Shown here: piece after piece, positions 1-64,000 of the stretch | How the letters are laid out: every line of letters begins with the position of its first letter | Position numbering within the stretch: position 1 is the stretch's first letter | Source: Candidatus Micrarchaeota archaeon | GTDB taxonomy: Archaea; Micrarchaeota; Micrarchaeia; Norongarragalinales; Norongarragalinaceae | NCBI GenBank assembly: GCA_016207165.1 | Contig: JACQQD010000001.1 | Location: 32,001-96,000 of the forward strand | Reading direction: 5' to 3' | DNA: 64,000 nt | The notes under the pieces: generated by a model | What the model saw: only the letters and a program-made list of their open reading frames with translations | Database searches by the model: none | Told to the model about the DNA's origin: nothing | Made by a program: the position numbers and the translations under genes

Positions 1-217
1 CGTTGGAAACGCCTTCCAAGGCCTTGACTTCCTCCTCGAAGTCCCGGCCCGATCCGTCTTCCGTGACAAACGACGCCTGAATGACGCGGGTTCCAAACAC
101 GTAGTCGATGACGTGCGCCTTGTTCACGCCGTCAACGGACTTGACCTTCTCCAAAACGTCTTCGGGCGCAACGCCCTCGACCGGAAACACTTTCATGACC
201 ACCATGACTTTACCCAT
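1..217 (-). CDS. ef1b: Translation elongation factor aEF-1beta (3' end runs off window)
   Basis: Hand translation MGKVMVVMKVFPVEGVAPEDVLEKVKSV...YVFGTRVIQASFVTEDGSGRDFEEEVKALEGVSN matches the archaeal EF1B pattern; not in ORF track. Confidence 0.85.
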   Translation of the reverse strand, partial: MGKVMVVMKVFPVEGVAPEDVLEKVKSVDGVNKAHVIDYVFGTRVIQASFVTEDGSGRDFEEEVKALEGVSN

Positions 218-227
218 TGCAAACCAC

Positions 228-644
228 CTAAATGCCCAACTGCGCTTTGACGCGCGAACTCTTAAACTTCTCCGGCTCCAACGCCTTGGCGCGCACGACT
301 TCCAACGACAAGCCGCGTTCCTTGGCAAACGACAAAATGCCGGATTCGTCCACGCGCTGGTCGTACCCCAGCACCACCACTTCCGGCCGCTCCTCCAAGA
401 GCACGTCCCAGAGGCTTCCGCCGAGATTTCCCAGACGCGCGCGGTCCACCCGCTTCTGTTCGGAAACCATGTCCAAGCGCTGGCCCTCCGAGAAAAACGG
501 CTTTCGGCCCTTGATTTTATGGGCCGTGGCGTCCCGCGCCACAACCACCACTAGAAAGTCGCCGTGCTTTTTGGCCTGCCGAAACAAAGCCAAGTGGCCC
601 GGATGCAAAAAATCAAACGTGCCAGCCACCAATACCTTTTTCAT
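228..644 (-). CDS. ribL: FAD synthetase / cytidylyltransferase-family nucleotidyltransferase
   Basis: VLVAGTFDFLHPGH (HxGH), LVVVVARD, LGYDQ and SS..K motifs; start reset to MKKVLV. Confidence 0.85.
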   Translation of the reverse strand: MKKVLVAGTFDFLHPGHLALFRQAKKHGDFLVVVVARDATAHKIKGRKPFFSEGQRLDMVSEQKRVDRARLGNLGGSLWDVLLEERPEVVVLGYDQRVDESGILSFAKERGLSLEVVRAKALEPEKFKSSRVKAQLGI

Positions 645-793
645 GGCCCCAAATTCCCGCACGAAATGCACTTGTACTCGTTGCCGCGGGCCTTGCAGTC
701 CGCGCACCGAACCAAGACGGCCCCGCAACTGGGGCAAGGAAATTTCGTGGCCTTGTCGCGCGCGTCGCGACCGCAACTCATGCAAACCGTCAT
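641..793 (-). CDS. Small Zn-finger protein (DUF1610/HVO_2753-like), 50 aa
   Basis: Hand translation MTVCMSCG...FPCPSCG...RCADCK...YKCISCGNLGP; four CxxC pairs; family is normally next to EF1B; ATGA overlap with ribL. Confidence 0.85.
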   Translation of the reverse strand: MTVCMSCGRDARDKATKFPCPSCGAVLVRCADCKARGNEYKCISCGNLGP

Positions 794-894
794 GTCAATA
801 AACCTCTTGCATTGCCCTGTGACTCCAACCGCTTTTATACGTTTTCAGACCCGAAGCCCGCACGATTAAAACGCAGAACCACCCAACGCCCTAC

Positions 895-1890
895 GTGGGA
901 TTCCTGTACGCTGACGTGGACCGGAAAGGGCGGCACAAAGTGGCCATCCAGCTGGGTCGGCACGGCCAACCGGACGCCACGGTGCCGGGCGGAATGCTGA
1001 CCTTCCAGGACCGGTTGGAACCGGAAATCAAAAGACAGCACACGGTATTCATTGAAATGGTGCCTGGCGCGGGAACGGGAACGCGGGAAGACCAAGTGGC
1101 ATTCTACCACCAAACCAACCAGGACGTACAGCACTCCATCAACGCACTGCTTTCGTCATCCACGGCCAATCCCAGCGATTTGAATCGAATGGTCACCCAG
1201 GAAAAGCCGGAACTGGTGTTCCCCGATGCCCACGTCACCAACGCCATGGTGGACCGATTCATTGAACAAGGCGGAACCCGAAGGCAGCAGGTCGAATGGG
1301 CACAGGGCGGGGTTGGGTTCCTAGGCGCAGGCACCGCGCTTTGGTTCTGGACAAAAAAAAGACGGCAAGACAAAGCCGCCTCCGGCACCAAAAGCAGGAA
1401 AAAAAGGGCGGCCGAGACGATGACCAGGCGCCAATTCTTCAAGCGAAGCGGCGTGGCGTTGGCCGCCACGGCAGCCGGCATTGCCGCCGTCAAGGAACTG
1501 GACTACGTCTCCCCGATTTGGTCGTGGTGGATGCGCCGACCCGGACTCATCAGCGGAATCCGGGACTGGGCGCGGCGGCTTGGCGGACGCAACCACGAAT
1601 CCATGGACTTCATCAAGCTCCGCAACGTCGTCATGGCCGAAAAAATCGCTCGCTTCATGCGCCACCAGTTCAAGGACGAACCCGCCGAAGCCGGGCTTTT
1701 AATCGGAGTGGCGCACGCCGGCATCAAGGAATATCTGGAGGACTCGGAACTGAGGCGCAAAACCATTGAGGCGTATCCGGGGCTTGACGAACTCATCGAC
1801 CGGGAATTCACCGAAAACGTCCAGCGCCACCACTACGACCCCAAGAAGGGACGATACGAGTTGGAAGACCTCAACCTCGGATTCCAGTAA
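895..1890 (+). CDS. Hypothetical membrane-associated protein, TraB/ChaN-like C-terminal motifs, internal twin-arginine-like segment
   Basis: Long ORF; hydrophobic segment, TRRQFFK motif, C-terminal RNVVMAEKI...LIGVAHAGIKEYL. Confidence 0.6.
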   Translation: MGFLYADVDRKGRHKVAIQLGRHGQPDATVPGGMLTFQDRLEPEIKRQHTVFIEMVPGAGTGTREDQVAFYHQTNQDVQHSINALLSSSTANPSDLNRMVTQEKPELVFPDAHVTNAMVDRFIEQGGTRRQQVEWAQGGVGFLGAGTALWFWTKKRRQDKAASGTKSRKKRAAETMTRRQFFKRSGVALAATAAGIAAVKELDYVSPIWSWWMRRPGLISGIRDWARRLGGRNHESMDFIKLRNVVMAEKIARFMRHQFKDEPAEAGLLIGVAHAGIKEYLEDSELRRKTIEAYPGLDELIDREFTENVQRHHYDPKKGRYELEDLNLGFQ

Positions 1891-1950
1891 CGCCCACCAC
1901 CCGAGAAAAAGCACCCTTAAAAAAAGGCGGCGCCACCACTTTCATGCATT

Positions 1951-2054
1951 GGGCCCATAGTATAGCCTGGACAGAATGGGAGCTTGCGGTTTCTGGAACA
2001 GGTTAAACCAGGGGCAAAAAGCTTCAGACCGGGGTTCAAATCCCCGTGGGCCCG
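1951..2054 (+). tRNA. tRNA-Arg(GCG) with 30-nt intron (1990-2019)
   Basis: GGGCCCA/TGGGCCC acceptor stem, GGAGC/GCTTC anticodon stem, GTTCAAATC T-loop, intron at 37/38. Confidence 0.9.
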
Positions 2055-2059
2055 CTTTC

Positions 2060-2467
2060 ATGGAAGAAATCCCTTTGAAGCCGTTGGTCCAGCGGCTCCG
2101 ACGACTGCCGCAACACATGCAGGCAAAAACAAATGTCGAACTTTGGGGCGCGCTTGGAAACGCCGTGGCCGACTACCTTGAAGCCGACAACAAAAGCCAT
2201 GCCACCGGACGCGAATTTGCCCAGGCCTACCACCAAACACTTGAATTGGCCGAACGAGGAGTGATCCGAGAAGAACAGTACCCAGGCCTCGGGAACCTCG
2301 GCAACCCAACGATAAACAACTTGTTTCGCCTTGCGTTTCCTGGCGTGGTACAAAAAATCATTCCAGAAAAGCACTGGGAGGATGCCCGCGAAATGCATTT
2401 ACGGATAATACGGGAGCGCATGCAAGCGGTGGCGGACGCGCAATTCAGGAAGCTATCGGAGAACTAG
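2060..2467 (+). CDS. Hypothetical protein
   Basis: ORF trimmed to ATG 2060, just after the tRNA. Confidence 0.6.
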   Translation: MEEIPLKPLVQRLRRLPQHMQAKTNVELWGALGNAVADYLEADNKSHATGREFAQAYHQTLELAERGVIREEQYPGLGNLGNPTINNLFRLAFPGVVQKIIPEKHWEDAREMHLRIIRERMQAVADAQFRKLSEN

Positions 2468-2523
2468 AAAACGTCGCGGCGTGCAAACTCTGAAATAGGT
2501 GGGGCAGAACCAGCTATTCACAT

Positions 2524-3654
2524 ATGCTCATCGGCTTGGTGGGACTGCCCAACAAAGGCAAGTCCACGCTGTTTAACGCGTTGACGCATTCTAACGCTCA
2601 AGTCGCCAACTACCCATTCACTACCATCAAGCCCAACGAGGGCGTGGCGTTCGCTACAAAAGAGTGCCCCCACGTGCAACTGGGTCTGGGCCACTGCGAC
2701 CCCAAGAATTCGGCGTGCGAAAACGGCATCCGAAAAATTCCCGTGAAAGTCCTGGACGTGGCGGGCCTGGTTTCCGGCGCTTCCAACGGAAAGGGCATGG
2801 GCAACCAGTTCTTGAACGACTTAAGCCGAGCCGACGCATTGATTGTCGTCGCCGACGCATCGGGGCAAACCGATGACGAAGGTAACCCCGCCCAAGGACA
2901 CGACGGACGCCGCGACGTGGAAATCTTGGAACAAGAACTGGATGCGTGGTTTACGCAAGTCGTGACCCGCAACGCCCAAAAAACAAAGGGCAACGCCTTA
3001 AGCGAATTCATTGAATCGCTTTCCGGTTTGAACGTTGAAAAACGCCACGTGATGGAGGCCTTGGCCGAAAACAACATTCCGGAAAACTCGCGGGAATGGA
3101 ACGCCATGGATTTGGAAAAACTCGCGGAATCCATCCGCAAAAAAACGAAGCCCTTGGTGGTGGCCGCCAACAAAATGGACTTGAAAGGGGACGCATCCGG
3201 CCTTGAAGCTCTAGGCTACCCCGTGTTTTCGACGTCCGGGGAAATGGCGTTGGCCAAACAAAAAGCCGTCAAAAACGGTTTCGCCAATGAACAAGGAGGA
3301 AAACTGGTTCCGGCGACCACCGACCCCAAGATCGTCTCCGCCATCGAAAAAATCAACGCCTTTGGAAACGACGGCGTACAGGCACTTTTGGACCACGTCG
3401 TGTTTGACGTCCTGAACCAAATCGTCGTCTTTCCAGTGGAAGACGAAACGCATTACGCCAACCATTTCGGCAAAATTCTTCCAGACGCGTTCCTCCTGAA
3501 GAAAGGCAGCACGCCCATGGATCTCGCGGAAAAAGTGCACTCCGACTTGAAGAAAGGCTTTCTGTACGCTGTGGACGCCAAAACCAAGCGCCGCCTCGGG
3601 AAAGACAGCGAACTGCAGGACGGAGCCGTCGTGAAAATCGTTTCCGCTAAGTGA
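2524..3654 (+). CDS. ychF: YchF/Obg-family translation-associated GTPase/ATPase with TGS domain
   Basis: GLPNKGKST, NYPFTTI, DVAGLV, NKMD and C-terminal TGS. Confidence 0.95.
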   Translation: MLIGLVGLPNKGKSTLFNALTHSNAQVANYPFTTIKPNEGVAFATKECPHVQLGLGHCDPKNSACENGIRKIPVKVLDVAGLVSGASNGKGMGNQFLNDLSRADALIVVADASGQTDDEGNPAQGHDGRRDVEILEQELDAWFTQVVTRNAQKTKGNALSEFIESLSGLNVEKRHVMEALAENNIPENSREWNAMDLEKLAESIRKKTKPLVVAANKMDLKGDASGLEALGYPVFSTSGEMALAKQKAVKNGFANEQGGKLVPATTDPKIVSAIEKINAFGNDGVQALLDHVVFDVLNQIVVFPVEDETHYANHFGKILPDAFLLKKGSTPMDLAEKVHSDLKKGFLYAVDAKTKRRLGKDSELQDGAVVKIVSAK

Positions 3655-4708
3655 CTTTCCGAACCAAATGCCTCTTTCCCGGACCGCCCACGTTCTGTTC
3701 TTCTTCTACAACAACCAACCGCTTCGACTCCAGTTGCGCCAAATACCGTCGAAGGGACCGATCCGGAACACCCAACTCGGCTTGTAAGTCGCCGGAGTAC
3801 TTCGGTTTAGTTAAGGCAGCGAGAACCTGTTCCTCAAGAGGGGATAAGCCCTGCATGCGCTTTTTGGTGGACGCGTTGAGTTCCTCTTGTTCCGTAAACG
3901 CCTCCCGTACGTCCTGTTCCTGAATCGCCAAACCGCCGCGCCGCTCGCAGGCTTTCCCCGCCTTCCACAAAACATCCAGGGCCACGCGGGCGTCGCCTCC
4001 GTTTTTGGCGGCAAACGCGGCGCAAAGGCCAACGACGTCCTCCGGACACGTCTCTTTGCGGAATGCCTTGGCCGCACGGTCCCGCAGAATGGCTTTCAAT
4101 TGAAGCGGGTTGTAGCGCTCAAACGCCAAGGCACGCAAAGACAGCGAGCTTTTCACGCGGGCATCCATGTCGTCAAAGACTCCGGGCTCGTTGGTCAAGC
4201 ACACGACGACCAACGGTAAATTCGAGCGCGACAAATCGTAGAACACGCCGTCCTCTTTCTTGTGAAACAATTGGTCCGCCTCGTCAATGGCTACCACCAG
4301 CCTACAGCCTTTGCGCTGGACGTGGCTGAATACCTCCTGCCTCACTTCGTCGGTAGCCAATCCGCGCCGAGGAATGGGAAAACCCAGTTGCCGGGCGACT
4401 TCCGTCAAGACGCCTTGGCGGGTGTAGTGCTGCCACGCGTTGACGTACACGTATTCCGAGGACTGGGCAAAGTCCTTGAGTTGGTCCAACACGTGCTTGG
4501 CGCACGACGTCTTTCCGGTGCCTGGCGGGCCATGGACCAACACGCCAAGGCCTCGCCGGCCTTCGGCAAACGGCTTTAACGCCAAAGCCAAGGCCTGGAT
4601 TTCATTTTCCCTTCCAGGCAACACGTCGGGCAAAAATTCCGGCGAAAGCACGGATTCGTCCAGAAACACGCCGCGATCGGAAACCGAGGCGAACACGTTT
4701 TTCTTCAT
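3647..4708 (-). CDS. cdc6: Orc1/Cdc6 replication initiator
   Basis: LPGRENEI, GPPGTGKT, YVNAW, IDEAD, GDARVALD and C-terminal wHTH. Confidence 0.9.
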   Translation of the reverse strand: MKKNVFASVSDRGVFLDESVLSPEFLPDVLPGRENEIQALALALKPFAEGRRGLGVLVHGPPGTGKTSCAKHVLDQLKDFAQSSEYVYVNAWQHYTRQGVLTEVARQLGFPIPRRGLATDEVRQEVFSHVQRKGCRLVVAIDEADQLFHKKEDGVFYDLSRSNLPLVVVCLTNEPGVFDDMDARVKSSLSLRALAFERYNPLQLKAILRDRAAKAFRKETCPEDVVGLCAAFAAKNGGDARVALDVLWKAGKACERRGGLAIQEQDVREAFTEQEELNASTKKRMQGLSPLEEQVLAALTKPKYSGDLQAELGVPDRSLRRYLAQLESKRLVVVEEEQNVGGPGKRHLVRKVT

Positions 4709-4764
4709 TCCAACCCTCAATGGCGAAAGCCTCAATAAAGCGCTTTGCACCAATTGGCCATTGG

Positions 4765-5334
4765 ATGAGCAAGCCAACCCCTACGCCCAGGACGCCGCCG
4801 CGGGAAGCCATGGTTTCCAAAGCCGTGGTGGAAGAAGCGGTACGCCGGCACATGGACCCCCGACATCCGTTGTTTGAAGACGTCGTCAGCGAAACGTGGA
4901 TTTCCGCCCACGAAAAATCCGAAAAAAAAGGGAAACCCCTTCCAATCAGCAAAATCGCAGAAATCGCCAAAGGCAAAGCCAGCCGGACGTTGGCAGAAGA
5001 AAGACAACAGACGGGCCAGGCCATAGCCCCCGCCGGATACGCCGAAGCGGTTGCACGCCTCCACCCCCAGACCCAGGAGTTTTTCACGCCCCGGCAAGAA
5101 TGGAATGCACTCATGGATCGCTGGGGCCGACACCTCACCCAAAAAGAGCGCGACGCGTTATACTTGAAAGTCATGAAAGACTTGAGTCTACGCGACATGG
5201 TTTGGGGGCTTAAGATAACGCCGGGTGCGGCGGAAAACCGAGTCTACAAAGCGCAAAAAAAACTGTATTGGAAGCTTTGGAACGACCCCGTCGTTAGAAC
5301 CATACTGGAAAGACGAGGAGGGCCCCGAAGATGA
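4765..5334 (+). CDS. ECF sigma-70-like protein (region 2 and region 4 HTH)
   Basis: FEDVVSETWISA (region 2-like); LTQKERDALYLKVMKDLSLRDM..L.ITPGAAENRVYKAQKKL (region 4-like). Confidence 0.6.
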   Translation: MSKPTPTPRTPPREAMVSKAVVEEAVRRHMDPRHPLFEDVVSETWISAHEKSEKKGKPLPISKIAEIAKGKASRTLAEERQQTGQAIAPAGYAEAVARLHPQTQEFFTPRQEWNALMDRWGRHLTQKERDALYLKVMKDLSLRDMVWGLKITPGAAENRVYKAQKKLYWKLWNDPVVRTILERRGGPRR

Positions 5335-6164
5335 TCAAACCCTGGTGGCAGTTGTTGCGAGCCGAACACGGTCTCATCGTGTTCATGGCCGTCGTCGTCA
5401 GCCAATTCGTTGTCACGGGCCGGTTCGAGCAAGCGTTTCTGTACCCGGCGCTAGGGCCCCTGCTCATCACGTGGGGCGCGTTTGCGTGGGGCGACTACTT
5501 TGGGTTGAAAAGCGATGCGGCGCTCAAACGTGTGGACCGGCCCCTGGTATCCAAGAAAATCAAGCCGCGGCACGCCTTGTGGGCGGGAATCGCGTTGATG
5601 TTGGCCGGGTTGGCCGCCACCAACCCTGTTGGACGCGAGGCGTTCGCCCTGGCTGCGGTATACACGTTGTTTGCGTTCGCGTACGACCCCATCCTCAAGA
5701 AAAAGCCATTGCTTGGCAACGCCTTCATCGCTTCCGCCATGAGCGTGAGCTTCATTTACGGCAACTTGGCCGCCCAGGTGCCGTTGGACAACAAAGTGGT
5801 GCTGTATGCCGCCGTCGCGTTTCTAGCCGGCTTGGGACGCGAGTTGATCATTACGCTGCGCGACGTGGCCGGCGACAAGAAAATCGGTGCGACCACGTTG
5901 CCCATGGTGTTGGGCGCCAAGAAAACCGTGCTGCTTTCCACGGTCCTCGTCTATGCCGCCGTAGCGCTTTCCCTAGTTCCCCTGCTTCGGCCCGTTCACG
6001 TCGCCTATATTCCATTGGTGATTCTCACCGACGCCTTGTTCTTGCTGGGAACCTACTACGCCTTGCTCAGCCAAAAAACCGACCACCTCAACTCGGCCCG
6101 CCAACTGACGTTGTACGGCATGTTGTTCGGTGTTTTGGCCTTCGCGGCGCTGGGCCTCCAATAA
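5331..6164 (+). CDS. Digeranylgeranylglyceryl phosphate synthase (UbiA family)
   Basis: GDYFGLKSD..R.DRPL and RELIITLRDVAGDKKIGATTLP motifs; multiple TM helices. Confidence 0.85.
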   Translation: MIKPWWQLLRAEHGLIVFMAVVVSQFVVTGRFEQAFLYPALGPLLITWGAFAWGDYFGLKSDAALKRVDRPLVSKKIKPRHALWAGIALMLAGLAATNPVGREAFALAAVYTLFAFAYDPILKKKPLLGNAFIASAMSVSFIYGNLAAQVPLDNKVVLYAAVAFLAGLGRELIITLRDVAGDKKIGATTLPMVLGAKKTVLLSTVLVYAAVALSLVPLLRPVHVAYIPLVILTDALFLLGTYYALLSQKTDHLNSARQLTLYGMLFGVLAFAALGLQ

Positions 6165-6199
6165 AACGGGTTTGAAAAGAAAGCGGAAAACGGGGGCAA

Positions 6200-6487
6200 T
6201 TAGCCCAAGACTTCCAGTTTCCCAAACTTGCCCAACGTGAGTTGCGACTTGTCCTGCCACGTGTTGACGTAGCCGTTCTCGATTTTGATTTTCGAGCCTT
6301 CCTTGACCAAGTCGATGTTGTCGTTCCACAACACCAACGTAATGGTTCCGGAGTCGTCTTGAATGGTGGCGTTGGCCACCCGCAGGTTCCGGCCCATCTT
6401 GTTGATTTCACGAGGCGCGTCGACGCCCACGACTTCCGCTTCCAGGTTCACGTTGCCGGTGCCCGGCGTAAGCTCACTGATTTTCAT
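6200..6487 (-). CDS. ssb: Single OB-fold ssDNA-binding protein (SSB/RPA)
   Basis: MKISEL...VANATIQDDSGTITLVLWND...IENGYV...LTLGKFG. Confidence 0.9.
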   Translation of the reverse strand: MKISELTPGTGNVNLEAEVVGVDAPREINKMGRNLRVANATIQDDSGTITLVLWNDNIDLVKEGSKIKIENGYVNTWQDKSQLTLGKFGKLEVLG

Positions 6488-6639
6488 TTTTTCCTCACCT
6501 TTCACTCCAACGAGTTTCGAGTCTACAACTAACTGGATTTTTACCCGTTAAAAAAGCTTGGGTAGAAAACCCCCCACAGGATTAATAACCGCCCAAGGCC
6601 TTAAAATCTGAAAACCTGATTTTCGGAGGAAACCTCGTT

Positions 6640-7689
6640 ATGACCGACGTCACGCAAACCCTGAAAACGTTAAGCGAGCTTCACGGCCCCACCGGGCAGG
6701 AAGACGCCGTCGCCGATTTCCTTGAAAACCAATTCAAGCAATGCGGTTTTTCCGTGCGACGCGACGTGCTAGGCAACGTGATGGCTTCGAAAGGAAAAGG
6801 AAAAAAAGTCATGGTCGCCGCCCACATGGACGAAATTTCCATGTCGGTGAAAAGCATCACCGACAAAGGGTTCTTGAAGTTCGTGAAAATCGGGGGCATC
6901 TACGACCCCATGCTGGTGGGGTCCCGCGTCATGGTCCACGCCCCAAAGCCGGTCCTAGGCGTCGTGGCGGCCAAAGCCCCCCATCAAATGGACGGCGAGG
7001 AACTCAAGAAAATCCAGGAAGCCAAGGACCTCTACATTGACGTGGGCGCCTCCAACAAAAAAGAAGCCGAGAAACTCGGCATCCGCGTAGGCACCCACAT
7101 CACCTTCGTCGCCGATTTCCAGACGTTTTCCGGCGACCGCGTCATCGGCAAAGCCCTGGATGACCGGGCGGGTTGCGCCACCCTGGTTTTGCTGGCGCAC
7201 GCATTCGCCAAAAAGACGCCGCCCGTGGAACTCCACCTCGTTGGAACCGTCCGCGAGGAAAGCGGGTTGTTTGGCGCCGGCGTGGCGGCCTTCGGATTGG
7301 AGCCGGATTTGGCCATCGCCGTGGACGTCACCCACGCCTTTGGCGCCCCCGGCGCCTCCGAAGAAGAGGTTCCCGTGGCACTGGGCAAAGGGCCGGCTCT
7401 GGCCGTGATTGAAGGCGGCGGATACGGCTTGATTACTTCCCATAAAATGGTGGACTGGATTGACTCCGTGGCCAAAAAGCAGAAAGTCCCGCTTCAAATG
7501 GACGTCCACGAACGCGGCGCCACCGATGCGTCAAGAATGCAGTACAGCCGGCAAGGCCTTTTGACGGCCAGCCTCGGCATTCCCCTTCGCTACATGCACT
7601 CGCAAAGCGAAATCGTGGACACCAAAGACGTGGAACAGACCGCACAACTCGTGGAAGGCATGATCCACGCATTTCCAGACTACAAGTAA
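6640..7689 (+). CDS. M42 family (TET) aminopeptidase
   Basis: AAHMDE, KALDDRAG, EE.G, DVT, GATDA, RYMHS. Confidence 0.95.
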   Translation: MTDVTQTLKTLSELHGPTGQEDAVADFLENQFKQCGFSVRRDVLGNVMASKGKGKKVMVAAHMDEISMSVKSITDKGFLKFVKIGGIYDPMLVGSRVMVHAPKPVLGVVAAKAPHQMDGEELKKIQEAKDLYIDVGASNKKEAEKLGIRVGTHITFVADFQTFSGDRVIGKALDDRAGCATLVLLAHAFAKKTPPVELHLVGTVREESGLFGAGVAAFGLEPDLAIAVDVTHAFGAPGASEEEVPVALGKGPALAVIEGGGYGLITSHKMVDWIDSVAKKQKVPLQMDVHERGATDASRMQYSRQGLLTASLGIPLRYMHSQSEIVDTKDVEQTAQLVEGMIHAFPDYK

Positions 7690-7786
7690 AACCACCAAAA
7701 AAGAAGAGGTTTGGGTACGATTCTACCCGATCACCTAAGCTTAAGACCGCTTTGCTTTAAAGCCGGCCACACCGTTACCTAAATTC

Positions 7787-8761
7787 ATGAACCGGCTTTC
7801 CAAGCTCACCAAAATCGTGGCCAAGCAACCCGTGCTTTTGATGTCGTGGAGCACGATGAACCCCAACGCCTACTACTTTACGGGGATCGATGACGACGCG
7901 TTCGCCGTTTTCATGACGAGAAACGAAACCATCGCCTACGGCCACGGAAGCTACGGCTTCGCCGACGAAACCCGTGAACCCAAGGACATGCGTGAACACT
8001 TCTGGGATTACGTCAAAAAACACGGAATCAGGAAAATCGGGGTAGACGAATCCGACGGCGCCCTTTATTCCAGGCTCATCCAAAAAAAAGTGGCGCCCGT
8101 GCCCCTTCACGCCCAGTTCCAGAAAATGCGGGCCGTCAAGGACTCCAGTGAAATCGCGTGCATCCAACGCGCCCAAAAAATCACGAAAAAAACGTTTGAG
8201 GAAGTTCTGCCCCACATGGACGGAAAAACGGAGAACCACGTGGCCGGGTTGCTGGAACTCTCGGCGCGAAAGAAAGGCGCGGCCCTGGACGCGTTCCCGC
8301 CCATCGTGGCATCCGGCCCAAACGGCGCGCAACCCCACGCGCGGCCCGCCAAGCGCATCATCAAGAAAACCGAGTGCACGGTCGTGGATCTGGGCGCCAA
8401 ATACCGCCACTACTGCGGCGATTTTACGTCCACTGTTTTCGAGGGCAAAAACCCGGAGCAAAAAGACGCGGTTTTGGCTGTCTTGGAATCCTACGAGGCG
8501 GCCCGAAAAAAAGCGAAAATCGGCGTGCACGGAAAAACCCTCAACCGCGTCGCCCAAGACGTCATCAAAGAGTACGGCTTCGCGAAGAACAGTTTCGCCG
8601 CCATCGGCCTGCGGTTGGGCCACTCCGTGGGCCTGGAAGTTCACGACGGCTTCGGCGTCGAAGACGTCACACTCAAGAAAGGCATGGCGGTCACCATCGA
8701 ACCCGGAATTTACGTTCCAGGAAAATTCGGCGTGCGTTTTGAAGACATCGTCACCCTGTAG
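7787..8761 (+). CDS. pepQ: Xaa-Pro aminopeptidase (M24)
   Basis: DLGA..YCGDFT, GHSVGLEVHD, TIEPGIY, GVRFED. Confidence 0.9.
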   Translation: MNRLSKLTKIVAKQPVLLMSWSTMNPNAYYFTGIDDDAFAVFMTRNETIAYGHGSYGFADETREPKDMREHFWDYVKKHGIRKIGVDESDGALYSRLIQKKVAPVPLHAQFQKMRAVKDSSEIACIQRAQKITKKTFEEVLPHMDGKTENHVAGLLELSARKKGAALDAFPPIVASGPNGAQPHARPAKRIIKKTECTVVDLGAKYRHYCGDFTSTVFEGKNPEQKDAVLAVLESYEAARKKAKIGVHGKTLNRVAQDVIKEYGFAKNSFAAIGLRLGHSVGLEVHDGFGVEDVTLKKGMAVTIEPGIYVPGKFGVRFEDIVTL

Positions 8762-8796
8762 AAAAGCTATAAAACAGTCACGCCATAACGAAGGCC

Positions 8797-9540
8797 ATGC
8801 CAACCCCCGGGCAGGAAAGAAATCAAACTCAAACCCTCCGGAACGCCCGAAACATTTTGCGTCAGGCGCGACGGCGTCTTCCATCCGAATTGTCCGACCA
8901 AGCGTTGTATCGACTGTCCTCGTACGACCGAGCCCTTGAAGCATTGGCGGAACGCGCCGGAAAATTCAATCACCCCGAGCCAGAAGCCCATGCGAAGTTC
9001 TTGGAGGCCTTGGACGCGGCCCGCCAAGAACACGCGAAAAACACCCAAGCATTCCGAAGGGCCCGCAACGAGGCACTCAAGGCGTTGGCCAGCGAAGAAG
9101 CCGAGCAATTGGCTCGCCCCCGGAAGATTCTTGGGGCCCTGGAACCCGAGGAAGACGCCGTGCGCGAGATTGTGGCCACGCTGCTTGCCCCCCAGTTTTT
9201 AAGAGGCCGCGCCCTGCACAGGCCCATGGAACCCGTCACTCGGCAGGACCACGTCAATTTGGTGCACGCCGTGTTGGCCGTTTACCGCGTCATCCGGGAA
9301 CCGAACAGCCCCCTGCGCGGCCACCCCATCGGAGACAAGCTGTCCAAGCTTCCGGAATGGGTGTACAAGTCCATGAGCCAGGCGTTCGTGCACGTGCGTG
9401 CCGGCCGCGCCGGTGCGGCGTTTGAAGACTCGCGACAGCGGTACCCCAACCCCTACGAACTCCTGAAAACACGGAAGGACCGGCAGCTGGATGACGCGTT
9501 CAAGGAATTGGAAGGCGGCCTGGGTCCCGACGCACCCTGA
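8797..9540 (+). CDS. Hypothetical Arg-rich helical protein
   Basis: ORF fills the gap between conserved genes; no recognised motif. Confidence 0.6.
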   Translation: MPTPGQERNQTQTLRNARNILRQARRRLPSELSDQALYRLSSYDRALEALAERAGKFNHPEPEAHAKFLEALDAARQEHAKNTQAFRRARNEALKALASEEAEQLARPRKILGALEPEEDAVREIVATLLAPQFLRGRALHRPMEPVTRQDHVNLVHAVLAVYRVIREPNSPLRGHPIGDKLSKLPEWVYKSMSQAFVHVRAGRAGAAFEDSRQRYPNPYELLKTRKDRQLDDAFKELEGGLGPDAP

Positions 9541-9634
9541 AGGCGAAAATACCTTTAAAAGACTTCAAAACCCTTAAGTCTACCAGGTCAACGCCTGATT
9601 TTGCATTCTTTTCCCAAAGGTGGTTTTTAGTCCC

Positions 9635-10027
9635 ATGGTCGACGAACAAGAACAACCCGAAGCGCAAAAAGACGTCGCGGAAGACGAGGAAATGAGCGAG
9701 GAAGAAGAGGAAAGCGAGAGGCTTCCGTTCCCCAACGCGCGCGTCGTCAAAATCATTAAAGACAACCTCAAAAACGAGCACCAAATCAAGAAGGAAGCGC
9801 GGCTGGGCGCCAACCACTTCCTCGGCGAGATTCTGTCCGACGTCGCGCAAAGCATGGACCAAGAGCAATACTTCACGTTGTCCATCGAGCACTTCAACAA
9901 CGCGGCCCGCAAATACCGGGAAATTGGTTTACAGAAGAAACGCATCCAGCGCATCAAGAAAGTCCTGGAAAAACAGCGCGCGGAACTCGATGAAATCATC
10001 GCCGAAATCGACTTGCACACCCAATAG
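9635..10027 (+). CDS. Histone-fold (NF-YB/HMf-like) protein with acidic N-tail and C-terminal coiled coil
   Basis: LPFPNARVVKIIK...IKKEA...FL..I...TLSIEHF..A histone-fold pattern. Confidence 0.65.
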   Translation: MVDEQEQPEAQKDVAEDEEMSEEEEESERLPFPNARVVKIIKDNLKNEHQIKKEARLGANHFLGEILSDVAQSMDQEQYFTLSIEHFNNAARKYREIGLQKKRIQRIKKVLEKQRAELDEIIAEIDLHTQ

Positions 10028-10038
10028 GTCCACGACCA

Positions 10039-10893
10039 ATGAGCGACGAGCCGGAAAAGAAAAACGACGCCGCCCCCCGCAAACGACTGGACGCGGCCAA
10101 AGGCAAAGTCGCAGAACTACGCATCCAGAACCGCCAAGCCATCGAGGAAGTCAAGGCCCTCCACGAAAACGCGAAAAAAGAGAAGGAATTGCGCGACGCG
10201 GAAAACCAGGCCGTCAAAAACCTCAAAAAGGCGTGGCAAGACCAAGAGCACGCCGCCGCCCACATCAAGCAAGAGTTGGCCGCCGCCCGAAAGCAAACCG
10301 ACGCGGTTCCACGAGGCCAGAATCCGCAGCGCCTCAAAGCCGAACTGGAACAACTCGAGTGGGTCCAACAAACCGAAGCGCTTTCCAAGCAAGAGGACCG
10401 CGAAATCTCCAAAAAAGTCAAGGCCATCCTCAAGGCGCTACCCGAAGCCGAAACAGCGTCGGGAACGTTCCAGAAAATCCGGGAACTGGAGAAAACGCTG
10501 TACGCGGCCAACGACTCGGCGCGAAAGACGCGCCAGGAAATGAGCCAGCACGCCAAGAAAAGCGATGACCACCACAAAAACCACGTCACCCTCCTAAAGA
10601 AAGCCAATTCATTGTCCAAGAAGATCACGGAACGCTTCAAGGAACTGGATGAAAAACGCGCGGCGTTGATGGAAGAAGAACAGAAAATCCGGGACGAACG
10701 CAAAGCCGAACGCGACTCGGCGAAAGCGGACCGCGAAGCACTCAAAACAGAGCGCCAGCACGCCAACACCAAAGCCCGCGAAAAAGCCAGGCTCCTCGCC
10801 GGCAAAGTCCTGGAAAAAATCAAGAACGGCGGCAAACTCACGTTGGAAGACCTCCAAATCATCCAGGAAGCCGGCATTGACTTGACGGCGTGA
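10039..10893 (+). CDS. Archaeal coiled-coil protein (COG1340-like)
   Basis: Heptad-rich; LEWVQQTEALS..EDRE and C-terminal K..NGGKLTLEDL. Confidence 0.7.
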   Translation: MSDEPEKKNDAAPRKRLDAAKGKVAELRIQNRQAIEEVKALHENAKKEKELRDAENQAVKNLKKAWQDQEHAAAHIKQELAAARKQTDAVPRGQNPQRLKAELEQLEWVQQTEALSKQEDREISKKVKAILKALPEAETASGTFQKIRELEKTLYAANDSARKTRQEMSQHAKKSDDHHKNHVTLLKKANSLSKKITERFKELDEKRAALMEEEQKIRDERKAERDSAKADREALKTERQHANTKAREKARLLAGKVLEKIKNGGKLTLEDLQIIQEAGIDLTA

Positions 10894-10902
10894 ACCGCCG
10901 CC

Positions 10903-11784
10903 ATGGCCAATATCACTGTTGTGGGCGCTGGAGGCGTCGGCGCGCAAACCCTGCTTGAACTCTCCAACGCATCCACCCGGCACACCATCAACGTCATTGA
11001 CCGCGACGTCGTTGAAGAATCAGGCCTTGCCCGCCAACGGCTTTACACGAAAAGCGACGTCGGCAAACTCAAAGCCCACGCCGCTCAAGAAAGACTCGGC
11101 GTCCATGGCATTGACGCCCACCTCAATGAAGACAACGCCGACGAGTTGCTCAAGGGCGCCGACGCGGTTTTGGATTGCACCGACAACTGGCAAACGCGCT
11201 GCGCGATGAACGCGTGGGCCCTGAAAACCAAGAAGCCATGGGTTTTCACGTCCGCCATCCGCGACGAATCCATGGCTACAACCCTCGCCCCCCAAACGCC
11301 TTGCTTCGTCTGCTGGAACCCGGAACCCAAAACCCCGCGGTCATGCCGCATTGAAGGAATCCGAGAAGAAACCACGCGCATCGCCGCGCAAACCCAAGTC
11401 CAAGAACTTCGGCAACTCCTTCAAAAAAAACCGCGACTCGCCGGCGTCCTGCAATACACGAATGCCACCACGAAAACCTGTGCCACGACGCGCATCAAGA
11501 AGAACCCGAACTGCCCCGCCTGCGTGAAAAAAACATTCCAAACCCCGAAAACCAATGCCGCCCTGCTTTGCGGCGACGGGGAATACTTGTTTGAAACCGG
11601 CGTTTCTTTCACGAAAGACGCGCTTTCGTCGTTAAACCCCAAGCCATTTGGCGACGTGATGAAAATCCGGTTCCGAAAAGGCGAACTCGTCGTTTTCTCT
11701 ACAGGCCGCATCCTGAGTCGCGGCCTAAGCCAACGCCAGGCCGAAGCGGCCGTGGAGCACATCAAACAAAAACAAGAAAACTAA
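10903..11784 (+). CDS. ThiF/MoeB/UbaA-family adenylyltransferase
   Basis: VVGAGGVG, IDRDVVEESGLARQRL, DCTDN, PCFVC, CPAC. Confidence 0.9.
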   Translation: MANITVVGAGGVGAQTLLELSNASTRHTINVIDRDVVEESGLARQRLYTKSDVGKLKAHAAQERLGVHGIDAHLNEDNADELLKGADAVLDCTDNWQTRCAMNAWALKTKKPWVFTSAIRDESMATTLAPQTPCFVCWNPEPKTPRSCRIEGIREETTRIAAQTQVQELRQLLQKKPRLAGVLQYTNATTKTCATTRIKKNPNCPACVKKTFQTPKTNAALLCGDGEYLFETGVSFTKDALSSLNPKPFGDVMKIRFRKGELVVFSTGRILSRGLSQRQAEAAVEHIKQKQEN

Positions 11785-11838
11785 CACGGCGCCTCACGCG
11801 GCCGAAAGAGTTAAATAAGTGGGCCCACTTATTTTTGC

Positions 11839-12066
11839 ATGACGAACATCACGTTGTCGGTGAACGACGCGGTTTACAAAAAAATGAAGAACCACTCGGA
11901 AATCAAGTGGAGTGAGTTCGTGCGGAAAGCCATCCAACAGAGAATCGAGGAACTGGAAAAAGTGTCACCTGAAAAAAAAGAAAGCCTGTTGACCATGCTG
12001 GCCTCACAAGACGTTCTGAAGAAGGATTGGGACAACAAAAAGGACGCGCGGTGGGACCGTGTTTGA
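11839..12066 (+). CDS. RHH-type antitoxin
   Basis: MTNITLSV...KWSEFVRKAI; overlaps the downstream MazF gene. Confidence 0.8.
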   Translation: MTNITLSVNDAVYKKMKNHSEIKWSEFVRKAIQQRIEELEKVSPEKKESLLTMLASQDVLKKDWDNKKDARWDRV

Positions 12067-12391
12067 CCAAAACGAAGTAGTGCTGGTTCCATTCCCATTT
12101 TCTGACTTAACGGGCACCAAACAGCGGCCGGCACTGGTCATCTCCAACGACAAAGTCAATAAAAGCGAGGACCGCATATGCTGCCTAATCACCAGCAATG
12201 CACCAAAGGACGGCGTCTTGGTTTCGTCCACCGCCCTCCGACAGGGAAGCCTTCCCTTCAAAAGCTGGGTAAAGCCGCAACGCATTTTCACAGTGAGCCA
12301 ACGCCTCATCAGAAAGAGAATCTGTACCGTCAGCAACGAATTTCACGAAGACATCCTCGCGAAACTCGCTGGCTATCTAAAACGACTGTGA
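12059..12391 (+). CDS. mazF: MazF/PemK family toxin
   Basis: VVLVPFPFSDLTGTKQRPALVIS...CCLITSN. Confidence 0.9.
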   Translation: MFDQNEVVLVPFPFSDLTGTKQRPALVISNDKVNKSEDRICCLITSNAPKDGVLVSSTALRQGSLPFKSWVKPQRIFTVSQRLIRKRICTVSNEFHEDILAKLAGYLKRL

Positions 12392-12434
12392 CTGGGGACG
12401 GCGCCACACCGCGACCCTCCAACGAAAAAAAGAG

Positions 12435-12551
12435 AGCAGGGACGGGGAGTCGAACCCCGCTACCCCGCTTTACGCCCACGCTAACCCATCAAAAAACGAG
12501 TTCAGCGACATAAGCCTGCAGGCGGGTACATGGCCGCTCTGTCATCCCTGC
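12435..12551 (-). tRNA. tRNA-Cys(GCA) with 46-nt intron (12470-12515)
   Basis: GCAGGGA/TCCCTGC acceptor stem, U73, CCCGC/GCGGG anticodon stem, GTTCGACTC T-loop. Confidence 0.9.
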
Positions 12552-12579
12552 GCCACCCATAACATGCCCAACCCGCGTT

Positions 12580-13347
12580 TTATTTCTTTCCACCCGAACC
12601 GCCGCCAAACAAAAACCGGCTCAACTCGTCAAACCCATCCTCAACCAATCCAGGCAAAAGCACCACGGCATACAACGCGCCCGCCAAGGCTCCAGCCAAG
12701 TGCACCCAGAAATCCGGTTGCGCGGAGGCCTCCTTGGCTCGCGCCTGTTTTTGTTCCTCCAAAGAAACAACGACGCGATCCGCCTCCGCCCGCGCCTCTT
12801 CCGCCTCGACGGCTTGGCCGCGTTCCTCCAAGTCCGCGGCACGTTGCTCCAACGCCTCGGCCTTGACTTCCATCTGCGAAAACGAGGACGACGTTGCGGC
12901 GTCAAGCAACGGCAGAACCACGAACATGGAAAGAAGGGGCACGCCCAACAACAAAACCGCCGCCACCTTGGGACGCACCAAGGCGCCGGCCGCCATCAAC
13001 CCCGCCACACCCCCGGAGGCGCCCGCCAAAAGAGAACCCGGAGACAAAAAAGCGAACGCCAACGCGGCCAAAAAACCCGACAAGAAAAACACGGCCACCA
13101 CGTGGCGGCCGGAGGCCGCGGACTCCAACAAAACCGCGAAAAACACCAAGGGCACCAAGTTGCCGGCCAAATGCTGGACCCCCAAATGATACCCCACGTA
13201 AAACAGCAACGCCAACGGATTCTGGGCGCCAAACGCGTTCTGCGACAACGTCACCACGTCCGGGTACCAGTTGCCGCCCGAAGAAAACGCGTACACGGCC
13301 ACCAATGCGGCGACCAACAACGCCGACGCCCACGGAACCTTGAACAT
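12580..13347 (-). CDS. Rhomboid intramembrane serine protease with coiled-coil insertion
   Basis: HLGVQHLAGN, GASGG catalytic Ser, VHLAGALAG catalytic His. Confidence 0.85.
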   Translation of the reverse strand: MFKVPWASALLVAALVAVYAFSSGGNWYPDVVTLSQNAFGAQNPLALLFYVGYHLGVQHLAGNLVPLVFFAVLLESAASGRHVVAVFFLSGFLAALAFAFLSPGSLLAGASGGVAGLMAAGALVRPKVAAVLLLGVPLLSMFVVLPLLDAATSSSFSQMEVKAEALEQRAADLEERGQAVEAEEARAEADRVVVSLEEQKQARAKEASAQPDFWVHLAGALAGALYAVVLLPGLVEDGFDELSRFLFGGGSGGKK

Positions 13348-13553
13348 AGGAAACAGGAAAGACAAGGCCCGCCAATAAAAAACGCGCGAAACGCCAACCA
13401 AAGACTAGGGTTCGAAGAGAATTAGGCCAGCCCCCACACGGGAGCTGGCAGGGCGACCAGTTTAACCCACCTTCACAGAATACGTAAAGATTGAGACGAA
13501 AGCGCGCAATAAAAGGGTTTCGGGTTTAAAAACCCTTCGAAACAAAGCACGCC

Positions 13554-14747
13554 GTGGCAAAAAAAAAGTGGAGTAGCCGGCGCCGGGTGTCCGAGCGGGC
13601 GCGGGCCGTGGTCTTGGACATGGACGGCATCCTGGTGCGCGAAGACGCGGCACTGGCGTTCTTCCAACGCCAAGGCCTGGAAACGGAGTTCTGGAGACAA
13701 CGGGACTTGACCAACGCCGCATTCAGCAACCGAGGCAATCGGCGGGACGTGGAGCGCTTTCGCCGCCAAGTCAATCGGATCAACCGCGCCTTGTTTCCCG
13801 GTGCCGCACCGGAAGAACTGGAGCGCCACAACCATTTGTACCCCGGCGCCGTCATGAAGACGCTGTTGCACCAACTCATCCTCCAACGCAAAAACCGGGG
13901 AAACCCGCTGCATGTTGACGAGCTTAGGGACATTGGCCGAACCGCGGGCCTCATGCCCGGCGCCGCCAAACTCATCGCGTACCTGAAAAATCATCCGCAC
14001 GTGCGAAGCCGAATCTACATCAACACCGCCGCCTACCAACCCATCGCTGAAGAAGTCGCCGCGCGCCTGGGCATCCCAAAAAGCCACGTGTTTGGCACCC
14101 CCGTGGACGTAAACCGGGACGGCCACGTCCTGGGCATGCCCACGGAAGCCAACATCATGCGGTTCAAGCGCCAGCCCCTGGCCGCCATCATTCGGCACTC
14201 CCGCGTGCCCCGCCGACGCATGGTCGCCGTCGGCGACAGCGCCACCGACTTGGAATTTCTCACGGCCGTCTCAATTCCAGGCACCGGCATCGGACACCGG
14301 TTTGATCCAACCACCGGAGAAAAGAAGCGTGTGACAATGCCCTCGCGCCAAGGCGGCATCGCCATCGCACACAACCCAAGCCAAGACATGCTGGAACGCA
14401 TCCGCCGGGGCGGGCCCTTGTTTGGCCGCGGCATGACGCTTTCCTTGTTCTTGACGCCCATCGGGGACCAGGACCATCCCACCCACCCCAATGCCGTGGT
14501 CGCCGCCGCCCACCGCTTGGATCGAATCACCCCCATATTCCGCGCCGTCTTGAAAAGCAGGGACCCAAAAAAGCAGGGCAAAGCCCTGGTGAAGCTGGTT
14601 GAAGAAAGTCAAGCGCGCCGCGAGTCGGAAGACCAACCCATTTTTGCGTTCGCGAACCGCGAAGTGGGCCCGGACTACGAAAGTCAAATTGGAAGAATCC
14701 GCAAGCGCGCCCGAGGCGCCGTGGCCGAGAAGACGACGAGAGACTAG
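13554..14747 (+). CDS. HAD-superfamily hydrolase-like protein with Arg-rich extensions
   Basis: VVLDMDG motif I, LMPGA, VAVGDSATDLEF motif IV. Confidence 0.7.
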   Translation: MAKKKWSSRRRVSERARAVVLDMDGILVREDAALAFFQRQGLETEFWRQRDLTNAAFSNRGNRRDVERFRRQVNRINRALFPGAAPEELERHNHLYPGAVMKTLLHQLILQRKNRGNPLHVDELRDIGRTAGLMPGAAKLIAYLKNHPHVRSRIYINTAAYQPIAEEVAARLGIPKSHVFGTPVDVNRDGHVLGMPTEANIMRFKRQPLAAIIRHSRVPRRRMVAVGDSATDLEFLTAVSIPGTGIGHRFDPTTGEKKRVTMPSRQGGIAIAHNPSQDMLERIRRGGPLFGRGMTLSLFLTPIGDQDHPTHPNAVVAAAHRLDRITPIFRAVLKSRDPKKQGKALVKLVEESQARRESEDQPIFAFANREVGPDYESQIGRIRKRARGAVAEKTTRD

Positions 14748-14762
14748 GGCAAACGGGAAAGA

Positions 14763-14880
14763 CGGGCCCGGTGGGATTTGGACCCACGACATTTCGGTCA
14801 CTCTGGAGGACGCGGTTGCCAGTACGGCAACCGCTTCGCGCTTAAGAGCCGAACGCTCTGCCAAGCTGAGCTACGGGCCC
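14763..14880 (-). tRNA. tRNA-Lys(CTT) with 44-nt intron (14799-14842)
   Basis: GGGCCCG acceptor stem, TTCGG/CCGAA anticodon stem, intron at 37/38 containing a perfect hairpin. Confidence 0.9.
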
Positions 14881-14976
14881 ACAAACCAACACAAGCACTA
14901 ACCGTCGTTGCATTGGTTTGACAGAAAAAACGTTGTTCGGACCCTGGTTTATATGCGTTGTTTTCCCCGGTGCGTT

Positions 14977-15182
14977 GACTATAGCAAACCTCGAAAGTCT
15001 CGCAAGACTTGAGAGCCGTTTCTTGCAAGTCGGCACGACTTGCAAGGTCTTGGAAGCCGCAGCTTCCAAGGCCACACAAGTTCCGCCGAACTTGTGATGC
15101 CACACAAATCGCAACGGCGATTTGTGCTGTGCTAGATAGTCGTCCACGACTATTTCGTCGTCTTGTTTTCGTGGACGACTAT
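14977..15182 (+). ncRNA. Candidate structured ncRNA or DNA element: five tandem hairpins, basal stem and alternative 14-bp inverted repeat
   Basis: Stems read directly at 14995-15010, 15022-15046, 15047-15072, 15075-15096 and 15103-15126; TATA-like TTTATA near 14948; strand inferred. Confidence 0.6.
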
Positions 15183-15215
15183 AAATACACAAAACACGAA
15201 TACTCCGTGACGCAC

Positions 15216-15671
15216 ATGGAACACCCGTACGGCCCGCTTCTTGAACACTTCGGAAACGGCAAAGCGCAGTTCAAAGTGCAGCGGCACGCACGCGGGCCCT
15301 TGTTGGTGTTCACCGCAAGAACCCCGGAAGAAAAATCCGCGCTTTGGAACGAGGTCAAACGCGTTCGGGCAAAACTTAGGCAGACAGAACAAGAAGCGCC
15401 GAAACCGCAAGCACGACCCGCCGGCCTGTTCCAGCGAGTTTTTGGAATTGGAAGACAAAAAGAAACGCCGCAGGCACCCGCAGTTCAAAAGCATGAAGAA
15501 CCCAAGCTCCGTGAAAAGCCCAAAAACCCCGACGAACAGCTCCGCCAAGAGCTGGAGGCGTTGGCCCGCGACGTGTTTCCATCCGCGACACACTACGCCG
15601 ACGTCACCAAAGGGGTGTTGGCGCCCGGCACATTCACGTTGGAAGTGGCGCGGAGATTCAACGGGCCATGA
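15216..15671 (+). CDS. Hypothetical protein
   Basis: ATG 15216 downstream of TATA-like TATAAATA; ATGA overlap with trm56. Confidence 0.65.
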   Translation: MEHPYGPLLEHFGNGKAQFKVQRHARGPLLVFTARTPEEKSALWNEVKRVRAKLRQTEQEAPKPQARPAGLFQRVFGIGRQKETPQAPAVQKHEEPKLREKPKNPDEQLRQELEALARDVFPSATHYADVTKGVLAPGTFTLEVARRFNGP

Positions 15672-16180
15672 TCACCGTCCTGCGACTGGGCCACCGCAAA
15701 GACCGCGACAAGCGCGCCAGCATGCACGTGGCGCTGGTCGCGCGGGCACTGGGGGCCGACGGAATCGTGTTCTGCGGCGAAAAAGACGACGCACTGCTTG
15801 AACGCGTCAACGCCGTCTCCAAAAAATGGGGCGGAAAATTTCGCGCGACGTTTTCCGCGTCCTACCGGACCACGATCAAGAAATTCCCCGGCACGAAAGT
15901 GCATTTGACCATGTACGGGAAACCCGTCCAAGGCGCCGCGCCCGCGCTGGCGGGAAAAAAGTTGCTGGTGGTCGTGGGATCTGAGAAAGTGCCCCGCGAC
16001 GTCTACGCCTTGTGCGATTGCAACGTGGCGGTGACGAACCAACCGCACTCGGAAATTGCGGCGTTGGCGTTGTTTTTGCGCGAAGTGCTTGGAAAAAAAG
16101 CGTTTGAAAAAAAATTTCCAGGGGCCCAAGTCACGATTTTGCCTTCGGAAAAAGGAAAAAACGTGAAAAAGTATAAATAG
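15668..16180 (+). CDS. trm56: tRNA (cytidine-56-2'-O)-methyltransferase
   Basis: VLRLGHR..RDKR..HVALVARALGA, VHLTMYG, VGSEKVP, NQPHSEIAAL. Confidence 0.95.
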   Translation: MITVLRLGHRKDRDKRASMHVALVARALGADGIVFCGEKDDALLERVNAVSKKWGGKFRATFSASYRTTIKKFPGTKVHLTMYGKPVQGAAPALAGKKLLVVVGSEKVPRDVYALCDCNVAVTNQPHSEIAALALFLREVLGKKAFEKKFPGAQVTILPSEKGKNVKKYK

Positions 16181-16202
16181 CCAGGGTCGTAAAAGGCAAC
16201 GT

Positions 16203-16748
16203 ATGGCGCGGCGAGATAAATCGGACCCTACACTGGAACAAATCCACGCCTACGCCTTGGAAGTGTGCGGCGACCGCGGCTTGCGCGTCGCCCAAACCGT
16301 CGGCGACGGGGCGACGGATGAAAAAATCGAGAAGAAAACCAAGTTCAAAGTCGCCGAAATCCGCGCCGTGCTCAACCAACTCCACGAACACGGCATCGTC
16401 GAGTACACGCGCGAAAAGAATTTGGAGAACGGGTGGTTCACGTACACGTGGCGCATCAACCCCGACCGCGCCATGCGCAACTTTTTGTCCGCGAAAAAAC
16501 AGCAACACCAGAAACTCATGCGGCAAATGGCCGGCGAAGAAAGCAAGCTCTTCTATTCCTGCAGAAGAAAATGCATGCGCATTGCGTTTGACGACGCCAT
16601 GGAATCCGACTTCCGCTGCCCGGAGTGCCAAGGCAAGATGCGGTTTGCCAGCAACGACGGCGAATTGAAGGCACTGGAACAAAAAATTTCCGCGTTGGAG
16701 CAAATCCTGTTGCCCACCCACAACGGATTCCAGTCGCCCGAAGCGTAA
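16203..16748 (+). CDS. tfe: Transcription factor E alpha
   Basis: TDEKI wHTH, GWFTYTW and FRCPEC Zn ribbon. Confidence 0.9.
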   Translation: MARRDKSDPTLEQIHAYALEVCGDRGLRVAQTVGDGATDEKIEKKTKFKVAEIRAVLNQLHEHGIVEYTREKNLENGWFTYTWRINPDRAMRNFLSAKKQQHQKLMRQMAGEESKLFYSCRRKCMRIAFDDAMESDFRCPECQGKMRFASNDGELKALEQKISALEQILLPTHNGFQSPEA

Positions 16749-16807
16749 CCGGGAAACGTTTATAACCCGACTTGGCCACACGATACAACACAACGAACTC
16801 TTTTTGC

Positions 16808-16882
16808 AGCGGGGTAGGGTAGCCAGGAGTGCCCGCTGGGCTCATAACCCGGAGATCAGTGGTTCAAATCCACTCCCCGCTA
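16808..16882 (+). tRNA. Initiator tRNA-Met(CAT)
   Basis: A1-U72 pair, GGG/CCC anticodon stem, CTCATAA loop. Confidence 0.95.
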
Positions 16883-17035
16883 TACTTTTTCCTCCAACCG
16901 CCAACAAACGCGCGGGTAAAACCAACCAAAAAAAACTCAAACACGGCAAAAAAGTATCCCGCGCCGCCGTTCAAGCGCGCCGCAAAAAGAAAACACAGAT
17001 AAAAGACGCCGCATCCAAACCCATTGGAACACGCC

Positions 17036-18820
17036 ATGTCCGTCCTTCCAAGAAACATTACTCGAATCGCGGTCCGGCCCGCCGTAGTCCTGGAAGAAGG
17101 AAGACCCGGAGTCGCCAAAGCCATCCACGAAAAAACGGGCCTGCGGCCCATTGAACTGGACGCTGGCGACCCGGAAATTATTGATCGCGTCCAAAAAGCG
17201 CTTGACTTCGCCATTGAAGGACGCGGCCGCATCAAGGGCCACCGCGGCGGGCTGGGGCAGGCCGTCGTCGTCAACGGGCGCCTGAACCCAGAAACGAGAA
17301 GCGTGTTGAACGACACGCTGGAAACCCACTACGGGGTGACGCCCGTCCACCGAAATCCACGGCATGACGCTTCGGTTGTGGCCGAAAAAATCGTACGAGC
17401 CACCACCGTGCCGCGGATGACGCGCCGGCAGCAACACCAATTGGCTCGGGGCATCCTGGATGCGCCAACGTTTTCCGACGCGTGCCGACACATCATGGAG
17501 GAATTCCACCTCCGCGTAGTTCAAGCCGGAAAACCAAACGCGCCCCACCAAGGCTCCACATCCATTGCGCGTCGCACCACGGCGCGGCCCTTCACTCCGG
17601 ACTTTGTCCTTCTTCCACCCGACGCCCTCGGGCAACCCGCACTGGCGTACACGCACGAAATCGGGCCAGAAAAAGACATCACGCACTTGTTGCCCCAAGT
17701 GCCGCTTGAAGACACGCCAACACGCAGCCCGTACCGCGTCGCGCGCGTGTTTCGAGGCGAACAGGGAAACCGCGACGCGAAAGGAAATCCCGCACACTCG
17801 CACGACGCCAACCTGCACAAGGACCCGAACCGATTTCCTGAAATCGATAGGCGCTTGGGCCGCGCGCCGTTTACCGAGTTCGGCATTCACCTAGGAGGCC
17901 GCCGGGGCAATTCCATCGCATTGTTGCACGCCTACTCACGCCACAAAGTCCCGGCCGTTGCAAGCCGGGAATTTGCACGAGTCATGGACCGGCCCGCCGT
18001 GAGAAAAGCGTTGTACGACGCGTGGCACTCCGGGGAAAAAGACAAGACCAGTTTGGCGGCACACGCCAACCTCGTGGCAAACATGGAAGCGCAGAATCCG
18101 TACGCCATCGGGCACTCCACGCGCGTGGCGCGCATCGCGTTGGCGCTGGCGGCAGAACTCAACAAAAAACAAAAAGAGAAAGGGCGGCCGCCGGCGTTTT
18201 CTCATTCGGATTTGGAGGCCGTGGCGTGGGCCGGGCTCTTGCACGACGTTGGAAAAACCCAGGCCAAGGCGAACCCGCGGGAAACGGATCTGTACGACGA
18301 AGGAGAACCAGCGCTTCAAGAATTTCAAAAACACGCGCAGACCGCATTAAATTGGCCACCGCCTCGGCCCGGCTCGCTTTCCGCCATCGTCTTGGTTGCG
18401 GCCACACACCCACACGGAACACCAGGCGCGCCTGAAAAAGAGAGGCGAATCGCGGAACTGGTTCACGCCGCAAGCGAGTACGACCGCATCATGGCGCCCC
18501 GCGCAGACACCCGGGAAGCAATCTTTCTTCCGCGCGGCGGCCGGGTTTTGGGCGTTCGCCGTGGAAAGATTTTTTCACACGAGACGGCCGTAGACCACCT
18601 CCGATACTTGGCCCGTGAGGGACGCGTCAAAAAAGAGTTTGTTTCGGCGCTTGAAGCACTCCACCCAGACACTGTGCGCGGAGTGTACGCCGACTACAAA
18701 CCCCGCGATTACTTGTTGCACTGGGAGAACGAGGAAGACAGCGAGCTGCCGCCGTGGGACCAGCCCCAAGCGCGTTTGTTCATCCCCATCACACGTGAAG
18801 AAGAAAAAAAGTACGGATGA
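17036..18820 (+). CDS. Large protein with C-terminal HD-GYP-like domain
   Basis: GHSTRVA, GLLHDVGK, ELVHAASEYDRIMAPR...SHETAVDHL; GYP motif degenerate. Confidence 0.7.
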   Translation: MSVLPRNITRIAVRPAVVLEEGRPGVAKAIHEKTGLRPIELDAGDPEIIDRVQKALDFAIEGRGRIKGHRGGLGQAVVVNGRLNPETRSVLNDTLETHYGVTPVHRNPRHDASVVAEKIVRATTVPRMTRRQQHQLARGILDAPTFSDACRHIMEEFHLRVVQAGKPNAPHQGSTSIARRTTARPFTPDFVLLPPDALGQPALAYTHEIGPEKDITHLLPQVPLEDTPTRSPYRVARVFRGEQGNRDAKGNPAHSHDANLHKDPNRFPEIDRRLGRAPFTEFGIHLGGRRGNSIALLHAYSRHKVPAVASREFARVMDRPAVRKALYDAWHSGEKDKTSLAAHANLVANMEAQNPYAIGHSTRVARIALALAAELNKKQKEKGRPPAFSHSDLEAVAWAGLLHDVGKTQAKANPRETDLYDEGEPALQEFQKHAQTALNWPPPRPGSLSAIVLVAATHPHGTPGAPEKERRIAELVHAASEYDRIMAPRADTREAIFLPRGGRVLGVRRGKIFSHETAVDHLRYLAREGRVKKEFVSALEALHPDTVRGVYADYKPRDYLLHWENEEDSELPPWDQPQARLFIPITREEEKKYG

Positions 18821-19003
18821 GGCGGGCGAGCCGACAAATAAAAAAGAGTAACAACAATCATGCGACGGCCCGATTCAACGCGCGCGCAAAAAAAAGTTCA
18901 CTGGGGAAAAAAATTTTTGGAAAGGAAACGTGAAAAATTTTCCGAGGGAAAAACAACAACGTTTAAAAGCAAGCCGACGTCATGTTTGCGGTGAAACACC
19001 TAC

Positions 19004-19057
19004 ATGGCAAAGAAGAAAGCAAAGAAGAAAGGCGGTAAGAAGAAAAAGAAGCGCTGA
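19004..19057 (+). CDS. 17-aa Lys-rich micro-protein MAKKKAKKKGGKKKKKR
   Basis: TATA-like TTTAAAA at 18962, GGTGA RBS-like site at 18990, pyrimidine-rich terminator downstream. Confidence 0.6.
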   Translation: MAKKKAKKKGGKKKKKR

Positions 19058-19268
19058 TTTCAGCGGATCTTTTTGATTCCTTCCTTACCCCTTCCTTTCT
19101 TTTTCAGTTCCTGATTCCTTTTTGAATGGCGCGTTGCACGATTTTTTTTTATTTCTCCGGCCCCGACGCGCGCGAAAACCAAAACGGCACCGTGAACGAA
19201 TCAACGCGAATCGCCATCAACCCAGCGAAACCAAAGAAATAGAAAAAAAAAGGAAAAAAGAAGAAAAA

Positions 19269-19586
19269 TTAGAAGTGGCGTTTGTAGCGGTGTGAGTAAG
19301 GCAGGGGCTTCTTAACGGGTTCCGGTTCGGGCTCTGGTTCTTCGGGCACGGGTTGAGAAGAAACGATCACGATTTTCTCCACGGCCCGCACGCTCTTGTA
19401 CATGATGGTCTTTTCCTTGAACACGCGCTTGGCTTCTTCCTTGCTGGCCGCGCGGATGGGCTCCAAGGTCAAGCGGGCGGCTTCGCCTTTCTGCAAGTCG
19501 ATGATCACATCATAGACTTTCCCAACGTAGTCGGCTTTGTCCGTGTAGACTTCCATGCCGATTAGCTGCGACATCTTCAACGTCAT
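19269..19586 (-). CDS. PRC-barrel protein (CdpB-like cell division factor)
   Basis: LIGMEVYTDKADYVGKVYDVIIDL. Confidence 0.8.
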   Translation of the reverse strand: MTLKMSQLIGMEVYTDKADYVGKVYDVIIDLQKGEAARLTLEPIRAASKEEAKRVFKEKTIMYKSVRAVEKIVIVSSQPVPEEPEPEPEPVKKPLPYSHRYKRHF

Positions 19587-19677
19587 GTAAACTCGCTCCT
19601 CCGAAAAACTTGAAGTTAAACACAGAATGCGTAAACCGCCTCTAAAAAGGCTTTGGTTCCAGTAATCCGCCTCAACA

Positions 19678-20076
19678 CTACTCCACGCGGACCGTGATTT
19701 TTTTCCGCGCTTGGTTCAACACGTGACCGTAGTCCCGGTAATGCGCCGACGCCAACAACCCAATCGAGTACGTGCCCGGCGCGCTTTTCTGGTTGGAATA
19801 CACGCCGGCCTTGAACCGCTTGGACTCGCCCGGCAGAAGCGACCCCAACCGCACTTCCCGCTGCTGCATCAAACCCGTTCGATCCAATCCCAACACCCGG
19901 GGAACCACCACCGTCACGGACGTCAACAGGGGCTGGTCCGACGTGTTTTGGATGAAGACCTCCAAGTCCACGGCGTCGTTGCGATGCGCCGTCAAGCGAA
20001 ACGGGTGCACTTCAGCCTCCAAGTCGTACAGGATGCCGCGCACCGGCTTTTTGCCCAGGAAATCCAAGAAACCCAT
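19678..20076 (-). CDS. Ig-like beta-sandwich hypothetical protein
   Basis: Beta-rich; LGSLLPGESKRF...PGTY pattern. Confidence 0.65.
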   Translation of the reverse strand: MGFLDFLGKKPVRGILYDLEAEVHPFRLTAHRNDAVDLEVFIQNTSDQPLLTSVTVVVPRVLGLDRTGLMQQREVRLGSLLPGESKRFKAGVYSNQKSAPGTYSIGLLASAHYRDYGHVLNQARKKITVRVE

Positions 20077-20111
20077 GAAAACCAGAAAGCGCTCTAGGAC
20101 GCCATACGATT

Positions 20112-20477
20112 TTATACGTTGTCCTTGGCCGTCCACGCCCGCCAAAACGCGGCGTAGCCTTCCAAAACCCCGGAAAACGCGGGTGAAAGGGCGTAGGGGC
20201 GACCCCGCTTTTTTTGTTCCAAGAAACCGCTTTGCAAAAGCGCGGTGACGGCCAAATAAAGCGCGCTTTTTTGGGAGCCGGTTTCCACCAACAACTCTGA
20301 AAACGTGCGCGGCCGCTCGCGCACCAACCCCAACACCTGGGCGGCCAACTGCTTGCGTTGCGCAGAAAACGAGAAACTGGCGTCCAGCAAGTCAAACACC
20401 GTGAAATGGCCTTTTTGGATGGAATCCACATCCCCCAACCGGACGCGAACGCGCGCAAACCATGGTTTCTCCGCCAT
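20112..20477 (-). CDS. Winged-HTH protein
   Basis: PRTFSELL..TGSQKSALYLAVTALLQSGFLE...YALS. Confidence 0.7.
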   Translation of the reverse strand: MAEKPWFARVRVRLGDVDSIQKGHFTVFDLLDASFSFSAQRKQLAAQVLGLVRERPRTFSELLVETGSQKSALYLAVTALLQSGFLEQKKRGRPYALSPAFSGVLEGYAAFWRAWTAKDNV

Positions 20478-20638
20478 AACGCAAAAAAAACGCGGCCGTC
20501 TTCTTAACCCCACACCCCCCACACTTCCAGTAATGTGACAAGGGCCGGTTGTATGGCAAAAGGCAGGTGGTTTGGTTAGGCGGCCGAACGCAAACCCAAA
20601 GCCAGGGTTATTTATTCAATATTTCCGTTGGGAGGGAT

Positions 20639-21157
20639 ATGGTGTTGGCCCAACCTGAAATTTTCAAAGCCATCCAAAAAAAACAAATCCAGATTCAGCC
20701 GTTTTCCCCGGAGTTGGTGGGGTCGTGTTCCGTTGATTTCCGCCTTGGAAACCACTTCAAACGCATCAAGAAAAGAAAAACACACCTCCACATTACCGGA
20801 AACCCACACTACAAAGACGATTTCCACCAAGAATTCAACTTGAAGGATGATGAATACCTCAAAATCAATCCCAACGAACTGGTTTTGGGTGTCACCCACG
20901 AAAAATTGACGTTGGACGACCGACACTGTGCCTTCATTGAAGGCCGAAGCAGGCTGGCACGACTTGGCTTGTTGGTCCACGTTTCTTCCAGTTTAATTCA
21001 ACCCGGCGTTTCCAACCACCAAGTCCTCGAAATAGTCAACTTATCCCCCCAACCCCTGTACTTACAACCCAAAACCATTATTTGCCAGATTGTTTTTGAT
21101 GAACTCAAGGGACGCGCCCATTATGCGGGCCGGTTCCGCCATCAAACCAAAGCCTGA
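20639..21157 (+). CDS. dcd: dCTP deaminase
   Basis: SVDFRLG, EGRSRLARLGL.VH, QPG, LEIVN, ICQIVF. Confidence 0.9.
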   Translation: MVLAQPEIFKAIQKKQIQIQPFSPELVGSCSVDFRLGNHFKRIKKRKTHLHITGNPHYKDDFHQEFNLKDDEYLKINPNELVLGVTHEKLTLDDRHCAFIEGRSRLARLGLLVHVSSSLIQPGVSNHQVLEIVNLSPQPLYLQPKTIICQIVFDELKGRAHYAGRFRHQTKA

Positions 21158-21202
21158 AAACAACCAAACAACCCAGTTTACTGGAACTATGGGGGGCGTG
21201 CC

Positions 21203-22444
21203 ATGAAAATTACGGCCATAACACCACGACAAATCCTAGATTCCCGCGGCAATCCGACTCTTGAAGTGGACTTCAGCGTACAAAACCAGGTGTACCGCGC
21301 CGCCGTGCCCTCCGGCGCTTCCACCGGAACCCATGAAGCCGTGGAATTGCGCGACGGGAAACCCGCCTACCACGGCAAAGGAGTGCAAAAAACAATTGCC
21401 CACGTAAAAAAACTCGCGAAAAAAATCAAAGCCAAAACGTTCACCACTCAAAACCAGTTCGACGGCTTTCTCCTACAGCAAGACGGCACCCCCACCAAGA
21501 AAAAACTCGGCGCCAACACCCTCCTTGCGTTAAGCCTCGCTTTTGCCCGCGGCCACGCTGGAAAAAAACGGTTGTACGCCGACTTGGCGGAAGCCCTGAA
21601 GAAAACGCCCCGCCTGCCCCTTCCCTTTGCCAACGTGCTTAACGGCGGTCGGCACGCCGGCACGCCCCTTAAAATCCAGGAATTCATGGTTGTGCCTGTA
21701 GGCGCAAAAACCTTTTCCGAAGCCACGCAAATGGTTTCCGAAGTCTACCACTCCCTGAAAAAAGACGCCGTCCAGAAATTCGGTGCCTCCGCTGGAAACG
21801 TTGGTGATGAAGGCGGCATCGCCCCGCCCCTCCAGAACACGCGGCAAGCCCTGGACTTGATTTGGCGGGCGGTCGAGGAAAACGGGTACTCGCAAAAAAT
21901 GGCGTTGGCGCTGGATTGCGCCGCCTCGGAATTCTACGAACGCGGCACGTACTACGTCGACGGAAAACACATCACCCCTGCGGAACTCACGCAATACTAC
22001 CTGGACTTGCACGGCCAATACCGGTTCATCAGCCTGGAGGACCCCTTCCACGAGGAAAGCTTCACGGAATTCGGGGTTCTGACCCGCCTCTTGCGCGGCA
22101 AAGCCCAAGTGGTTGGCGACGACTTGACGGTCACCAACCCCCGCCGCATCCTTCAAGCAAAAAAAAGTTGTTCGGCCCTGCTCTTGAAAGTCAACCAAAT
22201 AGGCACCCTGTCGGAATCCTTTGCCGCCGCAAAAACCGCGGAGTCCCTGGGCTGGAACGTCATGGTCTCGCACCGCTCCGGCGAAACCGAGGACGCCTTC
22301 ATTTCCGACTTGGCCACCGCGTTGGCCTGCGGCCAAATCAAGCTCGGCGCGCCGGCCCGAGGCGAACGCACCGCCAAATACAACCAATTGCTGCGCATTG
22401 AAGAAGACGGCGTGAAACTCAAACTCTTTTCACTACCTCACTAG
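21203..22444 (+). CDS. eno: Enolase
   Basis: DSRGNPTLE, PSGASTG, VGDEGG, LLKVNQIG, SHRSGETED. Confidence 0.98.
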   Translation: MKITAITPRQILDSRGNPTLEVDFSVQNQVYRAAVPSGASTGTHEAVELRDGKPAYHGKGVQKTIAHVKKLAKKIKAKTFTTQNQFDGFLLQQDGTPTKKKLGANTLLALSLAFARGHAGKKRLYADLAEALKKTPRLPLPFANVLNGGRHAGTPLKIQEFMVVPVGAKTFSEATQMVSEVYHSLKKDAVQKFGASAGNVGDEGGIAPPLQNTRQALDLIWRAVEENGYSQKMALALDCAASEFYERGTYYVDGKHITPAELTQYYLDLHGQYRFISLEDPFHEESFTEFGVLTRLLRGKAQVVGDDLTVTNPRRILQAKKSCSALLLKVNQIGTLSESFAAAKTAESLGWNVMVSHRSGETEDAFISDLATALACGQIKLGAPARGERTAKYNQLLRIEEDGVKLKLFSLPH

Positions 22445-22538
22445 TCGGCCCCGGCCCACCAATCCCAATACCCCCGTGGTTTCACTTACCCGCGATCCCA
22501 CCCGAAACCCTTAAGCCCGTTGGCGCGTTGAGTCTGCC

Positions 22539-23231
22539 ATGGTGTTGCCTGTTTTGGCCGCATTGGTTTTGTCCGGCGTGCACCTCTTCAGCCATGAGAT
22601 TGAGGAACACGTCCACCGCTATCGCGGGCACGTCGTGAGCCTGTCCGCCGGCCTGTTCCTCACGTACTTATTACTGGAACTGTTTCCCCGCATTGCGTTG
22701 GACGGCAGCGTGCTTTGGGGCCGGTCGGTGTTCGCGTTTCTGCTGCTCGGCTTTACCGCCTACCACCTCCTGGAGAAGCACGCGTACCAACACCACGCCC
22801 GCACCAAACAACAATTCCGTGAGTTGACGCAGTTGCATGCCGCGGGGTTTGCCTTGGACGGTTTCATCATCGGCGTTTTCTTGGTGTTGTTTTTCATCGG
22901 TCAACCAGGCGGCGTGCAGATCGCCGCCTTCATTCCCCTTCTCCTACACTCCTTGTCCGCGTCGCTGACCCTGCAACACCTCCAAACCCGTTTCAAACAA
23001 CCCGAGACGCGGTTGTTGGCGTTGACGCCGTTGGCCGGCGCCTTGGCGGCCACCGCCGTGCCCCTACCGCAAGCCACCTTCTACGCCGTGCTCGCGTTTC
23101 TCACCGGCGTGCTTTTGTACGTGACCATCCGACACGCCCTGCCGCAAGGACGCGACGGACACAAGGCGTTGTTCGTTGCCGGCGTGGCGGCCGGATACCT
23201 GTTTCTGGAATTCGCCCGGCTTCCCTTCTAA
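22539..23231 (+). CDS. ZIP-like membrane protein (possible metal transporter)
   Basis: About 8 TM helices; SLSAG..L.Y.LLELFP; His-rich loop. Confidence 0.6.
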   Translation: MVLPVLAALVLSGVHLFSHEIEEHVHRYRGHVVSLSAGLFLTYLLLELFPRIALDGSVLWGRSVFAFLLLGFTAYHLLEKHAYQHHARTKQQFRELTQLHAAGFALDGFIIGVFLVLFFIGQPGGVQIAAFIPLLLHSLSASLTLQHLQTRFKQPETRLLALTPLAGALAATAVPLPQATFYAVLAFLTGVLLYVTIRHALPQGRDGHKALFVAGVAAGYLFLEFARLPF

Positions 23232-23253
23232 AAACAAGGCCGGGCATCGCCCT

Positions 23254-24513
23254 CTAAGAAACGCGCCGGGAACCGGTGTGCTTGGTTTGGCGTATTGTCT
23301 CCAACAACAACGGCATGAAGTCCCACCCGTTGATCGTGGGCCCTGGGTTCTTTTCCTCAAAACGGTTTCCTTCCGCCGGGACGCCGGCGCCGGATAACAA
23401 GAACGGCACGGGGTCCGCGGAATGCGCTTTCAAGATGCAGGGCGTGCTGTGGTCGCCGGTTACCGCGGTTCTCACGTTTCTCAAATCCAGTTTCTCCAGA
23501 AACGGCTTGAAGAAGAACGCGTCGATTTCCTCAATGCTCTTCTTTTTCCCCCGCGCGTCGCCGTCGTGGCCGAACACGTCGGGGCCCTTGAGGTGCACGT
23601 AGACGCCGTCGTGGTTTTTAAGAGTATTACGCGCGGTGTCTGCCACGTGCGCGTACTGCCTTTCCACGCCTTCATGCGGCTTTACGCGCACGATGTCCAT
23701 GCCCATGAGTTTTGCGATGCCCTCCTCCATCGGCATCTCGCTTAAAATGGCCCAGCGTCCAGGCAGGGGGCGTAGTGTCTTGTTTTTGCTTTCCGGGTCC
23801 CGCAACAAAACGGCGTTGCCCGGCGGTTTTCCCTCGGAAACCCGTTTTTGGTTTGTTGCGCTCCGGTTCAAAACCGTAAAACTTTTCCGCGTGAATTCGT
23901 TGACCAGTTCCGCGGCCCGCTTGGCCGCCGGCGCCAACGGCTTGCAAGGCGCAATCTTCATTTCAAACCTCGCTTTGGCCGAACCCAGTCCGTGGACGAC
24001 TTCATACGCCGGATCCGTGTTGGTGACGCGGGCGTCCAACGGGGTTTCGGCGCGGATTACCAACACGCCCCGGTGGCCTTTGGTGGCCTTGAACTTAAAC
24101 GACGCGCCATCCAACTTCACGTTCGCGGTGACGTCTTTGGCCAATTGCCCGGCTTCCTCCGACGTCAAGCTTCGGCCCGCGCGCCGGTCCGTCAACGTGG
24201 TGCCGTCGTTGTCCACGGAAGCGAAGTTGGCGCGCAACGCCAAATCCCCGTCGTTGAACCGCATGCCGGCGCCTTTGGCCTCCAAAAAGCCGCGGCCCAC
24301 GTGGCATTCAAACGGGTTGTGGCCCAACACGCTGCACACCCCCACATCGCTTTCAGGCGCCACGTCTTTGGCGATGCGCAGCGCGCCCGTTCGGCCGGCT
24401 CGAGCCAATCCCTGCAGGTTCGGCGCCCGCGCGGATTGAAGCGGCGTTTTTCCGTTCAAGTCCGGGTGCGGCAAATCACCGACCCCATCCAAAACCACCA
24501 AAACCCATTTCAT
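23254..24513 (-). CDS. apgM: Cofactor-independent phosphoglycerate mutase (archaeal type)
   Basis: VLDGVGD, TPLQ.A, PESD, HLKGPDVFGHDGD, TGDHSTP, HSADPVP. Confidence 0.93.
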   Translation of the reverse strand: MKWVLVVLDGVGDLPHPDLNGKTPLQSARAPNLQGLARAGRTGALRIAKDVAPESDVGVCSVLGHNPFECHVGRGFLEAKGAGMRFNDGDLALRANFASVDNDGTTLTDRRAGRSLTSEEAGQLAKDVTANVKLDGASFKFKATKGHRGVLVIRAETPLDARVTNTDPAYEVVHGLGSAKARFEMKIAPCKPLAPAAKRAAELVNEFTRKSFTVLNRSATNQKRVSEGKPPGNAVLLRDPESKNKTLRPLPGRWAILSEMPMEEGIAKLMGMDIVRVKPHEGVERQYAHVADTARNTLKNHDGVYVHLKGPDVFGHDGDARGKKKSIEEIDAFFFKPFLEKLDLRNVRTAVTGDHSTPCILKAHSADPVPFLLSGAGVPAEGNRFEEKNPGPTINGWDFMPLLLETIRQTKHTGSRRVS

Positions 24514-24551
24514 ACGCTTTTTAAGGCAAGAAAACCATAAAACCGTTTACT

Positions 24552-24881
24552 ATGAAAGTGCGATGCAAAAACTGCCACCTTGAGTTTACGGCCGACGACT
24601 TTCGGCGCGTGGAACAGTGTCCGCGGTGCAATTCCAAGAGCTTGGACAAGACCCGCGACCCCCCCAAACCGGTGGAAGAAAAGAAAGACGACGCCCCCAA
24701 AGTCTACGGCGCGTCCGGAGTCATCCACGGCGACACCAAAGCGGCGTGGAAGAGCTTTCACCAATCCGAGCAAAAACTCTGCCCCAACTGCGGCGGCTCC
24801 GAGTTTCTGCTGGACTTTAAACGCAAGGAAAAAACCTGCAAGAAATGCGGCGACGTTCTGCCCTTGGCCCGCCGGTCGTGA
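24552..24881 (+). CDS. Double Zn-ribbon protein
   Basis: CKNC...CPRC and CPNC...CKKC. Confidence 0.75.
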   Translation: MKVRCKNCHLEFTADDFRRVEQCPRCNSKSLDKTRDPPKPVEEKKDDAPKVYGASGVIHGDTKAAWKSFHQSEQKLCPNCGGSEFLLDFKRKEKTCKKCGDVLPLARRS

Positions 24882-24888
24882 CGATTCC

Positions 24889-25029
24889 ATGTTGGCTGCT
24901 TTAACCGACTCCTTGCTGGTCGTTTTCTTCAACGGTTTGGCGGTGTTGGACGACGTCTTGCGCGAGCCCCTCGGCGAAAACGCGTTGTGGGTCGTCCTTT
25001 TCGGCCTCGCCGTCTTGGCCGTCGTCTAG
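24889..25029 (+). CDS. Small hydrophobic protein, 46 aa
   Basis: ATG 8 nt after the upstream stop; two hydrophobic stretches. Confidence 0.4.
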   Translation: MLAALTDSLLVVFFNGLAVLDDVLREPLGENALWVVLFGLAVLAVV

Positions 25030-25038
25030 TGGTGCCTT

Positions 25039-25308
25039 GTGCCCGACGCGCCCCCGGAAAACACGTTCAAGAAAGTCGACGAAAACCGCCACGACAACGG
25101 CGAGGAACAAAAAGTAATCCTCCTCTCCGGCTTCTCCGACAAACAATTGCACGCCGTCATTGACGCCTACCAGTCCAACCCGGAATTGCCTAAAACAATT
25201 TTCGCGACGGTCACGGAGGCATCCCAGGAATTCAAAGTCAAAGACTTGCTGGCGGAACTCAAACTCGAACTGGCCCAAATCCAGGCCGCCAAAAAAAAGA
25301 AGGCCTAG
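25039..25308 (+). CDS. DUF3783-like protein
   Basis: VILLSGFSDKQL...IFATVT...KVKDLLAEL. Confidence 0.65.
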   Translation: MPDAPPENTFKKVDENRHDNGEEQKVILLSGFSDKQLHAVIDAYQSNPELPKTIFATVTEASQEFKVKDLLAELKLELAQIQAAKKKKA

Positions 25309-25676
25309 TCGGACAACGCTTCCCTCACGAACCGCAGCAACCGGGTGCGCGTGTCCCTAATGCCTCCTGGAAAACCTGCAATGCTGTCTGACGCAAAATC
25401 AATCTCAAAATGGCGCGGTTTGCCTTCGGCTACGTGGGCCTCCGCCATCCTTTTCATGAATTCGACGACTTCCCGCCGGCTTCCGCCGCCCGACGCGGTG
25501 GGTGCCACACCCGCCAGTTTTTTTAATTCCTCGGGCCGAAGCGGCCGCTCCAAGCCCGGGTCTACGTGCCGGCGCACGGAGTCAACGGGCCGAACCTCCA
25601 CATGCTCCACCCCCGTGGAGCCGCCACCCGGGCCGCGCTGGCGCGTCTGCCGAATCAAGAAATGCACGCCGTCCAT
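25305..25676 (-). CDS. Hypothetical protein
   Basis: ATG immediately after the HD gene; fills the gap. Confidence 0.45.
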   Translation of the reverse strand: MDGVHFLIRQTRQRGPGGGSTGVEHVEVRPVDSVRRHVDPGLERPLRPEELKKLAGVAPTASGGGSRREVVEFMKRMAEAHVAEGKPRHFEIDFASDSIAGFPGGIRDTRTRLLRFVREALSD

Positions 25677-25681
25677 TCCAA

Positions 25682-26212
25682 CTACCTCCGAAACTTCTTG
25701 TACCAATCCGACGGCTTCGCCCGCCTCAGTTCGGCGTACCACGACTTGGCCGTTTTTGTCTTGAGTTTGGGCCCGGCCAAGTCAAACCACGTCTGCGCCT
25801 CCCCGTAGCCGGCGGCCACGTACTCTTTGGCCGTCGCCGCCAACTCCAACACGTCCGCGTCCTTGACCACCACCTGAATTTCCGCCGGCACGCGTTTTCC
25901 CAACGCGTCCCGCGTTTTCTTCGGCGCGTTTTGCAGTTGGTCGCGCCACGCCGCCTCCGCGTCAACGACCACGTATTTCTTGGCCACCTTGTGAACGTCC
26001 AGGGTCCGCGCTTCCGCGGCATCGTGAAACAAGGCCGCCACGCACGCTTTTTCGCCGTCCTGTTTTTCCTCCAATGCCAACGCGTACGCGATGCACGCCG
26101 CGCGAAACGCGTGTTCCGCCACGGTCTCCGGATGCCTGACTTTGGCGCTCCACCACCCGCTGCGCGCGATGCGCTTGAGTTCGCCCAACTCGAAAAACCA
26201 ATCCACGGCCAT
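25682..26212 (-). CDS. HD-domain hydrolase (YfbR/HD_3-like)
   Basis: LKRIARSGW, ETVAEH, LFHD.AE, DADVLE. Confidence 0.85.
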   Translation of the reverse strand: MAVDWFFELGELKRIARSGWWSAKVRHPETVAEHAFRAACIAYALALEEKQDGEKACVAALFHDAAEARTLDVHKVAKKYVVVDAEAAWRDQLQNAPKKTRDALGKRVPAEIQVVVKDADVLELAATAKEYVAAGYGEAQTWFDLAGPKLKTKTAKSWYAELRRAKPSDWYKKFRR

Positions 26213-26370
26213 GAATCGTTTAGTCCGAAGCCCGCCGATTTAACGCTTTGCGTGACCACCGCCCGGCAAAGCCCTTAAATGCGTTGCGCCCACAATACTT
26301 TCAGTACGCTGGTTTTTCCAGGCGTTTGCTTTACAAAAAAGCCGTTTAACAGGGGGTTGGGGTTTAACGT

Positions 26371-27429
26371 ATGACGCGCGTCAAGCAGGTCCTCGACGAA
26401 CGCCGCGTCAAGGTTTTGGACGCCTTGTTCACCAAAGGCGCGATTCGGCCCAGTTTTTCGCTGCTTCAAGAACGAACGGGCCTCACGCGGCCCACCCTGG
26501 TCTCCAGCCTCGCGCACCTGCAGGAGCAGACAGCCATCGTCCAGTACGTGCCGGCGCTGGACTGGAAGAAAATCGGCGTGGGCGTGGAGTCCCTGCCGCT
26601 CTTGGATTTCGATTTCTCGCAAACCGAGGTGCTTTCACAAGTCGCCGAGTGGGCCCGATCTACGCCCAACGTCCGCTTCATGGGCTCCATTGCCAGCGGA
26701 CGCTACAACCTGGCTTTCCGCGAAATGCACCGCTCCATGGAGGCGTTTCAATCCGGAGTCCTTGAGTTCTACCAACGCCAAGTGCCCCGCGCATACCCCC
26801 TGATTCGCGACCGCGCCGTCTACTATTTTTCCGAGCCCGTGTACGCGTACCGCCCGTCAAGCCGTGCCGCCGCCGACATCGTCATCCAACAGGGCCCGGT
26901 AGCCGAACGCAAGAAAATCCAGCTCAAAGACGCCACTCGCCTGTCCATCCTGGGGGCCTTGTTTGAACCCGGCGCGCTCAAACCCCACCTCAAAACCATT
27001 CAACGCGCCACCGGCATGCACTTGGCCACCATCTCCTCGTCCCTGGACTTTCTCCACCAAGAAGGCATTCTCGTCGGTTACGTGCCGCGCCTCAACCCCC
27101 TTGTTTTCGACCTCAAGCTCTTCGGTTTCCTCTTGATTCAAATGCCGACGGTTCCCAAGGCATCGTTCAAAAAACTCGTCGACTTCGCGAAAAAAGACCC
27201 CCACCTGCTGACGTTCACATCCTTGGCGGGCACCGACTACAATTTATGCATGGAGTTCTTGCACGCCGACATCAACGCGTTTAACCGCTCGCTTCAAAAA
27301 TACTATGAAGCGTTTCCCCAACTGGTCTCCGCGCCCCGCGAAATCGTGTACGTCACCGAACCCATCTACAAGAATTTTTCCCGCAGCCAAACCGTCCTGA
27401 ACATCCTGAAAAAAGAACTCGGCCTCTAG
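26371..27429 (+). CDS. Tandem (duplicated) Lrp/AsnC-like regulator
   Basis: Two repeated HTH+RAM units (LDALFTKGAIRP / LGALFEPGALKP; SEPVY / TEPIY). Confidence 0.7.
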   Translation: MTRVKQVLDERRVKVLDALFTKGAIRPSFSLLQERTGLTRPTLVSSLAHLQEQTAIVQYVPALDWKKIGVGVESLPLLDFDFSQTEVLSQVAEWARSTPNVRFMGSIASGRYNLAFREMHRSMEAFQSGVLEFYQRQVPRAYPLIRDRAVYYFSEPVYAYRPSSRAAADIVIQQGPVAERKKIQLKDATRLSILGALFEPGALKPHLKTIQRATGMHLATISSSLDFLHQEGILVGYVPRLNPLVFDLKLFGFLLIQMPTVPKASFKKLVDFAKKDPHLLTFTSLAGTDYNLCMEFLHADINAFNRSLQKYYEAFPQLVSAPREIVYVTEPIYKNFSRSQTVLNILKKELGL

Positions 27430-27432
27430 CCG

Positions 27433-27897
27433 TCAGGCGACTTCGTCTTTCTGGTCTCGCTTGATTCTCGCCGTTTCCACCAACGAATTCCACTCCCTTC
27501 CCACATGTTGCAAAGCCTGGCCGAACCGCAAGCTGGGCTTGATCACCATCTTGTGCCGCTTGTCCTTGTCGTCTTGCCCCGTCGGGCTCCGCCTTTCGCG
27601 CGCCAACAACCCGGTCCGCACCAGTTTCGGAATCACGAGGTTGCGCAACGTGGAATTGGCTACGGCCGCTTCGGCTTGCCACTTGGAAATGGCGCGTCCA
27701 TCCATTTCCCCTTCCAACAACAAATGCTTGACGAGCCGGACGGCGACGTCGTACTGAACTTTCTGCAACGCCGGCGGAAACACGATTTTCAAGACGTCTT
27801 CGACTTCCCACCGCGCGTTCAAACTCATGGGTAGTTTTCCGTATTCGAACAACAACGCCTTTTTCGTGGCAATGCCGCGCGATGGAGGGCCGTTCAT
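27433..27897 (-). CDS. Winged-HTH protein (likely paralog of 20112-20477)
   Basis: NSTLRNLVIPKLVRTGLL helix-wing; start uncertain. Confidence 0.65.
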   Translation of the reverse strand: MNGPPSRGIATKKALLFEYGKLPMSLNARWEVEDVLKIVFPPALQKVQYDVAVRLVKHLLLEGEMDGRAISKWQAEAAVANSTLRNLVIPKLVRTGLLARERRSPTGQDDKDKRHKMVIKPSLRFGQALQHVGREWNSLVETARIKRDQKDEVA

Positions 27898-27905
27898 GGT
27901 ATGCC

Positions 27906-28421
27906 CTACGGCAACCGGTTTAATAATTCGTTGACGTGTCGGCGCCAATCCGCATTCGCGGCGCGTTCTTTGAACTCTTCCAGCTTGCGGACGGTTCGCT
28001 CTTTGGCCTGGCCGTCCTGCCAGAAGATGTCGTCTCTATGCGGCGCCCGGCGAACCAATTCGCGCCGAAGTCCTTTGGGCGCCGCATCCGCCTCGGCAAA
28101 AAATTTGCAAAACCAGTCAATGGCCAAGACGTGTCCCGCCACTTCGCGAAGGATGCCGGCCCGCGTGTCCAGGCGGTCCGCCGATTGGTGCACCGTGGCC
28201 ACCACGTACCTTTCACGCCATATTCGTGCTTCCTCTTCCATGTCGCGCGCTTTTTGCTCCAACAACCGGTACGCGTCCTCCACCGCCACCCGCGCCTCGC
28301 CCTTGGCGTAGTTCTGCCCCAATGCCGCCCGCACGTCGGCCTGAACCTTCCGGTACCTGCCTTTCTTGGCCCGCTTTTGTGCGACTTCGTCGTGAAGAAG
28401 CGTCCCAAGATGGCCGAGCAT
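27906..28421 (-). CDS. Hypothetical helical protein
   Basis: ORF in operon-like run. Confidence 0.6.
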   Translation of the reverse strand: MLGHLGTLLHDEVAQKRAKKGRYRKVQADVRAALGQNYAKGEARVAVEDAYRLLEQKARDMEEEARIWRERYVVATVHQSADRLDTRAGILREVAGHVLAIDWFCKFFAEADAAPKGLRRELVRRAPHRDDIFWQDGQAKERTVRKLEEFKERAANADWRRHVNELLNRLP

Positions 28422-28449
28422 GATGGTGTCTTGACGCCTGCGACAGGTT

Positions 28450-29310
28450 TTAACCTTTTTCCTGTTTGGAGAGCGTGCGAATCGCCGCCAAGTCCGCCGT
28501 CGTCTCCTCGATTTCCACGCAGTGACGCGCCACGGCTTCCAGCCGCGCCCACGAAAGCGGATCCCTACCCTGTAACTTATCCAAGTCCGCCCGGCACGCC
28601 CAAACCGCCTCCGTGGCCTTGCCTCCGGGCTCGCCGCTGAAAAATTGATTCATGGCCGCGTCGTACGCCGCCTCCAATTTTTCCAACGCCGCTTTCGCCC
28701 GACCCCCTTCCAACGCCAAGGCCTTGAGTTCGTCGGCAATGCTTTCCAATCCTTTGGCCACCAACGCGTCGAACTTGAACTCGGCGTGACGCGCTCCGGC
28801 TCCCATGGAGCGAAGCGCCAACGTGTACAGCCGGTTGACTTCCTGCTCCCGCCGCAACACCGCGTCGCGGTTTCCCTCGTGCGCCAACGCGAACAACGAC
28901 TTGACCACCGCATGCATCCGCCGCAATAATTGTTCCAGGGAGTACTCGTGGCCCGTGGCAAACACGCGAAGGGTTACCCGTTCCTTCTCCTCAAAAACCA
29001 CGTCCACCGCCGCCAAGTGGTCCCGCGCCTGTTGCGCCAAACCCGCCGCGTTCTTGCCGCTCAGCAAAATGTCCTGGGCTCCGGCGATGTACGCCGAAAT
29101 CACGGACCGCAACGCCAGGGCGTTTTCCGCGTCCACCTGCGCCTGAAGAGTCCGCGCCACCGGGCTTGCCATGATTTGAAGCGACCCGTCCGGGTTCTCC
29201 TCCAATCCCACCGCCGCCCCCCTGGAAAGCCCGTGGCCTTCAGCCCACGCTTTCGGAAGGGAAACGATGAACGTGCTTCGACCGGTTTTCTGGACTTTCC
29301 GAGTCTCCAT
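28450..29310 (-). CDS. AbrB-PhoU phosphate uptake regulator
   Basis: RKVQKTGRSTFIVSLPKAW AbrB domain plus PhoU repeats. Confidence 0.85.
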   Translation of the reverse strand: METRKVQKTGRSTFIVSLPKAWAEGHGLSRGAAVGLEENPDGSLQIMASPVARTLQAQVDAENALALRSVISAYIAGAQDILLSGKNAAGLAQQARDHLAAVDVVFEEKERVTLRVFATGHEYSLEQLLRRMHAVVKSLFALAHEGNRDAVLRREQEVNRLYTLALRSMGAGARHAEFKFDALVAKGLESIADELKALALEGGRAKAALEKLEAAYDAAMNQFFSGEPGGKATEAVWACRADLDKLQGRDPLSWARLEAVARHCVEIEETTADLAAIRTLSKQEKG

Positions 29311-29392
29311 CTATATACCTCCTATTTTCTATGTGGGTTTGATATATATGTTTCGCGTGGCCTAAAAACTACTCGGGTGTGGAAGCGTAAAC

Positions 29393-29572
29393 ATGGAACC
29401 AAAAGAACCGGTGACCTGGGCCTTGCTGTTTGTTGCAGGAGCAACCCTATTGGCCGCCGCATTCTTTGCTCCCACGCCCGCCCTCTTCTTGTTGGTACTA
29501 GTCGGCGCCGCGTTTCTGCTTCGACCCGAACCGGTGCCTGAACGCGTCTGGGGCCACCACCCCCAACTGTAA
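29393..29572 (+). CDS. Small two-TM membrane protein, 59 aa
   Basis: Hand translation MEPKEPVTWALLFVAGATLLAAAFFAPTPALFLLVLVGAAFLLRPE...; below ORF-track cutoff. Confidence 0.5.
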   Translation: MEPKEPVTWALLFVAGATLLAAAFFAPTPALFLLVLVGAAFLLRPEPVPERVWGHHPQL

Positions 29573-30875
29573 TTGTCTTTTTAAGCATCGCGCGATGCTT
29601 GGAATCTCAGCCCAACGCATCTCAACTCTTCGCCATCTCCGCTTGGCCAACACCGGTCCCGTACTTTTTAAACCCTTATTAAGGGCGCGTGGTTTCACCC
29701 GGCTTTACCTGCCTTATTTCAAGTGTGGCCCGGGTTCACTTCGGTTCTAGTTAACGGTATACCGCCAACGCCGGATCTTTGGCCTGAGTTCCGCCTTAAA
29801 CGAACCGAGACGGCCTTCTGTAGGCAGTTTTCATCAACGGCCCCTGCTTTTCTCGCACGACAATTTTTCATCAAGGCAACTCGTCAAGCCGGTATCTCTA
29901 GCGTTTTCCAGCAATGCCTTTTTCCTTTTGGGCCTGATTTTTTGACGTTTTTCCCTTGCTTGGGGGGGCGTGTAATGGCCGGTTTCCTGGTTTGGCCCGG
30001 TTTTCGCCCAAACGGTGGTTTTGGCGGGTTCTGACTGTCTTCGGGCCTATTTTCCGCCTGGCCCTGTTTTTTACTGCGTTGGGCCCCTAAAACCTAAGTC
30101 GTTTTTTTCGCGTCCTACTGGTTTTCGGCACCAATTTTTCATCCATCGCCAAAACATGGGCATTTTTTGGTCGATTTTTGGCAAAATTTTCTCGTTATTA
30201 TCGGAAGAAAAACACCATTAGTGGAACTTTGGGGTATTGTCCAATATCTTTTTGGTATTGCGTTTACTTACTCTCCCACTCCGTAATGGTGTTTTGATTT
30301 TGTGCCTTAGGAATGCATTTGGAGTGGTTTTTGGCTTGCTTTTTTGGTTCTTATCTTCTTTTTGTGTGTTTGGCTTATTTTTGGAGTTGTGTGTTTGCTT
30401 TGCGTCTTTTCTGTTTTCTCCAACCACGAGATTTATAAACTCCCTCATTATGGTGTATTGGTTAGTACGGGAATTATCTTGTTTTGATGGAACAAAATTA
30501 GCGGAATTGGCGCTTTTAGGGCTTTTTAGGCCAGAATTTCGTTTTGGCCCCCCCAAGTGGCCGGTGAACCTTATTTAATATCATAATGAGGAAACCTAGG
30601 TGCTTGGGCGTGTATTCGCGCCCTCTCCTTTTAACCCTTAGTTGTTTATTGTTATGGTGTTTGCTTTATTATATTACTCCAAAATGGTATTTGACTACTT
30701 GGTTCCTTTTCAGTGGAACTAATTAGTGCTTTCGGCCTATTTTCGACGGGTACTTTTCATGAAACCCTCAAATTCGGCCTTTTCAAGGCCTCTGGAAGCC
30801 CGTATTGGCCGTCGTTTTCCTGAGGTGGTGGGCCAAACAGGCAAATTCAACGCCTTTAGTTCCATTAAAATCAAA

Positions 30876-31139
30876 CTATTTTCCAGTTTTTTCGGCTTGA
30901 AACGACTTATGGTGCAATGAAAACCACTTCATCGAGTCGGCAAATTCTTCGGCTTCCCCGGCTTTGGCGGTTTTAGGCGTCCTAGCGCCTTGCTTTTGGC
31001 CCTTTTCAGCTAAGAGGTTTTGAATGGCTTTGTCCAAGCTACATTTTTTACCGGATTTGGCTTGAATTCGTCCAGCCAATTTTTGAAGCGATTTGTAGGT
31101 CTCATCTTGTACGCGAATCAATTTCGTCATTTCAGTCAC
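30876..31139 (-). CDS. Small RHH/VapB-like DNA-binding protein without a toxin partner
   Basis: KLIRVQDETYKSLQKLAG...SLDKAIQNLL. Confidence 0.7.
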   Translation of the reverse strand: MTEMTKLIRVQDETYKSLQKLAGRIQAKSGKKCSLDKAIQNLLAEKGQKQGARTPKTAKAGEAEEFADSMKWFSLHHKSFQAEKTGK

Positions 31140-31142
31140 TTA

Positions 31143-31299
31143 TTGTTTACTTTGTGACTTATATTTAATCCTTTTTACCTCTAGAACTCCGATTCTTTTC
31201 TTCATTTTTAATTTGTATTCTTAGTATTTTTTGTTTACTTCATTTAACTGTATTTTGTAAACTATAAATTGTTTACTTTTTAGTATATTTAATTTACTT
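31143..31299 (+). repeat. TTGTTTACTT direct repeats
   Basis: Exact copies at 31143, 31231 and 31269; variants at 31152 and 31292. Confidence 0.65.
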
Positions 31300-32397
31300 T
31301 CTGTTCTTTGCTTCCGGTAAAAATGAACTCAATTTTTTGAACTTCAAGCCTAAATCTGCCTACTTTTTGCCCAAAACGCTTTTTCCGAGCCTTTATTCCT
31401 ACAAAAATTGGCGCAAACGCGTTTTTTTGCCGTATTCCCTGGTTTTTTTGTTTTAATCCAAAAAAATGCCTATTTTAATCCTTTTTTCTCGGTTTTGGGC
31501 CCTTCTCCAACGGCCTTTCTGATTTCCAGGCCTAATTTCAATTTTTTTGGTGAAAATCTGCCTAGTTTCGATGTTTTTGTGTGTTTTCAAGACATTTAGA
31601 CGGAGTTTTGATCAATTCTCCTCGGATTTTATGTGAAAAACTGCCCATGACCGGTTTTTCCCGCTTTTTTTGGGGTCGGCAACCTATTTTTCAGTATTTT
31701 GAGGTAAAACATGCCTACTCTTGGGTTTTTTTGGCTTGCCTTACGTCTTTTTTTGTCGAAAACTGGCTATTTGACGGGGGTTTTCCTTGTTTTTGAGGTA
31801 AGCCGGGTTGGTTGCGGGCTTGAAATGATTTTCTTTGGCCTCTTGGTCCGTTGGGATTCGGCTTTACTTCTTGTTCTGGGACTGTTTTTGTTTCCCAAGT
31901 AAAAAACGATTTATTTTTGCGTTTTTCTGCCTATGTTTTTTCCTGCCTATTTCGATTGACCCCCGTCCAAACCATCGACATTTATAAAGGCTTTATAAAT
32001 CTCTTTTGGGGTGGCGGGGGTGTGTGTCATGAGCTCTTTGGTTTGAATGTGCCAAATTCCAGGGTTTGGCGATGTTTGGGCGTTTTTGACGGGTTGCTGG
32101 CGGGTCTTGGGATGGCGGGCGTTCCGGTCCGTACAACTTTTGGCGGTATACCGCTGCTAGGGGTGGCGGGGGGTTTGGGGCGGTCACGTAGTAAATGGCG
32201 TTCGGGCATCCTTGGCGTTGGCCTGCGTCAAATTGTTTTCCGTTGGTTTTGTGTTCGTGGAATTAGGTTCGCATGTCTGCTCTTGCACGCGTTTCTGTGT
32301 TTTTTTTTCTCTTGGTTTTTCGGTAACTTCCGGGCTGTTTGTGTTTTTTGACGTGGTGGCTTTCTTTATTGAACGCGGGTGAATCATAGTATTCGGT

Positions 32398-35010
32398 ATG
32401 TCCTTTGATCCGTCGCTGTACCTTCACTCCGAGGTCCTGCATTTGGCAAAGCGGCGGGGGTTTGAGTCTTTTACTTTGGTTCAGCAGAAGGCGTTTCCGG
32501 AGGTGGCGGCGGGAAAAAACGTGTTGGTCATGGCGCCGACGGGTTTTGGAAAGACGGAGGCGGCCATGCTGCCGATTTTGTCCAAGTTGGTCCAGGAGAA
32601 AGGCGAGGGGGTTCAGTGTCTGTACATTACGCCGTTGCGCGCCTTGAATCGGGACATGTTGTCGCGCATGGAGTTTTTCTGCAAGATGCTGGGGTTGCGC
32701 TTGGGGGTGCGGCATGGGGACACGACGGCGTACGAGCGCGTCAAACAAAAAGAGCAGCCTCCCCACGTCTTGATCACTACGCCGGAGAGTCTGGGCGCGC
32801 TTTTGGTGGCCGGCATGCGGGACTCTTTGGTCAACGTCCGGTTTGTGGTGGTCGATGAAGTCCATGAATTGGCGTACTCCAAGCGGGGCGTGCAGTTGAA
32901 CTTGGCGTTGATTCGGCTGGGGTTGTTGGCCCCGTTTCAAGTCATTGGGTTGTCCGCCACGGTTTCGGCTCCAAGGGACGTGGCGGCGTTTTTGGGGGAA
33001 GGCGTGGGGGTGGTGGACGCGTCGGAGTTGCGGTCGCTGGATTTGTCGGTGGAGTACCCCAAAAAAGCGGTGGCCATGGAAGGGTTGAAACCGGATACGG
33101 CCGCCCGGTTGGTGCGGTTGGAGCAACTCATTGCGTCGCACGGCAAGACGTTGGTGTTCGTCAACACGCGGTTCATGGCTGAAGCGTTGGGGGCCTTGCT
33201 TCGGCCGCTTTTGGGCGAGGATTTTGCTGTTCACCACTCGTCGTTGTCCAAGGAGGCCCGTCTGGAATCCGAGGAGGCGTTCAAGAAAGGGCAACTCAAG
33301 GCCTTGGTCTGCACGTCTTCCCTTGAACTAGGCATGGACATTGGGGACGTGGACTTGGTGGTTCAAGTGGGTTCCCCCCGCCAGGTCACGCGGTTGGTTC
33401 AGCGGGTGGGGCGGTCGGGTCACAAGCATCATTTGACGCCCAAAGGCGTGGTTTTGGCGTTGGATGAGTTGGATGAATTGGAGGCGAAGGTGTTGGTGGA
33501 CTTGGCGCATGCGCGTTTGTTGGAGCCGCAGGCGCCGCGGTTGGGCTGTTTGGACGTGTTGGCGCACCAAATCTGTGGGCTGGCGCTTGAATTTGGCCGC
33601 ATCCGCTTGGAGGGCGTGGTCAAGAACTTTCGGACATCCCGCCTTTATGCCGGGTTGCTGGTTTCTGTTGCTAAAAAGGTGGTCGGTCAGCTGGTTTCGG
33701 AGGGGTTGCTGGCTTTTGACGGCGAGTTTTTGGAGCCGACCAAGCGGACGAAGTTTTACTATTACGAGAATTTGAGCACGATTTCGGATCTCAAGAAGGT
33801 GTTCGTCAAGAACGCGGAGTCCAACAAGAACGTGGCGCTTTTGGATGACGTGTTCGTGTCGAATTATTTGCAGGTTGGCGTCGCGTTCATCGCACGGGGC
33901 CGCGCGTGGCGGGTTTTAAGCATGGTGGACGATGAGTTGGTCGTCGAGCCGTCAAAAGACGTGTCGGCGGCCATTCCGGATTGGGTGGGGGAAGAAATTC
34001 CAGTGGCCCGGGGGGTGGCCGCCAAAGTCGCCGGCGCGCTTTCCGAGGGGTCTACGGCGTTTGGTAAAAAGCAGGCCGCGTTTTTCGTGCCGTCGGCTTC
34101 GGAGTGGGTGGTGGAATCCGAGGGCCCGGTGGTCGTGGTGCACTCTTTTTTGGGCCACCGCGGCAACGAAGCCCTTGCAAAACTGTTGGCGTTTTCTTTG
34201 GCGGCCAAAGGCAAATCGGTTCGGACGCGGGCGGGCGCGTACCACGTCTTGGTTGAATTTGGAAAGTCGGCGGACGCGGAGGCGGTGGCGGCCGTTCTTT
34301 TGGTTTGGCGCCAAAAAAGCGTGGCCGCGTTCCTCAAAACGCATTTGGTGGATTCGCCTTTGTTCGCGTCGCGGTTCGTGCACGTGGCCAAGCGGTTCGG
34401 TTTCCTGCAAAAAGACCGGGACTACCAAGCCGTTTCCGTCAAAAAGTTGGCGGCGGTGATGAAAGATTCCGTGATTGCCGAGGAAGTCTTCGCCGAATTG
34501 TTTTACGAGAAGCTGGACGTTTCAACGCTGGAATCGGCGTTGTCTTCGTTTCGCGTTTCGGTTCGGCCGTCGGGTTTTTCGCCTTTGGCCCGGCACGCCG
34601 TGGCGTTGGGTGGTTTCAGCGAACTGATTACGGCGGCGGAGCCGACGGAGAAGGTGGTGGCCGCGTTTGCCGAGGAATTGCGGTCTAAAAAGATTCAATT
34701 GCATTGCGGGTACTGCAACCAGCGCTTCACGAAATCCTTGGGCTTTTTGGAGGAGGCCCAATGCCTGTTTTGCGGGTCGCCTCGGATTTTTCCGGAGACC
34801 TATTCGGCGAAAAAAGACCAGCGCGTGGTCATGGATTTGGTGGCGGCGTACGGAAAAAACGCGTTGGTTGCGTTGAGTGCGTATGGCGTTGGGCCGGAGG
34901 CGGCCAAGCGCATTCTTTCACGGCTGCACAAGTCGGAGGACGACTTGTTTTACGACTTGCTTCAAGCCCAGAAGGATTTCATTCGGACGAAGAAGTTCTG
35001 GAAGGTCTAG
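32398..35010 (+). CDS. lhr: Lhr-family SF2 helicase
   Basis: APTGFGKT, ITPLRAL, TTPESL, DEVH, LSAT, QRVGRSGH, LDVLAHQI, C-terminal CxxC pairs. Confidence 0.92.
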   Translation: MSFDPSLYLHSEVLHLAKRRGFESFTLVQQKAFPEVAAGKNVLVMAPTGFGKTEAAMLPILSKLVQEKGEGVQCLYITPLRALNRDMLSRMEFFCKMLGLRLGVRHGDTTAYERVKQKEQPPHVLITTPESLGALLVAGMRDSLVNVRFVVVDEVHELAYSKRGVQLNLALIRLGLLAPFQVIGLSATVSAPRDVAAFLGEGVGVVDASELRSLDLSVEYPKKAVAMEGLKPDTAARLVRLEQLIASHGKTLVFVNTRFMAEALGALLRPLLGEDFAVHHSSLSKEARLESEEAFKKGQLKALVCTSSLELGMDIGDVDLVVQVGSPRQVTRLVQRVGRSGHKHHLTPKGVVLALDELDELEAKVLVDLAHARLLEPQAPRLGCLDVLAHQICGLALEFGRIRLEGVVKNFRTSRLYAGLLVSVAKKVVGQLVSEGLLAFDGEFLEPTKRTKFYYYENLSTISDLKKVFVKNAESNKNVALLDDVFVSNYLQVGVAFIARGRAWRVLSMVDDELVVEPSKDVSAAIPDWVGEEIPVARGVAAKVAGALSEGSTAFGKKQAAFFVPSASEWVVESEGPVVVVHSFLGHRGNEALAKLLAFSLAAKGKSVRTRAGAYHVLVEFGKSADAEAVAAVLLVWRQKSVAAFLKTHLVDSPLFASRFVHVAKRFGFLQKDRDYQAVSVKKLAAVMKDSVIAEEVFAELFYEKLDVSTLESALSSFRVSVRPSGFSPLARHAVALGGFSELITAAEPTEKVVAAFAEELRSKKIQLHCGYCNQRFTKSLGFLEEAQCLFCGSPRIFPETYSAKKDQRVVMDLVAAYGKNALVALSAYGVGPEAAKRILSRLHKSEDDLFYDLLQAQKDFIRTKKFWKV

Positions 35011-35269
35011 CTTTCCTTGTAAAATGCACGGCGCGCCAGACAGTGGTGTTGGGTGCGCCAAACCGCATGCGGTGCGCGAGTGAGATTCCCTCGCGTTGCC
35101 GTTCTTTGATTACTCGGTCAATCCATATGGGTAGCGAGGCTTCCATGAAGCCGATTTTTCTGCCGGTAAGTCTCGCATACGGAATGTAGACGCCGTGGCC
35201 TTTGACTTGGGCGTAAATCTTGTTTTCTAAAAGAATTTTTCGGAGGGCGTTCGCCGCGTCTTCGGGCAT
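34979..35269 (-). CDS. Hypothetical protein
   Basis: ORF convergent on lhr. Confidence 0.45.
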   Translation of the reverse strand: MPEDAANALRKILLENKIYAQVKGHGVYIPYARLTGRKIGFMEASLPIWIDRVIKERQREGISLAHRMRFGAPNTTVWRAVHFTRKARPSRTSSSE

Positions 35270-35333
35270 GTGGGTTTTGTTTTGCGGCGCGGCATTTATG
35301 GGTTTTCGTTTGGTTTAACCGTGCGGTTTTGTT

Positions 35334-35762
35334 TTACTTGCGCGTTTGCTGCATGCGTCGGTTGTGGACCAAGAGCGCGATTTGGGCTTCGATGTGAGGG
35401 TTGCGGCCGCCTTGCCGGCGGAGGCTGGCCACAGCGTCTTGAAATTCTTCATCCGTATCGGCTCTGGCCGCGTCCAGAAAGTGGCTGGCGTTGAGGTTGG
35501 ACAAGTTGGCGGCATTGGCGGTTCGACCGGCTTGCGTGTTTCCAAGCCCTTGTCGCCGCAATAGGTTCAACAGTTCTTGGGGGCTTCGTGCTCGTCGGAC
35601 TGCGTTGGAGGGAAGCCGCCACGCCGAGTGGTTGGCGGAGGGGCGGGTCGTCGAACGGGTGGGTGGCTGGCTCATGCGCGGGGCTTGAAGAGTGGGTCGC
35701 GTATTTCGTGCGGCGGCGGAATGGTGCGTGGGCGGGCGCCGGGCACTGGTTTTAACGGCCAT
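35334..35762 (-). CDS. Hypothetical Arg-rich protein
   Basis: ORF in the minus-strand run below the E2 gene. Confidence 0.5.
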   Translation of the reverse strand: MAVKTSARRPPTHHSAAARNTRPTLQAPRMSQPPTRSTTRPSANHSAWRLPSNAVRRARSPQELLNLLRRQGLGNTQAGRTANAANLSNLNASHFLDAARADTDEEFQDAVASLRRQGGRNPHIEAQIALLVHNRRMQQTRK

Positions 35763-35785
35763 GGTTGGCTTTTTTCTGGCCGGCT

Positions 35786-35911
35786 TTATTTGGTTTTGCT
35801 TTGGTTGGGTGCGGGATGCTTTTCCAGGAAGTCGTAGTCGTCTTCCGTCGGCGGCTTTTTTTCTTCCAAGGCGGGTTCCGTGACGTGCACGATGCGGGGT
35901 TTGCCGTTCAT
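35786..35911 (-). CDS. 41-aa micro-protein MNGKPRIVHVTEPALEEKKPPTEDDYDFLEKHPAPNQSKTK
   Basis: Hand translation; TGATG coupling with the upstream stop; shares KPRIV motif with Ub-system proteins. Confidence 0.55.
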   Translation of the reverse strand: MNGKPRIVHVTEPALEEKKPPTEDDYDFLEKHPAPNQSKTK

Positions 35912-36327
35912 CAGTTGTCGGACACCTTTCCAGGCTTGAATTCAGTGGGTTTGGGTTTGCTTTTGGGCGTGCTTGAATACGTCCCCGCGTTTTGCCTCGT
36001 GATTCTCACCAAACCCTTGGCTCGCAGAAGTTCCAGGATTTCGTTGGATTCGTGGAGGGCCAGGGGTTGGTGGAGTTGAATGTATTGGCGTCGGGTGTTG
36101 GGTTCGTCGTACTCCTCGCCCACAACGACGAGTTGGGTTTCCGTTTGGAGGAGGGTCAATTTCTCGTTGATGCCTTCAACGCCGCCCTTGAAGGGGTGGA
36201 GGGTCACCGGAATTTTTACTTGGAGGGCTCCGGACACGGATTGAGTGGCGTGGGCTTGGTTCCAGTGGATTTGTTGAATGTCGCCGTAGCGGTGTAGGTT
36301 CTCGATTTCTCGGATTAGGTTTTTCAC
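35911..36327 (-). CDS. Hypothetical protein in the Ubl-E2 operon
   Basis: GTGA overlap with the E2 stop. Confidence 0.6.
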   Translation of the reverse strand: MKNLIREIENLHRYGDIQQIHWNQAHATQSVSGALQVKIPVTLHPFKGGVEGINEKLTLLQTETQLVVVGEEYDEPNTRRQYIQLHQPLALHESNEILELLRAKGLVRITRQNAGTYSSTPKSKPKPTEFKPGKVSDN

Positions 36328-36788
36328 AGTCCGACCACCCTCGGCCCTTTGGGTTTGTGTTGCGGCAAGTCTTGGTGTTCCAGGTAGTACCTCGCCGCCT
36401 CTTCGTTCAGGGGGCTTTGGGGGTTGGGGTTCTTGAGCAATTGGATGAGGCCGTTTACGACGCTTACGAGGTTCTGGCCTTCACTCCACTCGTTGACGAG
36501 TTGGATGCACACTACGCCCACGCCTGGGTGGATGTTGGGGTGGAAAATGGGGGTCAGCCAGAACGCCATGAGTCCGCCGGGGTAGGGGTAGTCGCGGTTG
36601 AGTTCAATGCGGACGGAGTGCTGGCTTCGTGGCACGATGGAACCGTTTTGCTGGGCGAGGCCGGGGCCTTGGATGGAGACGGTGTACGTGGTCAAGTCAG
36701 GGGTGACGTCGAATCGGATGCCGGCGGCTCTCATTTCCGCGCACTCGCTTTCCAGGCGTCGCTTCCAGATGGCTTCGGGCAGTTGCAT
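36324..36788 (-). CDS. Ubiquitin-conjugating enzyme E2 (UBC fold)
   Basis: KRRL..E, DYPY, TPIFHPNI, catalytic Cys in GVVCIQL, W, NPNPQSPLNEEAA. Confidence 0.95.
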   Translation of the reverse strand: MQLPEAIWKRRLESECAEMRAAGIRFDVTPDLTTYTVSIQGPGLAQQNGSIVPRSQHSVRIELNRDYPYPGGLMAFWLTPIFHPNIHPGVGVVCIQLVNEWSEGQNLVSVVNGLIQLLKNPNPQSPLNEEAARYYLEHQDLPQHKPKGPRVVGL

Positions 36789-36795
36789 GCGTTTT

Positions 36796-37287
36796 TCACG
36801 TGGGTTCGACGTTAATGTTTTCCGTGTATCTTTTTAGTTTTTCTGCTTGCCGCAGCCACGTTTTTCGGGTGGGCCGGGCGTGGATTCGGAAATTCACGAC
36901 GGCATTTTCAGGAACGCGCAGGCCGGCGTCTTGTCCCCAGGCGGGCAGGGTGTCTTCAATGCCGATTCCGGTGACTTGGACGCGATGGGTGCCTCCGAGG
37001 TGGCGTTGGAGGCGTTGCTCCAAGTGGCGGCGGATGGCCAGCACGACGTCGGCTTCCTGAGGGGTCGGCATCCAATCTTGTTCTTTGGACGGCGTCCAGG
37101 TGGATGGATTTGAGAGTACCGCGTTTCGGTACGCGTCCTGAATTTTTTTTGGGACTTGTCCCGTCCATCGGGCGGTGGCACGGATGGTGACGTTGAATTC
37201 GTCGCCTTTGGGTACGGCGTCCACGGAAAGAATGGTTGTTTCAGTCAATGGCTTGAACAACAAGAGGCGTTCCAAGGCGCGCAGCAT
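36796..37287 (-). CDS. Hypothetical protein between Ubl and E2
   Basis: Tightly packed ORF (gaps of 7-10 nt). Confidence 0.6.
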   Translation of the reverse strand: MLRALERLLLFKPLTETTILSVDAVPKGDEFNVTIRATARWTGQVPKKIQDAYRNAVLSNPSTWTPSKEQDWMPTPQEADVVLAIRRHLEQRLQRHLGGTHRVQVTGIGIEDTLPAWGQDAGLRVPENAVVNFRIHARPTRKTWLRQAEKLKRYTENINVEPT

Positions 37288-37297
37288 GGTGTGGGGT

Positions 37298-37540
37298 TTA
37301 CCCGCCGGTGGGGTCCGGCATCAGCAAAAGCTGGTCGTTTTCCTTGAGTCCCGCTTCTTGGACGGTGACTTCCGGGCCCAGGATCTTGTGGTCGGCTGTG
37401 GCCAACACGAAGCGGTCTTTGAGTTTGAGGCTCTCGGAAAGCACGTCCAAAATCGAGGAAACGGTAAACGCGGGTTCGACGGCAACCACGATTTCCTTTC
37501 CGGACGTCGTGTGCATGATGGTCACGTTGAATTCACTCAT
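37298..37540 (-). CDS. Ubiquitin-like modifier (beta-grasp), C-terminal GG
   Basis: 80 aa; FNVTIMHTTSGKEIVVAVEP..TV...TVQEAGLKENDQLLL..PTGG; GAGGTG RBS. Confidence 0.9.
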   Translation of the reverse strand: MSEFNVTIMHTTSGKEIVVAVEPAFTVSSILDVLSESLKLKDRFVLATADHKILGPEVTVQEAGLKENDQLLLMPDPTGG

Positions 37541-37653
37541 GAAGGATTGCACCTCTTTAGCGGTTTTTCTTTTCACTCTTGACTCTTAAATGCGTGTTGG
37601 TCGGCCTCTGGCGCGAAACCTTGATTAACGCCTGCTGGCAAACGGTTCGTATC

Positions 37654-38427
37654 ATGGACAAACCCAAGATCGTGTCGGTGTCCGGCGCGGATTCAGACCA
37701 AACACAGCGGGACGCGTTGGGGGTGCCCCCGTTGCCTGGCGGCGAACCGCAGCCAAAAAGGTCGTCTCCGGAAACCCGACTCGTGGCCCCCCCAAACCTG
37801 CAACGCGGGCAGACGAATCAATCAAGCCTTCAACCCAAGCAAACGGTTCTTCAACCCGCATTTGAATCCGAGTCCGAAATTCCTCCGGAACGAATGACGC
37901 CGGAATCGCCGCTTGTTTCACAACCCGTTTCCAGAACGCAGACGGAATCCGAAGTTTCAATGCCGCGTCCTGTCGCGGAGCCGTCACCATCGAAACCGGA
38001 AAACCCGGAGCAATCCACGCCGGGTGCCACTTCCAAACCGCCGGACCCGCTTGCTGTGGAGCCGGAGCAACCCGTGGTTCAAGTCCGGCCCGTTTTGTCC
38101 GACCCCGTTTCGGCGCCGCCGTGGGTGGCGCGGAACCAGCCGCGTCCGAAAGTGTTTATGCGTCCCGAGTTTGACGACCGCGAGGACGAGGCGTTGGCCC
38201 GCGACTTGTTGTCTGATTCAAAGCCCCGCATCGTGGCCCGCCGGGACGTGGCCCAGGAATACCGTGAACAGGCTTCCCGTGACATTCTGCCACCGTCCCC
38301 GCCTCCGCATCCGTTGACCATGGACGAGCAGCGGGCGCACGCCAAGGGGCTGGCGCAGAAAATCCACGAGGGAAAACAGTCGGAAGGCTTTTTCTCGAAA
38401 CTCAAACGCAGGCTTGGGTGGCCGTAG
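37654..38427 (+). CDS. Pro/Ser/Glu-rich disordered protein with C-terminal amphipathic helix
   Basis: Low complexity; ends GFFSKLKRRLGWP; overlaps the JAB start. Confidence 0.7.
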   Translation: MDKPKIVSVSGADSDQTQRDALGVPPLPGGEPQPKRSSPETRLVAPPNLQRGQTNQSSLQPKQTVLQPAFESESEIPPERMTPESPLVSQPVSRTQTESEVSMPRPVAEPSPSKPENPEQSTPGATSKPPDPLAVEPEQPVVQVRPVLSDPVSAPPWVARNQPRPKVFMRPEFDDREDEALARDLLSDSKPRIVARRDVAQEYREQASRDILPPSPPPHPLTMDEQRAHAKGLAQKIHEGKQSEGFFSKLKRRLGWP

Positions 38428-38870
38428 CCTTGTACGACGTGTACTTGTCTGCGGACGTGGTGGAAAAAGCCCAAACGCATTTCCGCACCGCCGCGTCCCG
38501 GGGCAAGGAAGCCATGGGCTTGTTGTTGGGGTCCGCCTTCGTCTGGAACGGCAACCCGTATGCCGTGGCGGAACGGTACGTGACGGCGTCCAACGACGCG
38601 ACGGCGGTCAGCGTTCGCTTTTCTCGCGAGGCGTTTTCCGATCTTTCCAAAAAACTCAACGGCTTTCGCGTGGTGGGCTGGACGCACAGCCATCCCGACT
38701 ACGGGTGTTTTCTGTCGTCCACCGACGTGGCGACGCAGGAATCGTTTTTTTCGGAGGACTTCCATTTTGCGTTCGTCGTGGACCCGGTGCGCGGCGAAAA
38801 GAAATGCTTCAAAGTGCGAAACGGTCAAAGCGTGCCCGTGGGTTTCGCCGTGATTCGGAGGAAGCGCTAA
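38418..38870 (+). CDS. JAB1/MPN+ (Rpn11-like) metallo-isopeptidase
   Basis: EAMGLLLG and VVGWTHSHPDYGCFLSSTDVATQ JAMM motif; VVDP. Confidence 0.95.
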   Translation: MAVALYDVYLSADVVEKAQTHFRTAASRGKEAMGLLLGSAFVWNGNPYAVAERYVTASNDATAVSVRFSREAFSDLSKKLNGFRVVGWTHSHPDYGCFLSSTDVATQESFFSEDFHFAFVVDPVRGEKKCFKVRNGQSVPVGFAVIRRKR

Positions 38871-39658
38871 TGGAGGAACGGCAGGACGGTGTGTTGGCCT
38901 CCGATGGCGCGGTTCCCAAGCAAGCGCCCAAAACCAGGAAAAAGCGGAAAGCCGCCCAGCGCTTCAAGGTCACGCGGTTTGACAAGGATTTAGTCAAACT
39001 CATTCACGCTGGCACGACGAACCTCAAAGACGCATGCCAACAATTGGGCGTGGACTACGACTCGGCGCGAAGCCGTGCGCTGGCCATGGCGGAAAAAAAG
39101 TGGCTGGTCACCGACCCCTCGCATGCCGACGTGTTCCGCTTGGGTTTGGAGGGCTACAACCAGTTTGCCTCCGTCGTCAAACCCAAAGCCAAGTCATTGG
39201 CGGCCAAGGCGTCGGGGCGGTCGCCGCCCAAGGCGGCGGTCGCCGATTCGGAACCCGTGCCTCCACTGGAAGACGTGGATTCGCTGCCTTCGGCGTCCAA
39301 TGCCGTGGACTTGGCGGACTTGCTCCGCCGGGGCGCGCCCAAGTTGACGTCGGGGGAGCCGACGGATTACGGGTTGCCTGCGCCGTCACCTTCGCTGCCG
39401 GTGCCGCCCGTGACGCAGAAAAACGCCGCGGAAAGCACGGTGTGCGAACTGTGTCGGGCGCCGTTTAAGTTGTCCGTCAAGAATCTGGAGGGCGCCAAGT
39501 ACGCGCACTGTTTCTGCGGGGCCGCGTACCACAAGGACTGCTATCACGCGTTGGTGGAAGGCGGGGGCCGGTGCGCGCGGTGCGGAAGAAAGCTTTCACT
39601 CATCCTGGATCGGCACGCGGATGAGGCCCTCAAAAGCGTCAAGGATTTGTTTGACTAG
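38870..39658 (+). CDS. Winged-helix plus C4HC3 RING-like protein, putative E3 ligase
   Basis: C-x2-C-x18-C-x-C-x4-H-x2-C-x10-C-x2-C; N-terminal wHTH-like segment; TAATG coupling to JAB. Confidence 0.75.
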   Translation: MEERQDGVLASDGAVPKQAPKTRKKRKAAQRFKVTRFDKDLVKLIHAGTTNLKDACQQLGVDYDSARSRALAMAEKKWLVTDPSHADVFRLGLEGYNQFASVVKPKAKSLAAKASGRSPPKAAVADSEPVPPLEDVDSLPSASNAVDLADLLRRGAPKLTSGEPTDYGLPAPSPSLPVPPVTQKNAAESTVCELCRAPFKLSVKNLEGAKYAHCFCGAAYHKDCYHALVEGGGRCARCGRKLSLILDRHADEALKSVKDLFD

Positions 39659-39660
39659 GC

Positions 39661-40044
39661 CTATTCTTTTGCTTGAATGGTTACTTTGTGAGTCAGAAAC
39701 GTCAGAAACTCAAGGCCCGAATGGCCGTGGTCGTCGGTATGCAACGACGCAATTACTTGCTTTTTTTTGTTTATGATTTCGACTCGTTTCCGCAGGTATT
39801 CTAGGACTTCGTCCGCCGTTGCAGGGTTTTTTCTACCGCGCCGGGAAGTGATGCTCGCGTCTTCTCCCTCTACCTTGATCTCGGTTCGAACCAGGTTGTT
39901 TCGCCGGAGGTGGGCGAGCCTCGGTAACCCGGAAGACCGGCGCAGGGTTTTTTCTCCCGGGTGACGAATGTATGCGGTCAACGAGTACGTTATTCCGGCA
40001 CGATTTAATCGTCCTATCAGGCTCTTCGTCGCTGCGTACACCAT
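39661..40044 (-). CDS. Hypothetical basic protein downstream of E1
   Basis: ORF trimmed to ATG 40044 to avoid overlap with E1. Confidence 0.5.
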   Translation of the reverse strand: MVYAATKSLIGRLNRAGITYSLTAYIRHPGEKTLRRSSGLPRLAHLRRNNLVRTEIKVEGEDASITSRRGRKNPATADEVLEYLRKRVEIINKKKQVIASLHTDDHGHSGLEFLTFLTHKVTIQAKE

Positions 40045-40079
40045 GATGACTAATTTTCCAGGGTCTTTAACTGCGTTTC

Positions 40080-40850
40080 TTAGGGATGCACCGGGCACGT
40101 TTTTCTTTTGGGAACCTCGAAGGTTTGCGTTTGCTGGGTTAAGCCGTTGTAGTGCACGTACGTTCCCGCGCCAGAGTTTTGTTGCAACAAGTTGGCCAGC
40201 CAGGCGTTGACTTGCATGGCGGACACCACGGACGTGGTCGTCGGAAGGGCGGGGGTTTTGGGGTCCAGGTAATCCAGGACTTCCCCGACGCAGCTGTACT
40301 TTTTCCACAGCAGTTTGTAGTCGCGGTTGTTCATGCCGCACTCCAGGCATGAAGACGGTTTGGATACGACCTGCAGCTTTCCAAAGAATCCGTTGGTGCC
40401 GCCATCAAACAGGGGCGCGTAATGATAGGTTTGGGCGTTTGTGTGAAGGCGCGCGCCCAGGTTGTCCAAACAACCAAAAACGGCGTCGTGCGTTTGGAAC
40501 GCGGTTTCCGGAATCGTTTCCACGGCCCGGTGGTCCGGCGTGATGGCGGTGTCAGGAAACGTTTTGGCGGCTTTTTCGACGATGACGTCGGCCTTGAATC
40601 GGTGCGTTTGCGCGTCGCTTGAATCAAAGAAGACGCAGCGGTTCAAGTTGGCCGGAACCACGGTGTCAAAGTCAACGACGGTGATCTTTCCGACGCCCAA
40701 TTGAAGCAAGAGCTTGACGGTTTCGTTGCCCAAGGCCCCTGCTCCGATGACCAAGACGTTTTGCTTCCTGATTTTTTCCTGGTCCCATTGCGCAACGCGT
40801 TTTTGGCGGTCGAAGCGGTCCGCGTCCACAACCTTAATTTCAGGCGCCAT
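40080..40850 (-). CDS. Ubiquitin-activating enzyme E1-like (ThiF/Uba family)
   Basis: DRFDRQ..W.Q, GAGALGNE, DFDTV..NLNR, CLDN..AR, DGGT.GF.G, CLEC, YSC putative catalytic Cys. Confidence 0.92.
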   Translation of the reverse strand: MAPEIKVVDADRFDRQKRVAQWDQEKIRKQNVLVIGAGALGNETVKLLLQLGVGKITVVDFDTVVPANLNRCVFFDSSDAQTHRFKADVIVEKAAKTFPDTAITPDHRAVETIPETAFQTHDAVFGCLDNLGARLHTNAQTYHYAPLFDGGTNGFFGKLQVVSKPSSCLECGMNNRDYKLLWKKYSCVGEVLDYLDPKTPALPTTTSVVSAMQVNAWLANLLQQNSGAGTYVHYNGLTQQTQTFEVPKRKTCPVHP

Positions 40851-40863
40851 GCACGCCTTGTAC

Positions 40864-41643
40864 GTGCCAACGTTTTTCTATTCGACGGACGACGCGGCGG
40901 GCGTGAACGCGGCAAACGCGCTGCGCCACGCCCGACTAAACCGGCCCTTGAAAATCAACGGGTTTGCGGCGTGGCGGTTTGACGGGTTTGATTTGGTGGA
41001 AACGGGTTCGCGGACGGTTCAATTCCAGGATGCGGATTTGTTTGAAACGGATTTGGTCGTGTTCTTGTCTCGTCATGCGTCCGCCTCCAAGACTCCGTGC
41101 TTTACGTGTCACGTGACCGGCAATTTTGGGCCCGCCAATCCGGATATGGGCGGGCGGGATGGAACGCTTTCCCGTGCGTCCGCGTTTTGGTTGAAGCGAT
41201 TTTATCTGGCGCTTCAGGAACGCGCGGGCCACGTCTTTTTGGAGGCCACGCACCACGGCCCAACCCTTCAAACGCCGAGTTTGTTCGTGGAAATTGGTTC
41301 GGAAGGGGCCGAATGGAAGAAACCGGAGAACGGCGTGGCGTTGGCCGAATCGGTGCTGGCCGCGTTGTCTCGAAAGGATGAAGGCAAGGCGGCTTTGGGG
41401 TTGGGTGGCGCGCATTACTGTTCCGCTTTCGCTCCGCTGATGCAGGAGGGCTGGGCCTTGTCGCATGTCGCTTCAAAGCATTCCGTGGGTTTTGTGACGA
41501 AGGACCTCGTCAAGCAGGCGGTGGAAAAGACGGTGGAGCCGGTGGAACATGTTTTCCTGGACTTCAAGGGTTTGCCCGCGGAAAAGAAAAAAGAGATTCC
41601 GGCTTGGTGTGAACAACTGGGTTTGGCGTGGGAGCGGGTTTAG
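40864..41643 (+). CDS. dtdA: D-aminoacyl-tRNA deacylase (DTD2)
   Basis: YS.DD.AG.N, FLSRH.S, HVTGN, EATHHGP, FVEIGS...W, GG.HY; GTG start inferred. Confidence 0.92.
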   Translation: MPTFFYSTDDAAGVNAANALRHARLNRPLKINGFAAWRFDGFDLVETGSRTVQFQDADLFETDLVVFLSRHASASKTPCFTCHVTGNFGPANPDMGGRDGTLSRASAFWLKRFYLALQERAGHVFLEATHHGPTLQTPSLFVEIGSEGAEWKKPENGVALAESVLAALSRKDEGKAALGLGGAHYCSAFAPLMQEGWALSHVASKHSVGFVTKDLVKQAVEKTVEPVEHVFLDFKGLPAEKKKEIPAWCEQLGLAWERV

Positions 41644-42491
41644 ATTCGCGGCCGGTATGGGTGCTTGGGGGTTGGTTTTTTGCCTGCGGCGTGGATTCGT
41701 CGCCACGCGACTTTGACGCGGGCCGTGTTGGGAAGCCGGTAGCTTGGCCGGACGTTGAATCGGGTGGGGCGTTCGGCGTTGGTCAGCTCCGCCAGGGGCA
41801 TGTGTTGGTTGATGTCGCTGGCGGTGGCGTTCCAATTGGCTTGCAGGGATTCGTCGGTGTGGTGTTGTTGGTTCAAGTGCTCTCGCCAAAGACGGATGAG
41901 TTCTTCGTCGCTGTAGCGGTCCATGGCCTTGAGTTGTTTTGGCTCGGGAGACGGCATGGGTGGGCCAGTCAGGTGGCGGGTTTGGTGCTGAAAACCGTTG
42001 AAAAGCAAGTTTCTTTTGATGTGGTTCATTTCCACGCGTCGCGTCAACTCCAGGACTTCGCCGCGGGTGAACGGCCGGAAGCCGTGTCGGGCGTAGAACG
42101 ATCGGAGTTCGTCGCTAGAAAGCCTGCGGTCGCCGATGGCTTGCGGATGCAGGTAGAGTGGCACGTTGGATTTCTTGGCCAATTGCACGACGAGACGGAG
42201 CAGTTCGGAGCCGATTCCTTGTCCGCGGTACGCCGGCGCCACGGAGAGCTGGCTTAACTCGACCCATTCGGAACCCGTCTTGGCGAGCATGTGGCCTTCT
42301 CTAGTCCGGAAGCCCGCGTACGCGACCAAATTGCCCGTTTGCAATTCCCGTACTTGGATGACGGGTTCGCCTTGAAAGTCGCCAGACCAGTGCAATAGTT
42401 CTTCCACCACGACTTTCTTCCCGTCCACGGTGGCTTCGGCGATTTTCCGGGTGCGGGCCACGCGGCCCGTCTCCGTGGCTTTTTCTTCCAT
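41640..42491 (-). CDS. GNAT acetyltransferase with C-terminal extension
   Basis: LSVAPAYRGQGIGSELL and FYARHGF. Confidence 0.8.
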   Translation of the reverse strand: MEEKATETGRVARTRKIAEATVDGKKVVVEELLHWSGDFQGEPVIQVRELQTGNLVAYAGFRTREGHMLAKTGSEWVELSQLSVAPAYRGQGIGSELLRLVVQLAKKSNVPLYLHPQAIGDRRLSSDELRSFYARHGFRPFTRGEVLELTRRVEMNHIKRNLLFNGFQHQTRHLTGPPMPSPEPKQLKAMDRYSDEELIRLWREHLNQQHHTDESLQANWNATASDINQHMPLAELTNAERPTRFNVRPSYRLPNTARVKVAWRRIHAAGKKPTPKHPYRPRI

Positions 42492-42563
42492 GAAGGTGAC
42501 TTATGGGGTTTGATTTCAAAAAACTTTTCATGCGTCAAAGTTCGGTTGCTTTTTCCCCTTGCT

Positions 42564-43679
42564 TTAGTACTGAGAAAGTTTCCTCTGGGTTAAAATCCGG
42601 CTTTTCTTGAGGTATTGGCTCCAAGGCTGTTTCAAGCGTTTTTTCAGTTCTGTTACGGCGTCGTTGAAGTTGGAGGTTTTGAACGGCGGCCGGGTGAAGG
42701 CGTGCCGCACGTTTTCTCGAACCTCCCAAACGCCTACGGGCACGACGTATTTTGGTGAGACTTCTCGGAACACGATGGCGCGCGCCTGCCGCTTCATCTT
42801 GAAAAGCGCTTCCGCGACGCCGAAGCGTCCGGCGTAGTAGCCGCCGCCCTCGCCTTCCGCGTAACGGGTTCGGCCTTCAAACGCCTCGTATTCGTGTGCG
42901 ATGTTGGACTGGTTTTCAAAGGATTCGAATTGCTCGAACTCCCACGCGCCGGGAAGCAAGAGGATTTCGAAGTGGTTGTACAAATAGTTGTTCGAATAAA
43001 TTCGGTACTCGCCGGTTTCGGGAAACCCTCGGATTTGTTCCAGCCACTCTTTGGCAATCATGTCGTCCGTGGCGGTGATGCTCCACTTGGTTGGAACTAG
43101 TTTTCGCTTTTGGCCCAAAATCCCGGCGGACAACAGTTTTTGGACGTAGTGGTAGTCAAACCGCGGCAGCAGTTCGGAAAGCGCATCTTTGACCTTGAGT
43201 TTTTCCTGGATTAACGCGTCGACTTTCTTGGGCACTTTCGGGTTTTCCGTCAGCCGCATGCGCTCCAAAACCCCGGAGGGCCCCATGGGTTGGACGTGTT
43301 CTGAAAACGAGAGGGAAAACCGAGGCGTTTTTTCGAATTGCATTTCCACGTCCAACGGCTTTTGCGCGGCCGCCAGCCAGAACGCTTCTTCCTCGGTGCG
43401 GTGGACGTGTTGGACGGTGAAGCCGCGGGCAAGCAGTGCGCGGTGGCGCAAGAGTTCCGGGTAATTCAGCCCGTACAAGTCCGTGGGCGCATCCAGTACG
43501 CCTTCATCCAGTCCCACCAGGGGCCCGGCGCGAACGGACGGATACCCGTATTCGCCGACGAACACGTTGGGCGGCGAGGGGCCAAACGTGGTCTTGGATA
43601 GCCTCGGCAAAACCTGGTTTTCCAGGTCCCGCATCCACGTCTTGCCCCGGATCCACTCGTACACGGAATCGCGCTGCAT
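42564..43679 (-). CDS. nreA: NreA DNA repair protein
   Basis: SPPNVFVG..GYP.V..GP, LVPTKWSITATDD, GGYYA, PVGVWEVRE, C-terminal PIP box QRKLSQY. Confidence 0.88.
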   Translation of the reverse strand: MQRDSVYEWIRGKTWMRDLENQVLPRLSKTTFGPSPPNVFVGEYGYPSVRAGPLVGLDEGVLDAPTDLYGLNYPELLRHRALLARGFTVQHVHRTEEEAFWLAAAQKPLDVEMQFEKTPRFSLSFSEHVQPMGPSGVLERMRLTENPKVPKKVDALIQEKLKVKDALSELLPRFDYHYVQKLLSAGILGQKRKLVPTKWSITATDDMIAKEWLEQIRGFPETGEYRIYSNNYLYNHFEILLLPGAWEFEQFESFENQSNIAHEYEAFEGRTRYAEGEGGGYYAGRFGVAEALFKMKRQARAIVFREVSPKYVVPVGVWEVRENVRHAFTRPPFKTSNFNDAVTELKKRLKQPWSQYLKKSRILTQRKLSQY

Positions 43680-43726
43680 GACCTGCCTTTTCCACGCCCC
43701 CGTTTAAGCCCTTTTCCAGACCCAAC

Positions 43727-43852
43727 TCTTTTACCAGTCTCTTACAAGCCTCTTACTAGTACCTCACGAGCCTTTTACGGACCACCAATGGCATCTTATT
43801 GGTCTCTTATGCGGTATCTTACAGAGTCCTTGGTATCAGAGGTGCCCCTTAT
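43727..43852. repeat. Degenerate ~11-bp-period repeat array (core YTTAY)
   Basis: Cores start at 43730, 43741, 43752, 43763, 43774, 43785, 43795, 43806, 43818 and 43829 (several degenerate); extra copy at 43848. Confidence 0.7.
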
Positions 43853-44003
43853 TCGGCCAATACCGGAATCGTAAGTCTTTTATAAGGCTCCGACGTATCC
43901 CTTACTTGTGCCTGTTGGGCACGAAACATCTGTGGTGGGGAAAGAAAGCCAAGGGGGTTCACGCCCCCTCGGTTTTCTTTTCGGTTTCGGGTGACTTAGT
44001 TTC

Positions 44004-45131
44004 GTGGAAGTTTTTCAAGCCAAGGAAAAAATGCTGGCCAATTTGGGTTGGAGCGAGAACCCGTTTGTCAAGGATTTGCGGTTTTCCGAGAGGGATTACT
44101 TTCTGAAATTTTATTACCCGTTGGAGGCTCAGGAGATCCTCAAGCGCTTGGCTTTTGACGCCAAGGCCTGCCTGTTCTTGGGGCCCAAGGGTGTTGGAAA
44201 GACTTCGGCCATGTATTTTGTGGCGTACGGCTTGCCCAAAGACCAGTTTGACACCGTGATTTTCAAGGAGCCGCCGCAAAGCTTGGAAGAGTTGGCGGAG
44301 CAAAGCGGTTTTGGCCGGCAAGGCTTCTTGGACAAATTGCTCAAAAAGCCGTTTTCCCGGCAGAACCTCGTGGACGCGCTCAAGCGCCACGGCAAGAAAA
44401 TCGTTTTTTTCCTGGATGAGGCGCATTTGGAGAAAAACCATTCGATGTACATGGAGTTCAAGTATCTTTTGGACGACGTGCCGAACTTGCGGCTGGTCTT
44501 GTCCGCGTTAAGCAAGGAGGGTTTTCCCGACTCGCTTCTGCATTTGGTCGGCGAGCCCAACACGTTCTTGCGCCGGAGTTTCACCGGAGGGGAAATGACG
44601 CGGCTGATTTCGCACCGCATTGCGGCGGTCGGCGGGTCGCCGCTCAAGCCGTTTCCGCAGGCGTATTTGGACTCCATGTTGACGGAACAAAACCTGCTGT
44701 CGCCTCGGTACGTGTTTGACGAGCTCAACGCGTTTCTGGCGGGCTTGGCCACCGGGGAGTCCACGTGGAAGGGCGCGGCGGAGTACGCCGGCAACCCGAT
44801 TGTCGAGGCGGCGGTGGCCGCTTCGGTGGGAACCACGCGGTCGCATGCGGAGTGGTGGCCGCAGTTGTCGCCTTCTCAGAGTGCCATCATGGATTATTTG
44901 TTGCAACAGCGCGAGGCGACCCTTCAAGACATCATGAAGGCCACTTCGTTGTCGCAGAACACGTCGTTTAACGCCTTGTACCAGTTGCGGGGCGATGACG
45001 CGGCGGAAAAAAAGCGCAAGCCCAAGGTGCCTTTTCCTTTGGTCAAGGCCAAAAGCGTGAGGGTGGGCGCGCGCAAGAAGAACGTGTACGTGGTGGTGGA
45101 CAAGGTACGAAACCTGTTCACCACGCATTGA
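44004..45131 (+). CDS. AAA+ ATPase with C-terminal wHTH (ExeA/Cdc6-like architecture)
   Basis: LGWSENPF, GPKGVGKT, FFLDEAH, SPR, C-terminal LSPSQ..IMDYL...TLQDI HTH. Confidence 0.8.
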   Translation: MEVFQAKEKMLANLGWSENPFVKDLRFSERDYFLKFYYPLEAQEILKRLAFDAKACLFLGPKGVGKTSAMYFVAYGLPKDQFDTVIFKEPPQSLEELAEQSGFGRQGFLDKLLKKPFSRQNLVDALKRHGKKIVFFLDEAHLEKNHSMYMEFKYLLDDVPNLRLVLSALSKEGFPDSLLHLVGEPNTFLRRSFTGGEMTRLISHRIAAVGGSPLKPFPQAYLDSMLTEQNLLSPRYVFDELNAFLAGLATGESTWKGAAEYAGNPIVEAAVAASVGTTRSHAEWWPQLSPSQSAIMDYLLQQREATLQDIMKATSLSQNTSFNALYQLRGDDAAEKKRKPKVPFPLVKAKSVRVGARKKNVYVVVDKVRNLFTTH

Positions 45132-45147
45132 AGTGGGGGGAGAGACT

Positions 45148-45282
45148 ATGAAGACGTTGAAGCAGGTGGTTGACGAATTGGCGGAAAGCCGGTCGTCGTA
45201 CAAGTTTTCGGTCCAAAACGGGAAAGTCAAGATTGCCGTGGACGGCTTGATGCACTCGTTGCGCAAGCCGTTCTTGGGTTAG
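45148..45282 (+). CDS. 44-aa micro-protein MKTLKQVVDELAESRSSYKFSVQNGKVKIAVDGLMHSLRKPFLG
   Basis: Hand translation; purine-rich RBS; sits between the ATPase and histone genes. Confidence 0.55.
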   Translation: MKTLKQVVDELAESRSSYKFSVQNGKVKIAVDGLMHSLRKPFLG

Positions 45283-45319
45283 TTCCGGTCATCGGTTCTG
45301 AAGGGGAGAGCAGAACGTT

Positions 45320-45541
45320 ATGGCCATTCGACCCACCAGTCTGTCGTTGTTTGACTCCGATGCCTTGCTTCGCCAAGGCGGCGCCGAGCGCGTCGGCGAG
45401 GACGCGTCCCGCAAATTGGCGGAGATTTTGGAGGACAGCGCTCAGCGCATTGTGGTCGATGCCCAGCGCTTGGCGCGCCACGCGGGGAGGAAACGCATTT
45501 TGCGGGAGGATATCCTGTTGGCGGCCCAAATGATCCGCTAG
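45320..45541 (+). CDS. Archaeal histone (HMf-like)
   Basis: GAERVGEDA...LAEILE...A..LARHAGRKRI..EDI.LA. Confidence 0.9.
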   Translation: MAIRPTSLSLFDSDALLRQGGAERVGEDASRKLAEILEDSAQRIVVDAQRLARHAGRKRILREDILLAAQMIR

Positions 45542-45568
45542 CTTTTTTGGGGGTGGAGTCTGACGCGT

Positions 45569-46975
45569 TTAGCGGAGTTGCAGTTGGACTTCCACGACTT
45601 GCTTGATTTTTTTCAGGAACGTTTTGACGTTTTCAGGCGTGGCGTCCAACGAGGCGCCGGCGGCCACGGCGTGTCCTCCACCAAATCCTTGGACGTCTTC
45701 CGCCGCTTTTTTCATGGCTTCGCCTAAATCCAGGCCTTGGGTGCACAAGTCTTTGGACCCGCGTCCGGAGGCCTTCAAGGCGCCTTGCTCGTCGACGCTC
45801 AAGCCGATGACGGGCTTGGTGCGTTGGACCAGTCCCGAGGAAAAATACGCTCCGCAGACGACGCCGATGATGGTGTCCGAAATTGTTCCGCGTCCGTCGA
45901 TCAGATAGAATGCGCCGGCGTCCACCGCGTTTTTCTTGGCGAATTCAATGCCTTGTCGGACGGCCAGGCGGTGTTTTTTGAGCAGGTCTTGTGCTTGTTG
46001 CAGGGCTCCGTCTTGGCCCAGGCACGCGCCAATGCCGATTTGGGGCGCGTCGTGGCGCCCGCAGGCGTTCAACAAGGTGGAGAATTCGTAGGCTTCTTTT
46101 CGTTCGGAGCCCTCCGGTTCAAAGGGAAACACGTAGACGTCCCCCACCATTTGCCGGATGAGTTTTTCCTCCACGCCTTGCGCGTACGCGTACTGGATGA
46201 GGGCGGAGGCGAGTTTTTTCCGTTCAAACACGTTGAGTCCGTAGTAGGAAAGCGTTTTTCCGTCGCGGTACGTGGGAACGCCTTCGTTTTTCAGGAATAC
46301 GGCGCAGGCCTTGTCGTCGCCGGTCAAGCCCGGAAGCACGGGTTCGGTGCAGTACGTCAGAAACGACACCAGGGAGCGCGTGACTTTGCCGAACAATTTG
46401 AGGTCGTTGGTGTGCAGGACTTGTCCTTGGTTTACGGCTTCTTGGAACATGCGTTGGTTGAGTCCCTGGAAACCGTTTTGGTCCTGCATGTCGCCGACGG
46501 CTCCGACGATGCCCAGTTGCGCGGAGAGGCCCGTATGACGGAAGCAGTACCAGGCCGTGGAGGCCGAGCAGGCGTCCACGGCTCCGTCAAATTCGAAGTC
46601 ATGGCAGTTGATTCGTTCAATGTCTGAGTCTTTGGAGGGCGGGTGGTGGTCGATGACCACTTTTTTTGGGTTGGACATGCCTTCCACGAGTTCCAGTTGT
46701 CCGGCGCCCAAATCGGTGAAGACCAGTTCCTTGTCCGGCGGGATGGACTTGGCGGAGGCGTCGTCGAGTTTCTTGAGCATCAAGGTCGGCGCGTTTTTGC
46801 CTTTCAACTGAAAGGCTTTTTTGGCCAACGCCGCGGAAGTCAGTCCGTCGCAGTCCAGGTGGTGGACGATGAGCGGGTCCTGAAAGGCCAATGCCCATTC
46901 CCCGATTTGGCGGGCCTTTTTCTCGAAGCCGTCCGCGTCCGGGGAACGGGGCGCCGTTGGCAGCGTGGTTTGCAT
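45569..46975 (-). CDS. RecJ-like DHH exonuclease (GAN/Cdc45 family)
   Basis: HHLDCDG, TDLGAG, IDHH, GAVGDMQ, LLNACGR, GGGH.VAAGA. Confidence 0.9.
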   Translation of the reverse strand: MQTTLPTAPRSPDADGFEKKARQIGEWALAFQDPLIVHHLDCDGLTSAALAKKAFQLKGKNAPTLMLKKLDDASAKSIPPDKELVFTDLGAGQLELVEGMSNPKKVVIDHHPPSKDSDIERINCHDFEFDGAVDACSASTAWYCFRHTGLSAQLGIVGAVGDMQDQNGFQGLNQRMFQEAVNQGQVLHTNDLKLFGKVTRSLVSFLTYCTEPVLPGLTGDDKACAVFLKNEGVPTYRDGKTLSYYGLNVFERKKLASALIQYAYAQGVEEKLIRQMVGDVYVFPFEPEGSERKEAYEFSTLLNACGRHDAPQIGIGACLGQDGALQQAQDLLKKHRLAVRQGIEFAKKNAVDAGAFYLIDGRGTISDTIIGVVCGAYFSSGLVQRTKPVIGLSVDEQGALKASGRGSKDLCTQGLDLGEAMKKAAEDVQGFGGGHAVAAGASLDATPENVKTFLKKIKQVVEVQLQLR

Positions 46976-47027
46976 GGAGTTTGAACTGGATGAAACCGCT
47001 TAAATGGCTTGGCGTTAAATTCTCGTC

Positions 47028-47285
47028 ATGTCCCGCATTTCCCGCGAGCGCTTCCACAAGATTGCCGAGCAGGTGTTGGGCGTCTTGTACGACTCTTTTC
47101 CCATACCGCTTTCCACGCGAAAAGTCGCCGAGGAAATCGCGCGGGACAACGAGTTCACGTTGAAGGTCCTGCTTTTCTTGGAGCAACAAAAACTGGTGTC
47201 GAAAGTGGACCAGGGCAAGACGGGTTTGCTTGAAAGAACGGTGCGGTGGAAGATTTCTGCGTCGGCCAGAACCAAAATGGGTTGA
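47028..47285 (+). CDS. Small wHTH protein
   Basis: LSTRKVAEEIARDNEF..KVL..LE. Confidence 0.65.
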   Translation: MSRISRERFHKIAEQVLGVLYDSFPIPLSTRKVAEEIARDNEFTLKVLLFLEQQKLVSKVDQGKTGLLERTVRWKISASARTKMG

Positions 47286-47344
47286 CTTCCGAGTGCGACA
47301 ACGCTTAAATACGTGCATGCACACGTTATTTCAGGTGTTTGCAC

Positions 47345-47587
47345 ATGGTTAATGTGACGCTGAGCATTCCGCCAAAGCTCAAGGCGAAGATGTCAAAGAT
47401 GAATTACGTCAACTGGAGTGCGGTTATCCGTTCCATCATCGAGAAAAAGATAGAGGACTTTGAGGTGGCTGAGAAACTATTGTCCAAGAGCCGGTTTTCG
47501 GAGGCGGACCTCAAGAAGTTCATGGTGGGCGTGGACGAGGACTTCCGCCAGGAAGGGCGGAGGCTGTTGGATGAGGCTCACGGTTGA
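47345..47587 (+). CDS. RHH antitoxin (VapB-like)
   Basis: MVNVTLSIP...VNWSAVIR; overlaps the PIN gene. Confidence 0.8.
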   Translation: MVNVTLSIPPKLKAKMSKMNYVNWSAVIRSIIEKKIEDFEVAEKLLSKSRFSEADLKKFMVGVDEDFRQEGRRLLDEAHG

Positions 47588-47984
47588 CGCGAACGTGTTT
47601 TTCGCGGCATTGATTCGGTCTGGCCTTTCTCGGCGCATCCTGTTCCACCCGGACTTGGACCTGTCGTCGCCTTACTTCCTCTTGGACGAGGTTCGCAAGT
47701 ACCGTTCCGTTCTGCTTGCCAAATCGCGTTTGCCGGAAGCCGAGTTTGATGACGCAATGGCCCTGTTTTTGTCCCAGATTGAATTGGTTCCCAAGAACGC
47801 GGTTTTGCCGTACGTGCCGGCGGCATCCCAGTTGGTGGTGGATCCCAAGGACTGGCCGTATTTGGCGTGCGCGTTGGCCAAGGATTCTGAGATCCTTTCG
47901 AACGACCCCCATTTGCACGCCCAAAAGAGGGTAACGGTTTATTCCGTTAATCAGTTGGCCAAGACCCTGAGCCTGATTCGGTAG
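47571..47984 (+). CDS. vapC: PIN-domain toxin (VapC-like)
   Basis: VDANVFFAALI, DPKDWPYLACA, SND. Confidence 0.88.
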   Translation: MRLTVDANVFFAALIRSGLSRRILFHPDLDLSSPYFLLDEVRKYRSVLLAKSRLPEAEFDDAMALFLSQIELVPKNAVLPYVPAASQLVVDPKDWPYLACALAKDSEILSNDPHLHAQKRVTVYSVNQLAKTLSLIR

Positions 47985-48000
47985 CTTGGGGCTTGGCGGC

Positions 48001-49308
48001 TTAAATCTTGATTTGTTCGCCGACGCTTGGAACGTGGATGGAGGCGTTCTTGTGCACGCGCTGGGCGGCTTGGGCGAGTTCTTCGGCTTTTTCTTTTTCG
48101 CCGTGGACGATGAAGACGTCCTTGACGCCCTGGGTTTGGCGGATGAATTGCAAAAGTTCCTGGTGGTCTGAATGCCCGGAGAACTTGGTTTCCGTGATTT
48201 CCATGTGGATGGGCACGACGTGGTCGTCCAGCGTCAACTCGCGGGCGCCGTCGACGAGTTCCCGGCCGCGGGTCCCCTTGGCTTGGTAGCCGACGATCAA
48301 CAGCGTGTTTTCGGGGTGGGGAGCCAAATGCTTTAAGTAGTGCAGGACGGGCCCGCCGTTGAGCATGCCGGAGGTCGCCAGGATGATGGCTTTTTCTTCG
48401 CTCAAGACGTCGCTTCGGTCCTTGGTTTGGGGGATTTTGTAGTGCTCGCTTTTGAAGGGGTCGTCGTCTGAAGTCAGGATGCGGTGCTGGACTTCCCTCT
48501 TCAAATACAAGGCGTTGTGGCGGTAGATGCGCAGGACCTTGTTGACCATGCCATCCAAGTAGATGGGCACGGTTTCCAAAAGCCCTGAACGCATGTAGTT
48601 TTCCAGGGTGAACAAGAGTTCTTGTCCGCGGCCGATGGCAAACGTGGGAATCAATACTTTGCCGTTTCGGTCCAACGTTTTTTGGATGGTTTTCATCAGT
48701 TGCGCCGTGCTGGCCTTCAGCGAGAGGTGCTTGTCGGTTTTGGCGCCGTACGTGCTTTCGATGATGAGGGCGTCGGCGGGGATGCCGGTTTGCGCGCCGT
48801 CCAACAGCCTGGTTTCGCGGAGGTTGATGTCTCCGGTGTACAACAGCGTCTTTTTTCCGGGCAGTTCCAGGCGCGTCATGGCGGCGCCCAGGATGTGTCC
48901 GGCGGGGTAAAGCGTCATGCCGTTGGAGACTTCGTTAAACTCGGTAATCCGCGTGTTTTTCAAGAGTTCCAGGACGTCTTTTTGTTCGTAGGGTGACGCG
49001 CCTTGGTTGATGCGGAGGTAATCCGCTAATAACACTTGGATGAGGTCGCGGGTGGGCTTGGTCATCACGGCTTTGGCGCGGGTTTTCTGGCGGTAGAGGT
49101 AGGGCAAAAAACCGCAGTGGTCCAAGTGGGCGTGGGATAAGACGATGGTGTCCAGGCGCTGGATGTCCCGGGCATCTAAGACGGGGTATTCTTCTTCGTC
49201 TTCGGCTAGTTTCACGCCGCAGTCCAATAGGACTGGTTTTTTTTGTTCCAGCAAGAACGAGGAGCGGCCGACTTCGCCGGCGGCCCCCAGGAAGTGGATG
49301 GTCGTCAT
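48001..49308 (-). CDS. MBL-fold beta-CASP ribonuclease (CPSF-like, no KH domains)
   Basis: EVGRS, SHAHLDH, AGHILG, YTGD, ESTYG, FSGHSD, VHGE. Confidence 0.92.
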   Translation of the reverse strand: MTTIHFLGAAGEVGRSSFLLEQKKPVLLDCGVKLAEDEEEYPVLDARDIQRLDTIVLSHAHLDHCGFLPYLYRQKTRAKAVMTKPTRDLIQVLLADYLRINQGASPYEQKDVLELLKNTRITEFNEVSNGMTLYPAGHILGAAMTRLELPGKKTLLYTGDINLRETRLLDGAQTGIPADALIIESTYGAKTDKHLSLKASTAQLMKTIQKTLDRNGKVLIPTFAIGRGQELLFTLENYMRSGLLETVPIYLDGMVNKVLRIYRHNALYLKREVQHRILTSDDDPFKSEHYKIPQTKDRSDVLSEEKAIILATSGMLNGGPVLHYLKHLAPHPENTLLIVGYQAKGTRGRELVDGARELTLDDHVVPIHMEITETKFSGHSDHQELLQFIRQTQGVKDVFIVHGEKEKAEELAQAAQRVHKNASIHVPSVGEQIKI

Positions 49309-49425
49309 TTTTTCACCGGGACGCCGAACTGCGAGCCAAATCGCGTTTCGGCGCTGTTGAATGGCTTTGGGCGTGGGGAGCTTTTAAACTCCCTGTTTAA
49401 GTGTTTTGGCGGCCAATGTTTTTTC

Positions 49426-49953
49426 ATGTTGGAGGCGGAGTTGGAGGCGCGGTACCTGCAAAAAATCGTGGAACGCTACAAGGACTACGTCAATCTCAAC
49501 GAACAGAAAAGCATTCCTGACCTCAAGGCGCTGGCGTCTCCCAAGCAGGCTGACGCCGTGCGCCTCGCGGAAAAACTGGGAACCGTGGAGGCGGCCTTTG
49601 ATTTTGTTTCCGCGTTGGACACCGTGCACATGGGTTTGCCGGTGTCGTTTTGGCTGGATTTAAGCGACGTGGTTCAATTGGGGGCGGGCGATGCGTTGGA
49701 CAAGGCGCGGCTGCTTTGCGGCGTGTTGGGGGCGCTGGGGAAAACGTCTTGGATTCGGGTGGTGCGCTTGAGTCAAGGAGGCCAGCACGCCTTGGTGTGG
49801 CTGGACGAGAAACCCGTGCGGGTTTTTGACGCCGTTCACGGGAAAACGTGGACCGGGGACTCCGTTGAAGACGCGTTGGAGCGCTATCCCGTTCCGCACG
49901 CCATCGGAAAGAGCTTGTACGAATTCAACGCGGACGCGTACCGAGAGCTCTAG
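49426..49953 (+). CDS. Transglutaminase-like fold protein, catalytic Cys apparently replaced
   Basis: GAGDALDKARLL (GDC to GDA), HALVW, FD. Confidence 0.55.
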   Translation: MLEAELEARYLQKIVERYKDYVNLNEQKSIPDLKALASPKQADAVRLAEKLGTVEAAFDFVSALDTVHMGLPVSFWLDLSDVVQLGAGDALDKARLLCGVLGALGKTSWIRVVRLSQGGQHALVWLDEKPVRVFDAVHGKTWTGDSVEDALERYPVPHAIGKSLYEFNADAYREL

Positions 49954-50201
49954 ATTTTGGAGAGTTTTTGCAGGAACTTTTTGTGCGCCAGCTTGGTGCG
50001 GGCAATGTGTTGTTTGAGGGATTCTTTTCCGGCTAAAATGCGTTCGTGGATGTTGATTTGCTCCTGGATGTGGTCGTTCCAAAGATCCAGAAAGACGTGG
50101 AAGCGTTTTTCGGCGTGCTTGTCTTTTTTGGGCAGGGGTTTGGGTTTATGGCCGGATGCCTTTTTTTTCGCCGCCTTCTTACGGGTTTTTTTCGTTGCCA
50201 T
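49950..50201 (-). CDS. Small Lys-rich protein
   Basis: MATKKTRKKAAKKK... followed by helical domain. Confidence 0.6.
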   Translation of the reverse strand: MATKKTRKKAAKKKASGHKPKPLPKKDKHAEKRFHVFLDLWNDHIQEQINIHERILAGKESLKQHIARTKLAHKKFLQKLSKI

Positions 50202-50311
50202 GGCATCGCTTACGGAATCTGGGTTTTTAACCTTTCCCCCGATAGGGTTTTAAATCGGGAAGGGTACGTCTTTGTTTCCTGTTTCTGCGTTTTTTTGGGT
50301 GACGAGTTTTC

Positions 50312-50506
50312 ATGGCTAGGAAAGTCAAGTTCGAGGAATTGACCAAGTACGAGAAAGCCCGCATCATGGGGGCGCGCGCCTTGCAGTTGTCCATGGACGC
50401 GCCGCCGCTCATGGACGTGCCGGTGGGCATCATCGACGCCGTGCGCTTGGCGCGCGCGGAGTTCGAAAAGAAGCTGATTCCCCTCCAAGTGCTCCGCGAC
50501 GAGTAG
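50312..50506 (+). CDS. rpoK: RNA polymerase subunit Rpo6/K
   Basis: LTKYEKARIMGARALQLSMDAP. Confidence 0.97.
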   Translation: MARKVKFEELTKYEKARIMGARALQLSMDAPPLMDVPVGIIDAVRLARAEFEKKLIPLQVLRDE

Positions 50507-50551
50507 TTGCCGCAATCAATCAAAACCCCTATAAGCCGCTTTTCCCTCTAG

Positions 50552-51094
50552 ATGCGTACGGGGGTGGCGGGCTTGGTCGCGTCGCAGAAAGTGGCCAAAT
50601 ACTTCTCTGATCGCCTATCCAATGCTCCCTCGCTGTCCAACGTGTTCTCGCTGGTCAAAGACGTGGTCCACCGGGTGCATGGCCGGCGGCGGTCCGGCTT
50701 GATGCTGGGCTTGGGGGAGTTGGGATACGCGGACCAGGGTTTTGTCGGCGCGTATTATCCCGTGGACTCCAACTTGATTGTCGTCAACCAGTCGGTGCTT
50801 GACGTCATCCGGGAAAAGCATCCTCGGCTGTACAACGCGTATTTGTTTCACGTGCTTTTGCATGAGTACGTGCATTCCTTGGGGGTGCACGACGAGGCGC
50901 AGTGCCGAAAGACGGTGGCCGAGATTTGCGCGCAGGGCTTCGGCAAGAAGCATGCCGTGACGCGGTTGGCCGTTGACCCCTCGTTTTTGGCGCCGATTTT
51001 GTACGCCGAGCCCACCACGGCGGAATTCAACATGCAGGCGCCAGTGAATTTGGTCAAGGGTTTTGACGAGGACGCGGCGCGGTACTACTCGTGA
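50552..51094 (+). CDS. HExxH zincin-like protein
   Basis: VLLHEYVHSLGVHDE. Confidence 0.75.
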   Translation: MRTGVAGLVASQKVAKYFSDRLSNAPSLSNVFSLVKDVVHRVHGRRRSGLMLGLGELGYADQGFVGAYYPVDSNLIVVNQSVLDVIREKHPRLYNAYLFHVLLHEYVHSLGVHDEAQCRKTVAEICAQGFGKKHAVTRLAVDPSFLAPILYAEPTTAEFNMQAPVNLVKGFDEDAARYYS

Positions 51095-51844
51095 CTATTC
51101 TTTTTGGCTGAACAGCCACGCGGCAAGCCAAAGCATGAGTGCGTTGAACGCCGTTTGAATGGCCAACGCCAGTCCGGGGTCCATGCTGCTTTGGCCCAAC
51201 GCGATGAAGCGCATGAGTTCCACGCCGTACGTCATGGGGTTAAGCGAAGTGGCGGTTTGCAGCCATGGGGGCAACTGGTCCAACGGGTAAAGCGCTCCGG
51301 ACAAAAAGAACATCGGCATCATGATGAAGTTGACGATGAGTTGGAATCCTTGGAAGTCGGTGAGCTTGGCGGCAATGGCCAGTCCCATGGCCGTGAATCC
51401 GAATGCAATCCAGGTCATGGCTAACACCATCAAAACGATTTGGACGGGGTCCAGTTGCACGCCGACCAACAGCGTCAGTACCAAAAGAATGGCGGCTTGA
51501 AACATGGCGGTGGTGGCTCCGCCCAGCGTTCGGCCGATGACCATGCTCGCGCGCGAGACGGGTGCGACCAGGATTTCCTTGAGGAAGCCGAATTGCCGGT
51601 CGTAGACGACGTTGATGCCGGAGAACATGCCTCCAAACAGGAGCACCATGCCGATGACGCCGGGGGCCAAAAACTGGAAGTACGAGAGGCCGCCGCCCAC
51701 GTTCAGGAGCCGGTCAAATCCGGAGCCCAACACCAGCAAAAACAAGAGGGGCGTGCCCAAGCCGCCGATGATGCGGGACTTGTTGCGGACAAAGCGAAGG
51801 ATTTCGCGTTGCCACAAGGTGAGGATGGCTTCGGTTTGGATCAT
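51095..51844 (-). CDS. ABC-2 type exporter permease
   Basis: FLAPG, DRQFGFLKEILVAPVSR, FFLSGALYP, NPMTY. Confidence 0.92.
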   Translation of the reverse strand: MIQTEAILTLWQREILRFVRNKSRIIGGLGTPLLFLLVLGSGFDRLLNVGGGLSYFQFLAPGVIGMVLLFGGMFSGINVVYDRQFGFLKEILVAPVSRASMVIGRTLGGATTAMFQAAILLVLTLLVGVQLDPVQIVLMVLAMTWIAFGFTAMGLAIAAKLTDFQGFQLIVNFIMMPMFFLSGALYPLDQLPPWLQTATSLNPMTYGVELMRFIALGQSSMDPGLALAIQTAFNALMLWLAAWLFSQKE

Positions 51845-52818
51845 TTGCGTCGCCCCGTCATGGCTCGATTGTAGGCTTTGAACCGGTCGCTGGTGCCGGC
51901 TTTTTCGTCGCGGATGCTGTGCCCAGTCAACTCGACGAAGATGTCTTCCAACGTGGGTTTTTTCACGTCGATTTCCGTCAACGCGAGTTTTCTTTTTTCG
52001 GCAATGGACAGCACGCGTTTAAGCGAGCGTTGGGGTTGGCTGGTTTCAATCAAGATCTTTCCGTTCTGGCGCACGGGGTTCATGGCTGAGAGGGCCTGGT
52101 ACAATTCGTCGATTTTTCCGCTGGCCACGTGCAGGGTGGCGTCGCGTTCCTTCAACTTTTTAGGCGTGTCCAGGGCCACGATTTTTCCCTGGTCCATGAT
52201 GGCGATGCGGTCGCAAAGAAAATCGGCTTCCTCCATGTAGTGGGTGGTGAGAATCACGGTGACGCCTTCGTCGCGGTTGAGTTTGCGGATGTACGTCCAG
52301 ATGTGCCGGCGCGTTTGGGGATCCAAGCCCAGGGTCGGCTCGTCCAAAAAAAGGACGTTGGGGTGGTGCATCAAGCCTCGAGCGATTTCCAGGCGGCGGA
52401 TCATGCCGCCCGAATACGTTTTCAACACGTCGTCTTGGCGGGGTTGCAGGCCCACGAGCTTCAATACTTCTTCAATGCGTTTCTTTCGCAGCTCCCAGGG
52501 CATGCCGTACAGGCGGCCGTGCATGTCGAGGTTTTCCCACGCCGTGAGTTCGTCGTCGATGGACTCGTCTTGAAAGACGATGCCGATGCTTTGGCGAACC
52601 AAGTCGGGTTGGGTTTGCACGTCAAATCCGTTGACTTTCGCCGTGCCGCCGGAAGGCGACAACAGCGTGACGAGCATGGAAATGGTCGTGGTTTTCCCGG
52701 CTCCGTTGGGGCCCAATAGCCCAAAGACTTCGCCTTTTTTCACGTGGATGTCCAGTGGATGGACCGCGGTCAACGCGCCAAAGGCCTTGGTCAATTGATG
52801 GGTTTCAATGGCGTGCAC
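51841..52818 (-). CDS. ABC exporter ATPase (DrrA-like)
   Basis: GPNGAGKTT, YSGGM, LDEPT, TTHY, PTLEDIF. Confidence 0.95.
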   Translation of the reverse strand: MHAIETHQLTKAFGALTAVHPLDIHVKKGEVFGLLGPNGAGKTTTISMLVTLLSPSGGTAKVNGFDVQTQPDLVRQSIGIVFQDESIDDELTAWENLDMHGRLYGMPWELRKKRIEEVLKLVGLQPRQDDVLKTYSGGMIRRLEIARGLMHHPNVLFLDEPTLGLDPQTRRHIWTYIRKLNRDEGVTVILTTHYMEEADFLCDRIAIMDQGKIVALDTPKKLKERDATLHVASGKIDELYQALSAMNPVRQNGKILIETSQPQRSLKRVLSIAEKRKLALTEIDVKKPTLEDIFVELTGHSIRDEKAGTSDRFKAYNRAMTGRRK

Positions 52819-52819
52819 G

Positions 52820-54049
52820 TCACTCGTACCTCAACGCGTCGACGGGGTTCAGCGTGGCGGCGGCGCGGGCCGGCATGAGGCCGGACAATCCGCCGACGAC
52901 GAAGGAAAACGCCAAGGCGCCGGCGACCAGTTCCAAACCCAGGCTGGCGTGGAAGTTGGAAAAGGCGGCTTGTTGAATGGCGACTTCCGCGATTTTGCTG
53001 AGTCCCGCGCCCAAAATCACGCCGGCGACGCCGCCGACCAATCCCAACATGCCGGACTCCATGAGAAACAGCGTGGCGATGTCCGCGTTTTTGGCGCCCA
53101 CGGCTTTGAGGATGCCGATTTCCTTGGTGCGCTCCAAAATCGCGGTGTACATGGTGTTCATGATGCCGATGCCGCCGACCACCAATGAAATGGCGGCGAT
53201 GCCAACCAGCACGAAGGTGACGACGCCAAAAACGGTGTTGAATTGCTCGGTGAGTTGTTCGGGCGTGGACACCGAAAAGGTTTCCTCGCCAACGTCTTGG
53301 TTTTTCAGTTTGCGCAGTTTGTCTTCGATGCGCAGGGCGACGTCGTTGATGGCGGTGCCGTCCTGCACGCGCACCAAAATCATGGACAATAGCTCGGGTT
53401 CGTCGAATTGCTCTCGCATGGCGTCCAGCGGCAAGTAAATGGAGTTGTCGTCGATGTCGTTGCCCAGCGTGTCGTATACGCCGACGACCTGCATGGCGGT
53501 GCCGTCCACTTCCAGGGTGTCGCCCAAGTTTACAAGTCGCGCAAACGCGCCGTCGTGGACGCGAAAGCCGATGACGACTTTGTTCTTGTCGCCGTCGCGC
53601 AGATGCCTTCCTTCTAAGAGGTTGCCGAACTGGGTTTCCTCGAATACGTCTTGCGAGCCGTCGGTGGGCACGCCAATGGCAAACGCGGAGAGCGTCTCGC
53701 GTTTGAACGACGTGCCGACGCTCTTGTAGAGGATGCCTCCGGCCACGTCAACGCCTCGGATGCGTTCAATGGCTTTCCGATCCGTTTCGCTGATGGGCTT
53801 TGCGGTGGTCGCGGATACAAACGGCGTCGCGGCCAAGCCATTGTAGCCCAAGACGGTAATCTTGTCTGCTCCCAGTTTGTTGAACTCGCCTTGGATGGTG
53901 TCTTGGAGTCCTTGGCCCAAGGCCAAAAGCGCCACGACGGTGGCGATGCCGATGAAGATGCCGACGATGGTCAGAAAGCTCCGGAGCCGCCGGTGCGTGA
54001 GGCTCTGGAATGCCAACGCCAAGAAATCGGCTATTTTTTCTTGACCCAC
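52820..54049 (-). CDS. MacB/FtsX-family ABC permease
   Basis: RSFLTIVGI.IG, VGGIGIMNTM, ERTKEIGILKAVGA, PVDALRYE. Confidence 0.95.
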   Translation of the reverse strand: MGQEKIADFLALAFQSLTHRRLRSFLTIVGIFIGIATVVALLALGQGLQDTIQGEFNKLGADKITVLGYNGLAATPFVSATTAKPISETDRKAIERIRGVDVAGGILYKSVGTSFKRETLSAFAIGVPTDGSQDVFEETQFGNLLEGRHLRDGDKNKVVIGFRVHDGAFARLVNLGDTLEVDGTAMQVVGVYDTLGNDIDDNSIYLPLDAMREQFDEPELLSMILVRVQDGTAINDVALRIEDKLRKLKNQDVGEETFSVSTPEQLTEQFNTVFGVVTFVLVGIAAISLVVGGIGIMNTMYTAILERTKEIGILKAVGAKNADIATLFLMESGMLGLVGGVAGVILGAGLSKIAEVAIQQAAFSNFHASLGLELVAGALAFSFVVGGLSGLMPARAAATLNPVDALRYE

Positions 54050-55218
54050 TTGCGGTACCCCCAGCGTCCCACGAAGAACAAGACGACCAACGCCACCAGT
54101 CCCGTCAGCCAGTCGACTCCGCCTTGCGGCTCCAGTTTGAAGCGCTGGATTTGCTCGTCGGTGTACGTCGGCACGGTGACTTGGATTTTTTCCGTGTAGG
54201 CGTGGTTGTTGGCGTCGCGGTACGTCAGCGTCAAATCCAGGGTGGGACTGGCCTCTCGGACGTACAGGGCATACTCCGCGGTTTCGTAGTCGTCCGACGC
54301 AATGCTGCCGATGTACTGGCTTTTTTGCGTCGTGGTCTCAAAACCATCGCTTTCCGCCAGTTCCAAGTTCAAGAACTGCACGTCTTCCAGGCCGCGGTTG
54401 ACGATGCGGAGCGTCACGGAACCCAGGGTGCCGGGGCGTCGAATGGTGGATTCGGAGAGTTCCACGTCCAGTTTCGGCGACGCGCCCACTTGAATGCCGA
54501 TTTCGCCTTTCTGCGTGTACTTCGTCCCGCCGGTGTCCTCAAACGTGAGGGTGACCGGCACGCGGAGGGGCTTGCTTTCCGCATCCGGGGATACCACCAA
54601 GCCAAACGAAACTGTTTCTTCGGATTGGCCCACCACCAGTCCCACGATCTTCTCGGAACTGCTTTGAACCGGCACGAGCTTGTCGGAGACGTTGAGCGCC
54701 ACGCGGACGTTCTTGAAGTCGGTGCCGCCCAGGTTTTTGAGCACCAGTTCGACGTCCACGCGTTGTCCGGGCTCGACTTTTTCCGGGTTCGTCTTGACGC
54801 GGTCGATGGCGAGGTTGCCGCTTTGCGGCTGGACGTAAATGGAGAAGTTCGAGGCAATGAACGTCGACGTCGCGGTTTGGCAGCCGAAGGTAATCGTGTT
54901 GTTGCCCAGCACCGCGTCGGAGGCCACGCGCAGCGTGTACTTGTTGACCCAACTCTGTCGGCCGGTCAACAGCGGCAGGCTGCGCTCGGCGCTCTGCCCG
55001 GGTTCCAGGGAAAACGGAGACGACGGATCCAGCCGGCACGTCACGTCGCGCTGCGTTTCGCTGGCGTACACGTCCATCCATAACTCGACGTGGCGGCCGG
55101 GCTCCGCGGGATACGGCACGTGCCGCAAGGCATTCAAGGTCAACCCGCCCGACAACGCGGTGGCCGCCGCGGCCCAAAGCGGCGATAACACCAGCAGCAT
55201 CAAAAACACTTTCTTCAT
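54031..55218 (-). CDS. COG1361 S-layer-like Ig-repeat membrane-anchored protein
   Basis: Signal peptide, PYPAEPG and PEKVEPG repeats, C-terminal TM. Confidence 0.8.
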
Positions 55219-55901
55219 GGTTTTCCCTCCAGTTTTCCGTCCTTGATTTGGATGATTCTCCGCGTCCTTTTCGCAATGCTTGCGTCGTGGGTGACGAACA
55301 CGACGGTGCGGCCCTGGTCATTGAGTTCGACGAAGAGTTCCAAGATTTCCCCGCCGGTTTTGGAGTCCAAGTTCCCGGTGGGCTCGTCGGCCAGCACGAT
55401 GGCGGGGTCGTTGACAAGGGCCCGGGCGATGGCTACGCGTTGCTGCTCGCCTCCCGAAAGTTCGCCGGGCCGGTGGTTTTTTCTGTGTCCCAAACCCACG
55501 CGTTCAAGCAATGCGTTCACGCGTTCTTGACGCTTTTTTTTCTCCACGCCTTGGAACACCAATGGGATTTCCACGTTTTCGGCGGCGGAAAGCGAGGACA
55601 CGAGGTTGAATTTCTGGAACACGAACCCGATTTTACGGCCTCGGAGGTCCGCCAATTCGTCGGAATCCATTTCGCTGGTGTCGTGGCCGTCCACGACCAC
55701 GCGGCCTTGGGAGGGCACGTCCAGCGCCCCGATGATGTGCATGAGCGTGCTTTTGCCGGAGCCTGAAGGCCCCATGATGGCGGACAGTTCGCCGTTTCGG
55801 ATGGATAAGTCAATGCCGCGCAGCACGGGTACGTCCAGGGTTCCCGTACGGTAGGACTTGTAAATGCCGTGCAATTCCAATGCGTTTACTTTTTTCCGCA
55901 T
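55215..55901 (-). CDS. LolD/MacB-type ABC ATPase
   Basis: [27 protein letters not shown]. Confidence 0.95.
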
Positions 55902-56347
55902 GCGTGCATCATTTTTCGCATCGCTTCTTTCCGTTTTTCGCCCGGCAGGGCCAGAACGCGTTCGTGAAACGCCATGATTTCCTTGAAGGCCTCGGTGGCC
56001 GCGGCCATTTCTTCTTCATCGAAACCGTACGCCACGCGCAAGACGATCGGGCGGACCACCCAGAAGCCCGTTCGGCTTTCCACCATTAATTCCGCCTTCC
56101 GTTGCGCCAGGGCGCGCCGGCCTTTTTGGGTGAGGTGATAGGCAATCGAGCGTCTCCCCTGCCCGATCAATTCGGCGCGGACCAGGCCCTCTTGTTGAAG
56201 CCGTGAAAACAAGGGGTAAATGCTTCCGAAACTCGGCTTCCAATGGCCTTGGGTGAAGTACGCCACGCGTTCGGCAAGCGTTTTGCCCGTCACGCCGCGC
56301 GCCGACTCGTGAAGGGCCAGGGTCTCCAGGAGTCCGGGAATCCGCAT
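55886..56347 (-). CDS. PadR-family regulator
   Basis: [18 protein letters not shown]...Y.LTQKG. Confidence 0.85.
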
Positions 56348-56426
56348 GCGCCTTTGTTATCGCCTCCGATATATATTGGCTTCGATACCAATGGGGTTAA
56401 AATGCCGTTTCCCCCCAGTTCAAGGC

Positions 56427-57455
56427 ATGGCGTTAAGCAACCTGGACTGTTTTTACCTGGTGCGCGAGTTGTCGGCGCTTTTTGGGCAGCCGCTGCAAAA
56501 GGCGTTTGCCGCTCCGCCGGTGTTCCGCTTCAAGTTCAAGTCAACCAATTTCGTCGTGCATGTGCCGGACGCCGCCTTTGCCACGGAGGCGCCGCCGGTG
56601 TTCGACGCGCATCCGGGCCCTTGGGCGATGCGGCTTCGCAAACTCGTCAAGGGCCGCTTGGTTCGGGTAGCGCAAGTGGGGTTTGACCGCATCCTGCGCC
56701 TGGATTTTCCGGGGTCGTCGGTGGTCTTTGAATTGTTTGCCGACGGCAACGTGTTGGTGCTGGACGAAAACGGCGTCATCGTCTTGCCGTTGCGTCGGGA
56801 AACCTATGCCGCGCGAACGCTTTCCGCCAAAACGGCGTACCAGGCGCCGCCCATGGACAAAATGCATCCGGCCGAATTCGATGCCGCGAAGCTTCCCGTC
56901 CAGGGGTCGCTGATTTCCGCGTTGTCCAAGTGCGTCAACCTTTCGCCTCTTTACTTGGAGGAGGCGATTCTTCGGGCGGGCCTCAACAAAGTGGTGCCCG
57001 TCACCCAACTTTTGTCGGGTGAAACGCAGGCGCTTGAGGCTTCGTTGTCGGCTTTGTTGGACCAACCCCTGGATGCCCGCGTCTACTTCAAAAACGGCGA
57101 GCCTTTTTTCGCGGCGCCCTTCGCACTCTGGGTTTACCGGGATTTGCCGTGCGAACCCGTTGCCTCGTTTTCCGCCGGCTTGCAGCGCGTCTTTTCGGCG
57201 GGCAAAACGGTGGACGTCCCGGCGGCTTTGGCGGAGAAGCGAAAACACGCGGTGGGAGTACAGCAACGGGAGGCCTTGGCGCGGTTTGGGGAACAAGCCG
57301 CCGAAGCCCGTCAAAAAGCGGAGTGGATTCTTAAAAACGCGACCCTGGTCGAGTGGCTGAAATCCGATGCATCGCTTTCAGAGAAAGACGTCGAAGCGGC
57401 GGTGCCGAACCTCCGGTTCACCCGGAAGAAAAACGAGTTTGAATTCGATTTTTAG
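56427..57455 (+). CDS. NFACT/RqcH-family protein, N-terminal half only
   Basis: LSNLD, MRLRK, QVGFDRI, ELFADGNVLV, YLEEA HhH. Confidence 0.8.
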   Translation: MALSNLDCFYLVRELSALFGQPLQKAFAAPPVFRFKFKSTNFVVHVPDAAFATEAPPVFDAHPGPWAMRLRKLVKGRLVRVAQVGFDRILRLDFPGSSVVFELFADGNVLVLDENGVIVLPLRRETYAARTLSAKTAYQAPPMDKMHPAEFDAAKLPVQGSLISALSKCVNLSPLYLEEAILRAGLNKVVPVTQLLSGETQALEASLSALLDQPLDARVYFKNGEPFFAAPFALWVYRDLPCEPVASFSAGLQRVFSAGKTVDVPAALAEKRKHAVGVQQREALARFGEQAAEARQKAEWILKNATLVEWLKSDASLSEKDVEAAVPNLRFTRKKNEFEFDF

Positions 57456-57739
57456 GTGCGGAAGCCTTGGGGTTCAGGTTCGCCGGAGATCCCGCGGCGG
57501 TCCACGACCATGACGTCCTTGACGTCCAGCACCGAGCTGTACGGCACCGAGACGAGTCCGTCGGCGTCATGCTGGGCCCGCGCCGCGAAGCTGGAGTCGG
57601 GGTTCGGTTCGATGCTCACGCTTTCCAGTTTCCCGGTGACTTCGTCAAGGTACAAGTCGATGACGCGACCGAGTTCCTCGCCGTCCGTGGTAATCACGCG
57701 TTTACCGGCCAACTGCTTGGCAATGGCGTATTTGACCAT
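57452..57739 (-). CDS. PRC-barrel protein (CdpB-like)
   Basis: QLAGKRVITTDGEELGRVIDLYLDEVTG...VPY..V..VKD..VV. Confidence 0.85.
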   Translation of the reverse strand: MVKYAIAKQLAGKRVITTDGEELGRVIDLYLDEVTGKLESVSIEPNPDSSFAARAQHDADGLVSVPYSSVLDVKDVMVVDRRGISGEPEPQGFRT

Positions 57740-57853
57740 AAGAAACACCTTCGAGGATAACCTTTCACGGATGCTCTTTAAATAGGTTCTCTTGCCTCAC
57801 CTGCGCACTTTTAAACGTGTGCACCGTAACGGGGTTGGGTTAGGTGATGCGTT

Positions 57854-58129
57854 TTGGGCGTAAAAGATGAAGTCGTGGGCATGCTTTCCATGCTCAAAAA
57901 ACAGGGCTTAAACCCGGTGGACGCCGTTTTTGAAGGAGCCATTGGCGTCAAAGAGGACACGGAACTTTCGTACTTGGACAAGTTGGACGAAAAGCAACTG
58001 GTCTCCGGAGTCATCCGCGTCATTTACACGAATTCCGAGAACCACATCCGTTTTGTAGAGATACCGGTGGGCCAAGGCGGGGAACAACAACTCGAACAGC
58101 AAGCTGGCGGCGGATCCGGCGGGTCCTAG
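57854..58129 (+). CDS. Hypothetical protein
   Basis: AGGTGA RBS before the TTG start. Confidence 0.6.
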   Translation: MGVKDEVVGMLSMLKKQGLNPVDAVFEGAIGVKEDTELSYLDKLDEKQLVSGVIRVIYTNSENHIRFVEIPVGQGGEQQLEQQAGGGSGGS

Positions 58130-58167
58130 CCTCTTTTTTATACGGCTTGCGCCACCGTTTTTACGCC

Positions 58168-59172
58168 ATGGCTTTCACGTTGACGTTGGAGCAGAAACGC
58201 GAGCGGTCGCCGTACTACTACATTGGGCCGTCCAAGCACGCGGCCGTGCAGACGTGCCTTTGGACGAAGAAAGCGCTGACGGGCGAAGGATTCTGCTATA
58301 AGATGACGTTTTACGGCATCCAGAGCCACCGTTGCATCCAGTGGTCGCCTTGCCCGGTGCACTGCAACTTCGCCTGCCGTTTTTGCTGGAGGGACACGTC
58401 GATTCACTCCCCGCAATGGGAGGGACCGGTCGACGACGCCGAGACGCTGGTGCAGGCCTCCATCGACGGCTTCAACCATTTGCTTAACGGCTACCCTGGA
58501 AACCCCAAGACGGTTCCGAAACGAATGGAACAAAGTCTTGACCCCATCCACACCGCCATCTCGTTGGACGGCGAACCCACCTTGTACCCGGAATTGCCGG
58601 CGCTGATTCGAGCTTTTCACAAGCGGAAAATCACGACGTTTCTAGTCACCAACGGCTCCAACCCAAAAATGCTTCGCCTCTTGGCACAAGAGCAAAGCCT
58701 TCCCACGCAAGTCTACGTTTCGTTGTCGGCGTGGGACGAGGCGTCGTTTCAATCCATCCAAAAACCCCTCCAAACCGGTTTGTGGGACAATTACTTGGAG
58801 TCCTTGGACGTCATGCGGGAAATGGACCACGACCGAAGGGTGCTGCGCATGACGTTGGCCAAGGGCTTGAACATCACGCCGGAGTCCATTACCGGCTTCT
58901 CGGAAATCGTCGGCCGAAGCGGGGCCGAATACGTGGAAGTCAAGTCGTACACGCCCGTGGGCAAAAGCCGGCTGCGCCTGGGGCCCAATTTCGCGCCTTG
59001 CCATCAAGACATGCAGGCCGTGGCCAAGGATCTGGCGGAAAAAACGGGTTACCTCTACACGGCCGAGCACGAACCCAGCCAAGTCGTTTTGCTGTGCCGC
59101 GATGAATCGGCCAAACGCAACCGCATGCTGAAGTTGCGCGAGTTGGTTGGCTCCGAACGCGCTTTTTCGTAG
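58168..59172 (+). CDS. taw1: 4-demethylwyosine synthase (radical SAM)
   Basis: C.WTK, CYK..FYGI.SHRC, CxxxCxxC-WR, SLDGEPTLY, VEVKSY. Confidence 0.93.
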   Translation: MAFTLTLEQKRERSPYYYIGPSKHAAVQTCLWTKKALTGEGFCYKMTFYGIQSHRCIQWSPCPVHCNFACRFCWRDTSIHSPQWEGPVDDAETLVQASIDGFNHLLNGYPGNPKTVPKRMEQSLDPIHTAISLDGEPTLYPELPALIRAFHKRKITTFLVTNGSNPKMLRLLAQEQSLPTQVYVSLSAWDEASFQSIQKPLQTGLWDNYLESLDVMREMDHDRRVLRMTLAKGLNITPESITGFSEIVGRSGAEYVEVKSYTPVGKSRLRLGPNFAPCHQDMQAVAKDLAEKTGYLYTAEHEPSQVVLLCRDESAKRNRMLKLRELVGSERAFS

Positions 59173-59243
59173 GAGTGCCAACCGGAAAATGACCCCGCAT
59201 TTTTTATAGGGGTTTCGCGACGTATTGTCTTAGGGCCCCCGGC

Positions 59244-60680
59244 ATGATGCGGTTTGAATCCACGAAAGACATTCCAATCCCCAAAGACCCGCTTCAACAA
59301 ATCATCGGACAACGGCACGCCGTCCAAATTGCCCGCATTGCCGCCAAGCAACGAAGAAACTTGTTGCTTGTCGGACCACCCGGCATTGGCAAAAGCCTTC
59401 TTGCCCAAGCCATTTCCTATCATTTGGAGCCCCCCAGTCAGGAAGTCAGCGTGCTTCACAACCCGGAGACTCCCGAGCGGCCGCTGGTGGAAGTCAAAAG
59501 CCGGGAACAGTTGGCCAAGGAACGGCGCATGTCCCAGCAAATCCAGGGCCGGGCCGTTACCCCTAAAGACGTGCCGAGTTTCGTCGCCGAACGCCTCGGG
59601 TTTCGCTGCCGCCGGTGCGGAAAACTCTCCGAGTCCCACGAGCGGGCGTGCCCGGCGTGCGGCGTGGACAAGTACGCGGCATCTTTCGGGCAAGGCGTGT
59701 TGAGTGAATACGTGCAGGACGTCAAGCCCCAGAACCGCGTGCACACCACGCGGCTTTTGGACGACGGCCGCGAGGAAGTGGTGGTCTACGAACGCCACGG
59801 CGAGAAAATCCGGGTGTTGGACCAACGCGCCTTGGAGAAATTGGACCAACTCAAGAAGAAAAAGCCTCGGAAAGTCTTGATGCCTTTCAACCGCCAGTCT
59901 TTCGTCATTGCCACCGGCGCGTCCGAGACGGAACTCTTGGGCGACGTACGCCACGACCCCTATGGGGGTCATGCCGGAGTCGGCGTGCAGCCGTATTTGC
60001 GCGTGGTGCCGGGATCCGTTCACGAAGCCCATGAGGGCGTCTTGTTCGTCGACGAATTGTCGGCGTTGGGCGGAATCCAGCGCTTTTTGTTGACGGCCAT
60101 GCAAGAGCGGAAGTACTCCATTGTCGGCCGCAACCCGCACAGCGCCGGCGCGTCGGTGCGTGTGGAGAGCGTGCCGTGTGACTTCATTTTGGTGGCGGCG
60201 TCCAACATCAATGACTTGCCCAACGTGTTGCCGCCGCTTCGCTCCCGCGTCGTGGGCAACGGCTACGAAGTGCTCTTGGATACGACCATGCCGGACACCG
60301 AGGAGAACCGCGACCAGTTGTGCCAGTTCGTCGCCCAGGAGATCGTGAAAGACGGCAAGATTCCGCACGCGTCCGCCGACGCCGTGGACGCCCTGCTGGA
60401 CGAATCCCGCCGCCGGGCGCGTCGCGTTGACGAGTCCGAGAACGCGTTGACGCTGCGGTTGCGCGAATTGTCCGGCGTGATTCGGTTGGCCGGCGACTTG
60501 GCGTGCGCGCAGGGAACCGAATTGATTTCCGCGGAACAAATTTCCGGCGCCATCCACCGCAGCCGCAACATCGAGGAACAACTCCGCGAAAAATACGGTT
60601 CGGTGTGGAAGGCCTCCGCCAAGGAATTCCAAACGCACTTGGAAGAGCGGTCCGCCCAGGACTCGCGGGACGTGGGGTAG
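59244..60680 (+). CDS. LonB-like AAA+ ATPase lacking the protease domain
   Basis: IPIPKDPLQQIIGQ, GPPGIGKS, LLGDVRHDP, PGSVHEAHEGVLFVDE, LRSR; no Ser-Lys domain. Confidence 0.85.
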   Translation: MMRFESTKDIPIPKDPLQQIIGQRHAVQIARIAAKQRRNLLLVGPPGIGKSLLAQAISYHLEPPSQEVSVLHNPETPERPLVEVKSREQLAKERRMSQQIQGRAVTPKDVPSFVAERLGFRCRRCGKLSESHERACPACGVDKYAASFGQGVLSEYVQDVKPQNRVHTTRLLDDGREEVVVYERHGEKIRVLDQRALEKLDQLKKKKPRKVLMPFNRQSFVIATGASETELLGDVRHDPYGGHAGVGVQPYLRVVPGSVHEAHEGVLFVDELSALGGIQRFLLTAMQERKYSIVGRNPHSAGASVRVESVPCDFILVAASNINDLPNVLPPLRSRVVGNGYEVLLDTTMPDTEENRDQLCQFVAQEIVKDGKIPHASADAVDALLDESRRRARRVDESENALTLRLRELSGVIRLAGDLACAQGTELISAEQISGAIHRSRNIEEQLREKYGSVWKASAKEFQTHLEERSAQDSRDVG

Positions 60681-60688
60681 TTTTCCAC

Positions 60689-61258
60689 ATGGCGAAGTTC
60701 AACCTCCGGAAACTTTTTGGAAACTTCAGGCCGCCGGAGCGCGTGCAAGCCCGGCAAAAAATCCGCGGTCTTGTGGCCCAGCGCGACGCGTCGCGCTTGC
60801 GTCATGTCTTTCGCGTGTCGGACTTGTCCCCCAGAGCGCGAAAAGCGTTGGTGGCGGCGTTGGTGGGAACCGCTTTGTTGGGCGCCAGCGCGGCGGGCCT
60901 GTCTTTGCTTTCCAGTCATTTGAACCGCGTCAACCGCCAACTTGACGTTGAAATGCAGCGTCAACAAGTGCAATCCCGGCAACAGGAATTTCGCTCCTAC
61001 CAGAACGAACAAGCCGCGCGTCGGCGCCGTGGGATGCCGGTCCAAACCTTGGACGAATACCACCGAAGCACCTATCAAGTTGCCCCGGAAGCGCCGGATT
61101 GGGTTCCAAAACCCGAACAAACCCCGGCGTTTAAGGCTCCAAAATGGGTGCCTTCCGAAGAAGAGGCTTCGCCTCGCCCGTCGCCTTCAACCCAGCGACC
61201 AGCGGATTTGAGGAAATTGGCTGGCCGGACGCGGCCAAGACGAATGGCAAGACGCTAG
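60689..61258 (+). CDS. Hypothetical single-TM Arg-rich protein
   Basis: ATG after the Lon-like gene stop; ALVAALVGTALLG TM. Confidence 0.55.
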   Translation: MAKFNLRKLFGNFRPPERVQARQKIRGLVAQRDASRLRHVFRVSDLSPRARKALVAALVGTALLGASAAGLSLLSSHLNRVNRQLDVEMQRQQVQSRQQEFRSYQNEQAARRRRGMPVQTLDEYHRSTYQVAPEAPDWVPKPEQTPAFKAPKWVPSEEEASPRPSPSTQRPADLRKLAGRTRPRRMARR

Positions 61259-61261
61259 AAC

Positions 61262-61699
61262 TTATTTCTTTTTTTTGTGGTGTTCCACGGCTTTCTGGAT
61301 GAGCGTCTTGTGGTGTTCCACGATGCGTTGGTCGTACTCTTCCAGCGGGACAATGACTTTGCCGGATTGGTAGACCATGACGGCGACGACGGCGACTCCG
61401 AACCAGAACAAGAACGTGGCCGCGGGGCCCAACATGACGCCGAGAAAGTCTTCGTACGTGAACGTGTAGAATCCGCCGAAGCTCGAATCAATGCTCCAAC
61501 CAAACAGTTGCGGCACCAGCGTGGGGTCAATCAAGGCGGCTCGCGCTTTCTCGACTTGGACGAAGAGTTGGTACAGGCTTTCCGCCAGCTTGAGCACGGA
61601 GGCGAACACGAAGAATGCGCCGGCGGTTTTCAACAAGTGCAGTCTTCGGCCGCCGATTTTCAGCCACATGACGCGGTGCAATGCCATAACGGTTTTCAC
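61262..61699 (-). CDS. Hypothetical membrane protein
   Basis: Two TM segments. Confidence 0.65.
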   Translation of the reverse strand: MKTVMALHRVMWLKIGGRRLHLLKTAGAFFVFASVLKLAESLYQLFVQVEKARAALIDPTLVPQLFGWSIDSSFGGFYTFTYEDFLGVMLGPAATFLFWFGVAVVAVMVYQSGKVIVPLEEYDQRIVEHHKTLIQKAVEHHKKKK

Positions 61700-61758
61700 C
61701 TTCTACCCAAGTAACGGTTTGGCGCTTTTAAATACTTGGGAAAGCACTCTGCGTTTTC

Positions 61759-61831
61759 GGGTCCGTAGTCGAGTGGTTAAGACATCTCCTTTACGAGGAG
61801 AGGATCCCCGGTTCGATTCCGGGCGGGCCCA
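61759..61831 (+). tRNA. tRNA-Val(TAC)
   Basis: GGGTCCG/CGGGCCC acceptor stem, TCTCC-TTTACGA-GGAGA anticodon arm, GTTCGATTC T-loop. Confidence 0.93.
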
Positions 61832-61884
61832 TTTGCATAAAAATCAACCGAATCTTTAAATCCCGCTCCGTGCAGGTTGTTTCC

Positions 61885-62094
61885 ATGGAGAAAAAGTTCC
61901 ACGTCGTCCTTGAAGCCCAGGAGGAAGGCGGGTTCGTGGCCTATGTTCCGGAGCTTCCAGGGTGCCACACACAAGGCGAGACGAGGAATGAAGCGCTTGA
62001 AAACATTCGGCAAGCCAAGGAGCTGTATTTGGAGACCGTCAAAGGGAGGAAGGCCAGTCTACCGCACGTTGAAGTGCGCCTTCTTCCCGGTTGA
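61885..62094 (+). CDS. hicB: HicB-family antitoxin (short form)
   Basis: EEGGFVAYVPELPGCHTQGETRNEALENI. Confidence 0.92.
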   Translation: MEKKFHVVLEAQEEGGFVAYVPELPGCHTQGETRNEALENIRQAKELYLETVKGRKASLPHVEVRLLPG

Positions 62095-62100
62095 TTTTCT

Positions 62101-62196
62101 TTGGCCAAGTTACCGGTGTTGACAGGTCGCCAACTCATTCAAGTTCTCAAACCTTGGAATCCCTCGGCAAGAGTTTTAGGCCCTGGTTTAATTTGA
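62101..62196 (+). pseudogene. hicA: Truncated HicA toxin remnant
   Basis: MAKLPVLTGRQLIQVL HicA-type N-terminus, then loses similarity and stops at 31 aa; no GSH motif. Confidence 0.6.
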
Positions 62197-62217
62197 TTCA
62201 TCTGCTTTTGTCTTTCC

Positions 62218-62625
62218 GTGTCCAAACCCCCGTTCCCAACCCCTTCCGCTTTGGCCTGCGGGCTTCTGCGCGACGGAGAACGATTCCTGTTTTTGAAGCA
62301 AAAAGACGGCCAGGGAATCGAGCACATTGGTTTTCCATGCGTTTTCGTGTTTCGCGGCGAGGATGCCGTGAAAAAACTTTCGGAAGCGTTTTTGGAACAA
62401 ACCGGGATTGACGGCCATGTCCGCGAAGTCCTTTTGGAGGCAAGGCACAATGCGGGCTCCCGCCGGAAAAAGCGTTTCATTGCGTGCCTGGGGTTCTTGG
62501 TGTCGGCAAAGTCCGCCAACGCAGCCCCCGGCAAAGGCTTCACGGGTTTCGTTTGGCTGTCCTTGAAAGATGCGAAAACACGGAAGCTTTTGCGCTTTGC
62601 GGAATGGATTTTGAGTGGCCGCTAA
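62218..62625 (+). CDS. NUDIX-like protein (degenerate Nudix box)
   Basis: RFLFLKQ...GFP...GEDAVKKLSEAFLEQTGI. Confidence 0.55.
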   Translation: MSKPPFPTPSALACGLLRDGERFLFLKQKDGQGIEHIGFPCVFVFRGEDAVKKLSEAFLEQTGIDGHVREVLLEARHNAGSRRKKRFIACLGFLVSAKSANAAPGKGFTGFVWLSLKDAKTRKLLRFAEWILSGR

Positions 62626-62657
62626 GCCCTTAAAACCGCGCTCCGCGTTCTTGTTTC

Positions 62658-63683
62658 ATGGCGTTCGTCATCGCTTCCCATGCCGAGGACATCGCTTCCG
62701 CCAAAAGGCAGGCGCTCGTCGTGAAAGCCGCCGTGTACCGCCACGACGTGGCGTGGAGTCTGCACTCGGATTTTGCGGGGGTCGGCATTTGGGCGAAGGC
62801 GTTTGCCAAGACGTGCGGGTTTGAAGTCTTTTACTCGAACGCCGAAAAACTGCCGGGACCCGCGTTTTCGGGGCCGCACGGAGGCTTCAATGCGGGCTTG
62901 CTTTTGGGTTTTCTGCATGACGCGGGTGTCGTGTGCTTGCGGCACGACGTGGTCTTGCATGAGGCGGCGTTGGATGGCTTGGCTGGAACTCACGCTGGCG
63001 CACTGTTGGGGGCGTGTCACGGCTTTTGCCAGCACCCGGTGGCCGCTCGAACGAAAATCCAAGAGGTTCTTCACAGCGTCAAGGCCGGCGTGGTTTCCAA
63101 GGCGTTTGCCAGCAAGCAGTTGGCCGACGTGGTTTCCGGGAAATGGGATTCCGACGAGTTTCACCCGTGTTTTGACAGCTTGTTCGTCTCGCCGCATGCC
63201 GCGGGGTCGTGTCCGATTCCGCCGTGGAGCGTGGAGCCTTTCTTGTTGTACAGCCAGGTCGCGTACCGGTTCGGAGTTCACGTGGGGCAAGCCGATCGGC
63301 CGTGGACCCGGCACGAACAAAACGTTTCAACGCCCTTGAACGTATTGTGGCGGGATTACCACGCCACGCAGGCGCTGGCGGGAGTCATTCAGTACGTGTT
63401 GGACAAGACGTCGTTTCGGACGGTGTCGGATTACTTGTTGGACGAGGCGGCGACGTCCGTCTTATGGGACGATGAACCGTTTTTGACGTCCAACCTTTTG
63501 GCCGCCGTCTCCGCCGTGGACGAGCCCCTGGCGAAGTCTCTTGACGCCTTGAGCCGGCCAGTGCCGATTCACGCGAAGAACCTCAAGGTTCCCGCGAAAC
63601 TTTTTTTGGAGGCCCAAACGTCTTGGGAGAAAACCCTTCAGCACGCGGGGCAAACCGGGTTGGTCGAGTCGCTTCGGCTTTGA
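62658..63683 (+). CDS. Hypothetical protein
   Basis: Long ORF with TATA-like element upstream. Confidence 0.65.
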   Translation: MAFVIASHAEDIASAKRQALVVKAAVYRHDVAWSLHSDFAGVGIWAKAFAKTCGFEVFYSNAEKLPGPAFSGPHGGFNAGLLLGFLHDAGVVCLRHDVVLHEAALDGLAGTHAGALLGACHGFCQHPVAARTKIQEVLHSVKAGVVSKAFASKQLADVVSGKWDSDEFHPCFDSLFVSPHAAGSCPIPPWSVEPFLLYSQVAYRFGVHVGQADRPWTRHEQNVSTPLNVLWRDYHATQALAGVIQYVLDKTSFRTVSDYLLDEAATSVLWDDEPFLTSNLLAAVSAVDEPLAKSLDALSRPVPIHAKNLKVPAKLFLEAQTSWEKTLQHAGQTGLVESLRL

Positions 63684-63727
63684 ATCCGTTGCTATTAACT
63701 AGGGGCTTTGCCTTGGTTTTCTCGGTT

Positions 63728-64000
63728 ATGCGTTTCGTTCCGGCGCTCTGTTTTTTCCTGGCCTTGGTTACGGCCGTTTCCGCTTCGCCTTTGGATGACG
63801 TGGCCGTGCATGCGGCCCAATACGAGCGGGGGGAAACCAGTTTTCTCCAACTCAAGGTGTTGCTGGTGGAAAGCCGCGACGAATTGATGCGGTCCGTGGA
63901 ACGCGACTTGGTCCAAGTCAACCCCGATGACGAGCATTTCCGGGGCTGGCCGAAAGAAGCGGCGGAACGCATCTTGGGCGAACCCACGCGTGTGGAGCAA
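63728..64000 (+). CDS. Secreted protein (partial, runs off window)
   Basis: Hand translation MRFVPALCFFLALVTAVSA-SPLDDV...; signal peptide. Confidence 0.65.
   Translation, partial: MRFVPALCFFLALVTAVSASPLDDVAVHAAQYERGETSFLQLKVLLVESRDELMRSVERDLVQVNPDDEHFRGWPKEAAERILGEPTRVEQ

Follow-up and report, generated by a model that had tools for sequence, protein, structure and literature searches.

A hairpin array in a Micrarchaeota genome as a probable composite copy of a small palindromic repeat element

Described repeats and the hairpin array

The closest described systems to the array reported here are the Stowaway-type MITEs, the REP/BIME/REPIN elements and the BOX elements. Stowaway-type MITEs are characterised by a TA target duplication and are derived from Tc1/mariner/IS630 transposons. 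The REP, BIME and REPIN elements are found in Proteobacteria and are associated with RAYT transposases. The BOX elements of Streptococcus pneumoniae have the modular organisation boxA-boxBn-boxC.

The repeat family to which the array belongs has features of each. Similar to Stowaway-type MITEs, it is short, non-coding, dispersed and prone to form hairpins; it ends in inverted repeats, is bordered by TA on either side with one TA where the site is empty, and is present in some close species and absent from others. It differs from them in that no DDE_3 domain was found in the five genomes tested and no autonomous partner was seen. It also has two hairpin modules with conserved loops instead of one long inverted repeat, and its cassettes nest at a fixed point of an arm. 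With REP/BIME/REPIN elements it shares extragenic palindromes, inverted doublets, mosaic clusters, compensatory stems and a high copy number. Unlike those elements it has a TA-flanked insertion, an archaeal host and a loop that is conserved and not variable, and there is no Y1 HUH transposase in the source genome and no GTAG-type tag on reading of the sequence. The BOX elements are likewise modular and non-coding, with fixed end modules, a variable number of internal hairpin modules and strong predicted structure. Their sequence and host are unrelated, however, and in the present family the internal modules lie inside the arm of an end module, nested in one another. No description of this repeat family was found in the accessible parts of the literature searched.

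The window, the whole 64,000-nt stretch of DNA analysed, comes from the genome of a Candidatus Micrarchaeota archaeon (G000, 90% complete), for which two same-genus sister genomes (G001 and G002) are available. An earlier sequence-only reading had claimed five back-to-back hairpins, and all five are present in their places by sequence reading and by folding. Hairpin 1 of the array occupies 14995-15010 with a 6-bp core and can be extended to 14991-15014 with two mismatches. Hairpin 2 (15022-15046, 11 bp), hairpin 4 (15075-15096, 9 bp) and hairpin 5 (15103-15126, 10 bp) are perfect. Hairpin 3 (15047-15072) has 11 bp including one T.G pair; it was identified by sequence reading and by genome hairpin scans, and is missing from the inverted-repeat list of the window. 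A sixth hairpin of the same repeat element, which the earlier reading had missed, lies at 15137-15181 with a 13-bp stem and a 19-nt loop. The inverted-repeat search of the window records it as a 14-nt perfect inverted repeat (15136-15149 with 15169-15182).

As RNA, positions 14970-15150 fold at -84.4 kcal/mol on the + strand (z -8.0, with none of 200 shuffles as good) and at -86.3 kcal/mol on the - strand (z -6.7). As DNA, positions 14980-15183 fold at -62.8 kcal/mol on the + strand (z -11.2) and at -63.7 kcal/mol on the - strand (z -10.9). The folding of the array is far above chance and is similar for either strand. The whole 1.27-Mb genome contains 83 perfect hairpins whose stem reaches 9 bp or more, compared with 23 in shuffled sequence. 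At least four such hairpins within 60-nt spacing occur genome-wide only at the window site and at G000:C8:128022-128166. The array had also been said not to resemble tRNA, 5S, SRP, RNase P or CRISPR. A search of the stretch against Rfam 15 gave no family match; the best overlapping hit was mir-266, which scored 19.6 bits (E 3.1) where the gathering score is 80.

The array is probably one composite copy of a non-coding palindromic repeat, small in size, that Micrarchaeota carry as nested, non-autonomous, MITE/REPIN-like selfish mobile DNA. This reading is built on observation of the repeat family, of its boundaries and nesting, of sites filled in one species and empty in another, of a TA on either side and of structure preserved through compensatory changes.

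Anatomy of the element and its family

The features of the locus, in window positions, are the following.

14763..14880, - strand: intron-containing tRNA gene, anticodon CTT, read by eye as Lys; Rfam tRNA score 52.7 bits; divergent neighbour, outside the element
14948..14955, - strand: TATA-like box, an A-rich stretch on the minus-strand upstream side, kept in the element-free spacers of G001 and G002
14980..15183, no strand assigned: the complete 204-nt repeat element, in which a 109-nt block is nested within a two-module element of 95 nt and TA stands at either end; delimited by paralog alignment and by the match to covariance model R1
14982..15021, no strand assigned: 5' part of module 1, comprising the arm TAGCAAAC, hairpin 1 (14991-15014), GCC and the GTTT of the 3' arm; aligned with 15 canonical copies
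15022..15130, no strand assigned: nested four-hairpin block of 109 nt (hairpins 2-5), absent from the C11 paralog; homologous blocks in G001 and G002
15131..15136, no strand assigned: GCTA, which completes the 3' arm of module 1, and the central GA of the two-module element; no variation in columns 43-48 among the 15 copies
15137..15181, no strand assigned: module 2, whose 13-bp stem pairs 15137-15149 with 15169-15181 around a 19-nt loop (15150-15168); found by the nhmmer module profile at E 3.9e-8
15180..15187, + strand: TATAAATA, made of the last stem TA, the terminal TA and flank, at the TATA-box position of the downstream gene
15216..15671, + strand: downstream open reading frame of 151 aa, in frame with the listed ORF 15009-15671; the insertion lies in its promoter

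The element of the window spans 14980-15183, as shown by its alignment with a paralog at G000:C11:90295-90389, in which 95 nt are shared, 109 nt are missing and the flanks are unrelated. The paralog is a plain 95-nt element that differs from the window copy by two substitutions over the shared 95 nt. It is without exactly 109 nt, corresponding to about 15022-15130 of the window and hence to hairpins 2-5. The 5' part of module 1 (14982-15021) is identical in the two copies. The metagenome contigs that carry the paralog part from the window sequence exactly at 14980 and 15183. By this alignment, hairpin 1 is the host module's own hairpin, the sixth hairpin is module 2, and hairpins 2-5 form an inserted block. 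The block interrupts the 3' arm of module 1 between TT and GCTA, or, on the other strand, between AGCA and the next A, and its ends are ambiguous by 1-2 nt.

A basal stem had been proposed to close the array. Its TAGCA (14982-14986) with TGCTA (15130-15134) is the conserved stem of the module and stands. The outer GAC/GTC extension does not, as it brings together flank and next module and is absent from the C11 paralog; this remainder is a fortuitous pairing between flank and module 2. A skip of 109 nt (15020 to 15130) in metagenome contigs of four DNA runs was considered as evidence of excision and rejected, the joint being that of the C11 paralog with the paralog's flanks as loose ends; neither movement nor an excised or circular form was seen. 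The metagenome contigs break up inside the element, as is usual with repeats.

The remaining hairpin clusters of the source genome have sequence in common with the window array. A module profile, built from 20 modules, detects about 45 modules at about 32 loci in this genome. The basic module is a stem of 12-13 bp that opens with (T/C)AGCAA and closes with TTGCT(A/G), around an 18-19-nt loop with a conserved motif. This motif is also borne by the loop of module 2 in the window (15150-15168). At most loci a module on the - strand is followed directly by one on the + strand, giving a two-module element of 94-95 nt in the form of an inverted doublet. It starts with TATAGCAA, has TTGCTAGA(C/T)AGCAA at its centre and ends with TTGCT(G/A)TA. 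The modules are joined by GA, their conserved loops point opposite ways, and TA flanks both sides. The element of the source genome is short, non-coding, present in multiple copies and set in unrelated flanks, as a MITE is.

Fifteen canonical copies of 94-95 nt align with a mean column identity of 82%. Their terminal inverted repeats, TA(T/C)AGCAA and TTGCT(A/G)TA, are invariant or nearly so in 15/15 copies, and across the alignment the loop motif is conserved while the stems vary. Of the stem cells, 95.1% are paired; 13 of the 26 pairs have changed on both sides, and G.U accounts for 2 of 387 cells. The second helix is 99% paired across the 15 copies, with 9/13 pairs changed on both sides. 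The claim that the arms vary and yet stay paired is borne out by homologous copies, which retain pairing via compensatory changes. Covarying homologs, proposed earlier as a check, do exist, since copies in the source genome and in relatives carry such changes.

The nested block has its own relatives. BLAST against the sister genomes finds it at 71-80% identity at several other loci. Homologs from G001 and G002 (L046, L047, L050 and L052) have it at a position in the host arm identical to that of the window copy. A further copy (L048) has block entry at the same point, with the host rearranged on the far side. The host modules of these five copies differ from one another. Six block copies from three genomes align over 113 nt, with proximal stems and linkers conserved and distal stems and loops variable; 93.4% of the cells are paired, and 13 of the 41 pairs have changed on both sides.

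At G000:C8:128102 the outer two hairpins of the block occur by themselves; the arm that carries them is the mirror-image one, in module 2, and relative to it their polarity is unchanged. The window block may be a two-hairpin cassette with a second, similar cassette in its middle, a reading based on by-eye alignment. A second cassette type, with a TGCATGC linker, is present at other points of host elements (C7:5928, C7:33179, C8:128001 and C12:35215). In the sister genome, two full elements lie head to tail at G001:C1:245841-246028 with the terminal TA overlapping, as if one copy had gone in at the terminal TA of the other.

Other palindromes were recorded in the source genome. At G000:C11:34247-34571 there is, by eye, a - strand tRNA with an intron of about 130 nt that contains three perfect CAA-type hairpins like those of the cassettes. 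A second hairpin type, with T/C-rich stems, a TTTCTTT-type arm and mostly a CGGG-like loop, is found at G000:C6:89996, C6:92184, C6:95458, C8:850, C8:6191 and C11:34430; these lie at several gene ends and may be a terminator-like family. Two adjacent AT-rich palindromes with arms AAGTTAACT and AGTTAAGT, at G000:C5:32372-32414, are unrelated to the repeat family.

Turnover, distribution and the search for a mover

The spacer between the tRNA and the downstream gene is orthologous in G001 and G002, and holds no element there, either by eye or with covariance model R1 run with filters off. The only R1 match in L044 is weak (15.5 bits) and is on the opposite side of the tRNA. At the position of the window element the orthologs hold a TATA-like box with a single TA, GGAATAAAAACC in G002 and GGAATATAAGCC in G001. 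At a second locus, G000:C11:82350, both sister genomes read AATAAAAGG with one TA, and the source genome reads TA-element-TA followed by AAAGCGG. The single TA is clean at this second locus, where the flanks align well, and the alignment is less secure at the window locus. TA is present at both ends in 15/15 copies of the source genome and in 37/39 distinct copies from relatives. One of the two TAs might belong to the element instead of to a target duplication; element-free orthologous sites were found at two loci, each in two genomes. At two further loci (L073 and L077) the spacers are too diverged for the insertion point to be placed.

A comparison of 27 loci of G001 with flanks in the source genome gave six with both flanks mapped, none of which is strictly orthologous. 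Four of these six spacers are element-free in the source genome, two by alignment and two by the locus census list only, and the remaining two hold an element at another position or in another orientation. Element copies are up to 98% and 93% identical between species, compared with 67-85% for orthologous genes; the high identity of some copies could reflect selection and not recent movement. Dozens of copies appear to turn over between sister species.

The covariance model detects the family in 8 of 41 related genomes. The bearers include both same-genus genomes, one other genus of the same taxonomic family where copies are many, one where R1 matches twice, and, from two further families of the order, three genomes. 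In a phylum-wide sample the R1 family was found in 4/151 genomes. A 14-mer scan of public genome contigs returned at least 120 stretches, and among the matches listed almost all are bacterial and were taken as chance. When two of the 14-mer matches (L099 and L101) were checked with R1, only L101, from a record titled Candidatus Micrarchaeota MAG, proved to be a true copy. None of 23 stretches found in viral contigs with a gapped pattern matches R1, and the plasmid and phage collections gave no blastn match to the element.

Several transposase families were searched for a candidate mover. Y1_Tnp (PF01797, the RAYT/Y1 HUH domain) had no match in the source genome, although control genomes respond, and the TnpB zinc ribbon (PF07282) is absent from G000, G001 and G030, all of them element carriers. 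An IS200/IS605-derived PATE was rejected on these two results. DDE_3 (PF13358, IS630-type) is absent from five of five genomes tested. DDE_Tnp_1 (PF01609) is present in three of the eight element-bearing genomes. One insertion sequence of this type lies 140 nt from an element copy in G009 and was dismissed as a partner, because it forms a unit of its own and no likeness between its ends and those of the element was seen. Resolvase (PF00239) occurs in one of the eight. None of the five transposase families searched tracks the element; the genomes are incomplete, and assembly commonly fails to recover insertion sequences. An autonomous element sharing these ends was not seen. Outside the window, at G000:C1:163156-163587, the source genome carries a gene for a serine recombinase (Resolvase), its open frame 262 aa long, the sole one among the element bearers.

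On the reading as mobile DNA, a two-module element of 94-95 nt sits at a TA inside the TATA box of the gene starting at 15216. Its terminal TA, together with the flank, rebuilds a TATA box at the usual distance. Nested in the inner arm of module 1 is a second unit, read as a two-hairpin cassette carrying another in its middle, which accounts for hairpins 2-5. The element presumably moves as DNA, with its hairpins recognised by an enzyme as folded single strands or as a cruciform, and the window copy would have no RNA function of its own. The fallback of the sequence-only reading, a "ssDNA/cruciform element", is near to what the evidence favours.

A broader version is rather unlikely. It would make the family a self-nesting mobile DNA system of DPANN archaea, with a mover outside the searched transposase families that recognises folded hairpins and has two insertion targets, the TA within archaeal TATA boxes, which are rebuilt, and one set position in the element's own arms. 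If true, such a self-nesting hairpin system would be a new mechanism of transposition with built-in promoter targeting.

The family is recorded at single-base resolution in small, reduced Micrarchaeota genomes (0.7-1.6 Mb among those searched). The features documented are a TA-flanked two-hairpin unit, TATA boxes that remain usable after insertion, and cassettes nested at one set position of the arm. Repeats of this kind fragment metagenome assemblies.

Gene context, strand and promoters

On a crude calling of ORFs, 9 of the 32 loci have convergent neighbours, 9 divergent and 14 co-directional. Seven of the 32 overlap a crude ORF that is probably over-extended, and copies are found in either orientation relative to the neighbouring genes. 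Copies in transcribed spacers could act in a REP-like manner, their hairpins stopping transcription or shielding the 3' ends of mRNAs. This role is compatible with a mobile element, and the hairpins are very stable. Convergent loci are somewhat over-represented (9/32 against 87/480 background spacers), a weak enrichment that depends on the crude ORF calls. The window copy, however, is upstream of both neighbouring genes, and the explanation does not extend to it; as an account of the family it is quite improbable.

The sequence-only reading had proposed a single multi-arm ncRNA gene with a six-way junction. Against a single gene stand the occurrence of the repeat at about 32 loci, the empty orthologous sites, the presence of both orientations and Watson-Crick pairing that holds on both strands. 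A wider form of the proposal is a family of small structured ncRNA genes, in which each copy is transcribed and its 19-nt loop and variable arms bind protein or RNA as a multi-copy scaffold or sponge. The compensatory changes in the stems (13/26 pairs in the source-genome copies and 13/41 in the block), the RNA fold at z -8.0 and the conserved loop motif amid variable stems are all expected of it. The homologs of the block, moreover, include one invariant U.G pair and two more pairs that are each G.U or U.G in one copy, all in the + orientation, which is a faint hint of strand specificity. A functional RNA, or a site to which a protein binds, would likewise be consistent with the strongly conserved single-stranded loop motif and with the covariation.

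The pairing statistics of the relatives and the setting of the copies weigh against such RNA genes. Among 1007 stem cells in 39 distinct copies from relatives, 947 are Watson-Crick, 14 are G.T, 9 are A.C and 37 are other. As G.T (14) is about as frequent as A.C (9), there is no excess of the wobble pair that an RNA of one strand alone would tolerate. The loop motif of the two modules lies on opposite strands, and copies occur in both orientations and in all gene contexts. The insertions are TA-flanked with orthologous sites empty, and Rfam is without a match. The copies are without a conserved promoter, and the window copy is probably upstream of both neighbouring transcription units, between two divergent promoters.

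A TATA-like box had been noted about 25 nt upstream of the hairpins. Its A-rich element is on the minus-strand side and the box is conserved in orthologs that have no element; for these reasons the box at 14948-14955 is most likely the promoter of the tRNA and not of the hairpins. The tRNA gene adjoins the orthologous spacer in G001 and G002 too. ARAGORN did not call this tRNA, whose intron of about 45 nt includes a perfect 9-bp hairpin at 14812-14834. On balance, a family of ncRNA genes is very unlikely. For annotation, the false lead of a new multi-arm RNA gene is removed. Repeats of this kind can mislead structured-RNA searches because they show perfect covariation without being RNA genes. 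Integron attC sites, CRISPR, C/D and H/ACA sRNAs, group II introns and ribozymes were rejected, their motifs being absent, the hairpins being perfect and without pockets by eye, and Rfam giving no hit.

The downstream end of the element touches the promoter of the next gene. A diverged ORF is present at the same place as 15216-15671 in both sister genomes. In the window, TATAAATA (15180-15187) is situated 29-36 nt before the ATG at 15216. Over 206 genes of the source genome, A+T content peaks at -34 to -25 before the ATG, and the bins at -33 and -30 are where TATA-like hexamers most often begin. Among the 26 element ends reading TATA, 7 are followed 19-36 nt outward by the start of an ORF of 60 aa or more that opens with ATG, against 1 of 14 other ends. 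In controls with an 18-35 nt window, such an ORF follows 9.3% of random intergenic positions and 11% of the other TATA tetramers between genes. The binomial p for 7/26 is 0.012 against a 10% expectation. These TATA-end counts, with the two empty sites, suggest that insertion may prefer the TA of TATA boxes and leave a usable box, on modest statistics and crude gene calls.

The same counts could be read as a sign of a regulatory DNA module acting in cis, which would offer a transcription factor or chromatin protein a palindromic platform to bind, supply a TATA box and wire its neighbours into a regulon. The excess of ORFs at TATA ends over the controls, the agreement with the genome's TATA window of about -34 to -25 and the symmetry of pairing on both strands would suit it. 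The TATA boxes already exist in the element-free orthologs, however, and were therefore not brought by the element. In addition, 9 of the 32 loci are between convergent genes, and a superficial look at the neighbouring genes found no common theme. The stems vary freely if pairing is kept, unlike a double-stranded DNA operator. A regulatory module of this type is very improbable.

Elsewhere in the window, GC content falls to 0.43 at positions 30001-31000, and the GC skew switches sign there, from about -0.2 to +0.26. The drop and switch at 30001-33000 could mark an origin or terminus of replication, or an island of foreign DNA.

What the first reader, a model, noticed from the sequence alone, without database searches (positions are those of the whole stretch)
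35786..40850. Complete eukaryote-like ubiquitination cascade (Ubl, E1, E2, RING E3, JAB) in a DPANN-like archaeon
Seen within 5 kb: an 80-aa Ubl ending in GG with no pro-extension, a canonical UBC E2 (HPN...C...W...SPLN.EAA), an E1 (GAGALGNE, NLNR, CLEC, YSC) with no obvious C-terminal UFD, an Rpn11-like JAMM and a C4HC3 RING protein. They form three transcription units interleaved with unknown ORFs. Known: such cascades are characterised in Caldiarchaeum subterraneum and Asgard archaea, while most archaea use E2/E3-free SAMPylation; a separate MoeB/UbaA-type gene is at 10903. Inference: a distinct variant with extra dedicated components, located next to the putative origin and the Lhr helicase. 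I cannot confirm whether this lineage's version has been described.
Basis: partly seen in the sequence, partly recalled or inferred. Interest (0 to 1): 0.88.

Follow-up and report, generated by a model that had tools for sequence, protein, structure and literature searches.

The report
Ubiquitin-type tagging operon in Micrarchaeota
A tiny groundwater archaeon of the DPANN group carries a compact, eukaryote-like set of genes for tagging proteins with a ubiquitin-like protein, which is shared by almost its whole order and has two parts of its own that are not described in the papers I could search.

Summary
Window 35.9-40.9 kb encodes an 80-aa Ub/SUMO-fold Ubl ending in GG, a UBC E2, a 256-aa ThiF-only E1, an Rpn11-like JAMM protease and a 262-aa protein with a C4HC3 finger.

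By relatives' record titles the organism is a Micrarchaeota archaeon of the order Norongarragalinales. The E2 occurs in 46 of 48 other sampled genomes of that order and in 0 of 352 other genomes of the phylum. Of 57 loci, 41 hold all five genes in one fixed order.

- **The "RING".** It is a winged helix plus a divergent cross-brace finger. It misses every Pfam cut-off and forms a closed family (72 of 1.84 billion representatives). E2 binding got only weak model support.
- **The interleaved ORFs.** One is a conserved sixth gene ("X", upstream of JAB, 46 of 57 loci). X is disordered, shares a KPR[IV]V motif with the E2 C-terminus and has a basic-hydrophobic tail. u163 has one relative and u138 none, so they are not core parts.

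I read this as a working E1-E2-E3-DUB conjugation system: a new variant of the Caldiarchaeum/Asgard kind. No paper searched describes it in Micrarchaeota, but an unseen supplement of Hennell James 2017 may list such clusters. The origin claim is unverified.

The parts
37298..37540 (-). Ubl: 80 aa, beta-grasp, ends ...PDPTGG directly before the stop.
   Evidence: BLAST conservation starts at residue 13 of the 92-aa ORF, in 19 of 20 loci. In A2, 16 of 20 end exactly at GG; K15 and K41 are invariant. AF2 gave pLDDT 83.2. Foldseek top hits are SUMO1/2, ubiquitin and Caldiarchaeum Ub, TM 0.83-0.86, with 748 hits at E<=1e-3. The Pfam hit Rad60-SLD is below its cut-off (20.3 against 23.8 bits).
36796..37287 (-). 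u163: lineage-restricted gene inserted between Ubl and E2. Function unknown; not a core part.
   Evidence: Codon log-odds 0.215, the best of six frames. One homologue at the same position in L051 (E 2.6e-7), in 1 of 56 other loci. Only itself among 5.8 billion proteins by word search. Atlas score 0.80, which is noise level.
36324..36788 (-). E2: UBC fold, HPN...Cys94, C-terminal tail ...KGPRVVGL.
   Evidence: PF00179, E 6.7e-18. 255 PDB sequences at E<=1e-3, best UBE2H at 9e-13. Invariant H83, P84, N85, C94, W101, P68, Y69, P149, R150 and V152. The tail motif P[RK][IVL][IVL] lies within the last 9 residues in 53 of 57.
35911..36327 (-). u138: orphan ORF whose GTG overlaps the E2 stop (GTGA). 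Probably coding; not conserved.
   Evidence: Codon log-odds 0.399, within the range of known genes. No hit in 57 loci. Only itself in the 5.8-billion protein search. No Pfam or NCBIfam family.
37654..38427 (+). X: 257 aa, disordered, Pro/Ser/Glu-rich. N-terminal MDKPKIV, internal RDILP motif, C-terminal basic-hydrophobic tail GFFSKLKRRLGWP. It is the first gene of the X-JAB-E3 block.
   Evidence: An iterated HMM from its C-terminal 87 residues hits 46 of 57 loci at E<=1e-3; 40 of the 46 are the ORF just upstream of JAB. 36 of 46 carry the motif [KRG]P[RK][IVL][IVLF]; 42 of 46 have a tail with >=4 K/R and >=5 FLIVMW. No Pfam, PADLOC or Atlas relative. Composition: 16.7% Pro.
38418..38870 (+). 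Rpn11-like JAMM/MPN metalloprotease: a predicted deconjugase, and a processing enzyme where the Ubl has an extension.
   Evidence: PF01398, E 3e-14. E31, H90, H92, S100 and D103 are invariant in 19 of 19. The profile against PDB gives yeast Rpn11 2.2e-22, Caldiarchaeum Rpn11-like 6fjv 1.7e-19 and CSN5 3e-19. The NCBIfam desampylase model scores 24 bits against a cut-off of 130.
38870..39658 (+). E3-like protein, 262 aa: winged helix (about residues 35-105), disordered linker, C-terminal C4HC3 cross-brace finger (C192...C238) and a terminal helix.
   Evidence: The start overlaps the JAB stop. AF2 gave pLDDT 93-97 for residues 31-100 but 41-62 for the finger. Foldseek found MarR-type winged helices at E 6e-3 to 5e-2, none at <=1e-3. 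Pfam is sub-threshold only: C1_1 0.002, zf-RING_4 0.016, zf-RING_2 0.049. Profile A6 against PDB: 8 of 11 hits are RING E3s, best AMFR at 0.011. 72 of 1.84 billion representatives score E<=1e-10, then a gap to 1e-4. Complex with E2 plus 2 Zn: 0.56 against a best control of 0.01, 'weak support'.
40080..40850 (-). E1: 256 aa, a single ThiF/MoeB-size adenylation domain, no UFD and no inserted Cys domain.
   Evidence: PF00899, E 9.1e-42, residues 19-254. Invariant G36xG38ALGNE, N68LNRC, D129, C168xxC171, C187, C252xxH255 in 17 of 17. The profile against PDB gives UBA1/UBA6/UBA3/SAE2 at 3e-34 to 3e-31, ahead of MoeB 1.5e-25 and ThiF 4.9e-22. It is below every NCBIfam cut-off, e.g. UbaA 57.8 against 450.
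32398..35010 (+). Context only: Lhr-type helicase, a conserved neighbour.
   Evidence: DEAD, Helicase_C, DEAD_assoc and WH_Lhr domains. Next to the cluster in 11 of 20 loci.
40864..43679 (.). Context only: D-aminoacyl-tRNA deacylase (40864-41643 +), GNAT (41640-42491 -), NreA DNA-repair protein (42564-43679 -).
   Evidence: DTD is present in 14 of 20 loci and NreA in 11 of 20.

Best explanation
This is a chromosomal, vertically kept protein-conjugation system of the eukaryote-like kind in a Micrarchaeota (DPANN) archaeon of the order Norongarragalinales.

**Likely mechanism.** Sequence features are shown; chemistry is inferred.
1. The 80-aa Ub/SUMO-fold Ubl already ends in Gly-Gly.
2. It is adenylated by a MoeB-sized, presumably dimeric E1, which has a GxGxxG motif, an NLNR arginine, Asp129 and a Cys3His zinc site.
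3. It is then taken as a thioester on the invariant crossover-loop Cys187.
4. It passes to Cys94 of the UBC E2.
5. The 262-aa partner holds E2~Ubl with its C4HC3 cross-brace finger. Its winged helix, or other regions, choose the targets.
6. The Rpn11-like JAMM protease reverses the mark. In the few relatives with a short C-terminal extension it also matures the Ubl.

**The sixth gene.** X encodes a disordered protein. It carries the same short KPR[IV]V strand motif as the E2 C-terminus and ends in a basic-hydrophobic tail. I infer that it is an adaptor or a main substrate, possibly at the membrane.
For: **Components**
- Searches show the five components with intact catalytic motifs and a Ub/SUMO fold. 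See the part list for the figures.

**Conservation**
- PF00179 occurs in 46 of 48 other genomes of the order and in 0 of 352 other genomes of the phylum sample. The 2 misses are 78% and 76% complete.
- In 20 fetched loci: E2 20, Ubl 19, JAB 18, finger 18, E1 16.
- Of 57 loci, 41 hold all five, and gene order and strands are fixed. These 57 come largely from the same genomes as the 20.
- Three of 3 genomes with a lone E2 in reach have the Ubl elsewhere.
- Genes overlap (JAB/E3 TAATG, X/JAB, E2/u138), as in operons.

**Descent**
- The 41 Micrarchaeota E1s form one side of a branch, SH-aLRT 92, not starred.
- In the E2 tree the archaea split from the bacteria at 99*. The Asgard+Bathyarchaeota clade sits on a 1.5 substitutions/site stem.

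**E3 role**
- The invariant ligand pattern, plus invariant Leu between the first two Cys and Arg/Lys after the last pair.
- The best PDB profile hits are RING E3s.
- E2-finger model: 0.56 against a best control of 0.01, 'weak support'. The mark was reached by 58 of 80 solved complexes and 2 of 110 mismatches. At 0.60 or under it was reached by only 7 of those 80 and by both mismatches that passed. The runs agree in at least 92% of contacts and the partner pLDDT is at least 70. RING-E2 complexes are solved, so the pass may reflect likeness.
- E2 Pro68-Tyr69 are invariant. A PY pair at 67/68 was needed for E3-dependent activity in Caldiarchaeum (passage, PMC5654768). The two were compared by motif, not aligned.

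**Setting**
- The cluster sits on a 180-kb contig among housekeeping genes.
- 20S proteasome alpha and beta genes are present.
Against: - No biochemical or expression data exist. All four listed holder runs are DNA, from one study.
- The finger fails all Pfam RING cut-offs (best 18.4 bits against 26.5) and AF2 could not fold it (pLDDT 41-62). Its winged helix looks like a MarR-type DNA binder, so it could be a regulator.
- The E1 has neither a UFD nor a Cys domain, so how it recruits the E2 is unknown. Cys187 as the thioester site is inferred from position only.
- The complex score is in the band where passes are 'more often wrong than right' unless the pair was already likely.
- The E2 tree does not resolve Micrarchaeota as one clade: 2 changes, with 1 not excluded.
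Confidence: 0.75

Rival explanations
1. The 262-aa finger protein is not an E3. It is a DNA-binding regulator (winged helix plus zinc ribbon or zinc finger) of the operon or of other genes. The system then works as E1-E2 only, with the E2 choosing targets itself as Ubc9 does.
For: The N-terminal domain is a confidently modelled winged helix whose best structural matches are MarR-family repressors. No RING model reaches its threshold, and C1 and FYVE fingers score alike. The finger profile finds no RING protein at E<=1e-3 in PDB. It finds only 3 borderline proteins (E 1e-4 to 8e-4) outside its own closed set in 1.84 billion.
Against: The start codon overlaps the JAB stop, and the gene is kept in 47 of the 57 loci that hold the cluster or a part of it (41 with all five genes plus 6 with four). 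Eight of 11 weak PDB hits are RING E3s, with the ligands in register. Leu is invariant at the position of the E2-contacting Ile of RINGs (position recalled from the I30 passage in PMC5654768). The E2-finger model scored 0.56 against 0.01, weak support.
Confidence: 0.17
2. The cluster is an antiviral defence system like the bacterial Bil or related E1/E2/JAB operons. It would tag invader proteins rather than serve housekeeping.
For: Homologous parts exist in bacterial operons. The next E2 relatives after the archaea are Chloroflexota and Planctomycetota E1-E2-JAB-JAB clusters. Such bacterial operons are described as defence systems (passages, 10.1101/2023.09.26.559546). The E1 matches CBASS Cap2 'E1-E2' models over part of the adenylation domain (1.1e-14). 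Variable orphan genes (u163, u138) sit inside the operon.
Against: It is present in 46 of 48 other genomes of the order, at one syntenic place between Lhr and DTD/NreA, and absent from 352 of 352 other genomes of the phylum sample. That is the pattern of a core gene set, not of a mobile island. There is no PADLOC hit for E2, Ubl, finger or X; JAB scores only 4e-4. The Ubl is 64-85% identical across families, which is unusually constrained for a defence gene.
Confidence: 0.05
3. It is a sulfur-carrier or SAMP-type system (E1 plus beta-grasp protein, E2/E3-free). The E2-like and finger genes would be inactive passengers.
For: The E1 has MoeB/ThiF size and zinc site. MoeB scores 1.5e-25 in PDB and NCBIfam ThiF/MoeB models are its best named hits.
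Against: A separate MoeB/UbaA-type E1 exists at 10903-11784. The E1 profile scores eukaryotic UBA1/UBA3/SAE2 above MoeB. The Ubl model matches SUMO, ubiquitin and Caldiarchaeum Ub in the 50 best rows shown. The E2 catalytic HPN and Cys are invariant in 21 of 21. The JAB is of the Rpn11/CSN5 type, and the desampylase model scores 24 against 130 bits.
Confidence: 0.02
4. The locus is a binning or assembly artefact, or a recent transfer from an Asgard archaeon or a eukaryote.
For: These are metagenome-assembled genomes. The E2's nearest non-Micrarchaeota relatives are Asgard and Bathyarchaeota (32-37% identity).
Against: The cluster lies inside a 180,642-base contig with archaeal housekeeping genes. 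GC is 57-60%, like its surroundings. The same cluster occurs in 47 of 49 sampled genomes of the order, from many studies. A long stem separates it from the Asgard E2s. Genome contamination is estimated at 0.43%.
Confidence: 0.01

Closest known systems
Caldiarchaeum subterraneum ubiquitylation operon (Ub, E1-like, E2-like, small RING finger protein srfp, Rpn11-like). Reconstituted in vitro: PMC5654768 (passages and Methods section 21 read); PMC6043591 and PMC3082918 (abstracts in the listing only).
   Same: Same five functional classes, clustered on the chromosome. UBC E2 with HPN/Cys and a Pro-Tyr pair. Rpn11-type JAMM: the profile hits the Caldiarchaeum Rpn11-like chain 6fjv at 1.7e-19. The Ubl model superposes on Caldiarchaeum Ub at TM 0.83-0.85.
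   Different: - Caldiarchaeum Ub is a pro-form with nine extra residues that Rpn11 must remove (passage). Here 16 of 20 Ubls end at GG.
- The Caldiarchaeum E3 is a small RING-H2 protein (passage). Here it is a 262-aa winged helix plus C4HC3 finger that no RING model recognises.
- Here the E1 is a single 256-aa ThiF domain. A review describes a separate roughly 60-residue Cys domain in the Caldiarchaeum E1 (passage, PMC11354881).
- A sixth conserved gene, X, and a KPR[IV]V tail on the E2 are present here. I did not see either described.
Asgard archaeal ubiquitin clusters (Lokiarchaeota and others).
   Same: These are the nearest E2 relatives outside the order: Sigynarchaeum 37%, Promethearchaeota 32-34%. 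Loci L108 and L109 hold JAB-E1-E2 plus a Ubl, with a short E1 (ORF 301 aa). The E2s also end in a short hydrophobic strand.
   Different: The Asgard E2 tail has an acidic flank (...DDDILVID), where here it is basic (KPRVV). No homologue of the finger protein or of X lies within 8 kb of the Asgard E2s examined: 0 of 5 loci at E<=1e-3. Asgard clusters are often linked to ESCRT genes (passage, 10.1101/2020.10.19.343400). No Snf7 gene was found in this 90%-complete genome.
Haloarchaeal SAMP/UbaA sampylation with a JAMM desampylase.
   Same: A beta-grasp modifier with C-terminal GG, a ThiF-type E1 of about 250-270 aa without a UFD, and a JAMM protease.
   Different: Sampylation needs no E2 or E3 (established knowledge; stated in PMC11354881). 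Here an intact UBC E2 is conserved. The E1 scores 57.8 against the UbaA cut-off of 450, and the JAB 24 against the desampylase cut-off of 130. The genome has a second, more MoeB/UbaA-like E1.
Bacterial Bil and related E1/E2/JAB defence operons.
   Same: E1, E2, JAB and a Ubl in one operon. The bacterial E1-E2-JAB-JAB clusters are the next relatives in the E2 search.
   Different: They are separated from the archaeal E2s by a 99* branch. Bacterial systems are sparse and defence-linked (passages). This one is order-wide and syntenic. No PADLOC model matches the E2, Ubl, finger or X.

Membership tests
Archaeal eukaryote-like ubiquitylation operon (Caldiarchaeum/Asgard kind) | Beta-grasp modifier of the ubiquitin/SUMO type with an exposed or exposable C-terminal Gly-Gly | tested here: met
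   AF2 pLDDT 83.2. Foldseek top hits are SUMO, ubiquitin and Caldiarchaeum Ub at TM 0.83-0.86. PDPTGG is invariant and 16 of 20 end at GG.
Archaeal eukaryote-like ubiquitylation operon (Caldiarchaeum/Asgard kind) | UBC-fold E2 with HPN motif and catalytic Cys | tested here: met
   PF00179 at 65.1 bits against a cut-off of 27. H83, P84, N85 and C94 are invariant in 21 of 21.
Archaeal eukaryote-like ubiquitylation operon (Caldiarchaeum/Asgard kind) | E1 with a ThiF adenylation domain closer to eukaryotic E1s than to MoeB/ThiF, and a catalytic Cys | tested here: met
   PDB profile: UBA1 2.9e-34 against MoeB 1.5e-25. Cys187 is invariant in the crossover region. Its thioester role is inferred, not tested.
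Archaeal eukaryote-like ubiquitylation operon (Caldiarchaeum/Asgard kind) | RING-type E3 that binds the E2 | tested here: inconclusive
   Eight ligands in cross-brace spacing are invariant. All RING models are below cut-off. PDB profile best is 0.011. AF2 finger pLDDT is 41-62. Complex score 0.56 against control 0.01, weak support.
Archaeal eukaryote-like ubiquitylation operon (Caldiarchaeum/Asgard kind) | Rpn11/CSN5-type JAMM protease | tested here: met
   PF01398 at 53.3 bits against 22.5. JAMM residues are invariant. Rpn11 2.2e-22.
Archaeal eukaryote-like ubiquitylation operon (Caldiarchaeum/Asgard kind) | Genes clustered, operon-like | tested here: met
   All within 5 kb, with overlapping starts and stops. 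The same order occurs in 41 of 57 loci.
Archaeal eukaryote-like ubiquitylation operon (Caldiarchaeum/Asgard kind) | ATP-dependent thioester relay and isopeptide formation | not testable with these tools
   Needs proteins at the bench.
Pfam RING families (zf-RING_2 PF13639, zf-RING_4 PF14570, Prok-RING_1 PF14446) | Score at or above the curated gathering threshold | tested here: not met
   Scores of 14.4, 15.5 and 12.4 bits against 27.3, 27 and 29.1. It is therefore not filed as a member, only as RING-like.
SAMP/UbaA sampylation | UbaA-type E1 (NCBIfam NF047750) and conjugation without an E2 | tested here: not met
   57.8 bits against a cut-off of 450. An intact E2 is conserved order-wide.
Known anti-phage Ubl systems (PADLOC: CBASS Cap2/Cap3 and others) | Matches to the system's protein models for all core parts | tested here: not met
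   Only partial E1 matches (1.1e-14 over about 100 residues) and weak JAB matches (4e-4). There are 0 families for E2, Ubl, finger and X.

The most novel reading that the evidence does not exclude
Norongarragalinales was placed as sister to all other Micrarchaeia in PMC8561730. The order has kept, since its origin, a minimal self-contained ubiquitylation machine built partly from parts found nowhere else.

- **E3.** It joins a winged helix to a cross-brace finger so diverged that it forms a closed family.
- **X.** This disordered partner, like the E2 tail, carries a charge-reversed SIM-like strand (KPR[IV]V). The strand would dock on the strongly acidic Ubl, or serve as the acceptor-lysine consensus. 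X's basic-hydrophobic tail would put it on the membrane.

This would mean that E1-E2-E3 tagging with short-motif readers exists in DPANN cells of about 1 Mb. It would also mean that the eukaryote-like cascade is older or more widely exchanged in Archaea than the Asgard/TACK picture suggests.
Probability: 0.3. Interest if true: 0.8.

Novelty: new variant of a known kind. Interest (0 to 1): 0.62.

Why it matters
**A wider range for the cascade.** Eukaryote-like ubiquitylation in archaea has been characterised in Caldiarchaeum and discussed mostly for Asgard and TACK lineages. Here it is a near-universal, syntenic trait of a whole DPANN order with genomes of 0.7-1.6 Mb. A lineage under strong genome reduction still pays for six genes, so the system probably does something central.

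**A small system for mechanism.** It is one of the smallest conceivable E1-E2-E3-DUB sets: an E1 of 256 aa without UFD or Cys domain, and a Ubl made mature. It is therefore attractive for asking how an E1 without a UFD hands over to an E2.

**Testable leads.**
- The shared KPR[IV]V motif, with an acidic counterpart on Asgard E2 tails, is a lead to SIM-like reading of archaeal Ubls.
- The neighbours (Lhr, NreA, RecJ) and the winged helix of the E3 suggest DNA-repair or chromatin targets. This is inference only.

**Evolution.** The restriction to the earliest-branching Micrarchaeia order bears on whether the cascade is ancestral in Archaea or was moved between phyla.

Tried and rejected
**Checks that gave nothing**
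- Sigma-70 promoter and intrinsic-terminator scan of 35000-41200: 0 and 14 sites against 1.4 and 13.9 expected. These models do not cover archaeal promoters.
- Rfam on the whole window: only 4 tRNAs, none in the locus.
- Repeats in the AT-rich 29.3-32.4 kb stretch: only two-copy 14-31 nt matches, no ORB-like family. The origin stays unverified.
- Expression: no RNA holder listed. The 4 DNA runs are groundwater metagenomes of one study, and one may be the source.
- ESM Atlas for u163 (best 0.80) and X (best 0.77): noise level.
- Word-based protein search for u138 and u163: only themselves. Its sensitivity is limited, since it missed the L051 relative of u163 found by phmmer.
- ORF 39661-40350(-): its BLAST hits lie in the part that overlaps E1 in another frame. 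The non-overlapping part, 39661-40041, has no family and no relative, and its codon score of 0.066 is ambiguous. u142 and u96 have low codon scores (0.029 and -0.024) and no relatives.
- Genome-wide scan for other carriers of the KPR[IV]V motif at a terminus: among ORFs of at least 80 aa, 3 carry it at the C-terminus and only the E2 looks like a gene. Of 22 N-terminal matches, X is the only clear one; another looks like a ribosomal protein by eye.
- Helical hydrophobic moment of the X tails: median 1.65 against a background median of 1.31 and 90th percentile of 1.89. This is only mildly raised, so 'amphipathic membrane helix' stays an inference. Its likeness to the MinD membrane-targeting tail is recalled, not tested.
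- Charge test of the tail-Ubl idea: Micrarchaeota Ubl cores have net charge -5 to -9 in 20 of 20. The two Loki Ubls look about neutral by eye. With two lineages only, this is a lead, not a test.
- The E2 tree did not resolve Micrarchaeota monophyly. L112 and L114 are very long branches. No Caldiarchaeum or eukaryotic sequences could be added, because none was returned as a usable id.

**Literature**
- Searches found no paper that links Micrarchaeota or Norongarragalin* with a ubiquitin cascade.
- 'ubiquitin' occurs 0 times in the main text of PMC8561730 and of PMC12892359.
- PMC7203096 holds both words by the listing, but its 'ubiquitin' passages lie beyond the part of the text that is held.
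- Supplementary Fig. 1 and Table 2 of PMC5654768 survey all NCBI archaeal assemblies of Feb 2017 (clusters I-III). They could not be seen and may include Micrarchaeota MAGs.

Full report
**1. What is there**

The region holds eight plausible genes in three blocks by orientation:
- (-) Ubl 37298-37540, u163 36796-37287, E2 36324-36788, u138 35911-36327
- (+) X 37654-38427, JAB 38418-38870, finger protein 38870-39658
- (-) E1 40080-40850

Pfam gives UQ_con for the E2 (6.7e-18), JAB for the protease (3e-14) and ThiF for the E1 (9.1e-42, residues 19-254 of 256). For the Ubl it gives only a sub-threshold Rad60-SLD hit (20.3 bits against 23.8). It gives nothing for u138, X or the long finger ORF. 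NCBIfam names none of them above cut-off. The E1 scores 57.8 against 450 for the SAMP E1 UbaA, and the JAB 24 against 130 for desampylase.

Two gene models needed correction:
- The Ubl is 80 aa from Met13, because conservation in relatives begins there.
- The finger protein is 262 aa from an ATG that overlaps the JAB stop. It is not the 414-aa ORF.

**2. Whose genome**

The window is G000:C1:32001-96000 in a 1.27-Mb assembly of 12 contigs, 90.2% complete and 0.43% contaminated, with one E2 gene.

A scan of one genome per species with the E2 alignment returned 262 confirmed relatives. Of the 80 kept:
- 56 are Candidatus Micrarchaeota, Micrarchaeia or Norongarragalinales MAGs, or untitled 'archaeon' MAGs that carry the same cluster.
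- 7 are other archaea: Sigynarchaeum, three Promethearchaeota, a Bathyarchaeota and two Thermoplasmatota.
- 17 are bacteria, mostly Chloroflexota.

This is the type genome of Ca. Norongarragalina meridionalis. Its order was described as sister to all other Micrarchaeia (passages of PMC8561730). So 'DPANN-like' is right.

**3. Distribution**

In an even sample of 401 genomes of the phylum, PF00179 was found in 47, including G000.
- All 47 are in the window's order: 46 of 48 others. The two misses are 78% and 76% complete.
- None of the 352 genomes of other families has it. The sample as a whole includes 188 genomes that are at least 90% complete.

I fetched about 18 kb around the E2 of 20 of these genomes, across ten families. 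BLAST with the window's proteins gave E2 20, Ubl 19, JAB 18, finger 18, E1 16, Lhr 11, DTD 14 and NreA 11 of 20, in one gene order. Most of the misses are at contig ends.

Profile searches of the 56 named loci plus the window gave all five genes in 41 of 57. Another 6 lack only the E1, and 6 have the E2 alone. These loci come largely from the same genomes as the first 20. In 3 of 3 genomes with a lone E2, the Ubl lies elsewhere; in one of them about 11 kb away on the same contig.

**4. The parts**

- **Ubl.** It is 64-85% identical across the order. PDPTGG is invariant, 16 of 20 end at GG and 4 have extensions. The AF2 model (pLDDT 83.2) matches SUMO1/2, ubiquitin, ISG15 and Caldiarchaeum Ub at TM 0.81-0.86. 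There are 748 hits at E<=1e-3.
- **E2.** HPN, Cys94, Trp101 and a Pro68-Tyr69 pair are invariant. The best PDB hits are eukaryotic E2s.
- **E1.** Invariant are the nucleotide loop, NLNR, Asp129, a CxxC...CxxH set and Cys187 in the crossover region. Its profile scores UBA1, UBA6, UBA3 and SAE2 (3e-34 to 3e-31) above MoeB (1.5e-25) and ThiF. It has eukaryote-like adenylation chemistry in a MoeB-sized body.
- **JAB.** The full JAMM set is invariant. The profile hits Rpn11, PSMD14, the Caldiarchaeum Rpn11-like protein and CSN5 at 2e-22 to 2e-16, then AMSH at 6e-9.

**5. The finger protein**

AF2 models residues 31-100 at pLDDT 93-97 as a winged helix. The rest is poor, with the finger at 41-62. 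Foldseek finds MarR-type winged helices at E 6e-3 and worse, none at <=1e-3.

The finger has nine invariant Cys/His in 40 of 40 sequences. The spacing reads as C4HC3.
- Pfam hits are all below threshold: C1_1 0.002, zf-RING_4 0.016, zf-RING_2 0.049.
- A 40-sequence profile against PDB gives 11 hits at E<=10, and 8 of them are RING E3s: AMFR, RCHY1, CNOT4, EL5 and RNF24. The best is 0.011. The CGxxxHxxC...CxxC part is in register with RING-H2.
- Against 1.84 billion representatives the profile finds 75 proteins. Of these, 72 score <=5.6e-17; most are 200-420 aa and all but a few fragments carry the domain at the very C-terminus. After them there is a gap to 1e-4.
- A word-based search found 55 relatives, none with a Pfam domain. 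Twelve carry a name: 10 are 'hypothetical protein' of Candidatus Micrarchaeota or Micrarchaeia, and 2 have no organism.

So this is a closed, unnamed family. A model of E2 + finger + 2 Zn scored 0.56 in three runs, against 0.01 for the best of three controls, and was rated 'weak support'. The full caveats are in the For line. I call the protein E3-like, not a RING family member.

**6. The unknown ORFs**

- **X.** By plain BLAST, X matched one locus. But nearly every locus has an ORF on the JAB strand just upstream. An iterated HMM from the window's X C-terminus reached 46 of 57 loci. Forty are that ORF, and 5 of the other 6 are full-length X-like proteins that my ORF picker had passed over. 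Shared features are an N-terminal M-x-KP[RK][IV]V, often a second copy followed by DYSxL, a D[IV]xP motif and a basic-hydrophobic C-terminal tail.
- **The shared motif.** The same KPR[IV]V closes the E2 in 53 of 57. Six loci carry a mini-X after the E2. In this genome no other credible gene carries the motif at a terminus.
- **Asgard and Bathyarchaeota E2s.** They end instead in an acidic run plus a hydrophobic strand (...DDDILVID). This is the pattern I recall for SUMO-interacting motifs. The Micrarchaeota Ubl is strongly acidic, net -5 to -9 in 20 of 20. This suggests, without showing, that the motif is a charge-reversed strand that docks on the Ubl.
- **An alternative.** The Lys of the motif may be the acceptor site. 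This is prompted by the auto-ubiquitylation of a C-terminal Lys of the Caldiarchaeum E2 (passage).
- **u163 and u138.** Both have gene-like codon use, 0.215 and 0.399 against a training mean of 0.371 and sd of 0.18. But u163 has one relative, in L051 at the same position, and u138 has none. They are local additions, not dedicated parts.

**7. Descent and context**

- **E1 tree.** It has 56 rows. The 41 Micrarchaeota rows form one side of a branch, SH-aLRT 92.
- **E2 tree.** It has 81 rows. The bacteria split off at 99*. The Asgard+Bathyarchaeota clade (99*) sits on a stem of 1.5 inside an unresolved Micrarchaeota comb.
- **Reading.** This fits long vertical descent within the order. It cannot tell a gain at the base of the order from loss in the other Micrarchaeia.
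- **Neighbours.** They are Lhr, DTD2, a GNAT, NreA and an archaeal RecJ.
- **Elsewhere in the genome.** It has 20S proteasome alpha and beta, a second MoeB/UbaA-like E1 and no detectable Snf7.
- **Defence systems.** PADLOC does not place the cluster in a known defence system.

**8. Novelty**

The kind of system is known. The Caldiarchaeum operon has been reconstituted (PMC5654768). Archaeal toolkits were surveyed by Grau-Bove et al. (PMC4327156, passages), who name Aigarchaeota, Crenarchaeota and Euryarchaeota.

I found no paper that ties it to Micrarchaeota. There are two blind spots: the supplements of PMC5654768, and the unheld part of PMC7203096.

The new items are:
- the order-wide presence in a DPANN lineage
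- the closed E3-like family
- protein X
- the shared motif

Noticed in passing
window 29541-31851: A stretch of about 2.3 kb without ORFs of 120 aa or more, at 39% GC against 55-60% around it. It lies exactly where the GC skew changes sign. No Rfam family and no clear repeat family were found.
   Followed up: partly
window 42564-43679 (-), 45569-46975 (-), 32398-35010 (+): DNA-repair and replication genes flank the cluster: NreA (Nre_N 7e-70), an archaeal RecJ (391 bits against a cut-off of 360) and Lhr. Lhr and NreA each keep this position in 11 of 20 related loci. This is a possible hint at targets, or mere synteny.
   Followed up: partly
L104, L105, L106, L108, L109 (E2 C-termini): Asgard and Bathyarchaeota E2s end in an acidic run followed by I/L/V-I/L/V-x-I-D (e.g. 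...DDDILVID). This looks like a SUMO-interacting motif at the extreme C-terminus. I did not find it mentioned in the passages I read.
   Followed up: no
L031 8437-8574, L036 8842-9003, L046 8774-8944, L047 9328-9495, L048 8757-8960, L050 8172-8399: Six related loci carry a 45-75-aa 'mini-X' ORF just downstream of the E2. It has the same MxKPRV start, an EERAPP motif and, in four of the six, a basic-hydrophobic tail. The window has u138 at that place instead.
   Followed up: partly
window 10903-11784 (+): A second ThiF-family E1, closer to MoeB/UbaA models (MoeB 108 bits, UbaA 95.9 bits, both below cut-off). A partner SAMP/ThiS-like gene was not looked for.
   Followed up: no
window 28450-29310 (-): A 286-aa ORF with an N-terminal MazE/AbrB-type antitoxin domain (1.9e-7), next to the AT-rich stretch.
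   Followed up: no
L113, L115-L130 (bacterial loci): Chloroflexota and Planctomycetota loci hold E1-E2-JAB-JAB clusters with two tandem JAB genes of about 400 aa each. They are probably one of the bacterial Ubl operon families. They were not examined further.
   Followed up: no
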